Origin: Chloroflexota bacterium
GTDB taxonomy: Bacteria > Chloroflexota > Limnocylindria > Limnocylindrales > Limnocylindraceae
Direction of reading: 5' to 3'
Length of the DNA: 34,586 nucleotides
NCBI GenBank assembly: GCA_041180765.1
Contig: JBEGQU010000039.1
Coordinates: forward strand, 1 to 34,586
Below are positions 1-34,586 of the stretch, piece after piece. Numbering within the stretch: position 1 is the first letter of the stretch; each line of letters opens with the position of its first letter. The position numbers were made by a program, and so were the translations under genes. A model generated the notes under the pieces. That model saw only the letters and a list, made by a program, of their open reading frames with translations. It was not told the DNA's origin and searched no databases.

Positions 1-2
1 TG

Positions 3-2327
<2,325 letters not shown>

Positions 2328-2336
2328 GAGGTGCCC

Positions 2337-5105
2337 ATGGCCGACGCCCTGGAACGATTCACCGAGCGAACCCGCGAGGCGCTGCAGCGTGCCGCCGAGA
2401 TGGCGGCGCGCATGGGGAGCGGCTCGCTCGACGTCGAGCACCTGCTCGCCGCGCTGATCGAGGATGACTCGTCGATCGGCGCCCAGGTCGTGCGGGCCGC
2501 CGGCGGTGATCTCGTGGCGATCCGCGGCGATCTCGCCGCCGACCTCGCCCGGCGCCCGAAGGTGTCGGGCGACACCGCGCAGATCGGCCTCGACCGGCGC
2601 GCCGGTGCGCTGCTGGAGCGCGCCCGCCGCGAGGCGGCGGCCGCGCGCGACGAGTACGTCAGCGCCGAGCACCTGATCCTCGCGGCCCTCGAGGGCGATG
2701 GCGAGGGGCGACGGGTGCTCGCCGCCCGCGGAATCGAGCGCACCGCGCTGGAGCAGGCGATCGCCTCGGTGCGCGGCGGCCGGCGCGTCACCTCGCCGAA
2801 CCCCGAGGCCTCGTACGAGGCGCTCGAGAAGTACGGGCGCGACCTGACGGCGGCGGCGCGCGCCGGCAAGCTCGACCCGGTGATCGGGCGCGACGACGAG
2901 ATCCGCCGCGTCATCCAGATCCTCAGTCGCCGCACGAAGAACAACCCCGTGCTGATCGGCGAGCCCGGCGTCGGCAAGACGGCCATCGCCGAGGGCCTGG
3001 CGCAGCGGATCGTGCGCGGCGACGTCCCCGAGGGGCTGAAGGAGAAGCGCGTCATCGCCCTCGACCTCGGCGCCCTCGTCGCCGGCGCGAAGTTCCGCGG
3101 CGAGTTCGAGGAGCGCCTGAAGGCCGTGCTGCAGGAGGTCACCTCCGCCGAGGGCGGGATCGTGCTCTTCATCGACGAGCTGCACACCGTGGTCGGCGCC
3201 GGCGGATCCGAAGGGGCGATGGACGCCGCCAACCTGCTCAAGCCGGCGCTCGCGCGCGGCGAGCTGCAGTGCGTCGGCGCGACGACGCTCGACGAGTACC
3301 GGAAGGGGATCGAGAAGGACGCCGCCCTCGAGCGCCGCTTCCAGACGGTCTACGTCGACGAGCCGTCGGTCGACGAGACGGTGTCGATCCTGCGCGGCCT
3401 GCGCGAGCGCTACGAGGTGCACCACGGCGTGCGCATCACGGATGCGGCGCTCGTGGCGGCGGCGACGCTCTCCCACCGCTACATCAGCGGGCGACAGCTG
3501 CCGGACAAGGCGATCGACCTCGTCGACGAGGCGGCGAGCCGGCTGAAGATGGAGATCGACTCGATGCCCGTGGAGCTTGACGAACTCGAGCGCCGGCGCG
3601 TCCAGCTGGAGATCGAGCGTGAGGCGCTCAAGAAGGAGGATGACGAGGCGTCGAAGTCGCGGCTCACTGCGCTCGAGGTCGAGCTCGGCGACATCACCGG
3701 CCGGGCCGGGGCGCTCGGTGCGCGCTGGCGCGAGGAGAAGGCGGCGATCGAGGCGATCCGCGATGCGCAGGCGAAGATCGAGGCGACGCAGGTGCAGATC
3801 GAGCAGGCCGAACGGGAGGCCGACTATGCCCGCGCCGCAGAGCTGCGCTACGGCCGGCTCGCCGAACTCGAGCGCGAGCTCGCCACCCGGCGATCGGCCG
3901 CCGCACCGGGGAGCAGGCTGCTCAAGGAGCGCGTCGATGCGGACGAGATCGCCGAGATCGTCGCCTCGTGGACGGGCATCCCCGTCTCGCGCCTCATGGA
4001 GGCCGAGCAGCAGAAGCTCGTGCGCATGGAGGAGGAGCTCGGCAGGCGCGTCGTCGGCCAGCCCGACGCCGTCGCGGCCGTGAGTGATGCCGTGCGGCGC
4101 GCGCGCGCGGGGTTGGGCGACCCCCGCCGACCGATCGGCAGCTTCCTGTTCATGGGGCCCACCGGGGTCGGGAAGACCGAACTCGCCCGCGCGCTCGCCG
4201 GGTTCCTCTTCGACGACGACAGCGCGATGACGCGGATCGACATGTCAGAGTACATGGAGCAGTTCGCGGTGAGCCGCCTCATCGGGGCCCCTCCGGGCTA
4301 CGTCGGCTACGAGGAGGGCGGCCAGCTCACCGAGGCGGTACGGCGCCGCCCCTACCAGGTGCTGCTGCTCGACGAGATCGAGAAGGCGCACCAGGACGTC
4401 TTCAACGTGCTGCTGCAGGTGCTCGACGACGGCCGGCTGACCGATGGCCAGGGGCGCACCGTCGACTTCCGCAACGTCGTGCTGATCATGACGAGCAACC
4501 TCGGCAGCGAGGCGATCGCCGCCCGGGCTGGTGGCGGGGCCAAGGCGCGCGCCGAAATGGAGGCCGAGGTCGGCCGCATCCTGCGCAGCCGCTTCCGCCC
4601 GGAGCTGCTCAACCGCATCGACGAGGTGATCGTCTTCCAGCCGCTGGGCGACGCCGAGCTGCACGCCATCGTCGACCTGCTCCTCGCCGACCTTGGTCGG
4701 CGGATGCGCGAGCGCGACCTGGCGATCGAGGTCACCCCGGCCGCCCGTGCGCTCATCGCCCGCGAGGGGAGCGATCCCGCCTTCGGCGCCCGTCCGCTGA
4801 AGCGCAGCATCCAGCGCCTCGTCGAGAACCCGCTCGCGAAGGCCCTCCTGGCCGGCGAGTTCGACCGGGGCGACACCGTGACCGTCGATGTCGACCCCGC
4901 GGGCGGGCGCCTCCGCTTCAAGGCCGGGGCGCGACTGATCACCGCGGGGAGCGTCGAGGCGCCGCGCAGCGATGCTCGTCGCAGCACGCCCGCCCGTCGC
5001 AGGGCGGGGGGGACGGAAGGGGCGGGCTCCGCCACGGCCACCCTTGCGCGCCGCCCGGGGAGCGCGGGGGGCGCGCCGGACGACGGCGACGGACCGGTCA
5101 ACTGA
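2337..5105 (+). CDS. clpB: ClpB disaggregase (AAA+), 922 aa with a low-complexity C-terminal tail
   Basis: [23 protein letters not shown], coiled-coil middle domain, second [32 protein letters not shown] at 2327-2332 precedes ATG 2337. Confidence 0.96.
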
Positions 5106-5833
5106 ACCGCGCGGCCGCCATCGAGCGCCTCGTCGCCCAGGTCGCCGCGGCGCTCGCCCGAGACTCCCAGGGGGCGCTCGCGGCGCTCCCCCTCCCCCTG
5201 CCGCGCGCCCTGACCCCCCGCCTGCTGCCAGAGATGGCCGAGGTGAACCTCACCCCGCCGCACGACGACACCGCGCGGGAGGCGGCGGTCGTCGCGCTCC
5301 TCGTGCCGCCATGGGCTCCCGGCTCCTGCGGGCCACAGGGGGGCGCCGATACGGCCGAGCTGCGCGCCTTCGATTGTCAGGTGCTGCTCATCGAGCGTGC
5401 CGGCGGCGGACCGCACCGCGGCCAGATCGCGCTCCCCGGCGGGAAGCTCGAGCCCGGCGAGACCCCCGAGCAGGCCGGGGTCCGCGAGCTCCACGAAGAG
5501 CTCGGCATCGACGCCGACGATCCGCGCCACGGTATTCGCTTCGCCGGGCGACTCGACCCCTTCTACATCCCAGCGAGCAACTTCCTCATCCATGTGCTGG
5601 TAGCCGTCGCACCGGAGGTTCCCGAAATCCGCGAAGACCCTCGAGAGGTGGCTGCGACCGTCGGGGTCGCGCTCGGCATGTTCGACCCGCGGCTCGAACT
5701 CGCGGAGGTCGACGACGATGTCGACGGCGTCGCGCTGCGCTATGGCTATGTCCCCGTCCATGGCGGACGGCGCATCTGGGGGGCGACGGCGCGCGTGCTG
5801 GGCGAACTCGCGTCGCGCTGCGCGACGATCTAA
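5102..5833 (+). CDS. NUDIX hydrolase, CoA pyrophosphatase (NudL/PCD1-like); start is either CTG 5102 or ATG 5234
   Basis: Nudix box [24 protein letters not shown], upstream [10 protein letters not shown] and C-terminal IWGATA, typical of CoA pyrophosphatases. Confidence 0.85.
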
Positions 5834-5836
5834 CGG

Positions 5837-7018
5837 CTACGAGCGCCTGCGCGGCCCGGGCGGCGGCGGAATCGGCGCGGAGAACCCGCTCGGCAGGCGC
5901 CCCTCTTCGGCAAGGCGACGGATGACGAAGCCGTAGTACTCCTCTACCGATGCGCCGACGTGCTCCCAGCTGAAGAGCTCCGATCGTTCGATGCCGGCAC
6001 GAGAGAGGCGTGCGCGCAGCTCGGGATCGTCGATCAGGCGGCGCAACGCCTCCGCAAGCCCGTCGGCGTCGCCCGGTGGCACGAGCAGTCCGTCGCGATC
6101 GCGACGCACCACGCCGCGATAGCCGTGGATGTCGGAGCAGACGATGGGCGCGCCGGCCGACATCGCCTCGAGCAGCACGATGCCGAACGACTCGCGGCCC
6201 GTCGCGGGAGAGACGAAGATGTCGGCGGTGCGGAAGAGCTGGCGCTTCTCCCCCTCGCTCACGCGGCCGAGAAACTCGACGCCCGCGAGCTGGCGCGTGA
6301 GGACGTAGCGACGCGCCTCCCGCTCCCCTGGTCCCGTGCCGACGATCAGCAGCCGTGCGGCGACGCCGTCGAGCTGGACCTTGCGGAACGCGCGCAGCAG
6401 GTGGATCAGCCCCTTCCGCGGCTCCATGCGCCCCACGAAGAGGATGTTCGGCACGCCGTCGCGATAGCGCGCGATGGGCACTGCGTTGCGGTATTTCGCC
6501 GGCTCGACGCCGTTTGGCAGGATCTTGTACTCGGCCGGGAAGTAGCGGCTGATGAAGTGCCGCGCGGCGGGGCTGACGGCGATCCGCCCGTGCAGACGCT
6601 TGCCGTAGTGGCCGAGGAAGCGCTTTCCGAACTCGTAGCTCGCCGACAACCCGCCGAAGGCGTGGAAGGTGGCGACGTTCACGGAGGTCGAGACGCTCAG
6701 CGTGACGAGGCTGAGGAACGGCACGAACGGCTCGTGGAAGTGCAGCACGTCGAACCGCTCGCGCTCGAGCATCGTGCGCATCTGTCGCAGGTAGGTCGGA
6801 CTCAGCGTGACGGTGCCCATCGAGCCGTTGAAGGGCACGCTGAAGCCCTTGCCGATGCGGATGATGTCGCCCTCCGAGGCCCGCTGGATGCCGTGGCTGC
6901 TGGTGATGATCCGCACGTCGTGGCCGCGGGCGCGCAACACGCGGTAGAGGCTCCCCACGTGGTCGTTCACCCCGCCGGGGGCAGGGTAGGCGTACGGGGT
7001 GACGAGCCCGATCTTCAT
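5837..7018 (-). CDS. pimA: GT4 glycosyltransferase, phosphatidyl-myo-inositol mannosyltransferase PimA-like
   Basis: MKIGLVTPY..PGGV..HV, VPFNGS, DVLHFHEP, RKG and ESFGIVLLEAM motifs. ATG overlaps the PHP gene stop (ATGA). Context with pgsA and acyltransferases. Confidence 0.85.
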   Translation of the reverse strand: MKIGLVTPYAYPAPGGVNDHVGSLYRVLRARGHDVRIITSSHGIQRASEGDIIRIGKGFSVPFNGSMGTVTLSPTYLRQMRTMLERERFDVLHFHEPFVPFLSLVTLSVSTSVNVATFHAFGGLSASYEFGKRFLGHYGKRLHGRIAVSPAARHFISRYFPAEYKILPNGVEPAKYRNAVPIARYRDGVPNILFVGRMEPRKGLIHLLRAFRKVQLDGVAARLLIVGTGPGEREARRYVLTRQLAGVEFLGRVSEGEKRQLFRTADIFVSPATGRESFGIVLLEAMSAGAPIVCSDIHGYRGVVRRDRDGLLVPPGDADGLAEALRRLIDDPELRARLSRAGIERSELFSWEHVGASVEEYYGFVIRRLAEEGRLPSGFSAPIPPPPGPRRRS

Positions 7019-7845
7019 CGCTCGTGCGGCTCGTAGCGGGCAGGGCGGCGGCGGCTGCCCGGATAGCCCAGGTCGCGCCCGCGCCGCTCGCCGCCGAGGC
7101 TCCAGAGGGGACGGGTCACGCCGGTCAGGTCTTGCCCGAGGCCGATGAGGTTGCGCCACATCTGCCGCCCGAAGATCCGCGGGCTCTCGAGCAGCGTGTG
7201 GTCGGCCCCCTGGCCGGGCTCGACCTCCTCGGCGAGGATCGCCGCCCGGAGCCCCGCGGCTCCCCCTCCAGGGAAGGCGGTCCAAACCCGACCGATCGCC
7301 TCCACGACGTGGGCGTCCGACGAGCCGATCCCCGGGAGTCCGAGCTCGTCGGCGAGGCGCCCGACCCGCCTCCGCGGGTAGGTGCCGAAGATGGTCGGGT
7401 TGAAGGTCTCCAGGGCGTCGGGGCGACAGGCCGGGTCGCGGTCGGCAGCGAGTGCCCGGAGCGTTCCCGCCTGCGCGCAGAGCGGATGGGGGAAGAGCGG
7501 ATGGGCGGGGATCGCGATCCCACCCTGCTCGTGGATCTCGGCGATGGAGCGGCGCATCGAGCGGAGGGGGCGGATCCGCTCCTCGAGGAAGAGGCCGAGC
7601 AGGTGGCCCTGCAGGGTCGAGATCTCCTCGCCGACGACGACTTCGACGTGGAGGTGGTTCGCCCGCGCCATCTCCCGTGCCGCCCTGGCGGCGTCGATGC
7701 GGTCGTGGTCGGTGATCGCAATGACATCGAGCCCAGACTCTTCGGCATGTGCCAGCACGTGCGAGACGGACGCCGTCCCGTCGCTGGCCATCGTGTGGAT
7801 GTGCAGGTCGGCTCTCCCGCCCCTGCCCTCGCGTCGATCGCTCAT
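7015..7845 (-). CDS. PHP-domain metal-dependent phosphoesterase
   Basis: DLHIHT..SDG, ITDHD, GEEI, GHLLGL, AHP and SSDAH metal-binding motifs. ATGA overlaps at both ends. Confidence 0.9.
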   Translation of the reverse strand: MSDRREGRGGRADLHIHTMASDGTASVSHVLAHAEESGLDVIAITDHDRIDAARAAREMARANHLHVEVVVGEEISTLQGHLLGLFLEERIRPLRSMRRSIAEIHEQGGIAIPAHPLFPHPLCAQAGTLRALAADRDPACRPDALETFNPTIFGTYPRRRVGRLADELGLPGIGSSDAHVVEAIGRVWTAFPGGGAAGLRAAILAEEVEPGQGADHTLLESPRIFGRQMWRNLIGLGQDLTGVTRPLWSLGGERRGRDLGYPGSRRRPARYEPHER

Positions 7846-8771
7846 GTCCGCTGATCGTCCCAAATCCGGTAGAAGAGCGTCCACCACTGCTCGGGCGCCT
7901 TGGCGATCAGCTCCTCGAACGCCGCGGCGACCCCTTGCAGCACCACGCGGCTGCGCGCCATGCGGTCGCCCTCAGCGGGCACCGCGACCTGCCGCAGGTA
8001 GCCGGTGTAGCGGTTCCCCGGCTCGCGCACGACCGCGGCGACGAAGAGTCGTGCGCCGGATTCGACGGCGAGGAGCGCCGGGCCGATCGGCAGGCGCGCC
8101 GGCGCCCCGAAAAGCTGCACCGCGACGCCGCTCCCGGCGACGTTCCGGTCGCCGACGATGCCGACGATGCCGCCCGATGCGAGCGTCTGGTTGAGCGTCG
8201 TCGCGGCACCGCGGGCCGGGACGATCTTCAGCCCGAGGCCCTCGCCGCGAACCCTCAGCATCCACTCCTGCAGCCGGGGGTTGGCCAGCTCTTCCATCGG
8301 GGCGACGGGGGTGCGCCCGGAGCGCTGCGACAGGATGCCGCCGGGAAGCTCGATCGCGCCGAAGTGCGCCGCGAGGAAGATCGCCGCGCCGGTGCCGGGG
8401 GCGAAGGCGCGATCGACCGCCGCCGCATCTTCGAGGTCGACCCGCTCGGCGATGATCCGGCGCGCATGGCGAGGTGCGCGGGCGGTCTCGATGTAGAAGC
8501 GCAGGTGGTGCTCGAAGAGCCCGCGGACCGCGGCATCGAGCGCCGCCCGCGACGGCGCAGCGCCGTCGCGGTGGGCGAAGATCCGCGCGAGGCCCTCTCG
8601 CCCGCGGGCGGCACGCGCCGGCTGCAAGAGCGGACCGATGCGGCCCCACGCCCGCGCGACGGCAAGCAGCAACGGTTCGGGGAGTCGCGACACGCCCTCC
8701 AGTGCGGCGATCGCGAGCGCGGCGGCGGCCCTGGCCTGGGCGCCCGGCGGGCTCGCGGGTGTCTCGCTCAT
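7842..8771 (-). CDS. LpxL/PatA-family lipid acyltransferase (copy 2)
   Basis: H-x4-E motif HFGAIE, GIVGDR, V.LFG..ARLPIGPA, C-terminal PEQW. ATGA coupling. Confidence 0.85.
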   Translation of the reverse strand: MSETPASPPGAQARAAAALAIAALEGVSRLPEPLLLAVARAWGRIGPLLQPARAARGREGLARIFAHRDGAAPSRAALDAAVRGLFEHHLRFYIETARAPRHARRIIAERVDLEDAAAVDRAFAPGTGAAIFLAAHFGAIELPGGILSQRSGRTPVAPMEELANPRLQEWMLRVRGEGLGLKIVPARGAATTLNQTLASGGIVGIVGDRNVAGSGVAVQLFGAPARLPIGPALLAVESGARLFVAAVVREPGNRYTGYLRQVAVPAEGDRMARSRVVLQGVAAAFEELIAKAPEQWWTLFYRIWDDQRT

Positions 8772-9805
8772 CGCGCGCCATCCGATCGGGCCATCTCGGC
8801 GGCGACGGACTCGAGCCGCCGCTGCTCTGCGGCATCCGGCCACATCGGCTTGAAGCAGTTCCACTGTTCCGGGTCGGTCGAGATGAGCCGCTCCATCGCC
8901 GTGGCGGTCGCCTGCGTCGCAGCGAATTGGGCCGCGGGCGAGGAGCCGCCCACCTCGATCGGTTCGCCGAACACGATGCGGAACGCCCCGGGTCGTTCGC
9001 GGCGCACGAAGAACGGGACGATCGGGGCGTTGCCGCGCGCTGCGAGGACCGCGGGGCCGCTCGGCAGCGTGGTCCAGCGCCCGAATATCCGGCACGGGAT
9101 TCCATCGGGCTTCCAGCCCCAGTCGCTCAGCAGCACGATCACGCCCCCGCGGCGAAGCGTCGTGAACACCTCGCGGATGGCGCGCCAGTCGATGATCTTC
9201 AGGTTCCACGACTCGCGCAGGCGCCGCAGCAGCTCGTACATCTCGGGGAAGGCGCTGTCGTCGGCGACGACGCTGACGTCGTACCGCCGGTCGCCGAGCG
9301 CCGCGGCGCCCAGCTCGTTGTTCCCGGCATGGAAGCCGACGAAGATCCCCGCACGCCCCTCGTCGCGCAGTCGGTCGAGGATCGTCGCGCCGCGCAGGTC
9401 GACCTCTGCCGCGATGTCGGAGAGGCGGCGGCTCGGCAGGCGGAGCAGCTCCGCGACATAGCGGCCGTAGCTGCGATAGCTGGCGAGCGCGCGGGCGCGC
9501 ACCACGGCGCGGCTCCCCGGGAGGGGGCGCCCGTCGGCATCTGCGAGGCCGAGTGCCACGGCGGCATTGCCGTCGGCGATCCGGCGCTTGGCCGGCCAGA
9601 GCAGGTAGGCGAGCGGGGCGAGCGTGGAGAAGAGCGCCTCGACCGGTCGCGGCGGGAGGAGTCCCACGATCGCCATCAGCGCGCGGTAGCCGAGGAAGAC
9701 GCCCCGCTCGAGGGCCCGGCGGGCGTAATGGCCCGGGCTCCGGCGGCTTCCCGTGCGCCGGAAGGGCGACGGTGTGGGCGCCCCCTGGTGCGGCTGCTCG
9801 CTCAT
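8768..9805 (-). CDS. LpxL/PatA-family lipid acyltransferase (copy 1)
   Basis: HAGNNE, LLSDW, IFGRWTTLPSGPA and DPEQW..FKPMW motifs. Confidence 0.85.
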   Translation of the reverse strand: MSEQPHQGAPTPSPFRRTGSRRSPGHYARRALERGVFLGYRALMAIVGLLPPRPVEALFSTLAPLAYLLWPAKRRIADGNAAVALGLADADGRPLPGSRAVVRARALASYRSYGRYVAELLRLPSRRLSDIAAEVDLRGATILDRLRDEGRAGIFVGFHAGNNELGAAALGDRRYDVSVVADDSAFPEMYELLRRLRESWNLKIIDWRAIREVFTTLRRGGVIVLLSDWGWKPDGIPCRIFGRWTTLPSGPAVLAARGNAPIVPFFVRRERPGAFRIVFGEPIEVGGSSPAAQFAATQATATAMERLISTDPEQWNCFKPMWPDAAEQRRLESVAAEMARSDGAR

Positions 9806-9812
9806 CCCTGCG

Positions 9813-9818
9813 AGTGTA
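9813..9818 (-). promoter_or_regulatory. -10 element TACACT 7 nt upstream of ATG 9805 (leaderless promoter)
   Basis: Minus strand reads TACACT-cgcaggg-ATG, with no SD. Confidence 0.55.
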
Positions 9819-9821
9819 CGA

Positions 9822-9857
9822 GAGAGCCGCCGCCCCCTCGGGGGGGCAGCGGCCCTC
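9822..9857 (-). terminator. GC-rich hairpin downstream of ino1 (terminator or stabiliser)
   Basis: Inverted repeat gagagccgccgccccc-tcgg-gggggcagcggccctc; weak U-tract. Confidence 0.45.
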
Positions 9858-9905
9858 GCGTGACCTGGGCGATCCCGGCGCCTGCCGGGTCGCCGCGAAG
9901 CGGAA

Positions 9906-11123
9906 CTAGGCGCGGACGGAGTTGAGCGACTCGGAGGTGGGGTACCCCTCGCGGGTCACGTGCGTCCCGTCGAGGACACGGTTGTCCTCGCCGCGGATGA
10001 AGGCCTCGACGGCCGCATGCGCAACGTCGTCGCGCAGCTGCATCGGCGGGCTCTTCATGAAGTACGACGAGGGCGCGACGAGCGTCCCCGCGAGCTTCCG
10101 GTCAAGGCCGATCTTCGCGCAGCGGATGGCGTCGGTGATGACACCGGCGCTGTTCGGCGAGTCCCACACCTCGAGCTTCAGCTCTGCGGTGAGCGGCACG
10201 CCGCCGAAGGTCGTCCCCTCGAGGCGGATGTTCGCCCACTTGCGGTCGAGCAGCCACGGCACGTAGTCCGACGGACCGACGTGGACGAGGTCGTCGTCCA
10301 GCGGCTCGTCGAGGATCGACGTGACGGCGTTCGTCTTGCTGATCTTCTTGCTCTCCAGGCGATCGCGCTCCAGCATGTTCTGGAAGTCGGTGTTGCCACC
10401 GAAATTCAGCTGGTAGGTTCGATCGAGGTGCACCCCGCGATCGGCGAACAGGCGCGCAAGGACCCGGTGCGCGATCGTCGCGCCGACCTGGCTCTTGATG
10501 TCGTCGCCGACGATCGGGAGGCCGGCGGCGGCGAACTTCTTCTGCCACTCCGGCTCGCGGCCGATGAAGACCGGGATCGCGTTCACGAACGCGCACCCCG
10601 CCTTGATCGCCTGCTCCGCGTAGTAGCGGATCCCCTCCTCGCTGCCGACCGGGAGGTAGGCGACGAGCACGTCGACCTTGCGCTCCTTGAGGACGGCGGC
10701 GACGTCGACCGGCTTCTCCGGCGACTCCTGCACCACGTCCTTCAGGTACTTGCCGATGCCGTCGAGCGTCGGGCCGCGCTGCACGATCACGCCAGTCGTC
10801 GGGATCTCCTGGAAGGTCCAGGTGTTGTTCGGGTGGGCGCCGAGCGCCTCCGAAAGATCCTTGCCGACCTTCGTGACGTTCACGTCGAAGGCCGCGACGT
10901 ATTCCAGGTCGCGCACGTGGTAGCCGCCGAGGTCGACGTGCATCAGTCCGGGGACCTTCGCGTCGTTCGCCGCGTCGGCGTAGTAGTAGCGGCCCTGCAC
11001 GAGGCTGCTGGCGCAGTTGCCCACGCCCGCGATCGCCACGCGAATCGGGTTGGTGGCCTTGACCGGCACCTTCGGCGCAGGTCGTGCCTGCCACTGGGCG
11101 CGAGGCCCGTTCATCTCGGTCAT
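9906..11123 (-). CDS. ino1: myo-inositol-1-phosphate (inositol-3-phosphate) synthase
   Basis: [63 protein letters not shown]. Purine-rich SD before ATG 11123. Confidence 0.96.
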
Positions 11124-11186
11124 GTTGCGTACCCCTTTCCTTCTGTTCCGCTTCGCGGCGCCGACGATTCGGCCCCGCCCCTCACT

Positions 11187-11209
11187 GCCCACCGGTACCC
11201 CCGGCGGGC
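11187..11209 (-). promoter_or_regulatory. Stem-loop in the pgsA-ino1 intergenic region
   Basis: Inverted repeat gcccaccgg-taccc-ccggcgggc. Confidence 0.35.
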
Positions 11210-11214
11210 GAGCA

Positions 11215-11898
11215 TCATTTGCCGCGTGCCGCGCGGCTCCGGCCGGCGCGCCCGGCGGCGCGCGGCGCGCCGACCAGCGCGGCGCGCACGAAGAGGATCC
11301 GCTGCGCGACCGTGATCGCGGAGGCGGCGACGATGACGACGAGTGCGGCGAGCAGCCAGGTGCGACCGAACGCAGCGCCGGCGGCGAGTCCGACGACGAG
11401 CAGCAGGGCCCGCTCGGCACGCTGGGCGAGGCCGACGTCGGCAGAGACGCCCAGCCCCTCGCCGCGAGCGCGCACGTAGCTGACGAGGGAGCCGACGCCG
11501 AGGGCGAGGACGGCGGCGGCCACGAGCTGCGCGTCGCCCGCGACCGCGGCACCGTAGGCGATGCCGGCATAGATGACCGCCTCGCCCGCCCGATCGAGCG
11601 ACGAATCGAGGAACGCCCCGAACGCCGTGACGCGCCCGGTCGCGCGGGCGAGCGTGCCGTCGAGTCCATCGAAGAGCGTGCCGAAGACGAGGATCGCCGC
11701 GGCGAGGGCGTAGCCCCCCTGCGCCGCCGCCGCGGCGGCGGCGAGGACGATGCCGAAGCCGAGGAGCGTCAGCGCGTCGGGCGAGAGGCCGAGTCGACCG
11801 AGGGCGAGCGCGATCGGTTCGCCGAGGCGCTTGATCCGCGCGCGCTCGCCGCCCGTCAGGAGGCTGCCGTTGGTGGTGCGCACGCTGCGGGTGGCCAC
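11215..11898 (-). CDS. pgsA: CDP-alcohol phosphatidyltransferase, phosphatidylinositol-phosphate synthase-like
   Basis: Signature [25 protein letters not shown], plus VSYVRARGE and RAER as in actinobacterial PIP synthases. Adjacent to ino1. Confidence 0.9.
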
Positions 11899-11899
11899 G

Positions 11900-12325
11900 C
11901 TACGCCTCCTCGTCGCGGACGGCGTCGACGAGCGGCTGGGCGCCGGCGAGCGCGTCGGCCGGGGCGACCCAGGCGGTCGGCTCGGTGATGCCGAGCGCCG
12001 AGAGCATCAGGGCGTGCCCTTCGGCGATGGTCGCGGGTCGCAACGTGCAGAGGGTCTCCCGCCCGACGCGCTCCGTGACGACGAGGCCGGCGGCGCGCAG
12101 GCGCCGCAGGTGCCAGGAGACGAGCGGCTGCGAGAGGCCGGTCGAGGCAATCAGCTCCGAGACGCTCGCCGGGCCCGCCGCCAGGCGACGCACCACCTCG
12201 AGGCGGTTGGTGTCGCCGAGGGCGCGGTGCACCCGGCGCGCCGCCTCGAGCACGTCCGCCTCGCCGGCAAGGCGCGCGGCCGCGCGGGGGGCGACGGTGA
12301 GGGCGGGGTGCTGCTGGGCGCTCAT
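11900..12325 (-). CDS. ArsR/SmtB-family transcriptional regulator
   Basis: ALGDTNRLEVV...SVSEL....LSQPLVSWHLRRLRAAGLV..ERVGR winged helix-turn-helix. Confidence 0.9.
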   Translation of the reverse strand: MSAQQHPALTVAPRAAARLAGEADVLEAARRVHRALGDTNRLEVVRRLAAGPASVSELIASTGLSQPLVSWHLRRLRAAGLVVTERVGRETLCTLRPATIAEGHALMLSALGITEPTAWVAPADALAGAQPLVDAVRDEEA

Positions 12326-12357
12326 AACAAGCAAAGTTTATATGAATCTGGGTTGAT
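12326..12357 (-). promoter_or_regulatory. AT-rich promoter/operator of arsR: two tandem ATCAA-N6-TTGAT-like boxes, overlapping a TAAACT -10
   Basis: Minus strand reads ATCAAcccagaTTCAT ATAAActttgcTTGTT ATG. Conspicuously AT-rich in a very GC-rich window. Confidence 0.6.
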
Positions 12358-12413
12358 GCGTCGTCGGGTTTCGTGCGTGCTGGGGCCGTGTGGGGTGGGC
12401 GGGGCGGGCGGGG

Positions 12414-12427
12414 GCCCCTTCGGGGGC
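12414..12427 (-). terminator. Small hairpin after nuoN
   Basis: gcccc-ttcg-ggggc just past the nuoN stop; no U-tract. Confidence 0.3.
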
Positions 12428-12432
12428 AGGCC

Positions 12433-13869
12433 CTAGGGGGCGATGGCGCGGACGACCGCCTCGATCCAGGGGGTCGGGGCGAGTCCGAGGGCGACCGTGC
12501 CGACCGCGGCCAAGAGCAGCCCGGCCCGGAGCAGGGGTGGCGTCGCGACCTCCGGTCCCGGCGAGGCCGGCTCCCGCATGAACAGGTAGACGATCACCCG
12601 CAGGTAGTAGAAGGCGGCCACGGCGGCGTTGAGCACCGCGACGATCGCGAGGAGCGCCACCCAGCCGCCCGCCTGCACCGCGGCGAGGATGACGTAGGTC
12701 TTGGCGAAGAAGCCGGCGGTCGGCGGGATGCCGATGAGGCTGAGCAGGAAGACCGAGGCGAGCAGGGCGAGGCCGGGGTGGCGGCGACCGAGCCCCGAGA
12801 GGTCGGAGAGCTGCGTCGTCGCGCCCGCGGCCCCCTGGATCGCGGTGAGCACCGCGAAGGCGCCGAGGTTCATGAACGCATAGGCGGCGGCGTAGAAGAG
12901 GATCCCCGAAATGCCTGCCCGTTCGCCGGCGCCCGCGGCGACGAGGCCGACCATCAGGTATCCGGTATGGGCGATCGACGAGTAGGCGAGCATGCGCTTC
13001 AGGTTCGACTGCGTCAGCGCGACCAGGTTGCCGAGGGTCATCGTCGCCGCGGCGAGCAGGGCGATGACCGGCATCCACGTCGCCGCGAGCGGGAGCAGCG
13101 CGACGAGGTAGAGCTTCGTCGCCAAGACGAACGCGCCGACCTTTGGTCCGACCGAGAGATAGCCCGTGATCGGCGTCGGAGAGCCCTGGTAGGCATCGGG
13201 TGTCCAGTAGTGGAACGGGACGGCGGCGATCTTGAAGGCGACGCCGGTGGTGATCATCGCCAGGGCGATCGCCAGCGCCGGCGTGCTGGCACCCGACGCG
13301 AATGCCGCTGCGATGCCGTCGAGCGACGCGGTCTTCGCGCTCCCCCAGAGCAGCACGATCCCGAAGAGCAGGATCGCGCTCGAGAAGCTGCCGAGCAGGA
13401 AGTACTTCACCGCCCCCTCGGTGCTCAGGCTGTCGCGCTTGGCGAACCCCGCGAGCAGGTAGCCGGGGATGACCATCAGCTCGAGGCCGATGAAGAGCGT
13501 CACGAGGTCCGCGGCGGCGGCCACGAGGATCGCGCCGGAGAGGGCGACCAGGATCGTCGCCGCGAACTCGGCGCTCGGGTAGCGCCGCAGGGCGAGGTGG
13601 TCGGGCGCCACGAGCAGCGTGATGGAGAGGATCGACGCGCCGAGGAGGCCGAGGTAGGCGACAAATGGCCCGGCGACGAAGGCCCCGCCGAGCGCAGAGG
13701 CGTTCGCACCGCCCTGCTGCAACAGCAGGGCGGAGGCGCCGCCCAGCGCCGCGAGCGCCAGCGCGACCGGCGCGTAGCGACGACCCGGCGTGATCATGTC
13801 GCTGACGAGCACGAGCATCGCGCCGCCGAGGACGACGAGCAGCGGGGCGATCGCCGTCAACTCGCTCAC
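12433..13869 (-). CDS. nuoN: NADH-quinone oxidoreductase subunit N
   Basis: EGAVKYFLLG, FKIAAVPFHYWTPDAYQGSPTP, KRMLAYSSIAH. Confidence 0.95.
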   Translation of the reverse strand: MSELTAIAPLLVVLGGAMLVLVSDMITPGRRYAPVALALAALGGASALLLQQGGANASALGGAFVAGPFVAYLGLLGASILSITLLVAPDHLALRRYPSAEFAATILVALSGAILVAAAADLVTLFIGLELMVIPGYLLAGFAKRDSLSTEGAVKYFLLGSFSSAILLFGIVLLWGSAKTASLDGIAAAFASGASTPALAIALAMITTGVAFKIAAVPFHYWTPDAYQGSPTPITGYLSVGPKVGAFVLATKLYLVALLPLAATWMPVIALLAAATMTLGNLVALTQSNLKRMLAYSSIAHTGYLMVGLVAAGAGERAGISGILFYAAAYAFMNLGAFAVLTAIQGAAGATTQLSDLSGLGRRHPGLALLASVFLLSLIGIPPTAGFFAKTYVILAAVQAGGWVALLAIVAVLNAAVAAFYYLRVIVYLFMREPASPGPEVATPPLLRAGLLLAAVGTVALGLAPTPWIEAVVRAIAP

Positions 13870-15386
13870 GGCTGTACCCCGCTCGCGGCGTAGAGGAGGA
13901 AGGTGCCGACGCTCTGCGCGAACGACGAGGTGAGGATCGACGGCAGCACGCCGAAGGTGACGATCATCGCGGCGAGCGGTGCGAGCGTGAGGATCTCGGT
14001 CGGCGTCACGTCGGTGAGGTGCGTCCCGAGGCCGTCGAGGAACGGCGAGAGGGGGCCGGTGAAGACGCGCTGGTACATCCAGAGCAGGTAGACGGCACCG
14101 AGCACCATGACGATCGCCGCCGCTCCGGCCACCATCGGGCTGGCGAGGAACGCGCCGAGCAGCACCAGGAACTCGCCCGCGAAGCCCGAGAGGCCCGGGA
14201 GGCCGACCGAGGCGAAGAGGAAGAAGCCGAAGAGCGCCGCGTAGACCGGCGTGCGCGCGGCCCAGCCGCCCATCTTCGCGATCTCGCGATCGTGCGTGCG
14301 CTCGTAGCCGATCCCGACCAGCAGGAAGAGGCCGCTCGTGATCAGGCCGTGGTTCAGCATCTGCAGGATGGCGCCGTCGACGCCCTGCTGGTTGAACGAG
14401 AAGATGCCGAGGGTGACGAAGCCCATGTGGCTCACCGAGCTATAGGCGATGAGCTTCTTCAGGTCGGTCTGCACGATCGCCACGAGCGCGCCGTAGATGA
14501 TCGCCACGACCGAGAGGGCGACCATGATCGGGGCGAAGGCCTGGGCGCCGTACGGGAAGAGCGGCACGGCGAAGCGGATGAAGCCGTAGCCGCCGAGCTT
14601 GAGGAGCACCCCGGCGAGGATCACGGAGCCCGCGGTAGGGGCCTGCACGTGTGCGTCGGGGAGCCAGGTGTGGAACGGGAACATCGGCACCTTGATCGCG
14701 AATGCCAGGGCGAAGGCGCCGAAGGCGAGCACCTGCAGGGTGGGGTCGCCCACGCTGCCGCGCAGGGCGAGGAGGTCGAACGCCCCCTCCCACGACCCCG
14801 TCGCCGCCTGGTGGGCGAACGCGGTGGCGAGGATCGCCACGAGCATCAGCAGCGAGCCGACGAGCGTGTAGAGGACGAACTTGATCGTGGCGTAGATGCG
14901 GTCGGCGCCGCCCCAGATGCCGATGATCAGGTACATCGGCACCAGGACGACCTCCCAGAAGATGTAGAAGAGGAAGAGGTCGAGCGCCAGGAAGACCCCG
15001 AGCATCCCCGTCTCGAGGATCAGGAAGCTGACGAAATACTCCTTGACGCGCGCCTGGATCGGCCCGAACGAGGCGAGGATGCAGATCCAGCTCAGCAGCG
15101 TGGTCAGGACGACGAGCGACCCCGACAGCCCGTCGACGCCCAGGTGGTAGGTGATCCCGAACGCCGGGATCCAGCTCGCCTGCTCGACGTAGGCGAACTC
15201 GGCACCCGTGCTGCCGAGCCCGGCGAGCCCCGGCAGCATCAGCAGGCTGAGGGCGAACGTCGCGAGCGAGACGCCGAGGGCGGCGGCGCGGATCACCCCG
15301 GGTCGCGACGACGGGAGGAGCGAGACGGCGAGCGCACCGGCGAGCGGCAGGAAGATGAGCAGCGAGAGCACCGGCAGGCCGCTCAT
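13866..15386 (-). CDS. nuoM: NADH-quinone oxidoreductase subunit M
   Basis: FYIFWEVVLVPMY, KVPMFPFHTWLPDAHVQAPT, LLKLGGYG. ATGA overlap with the nuoL stop. Confidence 0.95.
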   Translation of the reverse strand: MSGLPVLSLLIFLPLAGALAVSLLPSSRPGVIRAAALGVSLATFALSLLMLPGLAGLGSTGAEFAYVEQASWIPAFGITYHLGVDGLSGSLVVLTTLLSWICILASFGPIQARVKEYFVSFLILETGMLGVFLALDLFLFYIFWEVVLVPMYLIIGIWGGADRIYATIKFVLYTLVGSLLMLVAILATAFAHQAATGSWEGAFDLLALRGSVGDPTLQVLAFGAFALAFAIKVPMFPFHTWLPDAHVQAPTAGSVILAGVLLKLGGYGFIRFAVPLFPYGAQAFAPIMVALSVVAIIYGALVAIVQTDLKKLIAYSSVSHMGFVTLGIFSFNQQGVDGAILQMLNHGLITSGLFLLVGIGYERTHDREIAKMGGWAARTPVYAALFGFFLFASVGLPGLSGFAGEFLVLLGAFLASPMVAGAAAIVMVLGAVYLLWMYQRVFTGPLSPFLDGLGTHLTDVTPTEILTLAPLAAMIVTFGVLPSILTSSFAQSVGTFLLYAASGVQP

Positions 15387-17332
15387 CGCGCGGTCACCAG
15401 GAAGATCGTCGCCATCGCGATGAGGCCGACGGCGATGCCGAGCGCGTAGTTCTGCACGCGCCCGGTCTGGATCTGGCGCAGGCCACGACCCGACCCAGAG
15501 GCGAGCGCGCCGACGCCGTTCACCGCACCGTCGACGACGCGACGGTCGAACCACCAGAGGGCGCTCGCCAGGCGTCCGCCGAAGCGCACGAAGACGAGAT
15601 CGTTCAGGTCGTCGAAGAACCAGCGGCCGCGGCTGCCGCGATAGAGCGGCGCCAGGCGCGCGGTCACGCGCCCGAGCAGCTCCGCGTGGTCGCTGCGGAA
15701 GAGGCGCACGCCGATCGCCGTGCCGATCGCGGCGACGGTGACGCTCGCGAGCATCAGCAGGCCGTCGATGCCGAAGAGCGCCCAGGCCTCGTGCTCGTGG
15801 CCGAGCGCCGCGCTCGCGGCGTGGAAGACCGGCTCGAGGCCGTGGACCAGCAACCCGTCGGCGAAGGGGTAGCCGAGCAGGAAGCCGATGGCGATCGACG
15901 GAACGGCGAGCACGACGAGCGGCAGGGTCATCGTCCACGGCGACTCGTGCACGTGGACCCCCTCGGGAACGCGACTCTTCCCCCAGAAGGTCATCCCCAT
16001 CAGGCGGAACATGTAGAAGGCGGTCATCCCGGCGACGATCATCCCGACGAGCCAGACCCAGGCGAAGCCGAACTTGAACGCCTCGCCGAGGATCTCGTCC
16101 TTCGACCAGAAGCCGGCCAGCGGCGGAAGTCCGGCGATCGCCACGGTGCCGACGAGCATCGTCGCGTAGGTGAGCGGGATCTTCGGTGCGAGGCCGCCCA
16201 TCTTCGGCATCTCCTGCTCCCCCTCTACCGCGTGGATCACCGATCCCGAGCCGAGGAAGAGGAGCCCCTTGAAGAAACCGTGGGTGATGAGGTGGAAGAT
16301 CGCGGGGACCCAGGCACCCACGCCGAGCGCCGCGAACATGTAGCCGAGCTGCGAGAGGGTCGAGAAGGCGAGGACGCGCTTGATGTCGGTCTGCGTGAAG
16401 GCGATCGACGCGGCGAAGATCGCGGTGAAGATGCCGATCGCGGCGACGACGAGCATCGCCTCATGGCTCGCGGCGAAGAGCGGACTCATGCGCGCCACGA
16501 GGTAGACGCCGGCGTTGACCATCGTCGCGGCGTGGATGAGCGCCGACACCGGGGTGGGGCCCTCCATGGCGTCGGGGAGCCAGACGTGCAGCGGGAACTG
16601 CGCCGACTTGCCGACCGCGCCGCAGAAGACGAGCAGCGCGATCACCGTCGCCGCCGGGCCGGCGAGGGCGCCGCCCTCGATCCCGGCGAGGATCGTCGGG
16701 ATGTCGAGGGTGCCGAAGACGGCGACCAGCCCCATCAGCCCGAGCGCGAAGCCGACGTCGCCGACACGGTTGGTGATGAACGCCTTCTTGGCGGCGAGGC
16801 CCGGCGCGCGCTTCGTGTACCAGAAGCCGATGAGCAGGTACGACGAGAGGCCGACGAGCTCCCAGGCGGCGAAGATGACGAGCAGGTTGTCGGCGAGGAC
16901 CAGGAGGAGCATCGAGAACATGAAGAGGTTCAGGTAGGCGAAGAAGCGCCAGTAGGAGTCGTCGTGGGCCATATACCCCACGCTGTACAGGTGCACCAGC
17001 GCGCCGACGGTGGTGACCACGAGCAGGAGTGCCCCGGTGAGGGCATCGACGTGGAGGCCGAGGTCGAAGCGCAGGTCGCCCGAGGCGATCCAGCTAAAGA
17101 GCGGCAGGGAGGCGCCCCCCTCCCCGAGCCCGCCCGTGAGGGCGGGGAGGGCGAGGCTCATGGCGATCAGCCAAACGGCGGCGATCGCGACCAGCGGGAC
17201 CAGGTGGGCCCGCTTCCCGAGGCGCCGGCCGACGGCGGCCGTGAACGCGAAGCCGGCGAGCGGCAGGGCGAGGAGCAGCGGGGCGTAGCCCGGGAGGAGC
17301 CCGATCTGCACCCCCTCGGCCATGGGCATCAT
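15383..17332 (-). CDS. nuoL: NADH-quinone oxidoreductase subunit L
   Basis: WELVGLSSYLLIGFW, GKSAQFPLHVWLPDAMEGPTPVSALIHAATMV, C-terminal QTGRVQNY. Confidence 0.95.
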   Translation of the reverse strand: MMPMAEGVQIGLLPGYAPLLLALPLAGFAFTAAVGRRLGKRAHLVPLVAIAAVWLIAMSLALPALTGGLGEGGASLPLFSWIASGDLRFDLGLHVDALTGALLLVVTTVGALVHLYSVGYMAHDDSYWRFFAYLNLFMFSMLLLVLADNLLVIFAAWELVGLSSYLLIGFWYTKRAPGLAAKKAFITNRVGDVGFALGLMGLVAVFGTLDIPTILAGIEGGALAGPAATVIALLVFCGAVGKSAQFPLHVWLPDAMEGPTPVSALIHAATMVNAGVYLVARMSPLFAASHEAMLVVAAIGIFTAIFAASIAFTQTDIKRVLAFSTLSQLGYMFAALGVGAWVPAIFHLITHGFFKGLLFLGSGSVIHAVEGEQEMPKMGGLAPKIPLTYATMLVGTVAIAGLPPLAGFWSKDEILGEAFKFGFAWVWLVGMIVAGMTAFYMFRLMGMTFWGKSRVPEGVHVHESPWTMTLPLVVLAVPSIAIGFLLGYPFADGLLVHGLEPVFHAASAALGHEHEAWALFGIDGLLMLASVTVAAIGTAIGVRLFRSDHAELLGRVTARLAPLYRGSRGRWFFDDLNDLVFVRFGGRLASALWWFDRRVVDGAVNGVGALASGSGRGLRQIQTGRVQNYALGIAVGLIAMATIFLVTAR

Positions 17333-17649
17333 TGGCGCATCGTGTCGTACTCGTCGACCAGCGGGGTCTTCCGGTTGCGATAGATCGCGATGACGATCGC
17401 AAGGCCGACGGTCGCCTCCGCGGCGGCCACCGCGATGACGAGCAGGGCGAACGAGGCTCCCTCGCCGGCGAGTTCCGGGACGAAGGCGCCGAAGGCGATG
17501 GCGGCGAGGTTCACCGCGTTGAGCATCAGCTCGACGCTCATGAGCATGCTGATGGCGTTGCGGCGGGCGAGGAAGCCGAACGCGCCGATGGAGAAGAGCA
17601 GGCCGGAGAGCACCAGATACGGCTCGAGGTGCCCGGCGATGAGGCTCAC
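17329..17649 (-). CDS. nuoK: NADH-quinone oxidoreductase subunit K
   Basis: RRNAISMLMSVELMLNAVN and AAAEATVGLAI. GTG start overlaps the nuoJ stop. Confidence 0.95.
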   Translation of the reverse strand: MSLIAGHLEPYLVLSGLLFSIGAFGFLARRNAISMLMSVELMLNAVNLAAIAFGAFVPELAGEGASFALLVIAVAAAEATVGLAIVIAIYRNRKTPLVDEYDTMRQ

Positions 17650-18200
17650 TCCCCCTCCTCCTCGCGATCGGCGACCTTCGCCGCAAGGTAGATCCCGCCG
17701 ATCACGGCGGCGAGGATCAGCGCGCTCGCCGCCTCGAAGGCGAGGAGCCAGGGACCGAAGAGCGTCGCCGCGACCCCCGAGGTGCCGCCGGCGGCCGGCG
17801 TATCGGCGAAGACGGTTGCGCCCCAGGGCGTGCTGCCGAGGGCGATCGCAAAGAGCGCGCCAAGCAGCAGCGCCGCGAGCGCCGCGGGGAGCGCCTGGGT
17901 CTGGAAGGTGAGCTGCGCCGGGGCCGCCTTCGACTGGGTCAGCATGATCGCGAAGAGGATCAGCACGCTGATCGCACCGATGTAGACGAGCACCTGCGCG
18001 CCGGCGACGATCGCCGCGCCGAGGATCACGTAGATCCCCGCGAGGGCACCGAACGAGAGGATGAGGAAGAGCCCGTTGCGGATGATGTCGCGACCGAGGA
18101 CGACGAGCGTCGCTGCGCCGAGGACGACGCCCCCGAGGAGCAGGAAGAGCGCGTCGGCCCATGTCAGGCCGATGAACGGGATCGTCGGCGGAAGCGGCAT
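17646..18200 (-). CDS. nuoJ: NADH-quinone oxidoreductase subunit J
   Basis: QVLVYIGAISVLILFAIML and FEAASALILAA. Confidence 0.93.
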   Translation of the reverse strand: MPLPPTIPFIGLTWADALFLLLGGVVLGAATLVVLGRDIIRNGLFLILSFGALAGIYVILGAAIVAGAQVLVYIGAISVLILFAIMLTQSKAAPAQLTFQTQALPAALAALLLGALFAIALGSTPWGATVFADTPAAGGTSGVAATLFGPWLLAFEAASALILAAVIGGIYLAAKVADREEEGE

Positions 18201-18202
18201 GG

Positions 18203-20770
18203 TCAGCGCCCGCGGAGGCTGGAGGGGAGCACCGGCAGGTCTCGCGACGGATCGCGGCGGCGCCCCGCGACGGTGTTCTCCCAGTTGGACTCGCCGCGGA
18301 TGAAGGTTGCCTCCGAGGTGCGCTCGATCTTGGCGAGGGCGATGAGGTCGATCATCGGCTCACTGCGGTCGGTGTGCGCCAGCTCGAAGTCGAAGCCGCT
18401 GCGCAGCGCGTCGTAGGGGCAGGCGTCGACGCAGATCCCGCAGAGGATGCAGCGCGACTCGTCGACTTCGTACTTCGTGAGGATACGCGGCTTCGGCATC
18501 AGCGCGCCGGTCGGGCAGGTCTCGGCGCAGCGACCGCACGAGACGCAGGGCGACTCGTTGAGGCTCATGTCAAGCGGCGTCGTCACGAGCGTGTCGAAGC
18601 CGCTGCGCATGAAGTCGTAGCAGGCGGCACCGACGACCTCGGCGCAGACGTTCGCGCAGCGGCCGCAGTCGATGCAGCGCGACGGCTCGCGCAGGATGAA
18701 GGCGTGCGAGTCGTCGCGCACGTAGTCGTGGTTCGCGCCGGTCCAGCGGTTCTCCGTGATCGAGCGGAACCCCGCGCCCCCGCGATGCTCCTTCTCGAGC
18801 GTCTTCAGCGTGGTGCCGTACTCGATGCCGAGGCGCCGCAGGTCGCAGAAGCCGATCGCCTCGCAGGTGCACTGCAGGCAGCGCGTGCTCTCGGCCATCG
18901 CCTCGGGCTTGCTGTACGGGATCTCGTACTGGATGTAGTCGTTGCGGCGCTCCTCCGCCGGCAGGGCGCGGAGGCGGAGGCGCGGCTCCTTCACCTCTCC
19001 GGTGAACGGCACGATGCTGAGGAACTCCGGCTGCGGCTCGGCCAGCGTCTGGCGGTTGCGGATCTCGGTCAGGTCGAGCCCCTTGAGGTAGGCGTCGACG
19101 GCGTAGGCGCAGCGCCGCCCGTCGGCGATCGAGGCGACGACCGTCGTCGCGCCGTTGCGCAGGTCGCCGGCGCCGAAGACCCCGTCGCGTCCGGTCTGGA
19201 AGGTCACCGCGTCGGCCTTCAGGCGACCGTTCTTCGTCGCGGTGACGCCCTCTGCCCCGACGCTCGCCCAGGTCATGTCGGGTCCCTGCCCGATCGCCTT
19301 GAGGATGCGGTCGCACTCGATGATGAACTCCGTGCCCGGTGCGGGCTCCGGGCGGCGGCGGCCGGAGGCGTCGGGGGCGCCGAGCTGCATGCGCACGAAC
19401 TCGAGGCCCTTCACCCGGTTGTCGGCGTCGACGATCACGCGGGTCGGACCGGCCTGGAAGATCGCCCGGGCGCCCTCCTCGATCATCTCGTGCACCTCGT
19501 CGGCGGCGGGCATGTCCTTCATGTCGCGGCGGTAGACGAGGGTGACCTCCTTCGCCCCCTGGCGGACGCTCGTGCGGGCGCAGTCCATCGAGGTGTAGCC
19601 GCCGCCGACCACGACGACGCGGCTGCCGGCGTGGTCCGGGTAGGTGAGCCCGAGCGCGGCGGTGTGCAGGTAGTCGAGCCCGTCGATGACCCCCTCCGCC
19701 TCCTCGCCGGGGATGCCGAGGTCGTTCGTGTCGTAGCAGCCGATCGCCACCACGACGGCGTCGTAGCCCTGCGCGCGCAGGTCGGCGACGGTGAAGTCGC
19801 GGCCGAGCATCTTGCCGCACTCGAAGCGGCCGCCGAGGCGCGTGATCGACTGGTACTCGCCGTCGAGCACCTCGATCTTCGGCAGCCGGTACTGCGGGAT
19901 CCCATAGCGCAGCATGCCGCCCGGCTCGGGATCCTTCTCGAAGATCGTCACATCGTGCCCGGCGATGAGCAGGTAGTAGGCGGCCGAGGCGCCCGAGGGG
20001 CCGGAGCCGATCACGGCGACGCGCTTGCCGCTCTTCGGCTGCAGCTCGAACGGCACCGGCGGATCGATGTCGTCGTCCCACATCGCCTTCAGCACCTGGT
20101 CGCCCGCATAGCGGTGGCTATCGCGGATCGCGATCGCTTCGTCGACCTCGTCGCGGCGGCAGTGGTCTTCGCAGGGTGCGGGGCAGACGCGGCCGAGCAC
20201 GCTCGGGAACGGGATCGTGCGCTTGAAGATGCGCGCCGACTCGCGGAACTCCGATTCCGCGTTCGCCTTGAGGAAGCCGGGGATGTCGATGTGGCTGGGG
20301 CACTTGTTCTGGCACGGCGGCAGGCAGTAGGCGTTGTGGTCGCTGAAGATCAGCTCGAGGTTGGTCTTGCGGATCTCGCGCAGCCGGTCGGTCTGCGTCG
20401 CGATGACCTGGGCCGGCGCGGCCTTGGCGGAGCAGCTGATCTGCGGCTGGTCGCAGCCCTCGACGTCGACGACGCACATGCGACAGGCGCCGAAGCCGGG
20501 GAGCTTCGGGTCGTAGCAGAGGGTCGGGACCTCGATCCCGTTGGCGCGACAGACCTCGAGGATCGTCTGCCCCTCGAAGGCGTCGAGCCGGCGCCCGTCG
20601 ATCTCGACGGTGAAGGTGGGGGTGCGCTGCGGTCGCTGCGGGCTGCGCGTCGAGAGGAGGCGCTCGACGGCGATCTCGTCCGGCACGTGCGAGGGAGCGA
20701 GCGGCGAACGGGTCGAGCCGTGCGCCGCGGGGGCGATCTCGTTCGTCGGTCGGTCGATCAGGTCGGCCAT
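18203..20770 (-). CDS. 855-aa fusion replacing NuoG: NuoG/HydA-type [2Fe-2S] + GltD/NfnB-like FAD/NADPH oxidoreductase + 2x[4Fe-4S] + C-terminal half of NuoI
   Basis: PTLCY..GACRMCVV..ISC; CLPPCQNKCP and GRVCPAPCEDHC; GSGPSG; GGGYTSMDCAR..VYRR; RCIDCGRCANVC and CVSCGRCAETCPTGAL; terminal YEVDESRCILCGICVDACPYDAL...DFELA..R. Confidence 0.88.
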   Translation of the reverse strand: MADLIDRPTNEIAPAAHGSTRSPLAPSHVPDEIAVERLLSTRSPQRPQRTPTFTVEIDGRRLDAFEGQTILEVCRANGIEVPTLCYDPKLPGFGACRMCVVDVEGCDQPQISCSAKAAPAQVIATQTDRLREIRKTNLELIFSDHNAYCLPPCQNKCPSHIDIPGFLKANAESEFRESARIFKRTIPFPSVLGRVCPAPCEDHCRRDEVDEAIAIRDSHRYAGDQVLKAMWDDDIDPPVPFELQPKSGKRVAVIGSGPSGASAAYYLLIAGHDVTIFEKDPEPGGMLRYGIPQYRLPKIEVLDGEYQSITRLGGRFECGKMLGRDFTVADLRAQGYDAVVVAIGCYDTNDLGIPGEEAEGVIDGLDYLHTAALGLTYPDHAGSRVVVVGGGYTSMDCARTSVRQGAKEVTLVYRRDMKDMPAADEVHEMIEEGARAIFQAGPTRVIVDADNRVKGLEFVRMQLGAPDASGRRRPEPAPGTEFIIECDRILKAIGQGPDMTWASVGAEGVTATKNGRLKADAVTFQTGRDGVFGAGDLRNGATTVVASIADGRRCAYAVDAYLKGLDLTEIRNRQTLAEPQPEFLSIVPFTGEVKEPRLRLRALPAEERRNDYIQYEIPYSKPEAMAESTRCLQCTCEAIGFCDLRRLGIEYGTTLKTLEKEHRGGAGFRSITENRWTGANHDYVRDDSHAFILREPSRCIDCGRCANVCAEVVGAACYDFMRSGFDTLVTTPLDMSLNESPCVSCGRCAETCPTGALMPKPRILTKYEVDESRCILCGICVDACPYDALRSGFDFELAHTDRSEPMIDLIALAKIERTSEATFIRGESNWENTVAGRRRDPSRDLPVLPSSLRGR

Positions 20771-20772
20771 GC

Positions 20773-22020
20773 TCAGCTCCGTCCGTTCGCGGTGGTCGAG
20801 GCGGCGGGGAGGAATTCCCGCTCGAAGTATCGCATCCCCGTGATCAACGGGCGGGGGGCGAGGCGCTCGTGGTCGCAGAGTGCGCTGTCGGCCACGTCCG
20901 CGGCGAGCGCCTGCAACCGCTGCGCGTCGGCCGGTCCGGCGAGGCCGTCGACGAAGCGCTGGCCGATCTCGGCGAGGCGGCGCGTGCCGATGCGGCACGG
21001 GATCGTCTTGCCGCACGCCTCGTCCGCGCACCAGCGCGTCACCAGCGCGGCAAGCTCGGGAATGTCGGCGGCGGCGTCGAGCACGAGGATCGCCCCCGAG
21101 CCGATGTGCGCGCCGACCGCATCGAGTCCGGCACCGCTGTAGGGCGTTGCCGCGAGCAGGCTCGCCGGCACGAAGCCGCCCGTCGGCCCGCCGACGAGGA
21201 GCGCCTTCGGTTGTGCGCCGCCCGCCGTGCCGCCGGCGGCGGCGATGATATCGGCGAGCGTCGTCCCCGTCGGCACCTCGAGGACCCCCGCGCGGGCGAC
21301 CGCACCGGCCAGCTGCACGAGCGCCGTGCCGGGCTGGGCGGGATCGCCGATCTGCGCGAACGCACCGGCACCGTCGTTGAGGATCCAGGTGGCTGCGGCG
21401 AGCGTCGCCACGTTGTTCACCGCGGTCGGCCTGCCGAGATACCCGCTCGTCGCCGGGTACGGCGGAGTCTGCTCCGGCTGGCCGCGCTTGCCGGCGAGCG
21501 CCTTCAGCAGGACCGTCTCCTCGCCGATCATGCTCGACCCCTGGAGCGGGCGGATGGCGATCGACACCTCGCGACCGGAACCGGCGGCATCGCCGCCGAG
21601 CGCACCGTCGCGCTCGCCGGCGTCGATCACCCCCTGGAGCGCGCGGATGGCGTCGACGTATTCGGCGCGGACCACGATGAACGCCTCGCGCGCGCCGACG
21701 CTCAGGGCCGCGATGGCGAGCCCCTCGACGACCGCCTGGGGGTTCTGCTCCATCAGGAGGCGATTCGAGAAGACCGCCGGGTCGGACTCGTAGCCGTGGG
21801 CCACGGCGTAGCGGGTCGCCGCGCCGGTCGCCGCCACCGCGCGCCACTTGTCGGCGGTGGGGAACCCCGCGCCGCCGCGGCCGCGGAGGCCCGCCTGCTC
21901 GAGCGCGGCGATCGTGCCGACCGGGCCGAGGGCGACGGCGGCGCGCAGGGCGGCCCATGGGGCGGCGGGGGACGTGAGGAGCGGCTGCGCCCAGCCCTTC
22001 GGGGCGTCCAGGCGCCTCAT
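20773..22020 (-). CDS. nuoF: NuoF/HydB-like flavoprotein subunit, degenerate
   Basis: GLRGRGGAGFPT..KW, GEET.LL..L.GKRGQP and PTAVNNVATL. N3 motif altered to EACGKTIPCRIG...LCDH. Confidence 0.8.
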   Translation of the reverse strand: MRRLDAPKGWAQPLLTSPAAPWAALRAAVALGPVGTIAALEQAGLRGRGGAGFPTADKWRAVAATGAATRYAVAHGYESDPAVFSNRLLMEQNPQAVVEGLAIAALSVGAREAFIVVRAEYVDAIRALQGVIDAGERDGALGGDAAGSGREVSIAIRPLQGSSMIGEETVLLKALAGKRGQPEQTPPYPATSGYLGRPTAVNNVATLAAATWILNDGAGAFAQIGDPAQPGTALVQLAGAVARAGVLEVPTGTTLADIIAAAGGTAGGAQPKALLVGGPTGGFVPASLLAATPYSGAGLDAVGAHIGSGAILVLDAAADIPELAALVTRWCADEACGKTIPCRIGTRRLAEIGQRFVDGLAGPADAQRLQALAADVADSALCDHERLAPRPLITGMRYFEREFLPAASTTANGRS

Positions 22021-22838
22021 GCGGCGTACCTCCCCGCCAGGGCGGCAGCCCAGGTCTCGGCGTTCTTCGCCGTCAGTTCGCGCTGCGGCTCGCCGTCGAT
22101 GACCACGAGCGGCGAGGGGGCATCGGGCAGGTGGGTGGAGAGCGCCTCGAGGCGGAGATTGCTGCGGGGGATCGCCCGCCCGAACTCCGTGCCGAACTCG
22201 TAGGAGAGGGTGCGCACGACCCGCCCGCCCCCCGCCGCGAGGCAGGCGGCGCAACGGCAGACGGCGATCGAGCGGGTGCGCCCGGGCTCGAAGGCGAGGT
22301 GGCGGTAGAAGGTCGCGGTGCCATAGACCATGGCGTACCAGGCGCCGGTGGCGCGGCTCACGCGCTTGAGCGCATCGACCGGCAGGTAGCCATAGTGCGC
22401 CTGGATCGCCTCGAGGATCGGCAGCATCGCGTGCGGGTCATAGTCGTGCCGCTCGAGGATCGCCTCGACCGGCACGGGGTCGATGCTGCTCCCCTGCGCC
22501 GCCGCGGCATCGGAGACGGCGCGGCCGGAGCGGCGCATCGCCGACTCCTCGCGCCGCTCGGCATACTGCTCGGCGGGCCCCCAGTGCACGGCGTAGCGCC
22601 CCTTGGTGTCGGTGCCGCCCATGTCGATGCACTCGATCGGACAGGCCTGGGCACACTGGAAGCACGTCTCGCACTTCAGGGTCCCGTGCTCGTCGGTGAC
22701 GAGCTCCAGGCGGCCGCGGTTGCGCGGCGGGATATCCGGCTTGGCCTCCGGGTACATCACCGTGCGCTTCGGCTGGAAGAAGCGCGTCAGCGTGAGAGCC
22801 ATCCCCCGCACGATCCCCGAGCCCGGAATCCGCGCCAT
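22017..22838 (-). CDS. Fusion of NuoI N-terminal half and a degenerate NuoE-like domain
   Basis: GMALTL..FF....TVMYPE......RNRGR...KCETCFQCAQACPIECI (only one ferredoxin motif), then LPILEAIQAHYGYLP..VYGTATFY..IAVCRCAAC. Confidence 0.85.
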   Translation of the reverse strand: MARIPGSGIVRGMALTLTRFFQPKRTVMYPEAKPDIPPRNRGRLELVTDEHGTLKCETCFQCAQACPIECIDMGGTDTKGRYAVHWGPAEQYAERREESAMRRSGRAVSDAAAAQGSSIDPVPVEAILERHDYDPHAMLPILEAIQAHYGYLPVDALKRVSRATGAWYAMVYGTATFYRHLAFEPGRTRSIAVCRCAACLAAGGGRVVRTLSYEFGTEFGRAIPRSNLRLEALSTHLPDAPSPLVVIDGEPQRELTAKNAETWAAALAGRYAA

Positions 22839-22848
22839 CTCCCCTCCC

Positions 22849-24186
22849 CTATGCCGTCAGCAGGACCGCGAGCGCGGTCGCGAAGATGTTGAGCAACGAC
22901 GCGGGGAGCAACCACTTCCAGGCGAAGCCCATCAGCTGGTCGATGCGCGCACGCGGCAGGGTTCCGCGCATCCAGACGAAGACGAAGACGAGGGTGAACG
23001 TCTTGGCGAGGAACCAGACGAGGTTCGCCAGCGCCGGGAGCATCGCCCAGGCCCAGAACCCGACGGCGGCGGTCGAGAGGGCGCCGAAGACCAGGAAGCC
23101 GGCGACGAGCGCCTGCCAGGTCTTCACGCGGCGGCCGACGAGGAGGAACGGCGCCGCGCAGACGAGCGTGCCGACCACAGGGGCGAGGCCGACGATCAGC
23201 GGCAGGCCGATGCCGAGGGCGCTGAGGTCGACCTCGATCTGCGGATGGAACGGCAGGACCAGCGGCGCGTTCGACCCGCCGAGGAAGACCGCCGAGAAGA
23301 GCGCCGAGACGATGAAGACGTTCACGTACTCGGCGAAGAAGAAGAAGCCGAAGCGCATCCCCGAGTACTCGGTGGCGAACCCGGCGACGATCTCCTGGTC
23401 GGCCTCGGTGTTGTCGAAGGGGGTGCGGTTCGCCTCGGCGGTGATGGCGATGAAGAAGATGATCGCGGCGAGCGGCTGGCGGAAGATGAACCAGTCGAGG
23501 ATCGAGCCGGCCTGCGCCTCCACGATCTTCGGCAGCGAGAGGGTTCCCGTGAGGATGACGATCCCCACGATCGAGAGCGTCAGCGGGATCTCGTAGCTGA
23601 TCGACTGCGCCGCCGCGCGGATGCCGCCGAGCAGCGAGTACTTGTTGAACGACGACCAGCCGGCCATCATCAGGCCGACGACGCCGAGCCCGCCGATGGC
23701 GAAGAAGTAGAGCAGCCCGAACTCGAGGCCGACGCTGGTGAGCTCCGGCGCGAACGGGATGACCATGATCGTCATGAAGCTCGCGAGGTAGACGACGACC
23801 GGCGCGAGCGTGAAGACCGGCTTGTCGACGCTCGGCGGCGTGTAGTCCTCCTTCATCAGCACCTTGAGGCCGTGCACGATGCTCATCACCGCGCCGGCCG
23901 GTCCGATGCGATCGGGACCGATGCGCAGGTTCATGAGGGCGATGATCTTCATCTCCATGTAGATCAGCAGGAAGGCGGTGGGGACGGTGATGAGGAAGGT
24001 GATCACCGACGCCGCGAGGAAGCGCACGATCGGCAGATTGGCGCCGATGGTGGCGGCGATCGCGCCGCCGAACGCGACGAGCAGCGCCGTCGTGAGCGCC
24101 CCGCCGACGGCGAGCACCGGGAGGGCCACGGCGACGATCCGCCCGATGGGCGTGAGGCGCCCCCAGACCAGTGCGGCGCCGCTCAC
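22849..24186 (-). CDS. nuoH: NADH-quinone oxidoreductase subunit H (elongated, extra hydrophobic segments)
   Basis: RIGPDRIGP.G, KYSLLGGIRAAAQSISYE, AEANRTPFD..EA..E...GF.TEYSG, RGTLPRARIDQLM. Confidence 0.95.
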   Translation of the reverse strand: MSGAALVWGRLTPIGRIVAVALPVLAVGGALTTALLVAFGGAIAATIGANLPIVRFLAASVITFLITVPTAFLLIYMEMKIIALMNLRIGPDRIGPAGAVMSIVHGLKVLMKEDYTPPSVDKPVFTLAPVVVYLASFMTIMVIPFAPELTSVGLEFGLLYFFAIGGLGVVGLMMAGWSSFNKYSLLGGIRAAAQSISYEIPLTLSIVGIVILTGTLSLPKIVEAQAGSILDWFIFRQPLAAIIFFIAITAEANRTPFDNTEADQEIVAGFATEYSGMRFGFFFFAEYVNVFIVSALFSAVFLGGSNAPLVLPFHPQIEVDLSALGIGLPLIVGLAPVVGTLVCAAPFLLVGRRVKTWQALVAGFLVFGALSTAAVGFWAWAMLPALANLVWFLAKTFTLVFVFVWMRGTLPRARIDQLMGFAWKWLLPASLLNIFATALAVLLTA

Positions 24187-25397
24187 TTGTCGACCCCGCC
24201 CATCACCGGATCGAGGCTCGCCATGACCGCCATCGTGTCGGCGATCAGGTTCCCCTTCGTGAGCGGCCCGACGAGCTGCAGGTGCACGAACGACGGGTCG
24301 TGGATGCGCATGCGGAACGGCTGGTCGGTGCCGTCGCTGATCGCATAGGTGCCGTACACGCCGCGCGGACCCTCGACGGCGCCGAACGCACGACCGGGTC
24401 GCGGCCGGATGAGGCGCGGCAGCTTGGCCGCCACCGGCCCGTCGGGCATCTCGTGGAGCACCTGGTCGATGATGCGCAGCGACTGCTTGATCTCGTCGAT
24501 GCGCACGAGGTAGCGGGCGAGGGAGTCGCCCTCGGTTCGGGTCGGGACGTCGAACTCGAGCTCGGGGTAGACGAGGTAGGGGCGGTCGCGGCGCAGGTCG
24601 TAGGGGACCCCCGTCGCGCGGAGGTTCGGCCCGGTGACGCCCATGCGCAGGGCGGTCTTCGCGTCGAGCACCCCGAGGCCGCGGGTGCGGCGCACGAAGA
24701 GCTCGTTCTCGTTGATCAGCCCGAGGTTCGAGTCGATCTGGGCGGCGGCGCGACCCATCCAGGTGCCGAGGCGGCTCATGAACTCATGGTTCAGGTCGCC
24801 GTTCACGCCGCCGATGCGGTAGTAGTTGTAGAGGAGCTTCTGGCCGGTGAGTGCAGCGAGCATGTCGACGATCTCGTCGCGCTCGATGAACGACCAGAGG
24901 ATCGGCGTGAGGCCGCCGAGATCGAGCGCCATCCAGCCCTGGAAGAGCGTGTGGCTGGCGATGCGATTGAGCTCCATGGTGAGCACGCGGATGTACTGCG
25001 CGCGGCGCGGTACCTCCACGTCCATGAGCTTCTCGAAGGCGGCGACCGGTGCCGCCTCGCAGAAGAGCGAGCTGACGTACTCGAGCGGATCGGTGTAGCA
25101 GATCGCCTGGTGGTAGTCGGCGTTCTCGCAGAGCTTCTCGACGCCGCGGTGCAGGTAGCCGAGGACCGGATCGAGGTCGACGACCTTCTCGCCGTCGATC
25201 TTGATGACGACGCGCAGCACGCCGTGCGTCGACGGGTGCTGCGGCCCCATGTTCACGAACATCTCGCCGTCCTTAAGCGAGAGGAACTCCGCCTGGCGCT
25301 CCGTCTGCGGCGTCGGTGCCGGCTCGTACCACGCCGATCCGGCCGGGATCGCGACGCGCGGATCGTCGAGCGAGGGGCGGGTCTGCTGCTGCGTCAT
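24183..25397 (-). CDS. nuoD: NADH-quinone oxidoreductase subunit D
   Basis: NMGPQHPSTHGVLR, GYLHRGVEK, ELNRIASH, EGPRG, C-terminal SLDPVMGGVDK. No NiFe CxxC ligands. Confidence 0.95.
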   Translation of the reverse strand: MTQQQTRPSLDDPRVAIPAGSAWYEPAPTPQTERQAEFLSLKDGEMFVNMGPQHPSTHGVLRVVIKIDGEKVVDLDPVLGYLHRGVEKLCENADYHQAICYTDPLEYVSSLFCEAAPVAAFEKLMDVEVPRRAQYIRVLTMELNRIASHTLFQGWMALDLGGLTPILWSFIERDEIVDMLAALTGQKLLYNYYRIGGVNGDLNHEFMSRLGTWMGRAAAQIDSNLGLINENELFVRRTRGLGVLDAKTALRMGVTGPNLRATGVPYDLRRDRPYLVYPELEFDVPTRTEGDSLARYLVRIDEIKQSLRIIDQVLHEMPDGPVAAKLPRLIRPRPGRAFGAVEGPRGVYGTYAISDGTDQPFRMRIHDPSFVHLQLVGPLTKGNLIADTMAVMASLDPVMGGVDK

Positions 25398-25951
25398 CGC
25401 GATGCACCCGGGCTCTTGCGCACGAGCGTCGCAGCGGTGGCGTCGCGGGGCGTGCCGGCGCGCTCCATGTTGCGAACGCCGGCGGCAGGCGATCGCGAGG
25501 CATCGTCGGCCAGGTGGAAGTCCTTGCGCAGCGGGTGGCTGCGGTAATCGTCGGGCATGTAGATCCGCCGCAGGTCGCGGTTCCCCTCGAAGACGATGCC
25601 GAACATGTCGTACGCCTCGCGCTCCATCCACTCCGCGCCAGGCCAGAGCGAGGTCGCGGACGGCGCGCGGGGCGAGGTGCGGTCGAGCCCCGGCACGATG
25701 AGGCGCAGCCAGTCGCCGCTCTGCGCCGAGGAGAGGTGATAGACGACCTGCATCTCCTCGCCGGTGTCGACGCCACAGAGGTCGATGAGCATCTCGAAGG
25801 CGAGCGACGGTTCGTCGTGGAGCGCGCGCAGCGTGTCGACGGCGTCGGCGAGCGCGACGCGGATCTCGGTCTCGTCGTGGCGCTGGCGGACCGGCCCGAG
25901 CAACCGCTCGCCGAAGCGCGCGGTGAGCCGGGAGGCGAGGGCGCGGTCCAT
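25394..25951 (-). CDS. nuoC: NADH-quinone oxidoreductase subunit C
   Basis: LIDLCGVD, W.EREAYDMFGI.FEG..DLRRI, HPLRKDF. Confidence 0.93.
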   Translation of the reverse strand: MDRALASRLTARFGERLLGPVRQRHDETEIRVALADAVDTLRALHDEPSLAFEMLIDLCGVDTGEEMQVVYHLSSAQSGDWLRLIVPGLDRTSPRAPSATSLWPGAEWMEREAYDMFGIVFEGNRDLRRIYMPDDYRSHPLRKDFHLADDASRSPAAGVRNMERAGTPRDATAATLVRKSPGASR

Positions 25952-26655
25952 CAGATCCCCTCGGGGACGGTCGGGCCGATCGCGCGCTCGTTCCAGTGGC
26001 CGCGGCGATCCTTCACCAGCTGCTGCAGCTTCATCATCCCGTAGATCAAGCCCTCGGGGCGCGGCGGGCAGCCGGGAATGTAGACGTCGACCGGCATCAC
26101 GCGATCGATCCCCTGCACCACCGAGTAGCTGCGCTTGTAGCGGCCACCCGAGCAGGTGCAGTCGCCCATCGCGACCACCCACTTCGGCTCGGGCATCTGC
26201 TCCCAGAGGCGGATGAGCGGCTCGGCCATCTTCGTCGTGAGCGTCCCGGCGACGATCAGCACGTCGGCCTGGCGCGGCGAGGCGCGGAACGGGAACATCC
26301 CCCAGCGGTCGATGTCGTTCTTCGGCGTGGCGGTGGACATCATCTCGATGGCGCAGCAGGCGAGGCCCGAGAGGAGCGGCCAGAGGCTGTTCGCGCGGAT
26401 CAGGTCCAGCACGAGATCGGCCTTCGTGGGGATGGCGGCAAGGGCGCCGCTCCAGCGCGCGTCGTCGACGCGACCGTCGCCGGTCGCGTCGTATCGCGCG
26501 AGCTCGAGGTTCGGGTGCTCCTCGAGCGGCAGGCCGCCGTAGGCTCGCGGGTCGTCGGTCGTGTAGAGGGTGTTCGCGACGCGGCGCACCGGGACGATGC
26601 TGCCGTCGGCGGCGACCTCGGGCAGGCGCGCGTTGCGCGGATCGATCACCGCCAC
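25951..26655 (-). CDS. nuoB: NADH-quinone oxidoreductase subunit B
   Basis: [43 protein letters not shown] (N2 ligands intact). Confidence 0.95.
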
Positions 26656-27002
26656 GAGAGCACCCCCTTGCGCCAGGCGTAGCCCAGCCCCACCAGCAAG
26701 ATGCCGATGAAGATCGCCATCGAGATCAGCCCGTCGACGAGGAGCACCTTGAAGTTGAGCGCCCAGATGTAGATGAAGACGATCTCGACGTCGAAGGCCA
26801 CGAAGAGGAGGGCGTACAGGTAGAAGGAGAGGCTGAAGCGCCCGTGGGTGTCGCCGTAGGTGTCGATTCCCGACTCGTAGGGCACCTGCTTGCCGCGGCT
26901 GCCGCGCACGCGGTGCGAGATCAGCCAGGCGAGGCCGATCGTCAGGAAGACGAACGAGACGCCCGCGCCGGCGAAGCCGAGGGTGTACCAGAGACCGGTC
27001 AT
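26646..27002 (-). CDS. nuoA: NADH-quinone oxidoreductase subunit A
   Basis: [37 protein letters not shown]. Confidence 0.95.
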
Positions 27003-27089
27003 GCAGCTCCCCTGTCGGACCCGTTGCCGGATCCGCTCGGCGGCCAGATCCCCGAGCGGGGCGGCGCGGTGGACCCTGCGGCGATTCTA
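27003..27089 (-). promoter_or_regulatory. Putative nuo promoter (-10 TAGAAT at 27089-27084) and ~75-nt leader with a hairpin
   Basis: TAGAAT overlaps the methyltransferase stop codon. Inverted repeat ccgctcgg (27033-27040) / ccgagcgg (27052-27059). Confidence 0.5.
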
Positions 27090-28289
27090 GACGAGGCGTC
27101 GGTTCGGAGCCGCCGCGCCGGGGAGGGGCGCGGCGGGGTCCGCGAGGCGCTCTCGATCGGTCGCGGAACCGATCGCGAACAGCTCGACGGCGAATCCGCC
27201 CATGCGGCGGGGGTCCATCAGGTGGGCGAGGGCCGCCCGCAGGGCGAGCGCCCCCTCGAGGGTCGCCTCGGGCCCGCGGCGGAGGCGGTCGAGCTCGTCG
27301 TCGAGCCCCGCCCCGGCGAGGAGGGCGGCCTGGGTGGTGGCGGCAACCGGGGTCAGCCCCGCCCCCTGGGCGGCGGCCCGCAGGGCGGTCAGGTCGACGT
27401 GGGCGGTCAGGTCGCGCCCCCCGGGCTCGCCGAGGAGGTCCCCGGTTGCCCGGTGCCCCTGGTAGGCGAGGGCGGTCCCCGCCATGCGGGTGGCGGCCGC
27501 TCGGAGCAGGGGGGCGGGGTGCCCGTAGTCGAGCACCGCCACGAGCCCCCGGGAGACGACCCCGGGGAGGCCCGCCGCCCAGGCATCGGCGGCGAGGCAG
27601 ATCTCGGCGAGCTGCCCCTCGACAAGGGGTGCGCCCTGGGCGAGGCGGGCGGCGAACAGGGGGGCGAGGCGGGGGTCGGGCGGCACCTCCACCCAGGCCA
27701 GGGCCCCGGTCGCCGCATCGACCCCGACCCGCCGCTCGGCGAAGCCGAGGGGGGAGGCCGGGCGGCCGACGACGATGTGGAACGGGAGCGCGTCGAGGTA
27801 CTCGTTCGCCACGACGATGCCCGCGGCGGCGGGCGGCGTGGCGTGGGCGGCGGGCCCGGAAACCAACGGCACGCCGCGGGCGGCGAGTCGGGCGGCGAGT
27901 TCGGTGCGTCGATGGGGGTTCACCTCGACCGCCGCGACCTCGAGGGCGGCGCGGAGCGGCGTCTTGTCGCGCTCGAGCTGGTCGATCGCCGCCGCCACGA
28001 GCGCGCCGGCGCCGGCGCCGTATTCGATCCAGCGGAACGGCGCCGGGCGATCGAGCCGTTCCCAGGCGGCGGTCGCGAGCCGCGCGAGTGCCGAACCAAG
28101 GAGCGGGTGCAGTTCGGGGGCCGTGAGGAAGTCGCCACCCCGGCCGGCGCGGACCGACTCGCCCGCGTAGTAGCCGATCTCCGGTTCGGTGAGGGCGCGC
28201 TCCATGAATCGCGCGAACTCGATCGGGCCGTGCCGTTCGATCTCGTCGCGAATCCTCGCGTCCAGCGATGCGGGCTCTCGCTCCACCAT
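27087..28289 (-). CDS. SAM-dependent methyltransferase, MidA/NDUFAF7 family
   Basis: [13 protein letters not shown].....[44 protein letters not shown]. Confidence 0.9.
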
Positions 28290-28323
28290 GCGGTAGATCC
28301 TACGCGGCGGTAGTGTCGTGCAC
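28290..28323. promoter_or_regulatory. Compact divergent leaderless promoter pair (midA-like / folK)
   Basis: Minus strand TAGGAT-ctaccgc-ATG(28289); plus strand TAGTGT-cgtgcac-ATG(28324). Confidence 0.55.
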
Positions 28324-28893
28324 ATGGCACAGCGCACCGTGTACCTGGGAATCGGCGCAAACCTCGACGATCCGGCGACCACCCTCGCGGAAGCGGTCGG
28401 TGCGCTGGCGCGCATTCCGGGGTGGCGGATGGGCGCCATCTCGCCGCTCTATCGCACCACGCCCGTCGGGCTGCTCGACCAGCCGGATTTCTACAACGCC
28501 GCGCTCGAGATCCACGCCGAACTACCCGACGCCGCAGGCGACGCCGCGCTGGAGGTGCTCGCGCGGTGCAAGGAGCTGGAGCGCCTCTTCGGCCGCGTCG
28601 CGACGGTCCGCAACGGACCGCGACGGCTCGACCTCGACATCATCGCGATCGACGGCGAGGCGATCCTCGTGCCCCGCCCCGCCGAAGATGGTCGCGCGCT
28701 CGTCGTGCCGCATCCTGCCGCGCACGAGCGCCTCTTCGTCTTGGCGCCGCTCGCGGACATCGCCCCCTCGCTCCGCGCGCCGGGCTGGCGCAGCAGCGCG
28801 CGGGAGCTGCGCGATGCGCGGCGGACGGCCGAGGGCGAGGCGGCGGCGGTGCGCATCGGGGCCTGGGACGAGTCGGCACGCCGCTGGGTGTAG
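28324..28893 (+). CDS. folK: 2-amino-4-hydroxy-6-hydroxymethyldihydropteridine diphosphokinase
   Basis: YLGIGANL, SPLYRT.P.G..DQPDFYNA, GR...RNGPRRLDLDII, VPHP...ER.FVLAPL. Confidence 0.93.
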   Translation: MAQRTVYLGIGANLDDPATTLAEAVGALARIPGWRMGAISPLYRTTPVGLLDQPDFYNAALEIHAELPDAAGDAALEVLARCKELERLFGRVATVRNGPRRLDLDIIAIDGEAILVPRPAEDGRALVVPHPAAHERLFVLAPLADIAPSLRAPGWRSSARELRDARRTAEGEAAAVRIGAWDESARRWV

Positions 28894-28917
28894 CGTGCCG
28901 CCGCGGCGCGGCGACGA

Positions 28918-30333
28918 TCAGCGGCGATAGTGCCGCCGCCCGGTGAAGACCATCGCCAGGCCCATGCGATCGGCGATCTCGATCGCCGCCGCGTCCCGAC
29001 GGGAGCCCCCAGGTTGCACGACCGCGGTGATCCCCGCCGCCGCCGCCGCGGTAATCCCCTCGGCGAACGGGAAGTAAGCGTCGCTCGCCATCACGCCGCC
29101 GCGCGCGCGATCGGCCGCGCGCTGCAACGCAATGTCGACGGCGATCCGGCGGTTCACCTGACCTGCGCCGATGCCGAGCGTGGCGCCCGAGCGCGCGACG
29201 ACGATCGCATTCGAGCGCACATGGCGCACCACACGCCAGGCGAACAGGAGGTCGGTCAACTCGTCGAGCGACGGGCGCCGCTCGGTGACGACGCGCAGCT
29301 CGCTGCGCTCGATCGCACCGTGATCGCGGGTCTGCAGCAACACGGCGCCGTCGATCTCGATCATCTCGGGAGCATCGGGTGGGTGTGCGGCATAGAGCAG
29401 CACGCGCAGGTCGCGTCGCCCCGCGAGGATCGCCCGTGTCGCATCGTCGGCGACGGCCGGCGCGACGACGGCCTCGTAGCTGCCGGCGACGATCTCTGCA
29501 GCGGTCGCGCGATCGATCGCGACATTCAGCGCAACGACCGCGCCCGTCGCGGCGGCGGCATCGGTCTCGACGGCGCGGCTGAAGGCGCCGTAGGTCGTCT
29601 CCGCTGTCGCCACGCCGATCGGGTCGGTGTGGCGAATCACCGCCGCGCTCGGTGCCGGCAGGTCGGCGACGAGGCGCGCGCCGGCGTCGAGGTCGAGCAG
29701 GTCGTTGAGCGTCGGCTCGTCGCCCTGCGCGAGCGGGGCGGCGAGCGGGCCGCCGGGGGCCGCGCCGAGGCGGCGATAGGCCGCGGCCCGCTGGTGCGGA
29801 TTCTCGCCGTGACCGAAGGTGCGCACCCGCTCGAGCACGACGAGGGCCCGCTCCGGCCACTCTGCGGTGGAGCCCGGCGCCGGGGCCGCCGGCGGGAGCA
29901 GACCTGGCCCTCCCGCCAGGGCGGCGGCGAGGGCGGCGAGGGCGGCCTGCCGCAGTCCCTCGCGGACGGCGGGGGTGGGTCCGACCGCGAGCGCGGCGAG
30001 CAGGTCGCCTGCGGCCTCGACGTCGACGAGCAGGAGCGGCCCGTCGGGTGCGGCGAGCGCGCGGGCGAGCGCGGCCGCGACGTCGGGGTCGGTTCGCGGT
30101 GCGCCGGGGGCGTGCGGCGCGATCAGCAGGTCTCCGCCATCGAGGCCGCGGAGGGCGGCATCGAGCGCCGGGCCAGGGTCGATGGCCACGCAGGCGAGCC
30201 CCTCTGCGGCGAGCAGCTGCGCTGCGGGCGGGGTCGCCTCGAGGGTCGCGCCGCGGGCGACGAGCGTCGCCAGCGCCGGGACGAGGCGCTCGATCGCCGG
30301 ACGCTCCGTTGCGGCGATCAAGAGGACGCGCAT
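28918..30333 (-). CDS. purH: PurH-like protein: AICAR transformylase domain recognisable, IMP cyclohydrolase domain degenerate
   Basis: GENPHQ.AA.Y, HV.SNAIV, GIGAGQ..R, ASDAYFPF..G, QPGGS.RD, MVFTG.RH. N-terminal IMPCH motifs are absent. Confidence 0.8.
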   Translation of the reverse strand: MRVLLIAATERPAIERLVPALATLVARGATLEATPPAAQLLAAEGLACVAIDPGPALDAALRGLDGGDLLIAPHAPGAPRTDPDVAAALARALAAPDGPLLLVDVEAAGDLLAALAVGPTPAVREGLRQAALAALAAALAGGPGLLPPAAPAPGSTAEWPERALVVLERVRTFGHGENPHQRAAAYRRLGAAPGGPLAAPLAQGDEPTLNDLLDLDAGARLVADLPAPSAAVIRHTDPIGVATAETTYGAFSRAVETDAAAATGAVVALNVAIDRATAAEIVAGSYEAVVAPAVADDATRAILAGRRDLRVLLYAAHPPDAPEMIEIDGAVLLQTRDHGAIERSELRVVTERRPSLDELTDLLFAWRVVRHVRSNAIVVARSGATLGIGAGQVNRRIAVDIALQRAADRARGGVMASDAYFPFAEGITAAAAAGITAVVQPGGSRRDAAAIEIADRMGLAMVFTGRRHYRR

Positions 30334-30404
30334 GGTGGCGATGATGGCATACTCGGCGGCGAGATCGCGATGGAATCGCGAGAGTCGAGCGAAAGGAGCC
30401 TGGC

Positions 30405-30824
30405 ATGGCAAAGTGGCCGTGGGAGTACCTCTTCACCGTCTTCAACGCGAAGCTCGGGTCGTTCTACACGCCCTTCTGGGTCGCCAACCTCGTCCTGCTC
30501 GTTGCGACGATCGTGATCTACTCCGTCGCCACGCGCGGTAGCCGCGGCAACGGCGTGCTCGGCGACGAGTGGGAGCAGATCCTCTGGATCGGCGTCGGGA
30601 TGTTCGGGATGAACCTCGTATATGCGGCGTTCCAGTGGTACGGCCTCTTCCCCATCTTCACCACGGCGATCGGCCTCTGGCTGCTCCGCTCCACCGTGCT
30701 CCGGAAGTTCCCGCCGCTGCTCGCCGCCGAGGCGCTGCACGCGGAGCGACTCCGGGCGCGCCGCCAGGCATCGGACGGCGTCGAGGCGACGATCAAGCGC
30801 GCGAAGCGCCGCGCCAAGCGCTGA
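30405..30824 (+). CDS. Small membrane protein of unknown function (3 predicted TM helices, basic C-terminus)
   Basis: SD AAAGGAG, coding-like GC3 pattern, three hydrophobic stretches. Confidence 0.8.
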   Translation: MAKWPWEYLFTVFNAKLGSFYTPFWVANLVLLVATIVIYSVATRGSRGNGVLGDEWEQILWIGVGMFGMNLVYAAFQWYGLFPIFTTAIGLWLLRSTVLRKFPPLLAAEALHAERLRARRQASDGVEATIKRAKRRAKR

Positions 30825-30834
30825 CGGCGCGGCG

Positions 30835-31218
30835 GTGGAGGTCCGCCGCTTCGGTCCAGGGCTGCGGCGCGCCGAGCGCGCCGGCGCATCTGTCGGCGTG
30901 TCGAGCAGCCTCCTCCACGCAGGACAGCAGGTGCGCATCACCGAGATCGCGTTGAGCGAGACGGCGCTGTTCGGCCCCCTGCGCAGCCCGGTCGACGCGC
31001 TGCTGATCGTCATCGAGGGCGGCGGCTGGCTTGCCCTCGGCGACGAGCGCCAGCGGGTGGCCTCGGGCGAGGCGGTCGCGCTGCCGGCGAACCTCGAGCG
31101 GCTACTCGCGACCGACGGCGTTGCGCTTCGTGCCCTGCTCGCCGAATTCTCGTCGCCGACGGAGCTCGAGCAGCCCCACGGTGGCGAACGCGACGCCGAC
31201 GAGCAGCCCGCCGACTAG
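30835..31218 (+). CDS. Cupin-fold protein lacking the metal-binding histidines
   Basis: LLIVIEGGGWL..GDERQRVASGEAVALPAN matches cupin motif spacing. GTG start 10 nt after the upstream stop. Confidence 0.6.
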   Translation: MEVRRFGPGLRRAERAGASVGVSSSLLHAGQQVRITEIALSETALFGPLRSPVDALLIVIEGGGWLALGDERQRVASGEAVALPANLERLLATDGVALRALLAEFSSPTELEQPHGGERDADEQPAD

Positions 31219-34200
31219 CAGCGTCGCTCCGCCGAAGAGCGGCGTGTCGATCGGTTTCTCGAGCGTCACCCCGAACTGGAACGGCCAGGTCCAGGTCGGC
31301 AGCAGCCCCTGGTACCAGTTGTGCAGCCCTGTCGGGAGCGGGAGCGCCGACCAGTTGGGGTACCAGGCGACAGCGACGACCGCGATCGCCGCGACGCTCC
31401 ACCGGAGGAGGCGGCGAGCGTCGGTGACGCCGAGGATCGACCATGCGCCGATCGTCGCGGGAACGAGCGCGATGGCGCCGACGATCGGACCGGGGGTGGC
31501 GAATCCGAACGAGCGGCAGACCTGGCTCTCGGCGTAGACGCTGCCCACGCCGGCGACGGCGCATGCGGCGCCGGCGAGCATCCAGAGCGCCGGTACGGCG
31601 ACGATGATCGCCGCGAGCGCGCGTCGCAGCAGGCGGGCGGCGGCGTCGCTCCCGCGCCGTACATCGGCGAGCAGGAGCGCGAGGCCGATCAGCCCCAGCT
31701 GCGACGAGGGGTAGTAGTGGTACTGGAACGCCGCGCGGTCAATGCGCGCCCACGGAAGCCACAGCGCCAGGTAGAGCACGAGCGCGCTCGCCAACCCCCA
31801 GCTGCGCCGTCGCCATGCTTCACGAGCGAGCCAGATCGTCCCGGCGACGCCGATCCAGCGCGAGAGCGCGTTCCCCCCGTCGTAGATCGCGCCGGTCCAC
31901 TGGCCGCCGAGTGCCGGGAAGCTGTCTTGGTAGAACCAGACCGGCTTCAGGTCGAGCGGCCAGGCCCACCACGGCGAACTGGCCGCGTGGGCGACGCGCA
32001 GGGTGTCGTGGTAGCGATACATCGAGGCGGTGAGCTCGGCGAGCGTCTGGCCGGAGTTCCCCGCGGGCCAGCCGTCGACGAGCCGGTTCCCGAGCGCAAC
32101 CCAGGGGAGATAGCTCAGCAGGTAGACGCCGAGCGGCAGCACGACGAGTGCGGCGAACATCGTCGCCCCGACCCCGGGAAGGTAGAGCAGCGCGCCGATG
32201 CGCCGCGGCGCGAGGTCGCGGAGCGACAGGCCGCCGGCGCGCCAGGTCGCGGCGGCGGTGCCGACGATGGCGAGGAGGGCGACGGCGAGGGCGGGGAGGT
32301 TCGGCAGCCGCGCGGCATCGGGGCCGGTGGCGAGCGCCGCGGGGAGGAGCAGGGCGAAGAGGAGGATCAGCCCCACCAGTGCGGCCAACCGGCCGATCGG
32401 CGATCGGACCAGCCAGATCAGGCCAAGCCCCCCGATGGCATAGAGCGCCACCCACTTGCTCGCCAGGGCGAGGCCGAGGAGCAGGCCGGTCGCCGCGAGC
32501 GCCGCCGAGGCGGCGAGGGGCGTGCGGAGGCGCCCCTGGAGCAGCGCGACGAACGAGCAGGCTGCACCGAGGACTCCCGCCAGGAGATAGACATCGTTCA
32601 TCCCGATGCGACTCTGGACGAACCCCGCTCCGTCGAAGAGCGCCAGGAGTGCGACGAGGGCGGCGACGTCGCGTCGATCGGTGAGCAGGCGCGCAAGCAG
32701 GACCAACAGCGCCGCCGCGAGGGCGCCGGCGATGACCCCGGGCCAGCGCCAGGCCGCGGGCAGATCGCCGACGGCGACCTGCGCCACCGAGCCGTCGGCA
32801 TGGGCGACGATCACGGCGCCGTTGCCGCCTCCGGGAAGGTCGGCGCTGGCGTCGATCGCCGCGCCACCCGAACCAGCGCCCGGCGCCGCGCCGCCGATCG
32901 CCGTGTCGTCGAATCGCGCGTTCCCGTTCGGCTCGACGGACCAGAGGGCGAGCGCGCCGCCGAAGCGATCCGGCGCCAAGACATGCACCATGCGCGTCGC
33001 GTCGTTCGGCAGGATGCTCGTCGCGCCGGGGATGCCCACCCGGGCGATCTCGATCAGCGAGCCGCTCCCGCGCGACTCCAACACATAGACGCGAGCGGGG
33101 GTTGCGGCGTACACCCGCGGCTGGTCGAACCAGTCGATCGCCACGAGGTCGACGGCGCCGCCCTCGAGCGGCGTCACGACCGGCGACGCGAGCGACGACG
33201 AGAGCGCGGTCACGCCGCCGGTGCCGGCGACCAGCACGCGCTCGCCGTCAGACGAGGGGACGAGCACGAGGTCCCGGGCGCCGGGAACCGTCGCGCGCTC
33301 GACGATCTCGCCCGAATCCACATGGAGTACCTCGTCTTGGGCGACGAGGAAGGCGGTTCCGTCGGCGGCGGGGGCGATCGCCCGAACGCCTGCCAGGTCG
33401 ATCAGGTGGCGCTCGAGGCCCGAGGCGTCGGTGCTCTCAGCGGCCGCGGCGTCGGCCCGGAAGATCTCGCCGGTGGCGGTAGCGCCCCAGAGGCCGCCGG
33501 ATGGATCGCTCGCGAGCGCGACGATCCCGCGCGCGTCGATGCGACCGATTCGCGTGCGGGTTGCGGCGTCGATCACGTCGACGGCCTCCCCGGTCGCAAC
33601 GTAGATGCGGCCACCGCCAACGGCACCGGCGGGACGCGCGGCCAGCGCCGTGATCGCCGTGCCGTATTGCGTCACCGCCTCGAGTCGCGGCGCGCCGAAG
33701 AGGCGCAACCCCTCGGCGATGGCGTACTTCGCGAGGTGCGGATGGGTGTACTCGTAGATCGCGTGCGGGTCGCCGTAATTCCAATCCTGGAGGAACTCCG
33801 TGGCGGTGCGGACGTGGTAGACCTCGTCGAAGTGGAAGCGCGCCGGCTCTCCGAGCCGCCAGCCGCGCAGGGAGAGTGCGGCGACGGCAACGGCGACGAC
33901 GATCCAGAGGTCGGCCCGGTCGAGTCGCGCGCGTCGTTCCGGCGCCGCGGCGACCGACGGGGGCGCGGCGCGCTGCGGGCGCGTGCGCCGCGCGGCGACG
34001 GAGAGGCGGCGGGCGGGGCGACCCTCGTCCGTATCCGCAGCGTCTCGGCCGAACGTGGCGCGCAGCGCCAAGAACAGCGCGAGCGCCGAGGCGACGGCGC
34101 CTGCCACCACGGCACTTGGTGTGTGCAGCGCCGCCTCGAGCGGTCCGAGGTCGGGGAGGCCGGGGTTCTTCAGGTAGTCGAACGTCAGCACCCCCCAGCC

Positions 34201-34586
34201 GTTTGCCAGGAAGTGGAGCGAGACGATCGCCGCGATGGGGCGCCACCGTGGGAACGCCGCGGCCAGCACGAGCGTGAGGGGAATGGCGGGGTACAGGTAG
34301 CGCTCGTGGACGCGTGTGGGCAAGACGAAGAACGCGATGGCGAAGAAGGCCAGGACCGCCACGGTCGTCGCGGCCCGGTCGCGGCGCAGGCGTGCGAGCC
34401 CGGCACCGAGCGCGCCGAGCAACGCCGCCGTGCCGAGCGCGACCCCGGGTGCGCCGACAAGCGGCAGGGGGTCGAGGTCGGACGCCCAGCCCGTTCCAGA
34501 GACGATGCTCCGACCGCCGACTTCGATCAGGGCCCAGGGGTTCCAGGCGTTCACGGAGAGATAGGCGTACCCCCCTGCGGCATCGA
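31102..34586 (-). CDS. Large multi-pass GT-C glycosyltransferase fusion (lipid-linked mannosyltransferase-like N-part + PMT/GT39-like domain with a large insertion); 5' end outside window
   Basis: YLSVNAWNPW and FFVLPTRVHERYLYP; FHFDEVYH..YEYTHPHLAK; FVQSRIGMND, ASKW; H..SSPWWAWPLDLKPVWFY and R..FQYHYYP (PMT C-terminal 4TM). Confidence 0.85.
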   Translation of the reverse strand, partial: DAAGGYAYLSVNAWNPWALIEVGGRSIVSGTGWASDLDPLPLVGAPGVALGTAALLGALGAGLARLRRDRAATTVAVLAFFAIAFFVLPTRVHERYLYPAIPLTLVLAAAFPRWRPIAAIVSLHFLANGWGVLTFDYLKNPGLPDLGPLEAALHTPSAVVAGAVASALALFLALRATFGRDAADTDEGRPARRLSVAARRTRPQRAAPPSVAAAPERRARLDRADLWIVVAVAVAALSLRGWRLGEPARFHFDEVYHVRTATEFLQDWNYGDPHAIYEYTHPHLAKYAIAEGLRLFGAPRLEAVTQYGTAITALAARPAGAVGGGRIYVATGEAVDVIDAATRTRIGRIDARGIVALASDPSGGLWGATATGEIFRADAAAAESTDASGLERHLIDLAGVRAIAPAADGTAFLVAQDEVLHVDSGEIVERATVPGARDLVLVPSSDGERVLVAGTGGVTALSSSLASPVVTPLEGGAVDLVAIDWFDQPRVYAATPARVYVLESRGSGSLIEIARVGIPGATSILPNDATRMVHVLAPDRFGGALALWSVEPNGNARFDDTAIGGAAPGAGSGGAAIDASADLPGGGNGAVIVAHADGSVAQVAVGDLPAAWRWPGVIAGALAAALLVLLARLLTDRRDVAALVALLALFDGAGFVQSRIGMNDVYLLAGVLGAACSFVALLQGRLRTPLAASAALAATGLLLGLALASKWVALYAIGGLGLIWLVRSPIGRLAALVGLILLFALLLPAALATGPDAARLPNLPALAVALLAIVGTAAATWRAGGLSLRDLAPRRIGALLYLPGVGATMFAALVVLPLGVYLLSYLPWVALGNRLVDGWPAGNSGQTLAELTASMYRYHDTLRVAHAASSPWWAWPLDLKPVWFYQDSFPALGGQWTGAIYDGGNALSRWIGVAGTIWLAREAWRRRSWGLASALVLYLALWLPWARIDRAAFQYHYYPSSQLGLIGLALLLADVRRGSDAAARLLRRALAAIIVAVPALWMLAGAACAVAGVGSVYAESQVCRSFGFATPGPIVGAIALVPATIGAWSILGVTDARRLLRWSVAAIAVVAVAWYPNWSALPLPTGLHNWYQGLLPTWTWPFQFGVTLEKPIDTPLFGGATLLVGGLLVGVAFATVGLLELRRRREFGEQGTKRNAVGRE

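Follow-up and report, generated by a model that had tools for sequence, protein, structure and literature searches.

A candidate variant of complex I in Chloroflexota with a StnC/NfnA-like subunit in the NuoG position and a NuoI divided between two polypeptides

Introduction

Complex I is normally tied to NADH, and its known variants use ferredoxin or F420. In the Stn/NfnABC (Bfu) transhydrogenases, a GltD unit is docked on a His-ligated cluster whose counterpart in canonical complex I, N5, forms the exit towards NuoI. These transhydrogenases bind NADPH at a GGG...YRR site (PMC10482914, sections 7-8; PMC11829005), and their hallmarks include a B subunit with extra cluster domains (B2-B5) and a C subunit with a [2Fe-2S] cluster, C1, beside the FMN (PMC9304861, PMC12018979). 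StnC also carries an FdhF-like domain that, according to section 8 of PMC10482914, mediates tetramer formation and is required for assembly.

A related module has been proposed as part of a membrane complex. In the ‘Nuo-Bfu’ complex I predicted for Geobacter and others, as outlined by Schut et al. (2022, PMC9304861), a full bifurcating BfuABC (NADH plus ferredoxin) without a GltD/NADPH unit replaces NuoEFG in a 14-subunit proton-pumping complex. In the Mbx-like operons of Thermotoga and proteobacteria, a gltD-related flavoprotein is described as taking the place of NuoI in a ferredoxin-oxidising complex of the Mrp/Mbx type (Degli Esposti 2015, PMC4758237).

Here we analyse a window of 34,586 nucleotides (contig JBEGQU010000039.1, Chloroflexota, Limnocylindraceae) in which a nuo operon encodes a protein, hereafter X, combining NuoG-like and GltD-like parts. 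On balance, the operon probably encodes a variant proton-pumping membrane complex I in which X is the large electron-input subunit and a split NuoI joins the input module to the quinone module. The architecture is well supported by sequence comparison, and from it we infer cofactor occupancy, the use of NADPH versus NADH, how electrons reach NuoI and which way they flow. Our search of the literature found no published description of an X-type complex I with a split NuoI.

Results

A nuo operon with a displaced input module

As in the canonical 14-subunit complex I of Thermus thermophilus (Nqo) and Escherichia coli (Nuo), the genes for NuoA, B, C, D, H, J, K, L, M and N were all found in one operon (Pfam, NCBIfam), located here on the minus strand, to which all coordinates below refer. 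It comprises nuoA (26646-27002; Oxidored_q4, E 2.5e-31), nuoB (25951-26655; Oxidored_q6 and alignment to PSST/Nqo6 chains), nuoC (25394-26182, ORF limits approximate; Complex1_30kDa, E 1.2e-39), nuoD (24183-25631, a long ORF with uncertain true start; Complex1_49kDa and NuoD models), nuoH (22849-24186; Pfam NADHdh, E 3.9e-100, and NCBIfam NuoH), nuoJ (17646-18200; Oxidored_q3 and NuoJ models), which begins 3 bases past the X stop codon, and nuoK, nuoL, nuoM and nuoN (12433-17640; ORFs 17329-17640, 15383-17686, 13866-15938 and 12433-13869, starts approximate; Oxidored_q2, Proton_antipo_N and Proton_antipo_M). Both the N2 ligands and the site motifs of canonical NuoD are kept. NuoB has all four N2 cysteines (CC...C...CP), with PGCPP among the segments aligned to PSST/Nqo6 motifs, and NuoD retains THGVLR, LHRGVEK and CYTDPLEY, the first and last of which align to the 49-kDa motifs containing the quinone-site His of the beta1-beta2 loop and the Tyr, residues that we take to be quinone binders. 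The quinone module looks functional.

The genes of the presumed input module are a fusion of a NuoI half with a NuoE-like domain (I_N::E'), a NuoF-like gene (F') and X; they lie between nuoH and nuoJ, whereas their canonical counterparts lie between nuoD and nuoH. The order nuoA-B-C-D-H-[I_N::E']-F'-X-J-K-L-M-N was found in all 80 related loci as far as each contig reaches, 63 of which have all 13 operon genes. X occupies the NuoG position, as originally predicted, and neither a canonical NuoG nor a second NuoD or NuoF was found in the genome carrying the window (85.7% complete).

Protein X, a shortened homologue of StnC/NfnA

The X reading frame extends from an ATG at 20770 to a stop codon at 18203-18205 (feature 18203-20770) and encodes 855 amino acids; although the frame remains open upstream to 21958, overlapping the F' gene, comparison with homologues showed that they share this start Met. 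Its translation, Pfam and NCBIfam matches, PDB matches and AF2 model all describe a StnC/NfnA-like protein. Like canonical NuoG, X has [2Fe-2S], His-cluster and ferredoxin-domain motifs. The N-terminal [2Fe-2S] domain (aa 52-127, 20390-20617; Pfam Fer2_4, E 8.9e-17) contains Cys85, 96, 99 and 113, kept in 36/36 X-type rows. Only the first 17 positions of the Pfam model for the NuoG His-cluster match thereafter (aa 134-150), and a GltD-type insert occupies aa 145-565 (19076-20338), with Fer4_20 at aa 149-228 and Pyr_redox_2 at aa 250-551, as also delimited by alignment to NfnA/StnC and by column counts. All hallmarks of GltD/NfnB-type flavoproteins are present in it: two [4Fe-4S] sites, the FAD-binding GxGxxG (GSGPSG), and a second Rossmann motif GGGxxxxD followed by YRR after beta-2 (the NAD(P)H site, GGGYTSMD...YRR). 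The motifs CLPPCQNKCP, GRVCPAPCE, GSGPSG and GGGYTSMDCAR...YRR, on which the original prediction was built, were each recovered in the translation.

NuoG-like sequence returns at aa 594-760 (18491-18991), with RCLQCTC...C ligands and then a 2x[4Fe-4S] ferredoxin-like domain (CIDCGRCANVC, CVSCGRCAETCP), identified by Fer4_Nqo3 (aa 692-757), a Pfam dicluster domain (aa 735-790), alignment to StnC 625-680 and NuoG model positions 119-214. The ‘EA.RCL.C’ element had been placed C-terminal to the flavin domains, where it indeed lies, reading PEAMAESTRCLQCTC. A 2x[4Fe-4S] domain had likewise been expected after the flavin unit and does follow it, but there are three CxxCxxCxxxC(P) motifs rather than two, the last of them (aa 774-785) being part of the second NuoI half. 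The NuoG model itself matched positions 1-129 (71.9 bits) and 119-214 (21.4 bits), against a cut-off of 470. In contrast with canonical NuoG, and in agreement with the prediction, the best 25 of 27 matches in the Pfam scan of X included no molybdopterin-fold or H-cluster family.

The cluster ligands of the returning part are kept in 36/36 X-type rows, as are G255, G257, G260, G389, G391 and the Cys ligands of the GltD unit. Given that the architecture and every cluster ligand are conserved in all 36 aligned X-type sequences, this arrangement is, on comparative grounds, not a chance occurrence. A YRR motif is expected to bind the 2'-phosphate and to favour NADPH. The combined GxGxxG and GGG...YRR signature was counted in 33/36 X-type and 36/36 Stn-type rows; in one X-type lineage (P0145) the nucleotide site is degenerate, with GDGF and SPC replacing GGG and YRR.

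The closest solved structures were 9bov_A (E 1.3e-166), 8oh5_C (E 5.2e-143) and 9n5u_A (E 1.3e-136), and the AF2 model of X (mean pLDDT 78.5) gave a Foldseek TMq of 0.73 against both 9bov_A and 8oh5_C (Caldicellulosiruptor saccharolyticus NfnA and Sporomusa ovata StnC). These matches bear out the notion of a NuoG-GltD chimera. Across the three structures (8oh5, 9bov, 9n5u), identity to X was 36-40% and TMq 0.71-0.73, with the FAD and GGG...YRR motifs in common and, over ~700 residues, the same order of parts: [2Fe-2S], GltD unit inside the His-cluster motif, 2x[4Fe-4S] ferredoxin domain. NuoE-type and NuoF-type partner genes accompany X as they do its relatives. X is, by these comparisons, a shortened homologue of StnC/NfnA, which is the subunit that binds NADPH in the Stn/NfnABC transhydrogenases. 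It differs from them in belonging to a nuo operon and in having half of NuoI in place of the FdhF-like C-terminal domain, so that 103 residues extend from the ferredoxin-domain CP motif to its end, compared with mostly 300-570 in Stn-type rows (142-260 in a few short ones). It also differs in the non-Cys ligand of the FAD-proximal cluster, which is His in X-type (36/36; His219 of X) and Lys in Stn-type rows (35/36). In a quick-search tree (LG+G4) of 49 rows, comprising 13 of the 36 X-type and 36 Stn-type rows, all X-type rows fell on one side of a single branch (SH-aLRT 99), suggesting a single origin.

A NuoI split between two polypeptides

Searching with a NuoI model, we did not find an intact NuoI in the operon or in the rest of the 85.7% complete genome. 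Unlike the single chain of canonical complex I, NuoI is present here as two halves in the genes flanking F', matching TIGR01971 positions 1-66 (22605-22805) and 71-117 (18347-18487). The first half, composed of an amphipathic N-terminal helix and CETCFQCAQACP, opens the I_N::E' fusion (273 aa, 22017-22838), in which it is followed by a linker and the NuoE-like domain (NCBIfam NuoI at aa 9-81, NuoE/HoxE at aa 123-264; PDB alignments); its C56, C59, C62, C66 and P67 are invariant in 42/42 rows. The second half forms aa 762-808 of X (CILCGICVDACP...FDFELA), as also indicated by alignments to PDB NuoI/TYKY chains, and its motif is kept in 36/36 X-type rows. A spacer of only 11 residues separates the ferredoxin-domain CP motif of X from the NuoI-type strand KYEVDESRC. 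An assembly artefact or a frameshift as the origin of the split was ruled out by its identical occurrence in 80/80 loci and in distant families. The split provides what we regard as the strongest sequence argument for X being a physical part of complex I.

In AF2 models, aa 115-270 of I_N::E' were confident, whereas aa 35-114, and the second NuoI half modelled alone, had pLDDT <50, a low confidence expected for isolated halves and no evidence for their pairing. When X 680-835 was co-folded with I_N::E' 1-110 and four 4Fe-4S clusters, the predicted contact between the halves scored 0.33 (best control 0.00), a weakly supportive outcome that carries no weight in our argument, as halves of a known fold may also pass because the predictor is familiar with that fold. 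The partner chain had a pLDDT of 47 or more, and 73% or more of the contacts recurred between runs. In the benchmark, 58 of 80 solved complexes and 2 of 110 mismatches reached the mark, only 7 of those 80 being at or below 0.60.

Two described membrane complexes close to this arrangement differ from it. The passages of PMC9304861 on ‘Nuo-Bfu’, which shares the proposed replacement of NuoEFG by a Bfu-type ABC module, mention no split NuoI. The Mbx-like operons, as presented in PMC4758237, also set a GltD-type NAD(P)-binding flavoprotein on a complex-I-family membrane module, at the position of NuoI, whereas here both NuoI halves are kept, with a full Nuo-type quinone reductase and NuoE/F-like partners.

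The NuoF-like and NuoE-like partners

F' (415 aa, 20773-22020; Pfam Complex1_51K, SLBB and NADH_4Fe-4S) is NuoF-like and closest to the core of NfnB/StnB/HydB (PDB 9bov_B, E 9.5e-86); its start codon (ATG) overlaps with the stop of the I_N::E' gene upstream. Its alignment to the 584-aa NfnB is confined to residues 133-510 of the latter, and it has none of the cluster domains (B2-B5) found at both termini of Bfu B subunits. The motifs GRGGAGFPT, GEET and PPYP are kept in F' and, across 76 rows, the GRGGAGFPT loop, K58, GEET and PP(Y/H)P are nearly invariant. Residues matching the NADH contacts of C. saccharolyticus NfnB, given as G156, F159, K164, E274 and F294 in PMC11829005, are mostly kept in the same rows. 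However, the Asp of the NAD(E) motif next to the FMN is Tyr in 76/76 rows, the glycine-rich GAGAY loop is altered, and one N3/B1 cysteine, the second, is Thr in F' and Thr, Ser or Ala (63, 12 and 1; n=76 rows) across the window's class. Because of the Asp replacement and the lost cysteine, the FMN branch may be impaired in this class; all four N3 cysteines are present in F' of distant lineages. F' is probably still active.

In E', the second N1a Cys pair is replaced by Thr and Asp (alignment to HydC), and the N1a site of canonical complex I and the [2Fe-2S] cluster of the Stn/NfnABC C partner are accordingly lost; the thioredoxin-like part of the NuoE-like domain is absent in 45/78 related loci. 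Since F' lacks the extra cluster domains and E' the C1 ligands, the elements identified as the site of bifurcation are absent, and this, together with the loss of the thioredoxin-like part, suggests a non-bifurcating enzyme. It would thereby differ from ‘Nuo-Bfu’ as described in PMC9304861, lacking the bifurcation-specific domains and having an NADPH-type flavoprotein.

Distribution among Chloroflexota

X-type proteins were found in 84 of 401 sampled Chloroflexota genomes. In more distant members of the phylum, nuoB-[I_N::E']-F'-X forms a cassette, and one genome (G111) has a separate nuoA-C-D-H cluster missing exactly nuoB and nuoI. We ruled out that the distant four-gene cassettes encode a Hox-like hydrogenase: a large-subunit gene is not beside them, and the G111 cluster lacks just the subunits that the cassette supplies. 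Cultured Ktedonobacteria (according to source names) have the cassette as a second complex I, and genomes with a canonical complex I retain it as a second enzyme. Among the X-type lineages that keep the FAD and NAD(P)H motifs and the ligands, identity is only 44-47%.

In Limnocylindria, the X-bearing complex I is the only complex I found. The genome carrying the window (85.7% complete) yielded no NDH-2 with Pfam NDH2_C, which detects one in only 3/14 control genomes, or with an E. coli Ndh query that had no positive control. Even with both NDH-2 tests being weak, a sole complex I and no NDH-2 found imply that the enzyme must probably handle NADH. The same genome has a gene for the PntB transhydrogenase, so a second link to NADPH is not obviously needed.

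Discussion

A possible electron path and its alternatives

The stripped, non-bifurcating Stn/NfnABC-type module composed of E', F' and X would replace NuoEFG, with E' devoid of a [2Fe-2S] cluster, F' reduced to the FMN/NADH core and X combining the N-terminal clusters of NuoG with the inserted GltD flavoprotein. The split NuoI would tie this module covalently to the quinone module, its first half being the N-terminus of E' and its second the C-terminus of X, and the two polypeptides would join to place clusters N6a and N6b beside NuoB. Electrons from NADPH would enter the FAD of the GltD unit, move along the two [4Fe-4S] clusters of this unit to the His-ligated and ferredoxin-like clusters of X, and continue through the reassembled NuoI clusters and N2 to quinone, driving the NuoL/M/N/H pumps. 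Because in Stn/NfnABC the His-ligated cluster, the canonical exit (N5), is where the GltD unit sits, the route from X to NuoI must differ from the canonical one. NADH would probably enter in parallel at F', its electrons passing from the FMN via the N3-like cluster to the [2Fe-2S] of X. Electron exchange between both nucleotide pools may be possible along the same chain, as may running in reverse.

Such a two-site enzyme fits better than the use of NADPH instead of NADH, as F' keeps most NADH-contact residues. Tentatively, and with rather less confidence than in the variant complex I itself, we propose a third kind of nucleotide-linked complex I, with two wired sites (FMN/NADH and FAD/NADPH) and a two-polypeptide NuoI ferredoxin, capable of NADPH respiration, built-in transhydrogenation and, in reverse, NADPH synthesis at the expense of quinol and proton-motive force. 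Limnocylindria, which are abundant in freshwater, would have no other complex I, and in Ktedonobacteria it would be a second one.

An enzyme fed by NADPH only, in which F' and E' are structural remnants, all electrons pass through the GltD FAD and NADH is supplied indirectly, for example by PntAB, would account for the lost cluster of E', the Tyr beside the FMN in 76/76 rows, the altered GAGAY loop and the lost N3 cysteine of the window's class; pntB is present, and retention of the cassette beside a canonical complex I suggests a different substrate. However, the NADH/FMN contacts of F' (GRGGAGFPT, K58, GEET, PP(Y/H)P) are nearly invariant and the four N3 cysteines persist in distant lineages, a conservation unexpected at a dead site, and proton-motive force would be spent if all NADH passed through PntAB. 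We regard this reading as unlikely. The opposite one, an ordinary NADH:quinone complex I in which the GltD unit survives as a structural or regulatory relic, or else uses NADH, and NADPH has no role, seems similarly doubtful. It agrees with the need for the sole complex I found in Limnocylindria to carry respiratory NADH oxidation where NDH-2 was not found, and the degenerate site of P0145 indicates that the nucleotide site is dispensable at least there; yet YRR, common to the NADPH-dependent Stn/NfnABC proteins, is kept in 33/36 and the GltD cluster ligands in 36/36 X-type rows, across lineages at 44-47% identity.

Complex I is reversible, and some Ktedonobacteria live on trace gases, with electrons entering at the quinone level. 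The reverse direction might therefore be the physiological one, quinol and proton-motive force reducing NADP+ (and NAD+) for biosynthesis, in line with the occurrence of the cassette as a second complex I in cultured Ktedonobacteria and with the Lys to His change at the FAD-adjacent cluster (36/36 X-type rows), which suggests a retuned potential. The direction of flow is told by no sequence feature, however, and the window's lineage has a small genome with the X-type enzyme as its sole complex I, plus PntB, which makes this a distinctly improbable account. Lastly, a soluble Stn-like transhydrogenase or oxidoreductase located in the nuo operon and unattached to the membrane complex, although the nearest solved relatives are soluble, is very hard to reconcile with both NuoI halves lying within its polypeptides and no other NuoI found, with nuoB travelling with the cassette next to a matching nuoA-C-D-H cluster without nuoB and nuoI, and with X lacking the FdhF-like domain that StnC needs for assembly (PMC10482914, section 8).

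If the proposed two-site complex I is correct, a proton pump fed by NADPH or feeding it would alter the link between energy and biosynthetic reductant in a large and ecologically abundant phylum. The split NuoI would be a natural experiment on how an input module docks on a quinone module, and would illustrate the building of a 2x[4Fe-4S] ferredoxin fold from two chains. The presence of the cassette in Ktedonobacteria named as cultured in the sources opens the idea to direct testing. At present, X homologues are annotated as ‘FAD-dependent oxidoreductase’, ‘formate dehydrogenase major subunit’ or ‘hypothetical’, names with which metabolic reconstructions probably list this complex I as devoid of NuoG and NuoI.

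Expression and neighbouring genes

Contigs from four riverine RNA libraries match parts of X, F', I_N::E' and nuoH almost exactly, including 19203-19500 and 19540-19888 at 0 differences and 21968-22121, which spans the E'/F' junction; these contigs, which give neither strand nor level and might derive from DNA carry-over, are only a hint of expression of the four genes, and stretches that they leave uncovered carry no weight. Directly upstream of nuoA lies a gene of the Methyltransf_28 (NDUFAF7/MidA) family (27087-28439; Pfam E 3.4e-39), a possible assembly factor. A gene of the same family also adjoins the X homologue at another locus (L093).

A StnC/NfnA-type flavoprotein in the NuoG position

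The contig has a G+C content of 72% and belongs to a genome of 1.02 Mb (111 contigs, 85.7% complete). Such a very small size at this completeness, combined with ~72% G+C, is an unusual pairing for a streamlined freshwater bacterium. The region singled out in the original prediction corresponds to exactly one gene on the minus strand (ATG at 20770, stop at 18203–18205), which occupies the NuoG position of a nuo operon and encodes a protein of 855 aa, hereafter X. Pfam searches located in X a Fer2_4 [2Fe-2S] domain (aa 52–127), the first 17 model positions of the NuoG His-cluster motif (aa 134–150), a GltD/DPD-type Fer4_20 domain (aa 149–228), a Pyr_redox_2 flavin/nucleotide unit (aa 250–551), the NuoG (Nqo3) ferredoxin-like domain Fer4_Nqo3 (aa 692–757), and a dicluster domain (aa 735–790). 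All the motifs originally quoted were present in the translation and, as had been claimed, neither a molybdopterin-fold nor an H-cluster domain occurred among the best 25 of 27 Pfam families. The initial description of X thus held, except that the flavin unit is followed by three CxxCxxCxxxC(P) motifs, not two.

The best solved relative of X by sequence was the A subunit of NfnABC from C. saccharolyticus (9bov_A, E 1.3e-166), residues 5–700 of 1178 aligning to X 54–785; S. ovata StnC (8oh5_C, E 5.2e-143) and T. sibiricus NfnA (9n5u_A) were further close relatives. Plain GltD, NfnB/NfnL, and DPD structures covered only aa 150–565, and NuoG chains only aa 50–180. An AlphaFold2 model built from a 72-row alignment (mean pLDDT 78.5, pTM 0.69, confident over residues 50–760) gave Foldseek TMq values of 0.73 with 9bov_A (rmsd 3.1 over 717 columns), 0.73 with 8oh5_C, 0.71 with 9n5u_A, and about 0.45 with NfnL and GltD. 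On the basis of these sequence and structure matches, X is a StnC/NfnA-type chimera. PMC10482914 describes StnC as having a GltD unit inserted in the His-cluster motif of an N-terminal domain that resembles NuoG and HydA. The GltD unit of X likewise sits inside this motif of an N-terminal domain of the same kind, which accounts for the interrupted HxxxC motif that had been noticed at the outset. [quoted passage not shown]

A NuoI subunit split between two genes

A more striking feature than the GltD-type flavoprotein of the original prediction is the split of NuoI. On the minus strand, the operon runs from nuoA, B, C, D, and H through a gene for a 273-aa protein (22017–22838), the gene for a NuoF-like subunit, F' (20773–22020), and X to nuoJ, K, L, M, and N; Pfam and NCBIfam detected no intact nuoI in it. 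NCBIfam NuoI models matched aa 9–81 of the 273-aa protein and aa 762–808 of X. Searched against the whole genome (85.7% complete), the NuoI model retrieved no intact copy and only its positions 1–66 (22605–22805) and 71–117 (18347–18487), that is, two complementary pieces in two genes. The NuoI/TYKY chains in the PDB showed the same complementary alignment to each half. From all these matches, the 273-aa protein is a fusion of the N-terminal half of NuoI with a NuoE-like domain (I_N::E'). It starts with the N-terminal helix of NuoI and the first of its CxxCxxCxxxCP motifs, followed by a linker of ~45 residues and the NuoE-like domain (E'). In X, only 11 residues lie between the NuoI-type strand KYEVDESRC and the preceding CP of the ferredoxin-like domain. 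Because both motifs of a 2x[4Fe-4S] ferredoxin supply ligands to each [4Fe-4S] cluster, formation of N6a and N6b requires the X and I_N::E' polypeptides to associate. Modelled alone, X 763–855 and I_N::E' 35–114 both had pLDDT under 50, which is compatible with a split NuoI and is no evidence for it; likewise, a complex prediction of the two halves gave weak support and was not counted as evidence.

Behind its NuoI half, X carries a tail (aa 810–855, 18203–18343) ending in LPVLPSSL. This type of ending, LPVLP(S/A)S(L/I), is kept in both same-order homologues aligned (L021 and L022) and absent in the more distant lineages shown (L092–L096). One contig in each of the riverine RNA libraries X2 and X3 joined window position 21278 to 23082, skipping 1803 bases; the shorter side of the join measured just 25 letters at 90% likeness, and these contigs probably come from another organism or reflect a chance match.

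The partner subunits E' and F'

E' aligned with HydC, NfnC, and NuoE; in the alignment, Thr and Asp stand in for the second of the two Cys pairs at the [2Fe-2S] site. Among 78 related loci, the match ran into the thioredoxin-like part in 33 and ended ahead of it in 45 (L021, L023, L028, and others; also L093–L097), where this domain is gone and only the N-terminal helical part is left. In the alignments, 11 of the 17 rows shown lack it altogether, as do distant lineages.

F' (415 aa) is closest to NfnB, StnB, and HydB and aligned only to the NfnB-type core (residues 133–510 of 584), with no N- or C-terminal cluster domains in the alignment to NfnB-type proteins. The C1 cluster and the B2–B5 domains, named in the text of PMC9304861 and PMC12018979 as the bifurcating site and ferredoxin site of Bfu enzymes, are absent; therefore, the E'-F'-X module cannot be a Bfu-type bifurcating enzyme. 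The NADH contacts reported in the text of PMC11829005 for C. saccharolyticus NfnB (G156, F159, K164, E274, and F294) correspond to G50, F53, K58, E168, and Y188 of F'. In 76 rows (the window plus the 75 of 80 loci giving one long match), these columns held G in 74, F/Y in 72, K in 74, E in 74, and Y/H in 74. The position of the Asp next to FMN, mapped by offset to Asp-195 of T. sibiricus NfnB (PMC12018979), was Tyr in 76/76, and the second Cys of the N3/B1 cluster was replaced by Thr (63 rows), Ser (12), or Ala (1). More distant F' lineages keep all four Cys (CGKCxPC) and have the Tyr as well.

Conservation and distribution

At E ≤ 0.001, 5603 of 7995 scored candidates were relatives of X. The best 120 shared 74–96% identity, with 117 covering 96–100% of the query and three shorter ones 88–89%, under annotations such as 'FAD-dependent oxidoreductase' or 'formate dehydrogenase major subunit'. 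In species-representative genomes, 557 of 599 pattern matches encoded an X relative. The best 80 loci came from MAGs with labels such as Candidatus Limnocylindrus, Aquidulcis, Limnocylindrales, and Chloroflexota. Using the 13 window proteins as queries, we found the gene order held up to contig ends in all 80, with all 13 genes present in 63; apparent K/L and M/N swaps were artefacts of an overlapping nuoL query and paralogy.

Among 401 Chloroflexota genomes (six of them unpublished and counted in the denominator only), 105 had an X match at E ≤ 1e-100. In 84 it took in the NuoI-C part as well, reaching at least query residue 798 (X-type); it was cut by contig ends in 7, and was a Stn- or GltD-like match stopping earlier in 14. 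By Chloroflexota family, the holders were f1 (4/4 genomes), f2 (23/23), f3 (16/16), f4 (2/2), f9 (5/5), f24 (27/28), and f28 (11/11), plus genomes G129 and G211. Families f9, f28, f46, and f24 have these genes in a nuoB-[I_N::E']-F'-X cassette apart from the membrane-subunit genes. One genome, G111, has a separate nuoA-C-D-H cluster missing exactly nuoB and nuoI, and also a canonical NuoI beside another NuoH. Of five genomes checked for NuoI, G341 and G325, from the class of the window, had the split form only, and the other three had split and canonical forms. The X copy of G111 is identical to a protein recorded under Thermogemmatispora carboxidivorans, and the family is also present in the cultured Ktedonobacteria T. 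aurantia, Tengunoibacter tsumagoiensis, Ktedonobacter robiniae, and Dictyobacter species.

A quick LG+G4 tree (columns X 50–760, tail excluded; unrooted, n=49) included 13 of 36 X-type rows, after dropping 23 near-copies, and 36 Stn-type rows. All X-type rows lay together on the same side of one branch (SH-aLRT 99), a topology consistent with the NuoI fusion having arisen once. In family f8, NuoI-N-like matches (query aa 8–102) at G312:C2:327762–328037 and G232:C17:38474–38752 lie in open frames of 665–670 aa and may be NuoI fusions of a different type, in a separate Chloroflexota family.

The X-bearing operon encodes a real, conserved, and widespread complex I variant, testable in cultured bacteria; its architecture is well supported, and an NADPH-linked function is plausible. 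A full-text literature search, covering main texts, turned up no account of NuoI being split, nor of a Nuo operon in which a GltD-bearing protein stands in for NuoG; such Chloroflexota operons may be listed in the supplementary tables of PMC9304861 and PMC12361115. The nearest published ideas are the Nuo-Bfu complexes predicted in PMC9304861 and the Mbx-like operons of PMC4758237, where a gltD-related protein replaces NuoI; 'Chloroflex' is absent from the main text of the 2025 complex I variant survey (PMC12361115).

Cofactor sites and possible electron path

All Cys/His ligand columns of X, third (NuoI) motif included, were conserved in 36/36 X-type rows. At the non-Cys ligand position of the FAD-proximal cluster (X aa 219, about 20114–20116), X-type rows had His (36/36) and Stn-type rows Lys (35/36), a residue that matters for activity in Stn and NfnABC according to the text of PMC10482914 and PMC12018979. 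His219 cleanly marks the complex-I-linked clade and hints that the potential has been retuned. The GGG...YRR nucleotide site was complete in 36/36 Stn-type and 33/36 X-type rows, the exceptions being two YYR rows and P0145, a protein of 816 aa from the 50% representative library with the NuoI-C tail and a degenerate site (GDGF/SPC for GGG/YRR).

In NfnABC, electrons pass from NADPH to FAD, A7, A6, A3, A2, A1, B1, and FMN, as given in the text of PMC11829005. We read this path, from the FAD end, as the reverse of N3-N1b-N4-N5 of complex I, and the GltD unit as docking at the N5 site, where NuoI docks in complex I. X has the same cluster chain, with NuoI attached additionally. Its NuoI C-half comes straight after the second ferredoxin-domain motif, whose cluster in Stn starts a side branch called 'non-functional' in the text of PMC10482914. 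This placement leads us to propose that the side branch, or the His-ligated cluster, could feed reassembled N6a/N6b and, through them, N2 and quinone. Both NADPH at the FAD and NADH at the FMN would be linked to this route. The large C-terminal domain of NuoG normally helps keep the input module on the quinone module; its loss may be offset by the two covalent tethers of the split NuoI.

At the quinone end, NuoB has the N2 ligands (CC...C...CP), and NuoD has THGVLR, LHRGVEK, and the Tyr-containing segment CYTDPLEY, including residues that we take to bind quinone. The genome encodes one NuoD and one NuoF-like protein and, at 85.7% completeness, no NuoG other than X. A complex I oxidizing NADPH only is improbable, given the well conserved F', the presence of PntB, the status of this enzyme as the sole complex I found in the class of the window, and the failure of two queries, both weak tests, to find NDH-2 in the genome (85.7% complete). 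We regard an NADH-only enzyme as improbable to the same degree, and reverse operation as somewhat less likely still. A soluble enzyme is very hard to credit.

Directly upstream of nuoA lies a Methyltransf_28 (NDUFAF7/MidA-family) gene (27087–28439, minus strand), and the family also adjoins the X homologue of a distant genome (L093, 2862–4217, minus strand). Its product could be a methyltransferase for complex I assembly in bacteria; the arginine of LHRGVEK, kept in NuoD, is presumably the one methylated by NDUFAF7 in mitochondria. Elsewhere in the genome, a second GltD-like gene (G000:C55:20036–21568), 37% identical to X aa 118–636, lies within an open frame of 854 aa that also gave weak ferredoxin-motif matches.

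Follow-up and report, generated by a model that had tools for sequence, protein, structure and literature searches.

The window analysed in this study, a 34,586-nucleotide stretch of Chloroflexota DNA, carries on its minus strand a complex I operon in which nuoI is split. The N-terminal half of NuoI is fused to a NuoE-like domain in one protein (X1), the C-terminal half forms the end of another (X3), and a flavoprotein (X2) is encoded between them. We consider it probable that NuoI is rebuilt in trans from these halves, tethering a two-flavin input module for NADH and NADPH. If this is true, the split NuoI would show how complex I can be given an additional electron input, in a manner apparently undescribed before; no account of the arrangement was found in the literature searched.

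Organization of the operon

Pfam and NCBIfam models gave the order nuoA-B-C-D-H, X1, X2, X3, nuoJ-K-L-M-N on the minus strand, with the gene order and domain content that an earlier sequence-only reading had described. Upstream of X1 lie nuoA (26646..27002; NF005839 NuoA, E 1.1e-26), nuoB (25951..26655; NF005012, 221.9 bits against a cut-off of 116), nuoC (25394..25950, start uncertain; TIGR01961 NuoC_fam, E 1.3e-33, over residues 109-224 of the 262-aa ORF), nuoD (24183..25290, start approximate, the listed ORF reaching 25631; NF004739, 418 bits against 360) and nuoH (22849..24186; NF004741, 312.7 bits against 305). The listed nuoC ORF (25394-26182) overlaps nuoB. X3 is followed by nuoJ (17646..18200; NF005163, E 3.8e-28), nuoK (17335..17619; PF00420, 89.2 bits against 26.1), nuoL (15383..17290, start approximate; NF005141, 706.5 bits against 556), nuoM (13866..15386, start approximate; TIGR01972, 578.8 bits against 263.8) and nuoN (12433..13869; TIGR01770, 379.3 bits against 332.6). 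NuoD was found only once in the source genome, PF00346 matching at this locus alone, and the complex I of the window is the only one detectable in the organism.

The three genes in the middle, likewise on the minus strand, encode X1 (273 aa; 22017..22838), X2 (415 aa; 20773..22020), which is a NuoF/HydB-core flavoprotein (PF01512, PF10589, PF10531), and X3 (855 aa; 18203..20770), which consists of a NuoG-N [2Fe-2S] domain, a GltD domain, a HydA-type 2x[4Fe-4S] domain and the NuoI C-terminal half. Longer listed ORFs of 1251 aa (18203-21958) and 493 aa (20773-22254) were rejected as over-extended, the starts of X3 (20770) and X2 (22020) being placed by homology and upstream GGAG-type sites. Such over-extension is expected because the G+C content is about 70%. 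The stop codon of X1 overlaps the start of X2 (ATGA), and 2 nt separate the stop of X2 from the start of X3. This spacing would join the three genes by translational coupling, which we count in favour of the proposed explanation.

Complementary halves of NuoI

The N-terminal half of NuoI (X1 residues 1-80, 22599..22838, minus strand) corresponds to positions 1-65/66 of TIGR01971 and contains the amphipathic helix, TVMYPE, RNRGR and CxxCxxCxxxCP. The last motif is the only one of its kind in X1, and lies at residues 56-67 (22673-22638), exactly where the sequence-only reading had put it. All four of its Cys, and the Pro, are retained without exception in 16/16 aligned relatives, and the top PDB matches of this half are all N-terminal parts of NuoI/TYKY. 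The missing half was found, as claimed, at the end of X3 (residues 762-855, 18206..18487, minus strand; positions 71-117 of TIGR01971), where ...KYEVDESRCILCGICVDACPYDAL...DFELA spans residues 762-808 (18487-18347) and the conserved tail follows. The third motif of X3, CILCGICVDACP, is at 18416-18451. Single-domain PDB matches of this half are the second half of TYKY/NuoI, and it is nearly invariant in 26 aligned sequences with 72-95% overall identity.

The NuoI model (TIGR01971, 121 positions) aligned residues 12-77 of X1 with its positions 1-65 and residues 762-808 of X3 with positions 71-117; the two stretches complement each other without overlap. Each isolated half scored best against NuoI models, X1 in the first half and X3 in the second. 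When the last 105 residues of X3 were taken alone, the top three NCBIfam matches were NuoI models, each in its second half, and about half of the 25 listed models were of the NuoI/NdhI/FpoI/formate-hydrogenlyase type. The C-terminal motif groups with NuoI and not with generic ferredoxins, a distinction that had been set beforehand as a refutation test. The two other tests of this kind, on co-folding of the halves and on misassembly at the junctions, likewise did not refute the reading. Both halves score below the family cut-off (50.1 and 44.7 bits against 113). They were nonetheless the best NuoI matches in the source genome (1.4e-13 and 7.0e-12); no match above the family cut-off was found anywhere in this genome, which is 85.7% complete, and the claimed absence of an intact nuoI is borne out to that extent.

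The break lies in the hairpin that separates the two CxxCxxCxxxCP motifs. CxxCxxCxxxC occurs once in X1 and three times in X3, and the first two copies in X3 align in register with both motifs of the HydA ferredoxin domain. Paired as in HydA, these two therefore leave one orphan motif each on X1 and X3.

The inserted module

The NuoE/HydC-type thioredoxin-like domain of X1 (residues 125-262, 22053..22466, minus strand; PF01257, E 3.5e-20) has HydC (7p5h_C) and NfnC (9n5u_C) as its best PDB matches, with 62.5 bits against HydC and 42.9 bits against the best complex I 24-kDa subunit. X2, with an FMN and NADH site and an N3-type cluster motif, aligns to residues 133-510 of the 584 in 9bov_B, and scores 291 bits against this protein versus 227 bits against the best complex I NuoF. 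The body of X3 (minus strand) comprises a NuoG/HydA-type [2Fe-2S] domain (residues 52-127, 20390..20617; PF13510, E 8.9e-17), a GltD/NfnB-type FAD and NAD(P)H domain (residues 150-565, 19076..20323; PF14691, PF07992), which has two [4Fe-4S] sites of its own and aligns to NfnA/StnC, and a HydA/NuoG-type ferredoxin domain (residues 692-757, 18500..18697; PF22117 Fer4_Nqo3). The motifs of the last domain, at residues 699 and 742, keep register with HydA from T. maritima (7p5h_A) as far as ...CPTGAL. Residues 54-785 of X3 match residues 5-700 of NfnA (9bov_A, E 1.3e-166) and also StnC (8oh5_C, E 5e-143), and its nearest representatives outside the family are StnC-like proteins of 1000-1270 aa with 38-46% identity.

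The idea that the module was acquired is thus supported in that all three parts score higher against soluble Hyd/Nfn/Stn proteins than against NuoE/F/G of complex I. Judging from these sequences, the origin of the module appears to be a soluble NADH/NADPH oxidoreductase of the Stn/NfnABC type, and its genes are joined in frame to the two NuoI halves. By homology to StnC/NfnA, the GltD branch may be specific for NADPH.

Conservation and distribution

Relatives of X1, searched for with the patterns [LI]KCETCFQ and [QM]ACP[IV]ECI, occur in at least 581 species-representative genomes (581/599 among the pattern matches listed). In related genomes the junctions recur: the order H-X1-X2-X3(+C-half)-J is colinear in all 50 loci with enough flank (1.4 kb or more upstream and 4.6 kb or more downstream). 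Among 81 sampled genomes of the window's class, X1-like proteins were found in 54 (E<=1e-30), including all those of families f1, f2 and f3; 77 had no intact NuoI match (E<=1e-20), and an intact NuoI is also present in the other four. In the other families, f41 and f42, all five genomes checked have the N-terminal half in an ORF of 238-303 aa and the C-terminal half at the end of an ORF of 803-873 aa, and in four of them the two lie on one contig, about 4.1 kb apart on the same strand. One related locus (G122) is 31%, 37% and 46% identical to the window in X1, X2 and X3, respectively. The genomes of the window's genus are only 1.1-1.4 Mb, and the operon is nonetheless kept. The split-nuoI arrangement extends over an entire class of Chloroflexota from fresh water and soil.

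Comparison with known systems

The two halves frame the same nuoH-nuoJ position as NuoI/Nqo9/TYKY (NDUFS8; TIGR01971, PDB 7awt_I, 2fug_9) and have its N-terminal helix, YPE region and two CxxCxxCxxxCP motifs. In the window, however, the fold is divided between two polypeptides; each piece is joined to another redox protein and falls short of the family cut-off. [4Fe-4S] clusters ligated by Cys of two chains are found in photosystem I (FX) and the nitrogenase Fe protein. Those are at dimer interfaces of like subunits, whereas here a ferredoxin fold that normally has a single chain would be divided, making both clusters inter-chain. With NuoE-F-G of the 14-subunit complex I, the module has in common the folds, the place in the electron path and the mid-operon location. 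It differs in that X1, X2 and X3 score far below the cut-offs (45.9 against 142.4, 291.6 against 558.65 and 83 against 470), X3 has no molybdopterin-like domain and an extra FAD/NAD(P)H (GltD) domain, and the module is inside nuoI, not between nuoD and nuoH.

StnABC of Sporomusa ovata (PDB 8oh5) and the Bfu-type NfnABC (PDB 9bov, 9n5u) are, in the cited parts of their descriptions, soluble electron-bifurcating NADH/ferredoxin:NADP+ transhydrogenases (PMC10482914, PMC11829005, PMC12018979). The window has their three-gene order (E-like, F-like, NuoG-N with inserted GltD), and the best PDB matches of X2 and the X1 E-domain lie in these complexes. Unlike them, X2 is without the extra cluster (bifurcation) domains of StnB/NfnB, X3 has the NuoI C-terminal half in place of the FdhF-like C-terminal domain, and the E-like protein bears the NuoI N-terminal half. 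The module is moreover within a nuo operon, and is so presumably membrane-bound and quinone-linked. Nuo-Bfu, which is predicted to combine a 14-subunit complex I with a bifurcating BfuABC module, similarly has a Bfu-related module amid its nuo genes as another route of input; the hosts named in the cited parts of Schut et al. (2022, PMC9304861) are Deferribacteres, Proteobacteria, Planctomycetes and Nitrospirae. It differs from the window in the full BfuB cluster domains and the ordinary 14-subunit count, and no GltD domain or split of NuoI is mentioned in those parts (PMC9304861).

In mbx-like operons of Thermotoga and proteobacteria, a GltD-type flavoprotein occupies the NuoI position; the cited part of Degli Esposti (2015, PMC4758237) calls NuoI "substituted" and describes no split or insertion. 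These operons, the window and P0123 have in common that an NAD(P)H flavoprotein of the GltD type is linked to the NuoI position in a complex I-like enzyme. P0123 is found in Dehalococcoidia-type genomes and has the order NuoI[N]-GltD-NuoI[C] in a single chain. It has its insertion at the same hairpin (model positions 66/72) and a GltD domain 40% identical to that of X3, but is one polypeptide without E-like, F-like and NuoG-like parts. A GltD tree placed the split-type proteins in a clade of their own (100/99), separate from that of P0123 (100/100), with the backbone unresolved. The single-chain form of the G008 lineage, a 627-aa protein between nuoH and nuoJ, consists of NuoI positions 1-66, GltD and NuoI positions 72-121; the same hairpin therefore tolerates an inserted flavoprotein. 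In another class (G054), the N-terminal half is a separate 156-aa protein beside NuoF-like and X3-like genes, and this free-standing half could not bind two clusters alone.

Proposed assembly and alternative explanations

In known complex I, cluster N2 sits on NuoB, and in ferredoxins three of the Cys ligands of each cluster belong to one motif, the fourth to the other. From the motifs of X1 and X3, N6a/N6b would be ligated across the two chains, the halves reassembling in trans into the 2x[4Fe-4S] fold of NuoI. The rebuilt NuoI would dock on NuoB/D/H as usual and covalently tether the two-flavin module, which would have lost its large NuoG/FdhF-like docking domain, to what would be an 11-subunit-type complex. 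Electrons would pass from NADH to FMN in X2 and from NADPH to FAD in the GltD part of X3, the routes meeting at the NuoG-like clusters of X3. They would then move through the HydA-type pair of [4Fe-4S] clusters of X3 to N6a/N6b (X3 C-half and X1 N-half), to N2 and to menaquinone, with proton pumping by NuoL/M/N. We infer that the module acts as a dual-donor dehydrogenase, with the donors and the direction of flow given here.

X1 residues 1-115 and X3 residues 680-855 were co-folded with four 4Fe-4S clusters. The pair passed weakly, with an ipSAE of 0.41 versus 0.00 for the best of 3 controls; the runs agreed in at least 69% of contacts, and the partner pLDDT was at least 58. Of 80 solved complexes, 58 scored high enough to pass, as did 2 of 110 mismatched pairs. 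Passes scoring 0.60 or less included only 7 of the 80 solved complexes but both mismatches, and at so low a score a pass is wrong more often than not, unless the two were already likely to pair. It may also reflect the model's memory, as the halves belong to a solved fold. The co-folding gives weak support to trans-ligation.

An artefact, be it a chimera of the assembly, a frameshift in nuoI or a pseudogene, might be suspected in a fragmented metagenome-type source assembly of 111 contigs. We regard its probability as practically negligible, since the same junctions recur in 50/50 complete related loci, taken from many assemblies made independently, every frame is open and strongly conserved, and DNA contigs from two independent runs bridge both junctions (18490 and 22600) with no indels reported. 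Contigs of RNA libraries cover parts of X1, X2 and X3, although DNA carry-over is possible in those libraries. With misassembly set aside, the weak co-fold support leaves room for pairing in cis. Motifs 2 and 3 of X3 (residues 742 and 774) would then form an ordinary 2x[4Fe-4S] domain, and the X1 piece would be a docking peptide for NuoH/NuoB, its motif without a complete cluster or paired with motif 1 of X3. The two motifs are indeed spaced as in a normal ferredoxin, Fer4_7 and Fer4_9 (Pfam) match residues 742-788 as one dicluster domain, and polyferredoxins (MvhB, FwdF), which pair motifs 2 and 3, are the top summed PDB matches for that stretch. We nevertheless consider this pairing quite unlikely: it would strand motif 1 of X3 or the X1 motif without a partner, motifs 1 and 2 being in register with the HydA dicluster domain, the third motif and its flanks fitting NuoI models best, and the X1 motif being invariant and its patterns so widely retrieved.

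If NuoI is rebuilt in trans, the module may still do a different job, as an energy-linked NADH/NADPH transhydrogenase or in reverse (pmf and quinol to NADPH). This is a minor possibility. The nearest relatives of the module, StnABC and NfnABC, are transhydrogenases, two nucleotide sites lie on one Fe-S chain, and very small genomes favour multifunctional enzymes. However, X2 is without the extra N- and C-terminal cluster domains of NfnB, and there is no evident ferredoxin-binding part. According to the cited parts of Schut et al. (PMC9304861), clusters B2-B5 are in all true bifurcating members and missing from non-bifurcating BfuB homologs. That the NADPH/GltD branch alone is functional, with X2 and the X1 E-domain as structural relics of an acquired operon, we think unlikely, even though the second Cys of the N3 motif is replaced by Thr (CGKTIPC) in 69/69 X2 relatives, with an upstream Cys that is not conserved, and the X1 E-domain has T235 and D239 in place of its second canonical Cys pair (2 of 4 Cys missing). 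The G054-type locus had no NuoE Pfam match, and GltD occurs alone in the G008-type chimera. X2 is also the least conserved of the three proteins (45-75% identity across loci versus 71-92% for X3), which could mean a weak or altered NADH branch. Against a mere relic, most of 70 aligned X2 sequences retain the FMN loop GRGGxGF and the nucleotide motif GEETVLL...GKRGQP, conservation within X2 is highest around the cluster motif (mean column conservation 0.90), and X2 is kept in all 50 complete loci.

Organization of the nuo operon

The window carries one nuo operon on the minus strand, the reading frames of which were resolved by translation and family searches. Since the G+C content is about 70%, the mechanical list of reading frames was full of over-long frames, and ORFs of 1251 and 493 residues were rejected as high-G+C over-extensions. 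The genes, all on the minus strand, are nuoA (26646-27002), nuoB (25951-26655), nuoC and nuoD (between nuoB and nuoH), nuoH (22849-24186), three genes referred to here as X1 (22017-22838, 273 residues), X2 (20773-22020, 415 residues) and X3 (18203-20770, 855 residues), nuoJ (17646-18200), nuoK (17335-17619), and nuoL, nuoM and nuoN (downstream of nuoK, to 12433). The Q- and P-module subunits A, B, C, D, H, J, K, L, M and N are found in this one operon (10/10), and B, D (NF004739), H, K, L, M and N scored above their family cut-offs. X1-X3 occupy exactly 18203-22838. The X1 stop and the X2 start overlap as ATGA, two bases separate the X2 stop from the X3 start, and GGAG-type sites are located 5' of the X2 and X3 starts. 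nuoH lies directly 5' of X1 and nuoJ directly 3' of X3, which is the normal position of the NuoI gene. The gene anatomy that the sequence-only reading had described, an E-F-GltD module fused to both halves of a split nuoI, was thus confirmed.

A Methyltransf_28 gene (PF02636, NDUFAF7/MidA family; 27087-28439, minus strand) immediately precedes nuoA in the same orientation. The complex I assembly factor NDUFAF7 belongs to this family. A preprint on Actinomarina reports the same neighbourhood at an 11-subunit nuo operon (10.1101/2021.02.01.429150). The flanks of the window are ordinary (3-5105 on the plus strand; 5837-7285, 9906-11669 and 31102-34554 on the minus strand), with Lon protease, ClpB, a GT4 glycosyltransferase, myo-inositol-1-phosphate synthase and a PMT-family mannosyltransferase-like membrane protein as products.

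Two halves of NuoI in X1 and X3

NuoI is among the most conserved subunits of complex I, and its two-cluster ferredoxin fold is normally formed by one chain. X1 starts as NuoI does, with the N-terminal helix, TVMYPE, RNRGR and a single CxxCxxCxxxCP motif at residues 56-67 (22673-22638). A conserved linker joins this part to a thioredoxin-like domain of the NuoE/HydC type (PF01257, residues 125-262). X3 comprises four parts: a [2Fe-2S] domain of the NuoG/HydA type (residues 52-127), an FAD/NAD(P)H domain of the GltD type that includes a two-cluster region (residues 150-565), a HydA/NuoG-type dicluster ferredoxin domain (residues 692-757) and a final segment, KYEVDESRCILCGICVDACPYDAL...DFELA. 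The NuoI-type second motif is located at X3 residues 774-785; the two CxxCxxCxxxCP motifs are therefore not on one polypeptide.

Searches with the NuoI model TIGR01971 (121 positions) aligned X1 residues 12-77 to positions 1-65 and X3 residues 762-808 to positions 71-117. The full extent of the model, from the N-terminal helix and YPE to the C-terminal tail, was covered only by X1 and X3 jointly (1-65/66 and 71-117), and each piece by itself (50.1 bits for X1, 44.7 bits for X3) scored below the cut-off of 113.05 bits. When the first 104 residues of X1 were searched alone, the best ten NCBIfam matches were all NuoI models, matched in their first half. With the last 105 residues of X3, NuoI models took the first three places, matched in their second half, and generic ferredoxins ranked below. 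In a PDB search, the top matches of the X1 N-terminus were solely the N-terminal parts of NuoI/TYKY. Owing to their repeated motifs, polyferredoxins led by summed score for the X3 tail; among single-domain matches, the best were to the second half of TYKY/NuoI, including residues past the motif. A profile search of the organism's own genome (1.02 Mb, 111 contigs, 85.7% complete) found no intact NuoI. The genome has a single NuoD. Judged from these alignments, NuoI is nearly complete across the two halves, and the cut lies within the hairpin between the motifs. Both parts of the earlier claim, that the halves are complementary and that the C-terminal motif is NuoI-like rather than that of a generic ferredoxin, were borne out.

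Conservation and distribution of the arrangement

The best 120 matches of a protein search with X1 were relatives of 270-277 residues with 57-87% identity; those with a named source came from Chloroflexota or Candidatus Limnocylindrales and were usually annotated as 'NADH:ubiquinone oxidoreductase subunit E'. In an alignment of 16 relatives, the NuoI N-half was the best conserved part of X1, with KCETCFQCA.ACP.ECIDMGG invariant or nearly so. Two peptide patterns from the N-half gave at least 599 matches in species-representative genomes, at least 581 of which encode X1 relatives. Of the 80 loci kept, 50 had at least 1.4 kb upstream and at least 4.6 kb downstream, and all 50 were colinear in the order nuoH-X1-X2-X3 (with the C-half)-nuoJ. 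Besides this colinearity, two independent DNA runs bridge the junctions, one at 18438-18890 and 22202-23000 and the other at 22315-22679, and no indels were listed at the bridged junctions in the DNA contigs of these runs. These facts argue strongly against a misassembly, for which the sequence-only reading had allowed. Other contig joints, with short sides (20-30 letters) and 90% likeness in metagenomes, were taken as other organisms or repeats.

The stretch was present in runs of at least ten studies. Its carriers are no rarity; they include genomes of Limnocylindrus and Limnocylindrales recovered from lakes, rivers, soils and peat. The operon has been kept in the genomes of the window's genus (1.1-1.4 Mb, 91-93% complete). 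Contigs from RNA libraries overlap parts of X1, X2 and X3 (e.g. 22583-22766, 21507-21895 and 19540-19888), which is only a hint of expression; these are Logan contigs with small shares of the words (0.05-0.11), they carry neither strand nor transcript ends, and their uncovered parts are uninformative.

In a sample of the phylum, a NuoI match above the cut-off was found in 84 of 121 genomes, a tally that takes in one unpublished genome (G038), which is among the 84 and is used for no other result. All 12 genomes of the window's class in this sample gave half-length NuoI matches only (E 1e-13 to 1e-15). In a larger sample of the class, 77 of 81 genomes had no NuoI match at E<=1e-20, and NuoI was intact in the other four. 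Proteins like X1 (E<=1e-30) were detected in 54 of the 81 genomes; families f1, f2 and f3 are represented in full, whereas f41 and f42 contributed no genome. In the five f41/f42 genomes examined, the N-half (positions 1-66) was found in an ORF of 238-303 residues and the C-half (positions 69-112) at the end of an ORF of 803-873 residues. Where both halves were on one contig (four genomes), they shared a strand and were separated by about 4.1 kb, and the proteins of one such locus were 31%, 37% and 46% identical to X1, X2 and X3, respectively. The split is therefore class-wide and old. The four genomes with an intact NuoI (142-145 bits) are G133, G170, G173 and G184, the last of which also has an X1-type protein; the intact copies may belong to a second, canonical complex I or be contamination.

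Pairing of the cluster motifs

Of the four CxxCxxCxxxC motifs in X1-X3, a single one belongs to X1 and the others to X3 (residues 699, 742 and 774). The first two motifs of X3 are in register with both motifs of the ferredoxin domain of Thermotoga HydA, through ...CPTGAL, where the likeness to HydA stops. If they pair as in HydA, one motif in each of X1 and X3 is left without a partner. Each cluster of a 2x[4Fe-4S] ferredoxin fold is bound by three Cys of one motif together with a fourth Cys that belongs to the other motif. By this rule, if X1 and X3 jointly rebuild the NuoI fold, each of its two clusters would have ligands in both chains. A Pfam Fer4_7 match spanning X3 residues 742-788 suggests a rival pairing, of the second and third motifs of X3 in cis, which is possible but less likely.

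Pairing between the chains was also modelled. Co-folding of X1 residues 1-115 and X3 residues 680-855 with four 4Fe-4S clusters gave an ipSAE of 0.41 (0.41-0.42 in three runs), rated 'weak support', as against 0.00 for the best of three controls; the runs shared at least 69% of contacts, with a partner pLDDT of at least 58. Of 80 solved complexes, 58 reached the pass mark, as did 2 of 110 mismatched pairs, and passes at 0.60 or less comprised only 7 of the 80 solved complexes and both mismatched pairs. The halves, which the sequence-only reading expected to co-fold, thus passed weakly, and since they are halves of an often-solved fold, the pass may reflect likeness only. The AlphaFold2 model of full-length X3, made from an alignment of 26 sequences, was poor (mean pLDDT 45.7, pTM 0.36, residues 571-855 all below 50), probably because the alignment was shallow.

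The best-supported reading, which we regard as probable on the grounds of sequence logic and conservation, is that a NuoI reconstituted in trans tethers a two-flavin NAD(P)H module to complex I. The sequence-only interpretation as a whole came through the tests that it had itself proposed. By analogy with N4/N5 of NuoG, the ferredoxin domain preceding the NuoI half of X3 would be the live wire to N6a. If trans-reconstitution is true, a NuoI naturally cut between its motifs, in which each of the two clusters bridges two proteins, would represent a new way of docking subunits, as well as a natural test case for split-ferredoxin design.

Relationship of the module to Stn/Nfn enzymes

X3 residues 54-785 aligned to residues 5-700 of NfnA from Caldicellulosiruptor NfnABC (9bov_A, E 1.3e-166), to residues 5-701 of StnC from Sporomusa StnABC (8oh5_C, E 5.2e-143) and to Thermococcus NfnA (9n5u_A). 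The model PRK12814 matched X3 with 546 bits, under its cut-off of 916. Among 1.84 billion representatives searched, the nearest relatives outside the X3 family were StnC-like proteins of 1000-1270 residues, 38-46% identical over X3 residues 52 to about 785. X2 scored 291 bits with NfnB, over core residues 133-510 of 584 only, and 227 bits with the best complex I NuoF; the E-domain of X1 scored best with HydC and NfnC. The three proteins were far from the canonical subunits, X1 scoring 45.9 with the NuoE model TIGR01958 (cut-off 142.4), X2 291.6 with the NuoF model TIGR01959 (cut-off 558.65) and X3 83 with the NuoG model TIGR01973 (cut-off 470.05).

According to the StnABC paper, StnC is a GltD inserted into a NuoG-like protein, and electrons pass from FAD through clusters C7-C3 to FMN, with a side branch, C1 and C2, into an inactive FdhF-like domain (PMC10482914). 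X3 has the same plan as the A-subunit of StnABC/NfnABC, with GltD inserted in the NuoG-like N-terminus. Unlike StnC/NfnA, it has no FdhF-like C-terminal domain, which the StnC-like relatives of 1000-1270 residues possess, and ends 70 residues past the NuoI-type motif. In Schut et al., clusters B2-B5 of BfuB are said to be absent from non-bifurcating homologs and to mark bifurcating members (PMC9304861). X2, with four Cys in total, lacks these extra clusters of the bifurcating B-subunits. Bifurcation is therefore not expected, and a bifurcating Bfu enzyme was set aside.

The N3-type motif of X2 (residues 336-342) is CGKTIPC rather than CGKCxPC in 69 of 69 relatives. Thr occupies the position of the second Cys of HydB, StnB and NfnB, an upstream Cys is not conserved, and three conserved Cys ligands are left. 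The E-domain of X1 (22053-22466, minus strand) has, in contrast to the four-Cys [2Fe-2S] site of the StnABC/NfnABC C-subunit, only the first Cys pair, with T235 and D239 at the positions of the second in the HydC alignment; C194, C196, C199 and H236 are invariant. Its [2Fe-2S] cluster may be lost or differently ligated. These alterations, together with the lower conservation of X2 than of X3, raise the alternative that the NADPH/GltD branch may be the main one. X2 has, however, mostly retained its FMN loop and its GEETVLL...GKRGQP motif. In the arrangement as a whole, an NADPH-type flavoprotein would sit directly on the complex I wire, which bears on the NADH/NADPH balance in streamlined aerobes.

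Related arrangements in other Chloroflexota

In G054, a genome of another class, a 4.5-kb contig carries a free-standing N-half of 156 residues (3775-4245), a NuoF-like protein of 439 residues (2279-3598) and an X3-like protein (2-2266), which has a NuoI half at its C-terminus and extends past the contig end, all on the minus strand. No NuoE domain was found at this locus within the 4.5 kb. P0264, a protein of 816 residues from a second 50%-identity cluster, is 42% identical to X3 and also ends in the NuoI C-half.

A single-chain form was found in G008 (1.5 Mb, 100% complete). One protein of 627 residues, P0123, is located between nuoH and nuoJ (L109:7930-9813, minus strand) in an 11-gene nuo cluster, and consists of NuoI positions 1-66, a GltD domain and NuoI positions 72-121. 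Its GltD part is 40% identical to that of X3, and alignments of its NuoI pieces matched X1 and the tail of X3. Such proteins are common: the best 120 matches had 614-648 residues (apart from three shorter, probably partial ones) and 56-83% identity, and those with named sources were from Dehalococcoidia, Dehalococcoidales or Chloroflexota and annotated as 'FAD-dependent oxidoreductase'. The AlphaFold2 model of P0123 had a pLDDT of 80.3 and a pTM of 0.80; the structural look-up matches span residues 81-510, all within the GltD domain. As predicted from its layout, this form would equip an 'N-module-less' complex I with a built-in NADPH-type donor site.

In a tree of GltD domains (31 rows), the split type (the window's family, G054 and P0264) formed one clade (100/99) and the single-chain type a separate one (100/100), with the backbone unresolved. 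Direct descent between the split and single-chain forms, in either direction, is thus not supported. The nearest printed statement found is that of Degli Esposti, who noted mbx-like operons in Thermotoga and proteobacteria with NuoI 'substituted by a flavoprotein related to gltD' (PMC4758237); the accessible part of that article describes no split or insertion. No description of a split NuoI, or of NuoI fused to NuoE or GltD, was found in the full-text literature covered (main texts, outside subscription journals).

A more far-reaching scenario can be drawn, which we consider conceivable and rather doubtful. A soluble Stn/Nfn-type operon would have been inserted in the nuoI hairpin with in-frame fusions at both ends, so that N6a and N6b each span two polypeptides, and the product would be a proton-pumping 'respiratory transhydrogenase' using NADH and NADPH. 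Together with the free N-half and single-chain forms, it would be a stepwise record of complex I gaining input modules. Apart from this scenario, the arrangement is relevant to a long-standing question, how an 11-subunit core came to recruit the N-module. The enzyme, which is environmentally common, has apparently been overlooked, its genes being annotated as 'NADH:ubiquinone oxidoreductase subunit E' and 'formate dehydrogenase'.

The organism's own genome encodes a second GltD-type protein on another contig (C55; L117:838-3249, plus strand), in which a complete ferredoxin domain with two motifs comes after the GltD-type part. This protein, which has the AESTRCLxC motif in common with X3, probably represents a soluble NAD(P)H:ferredoxin-type oxidoreductase.
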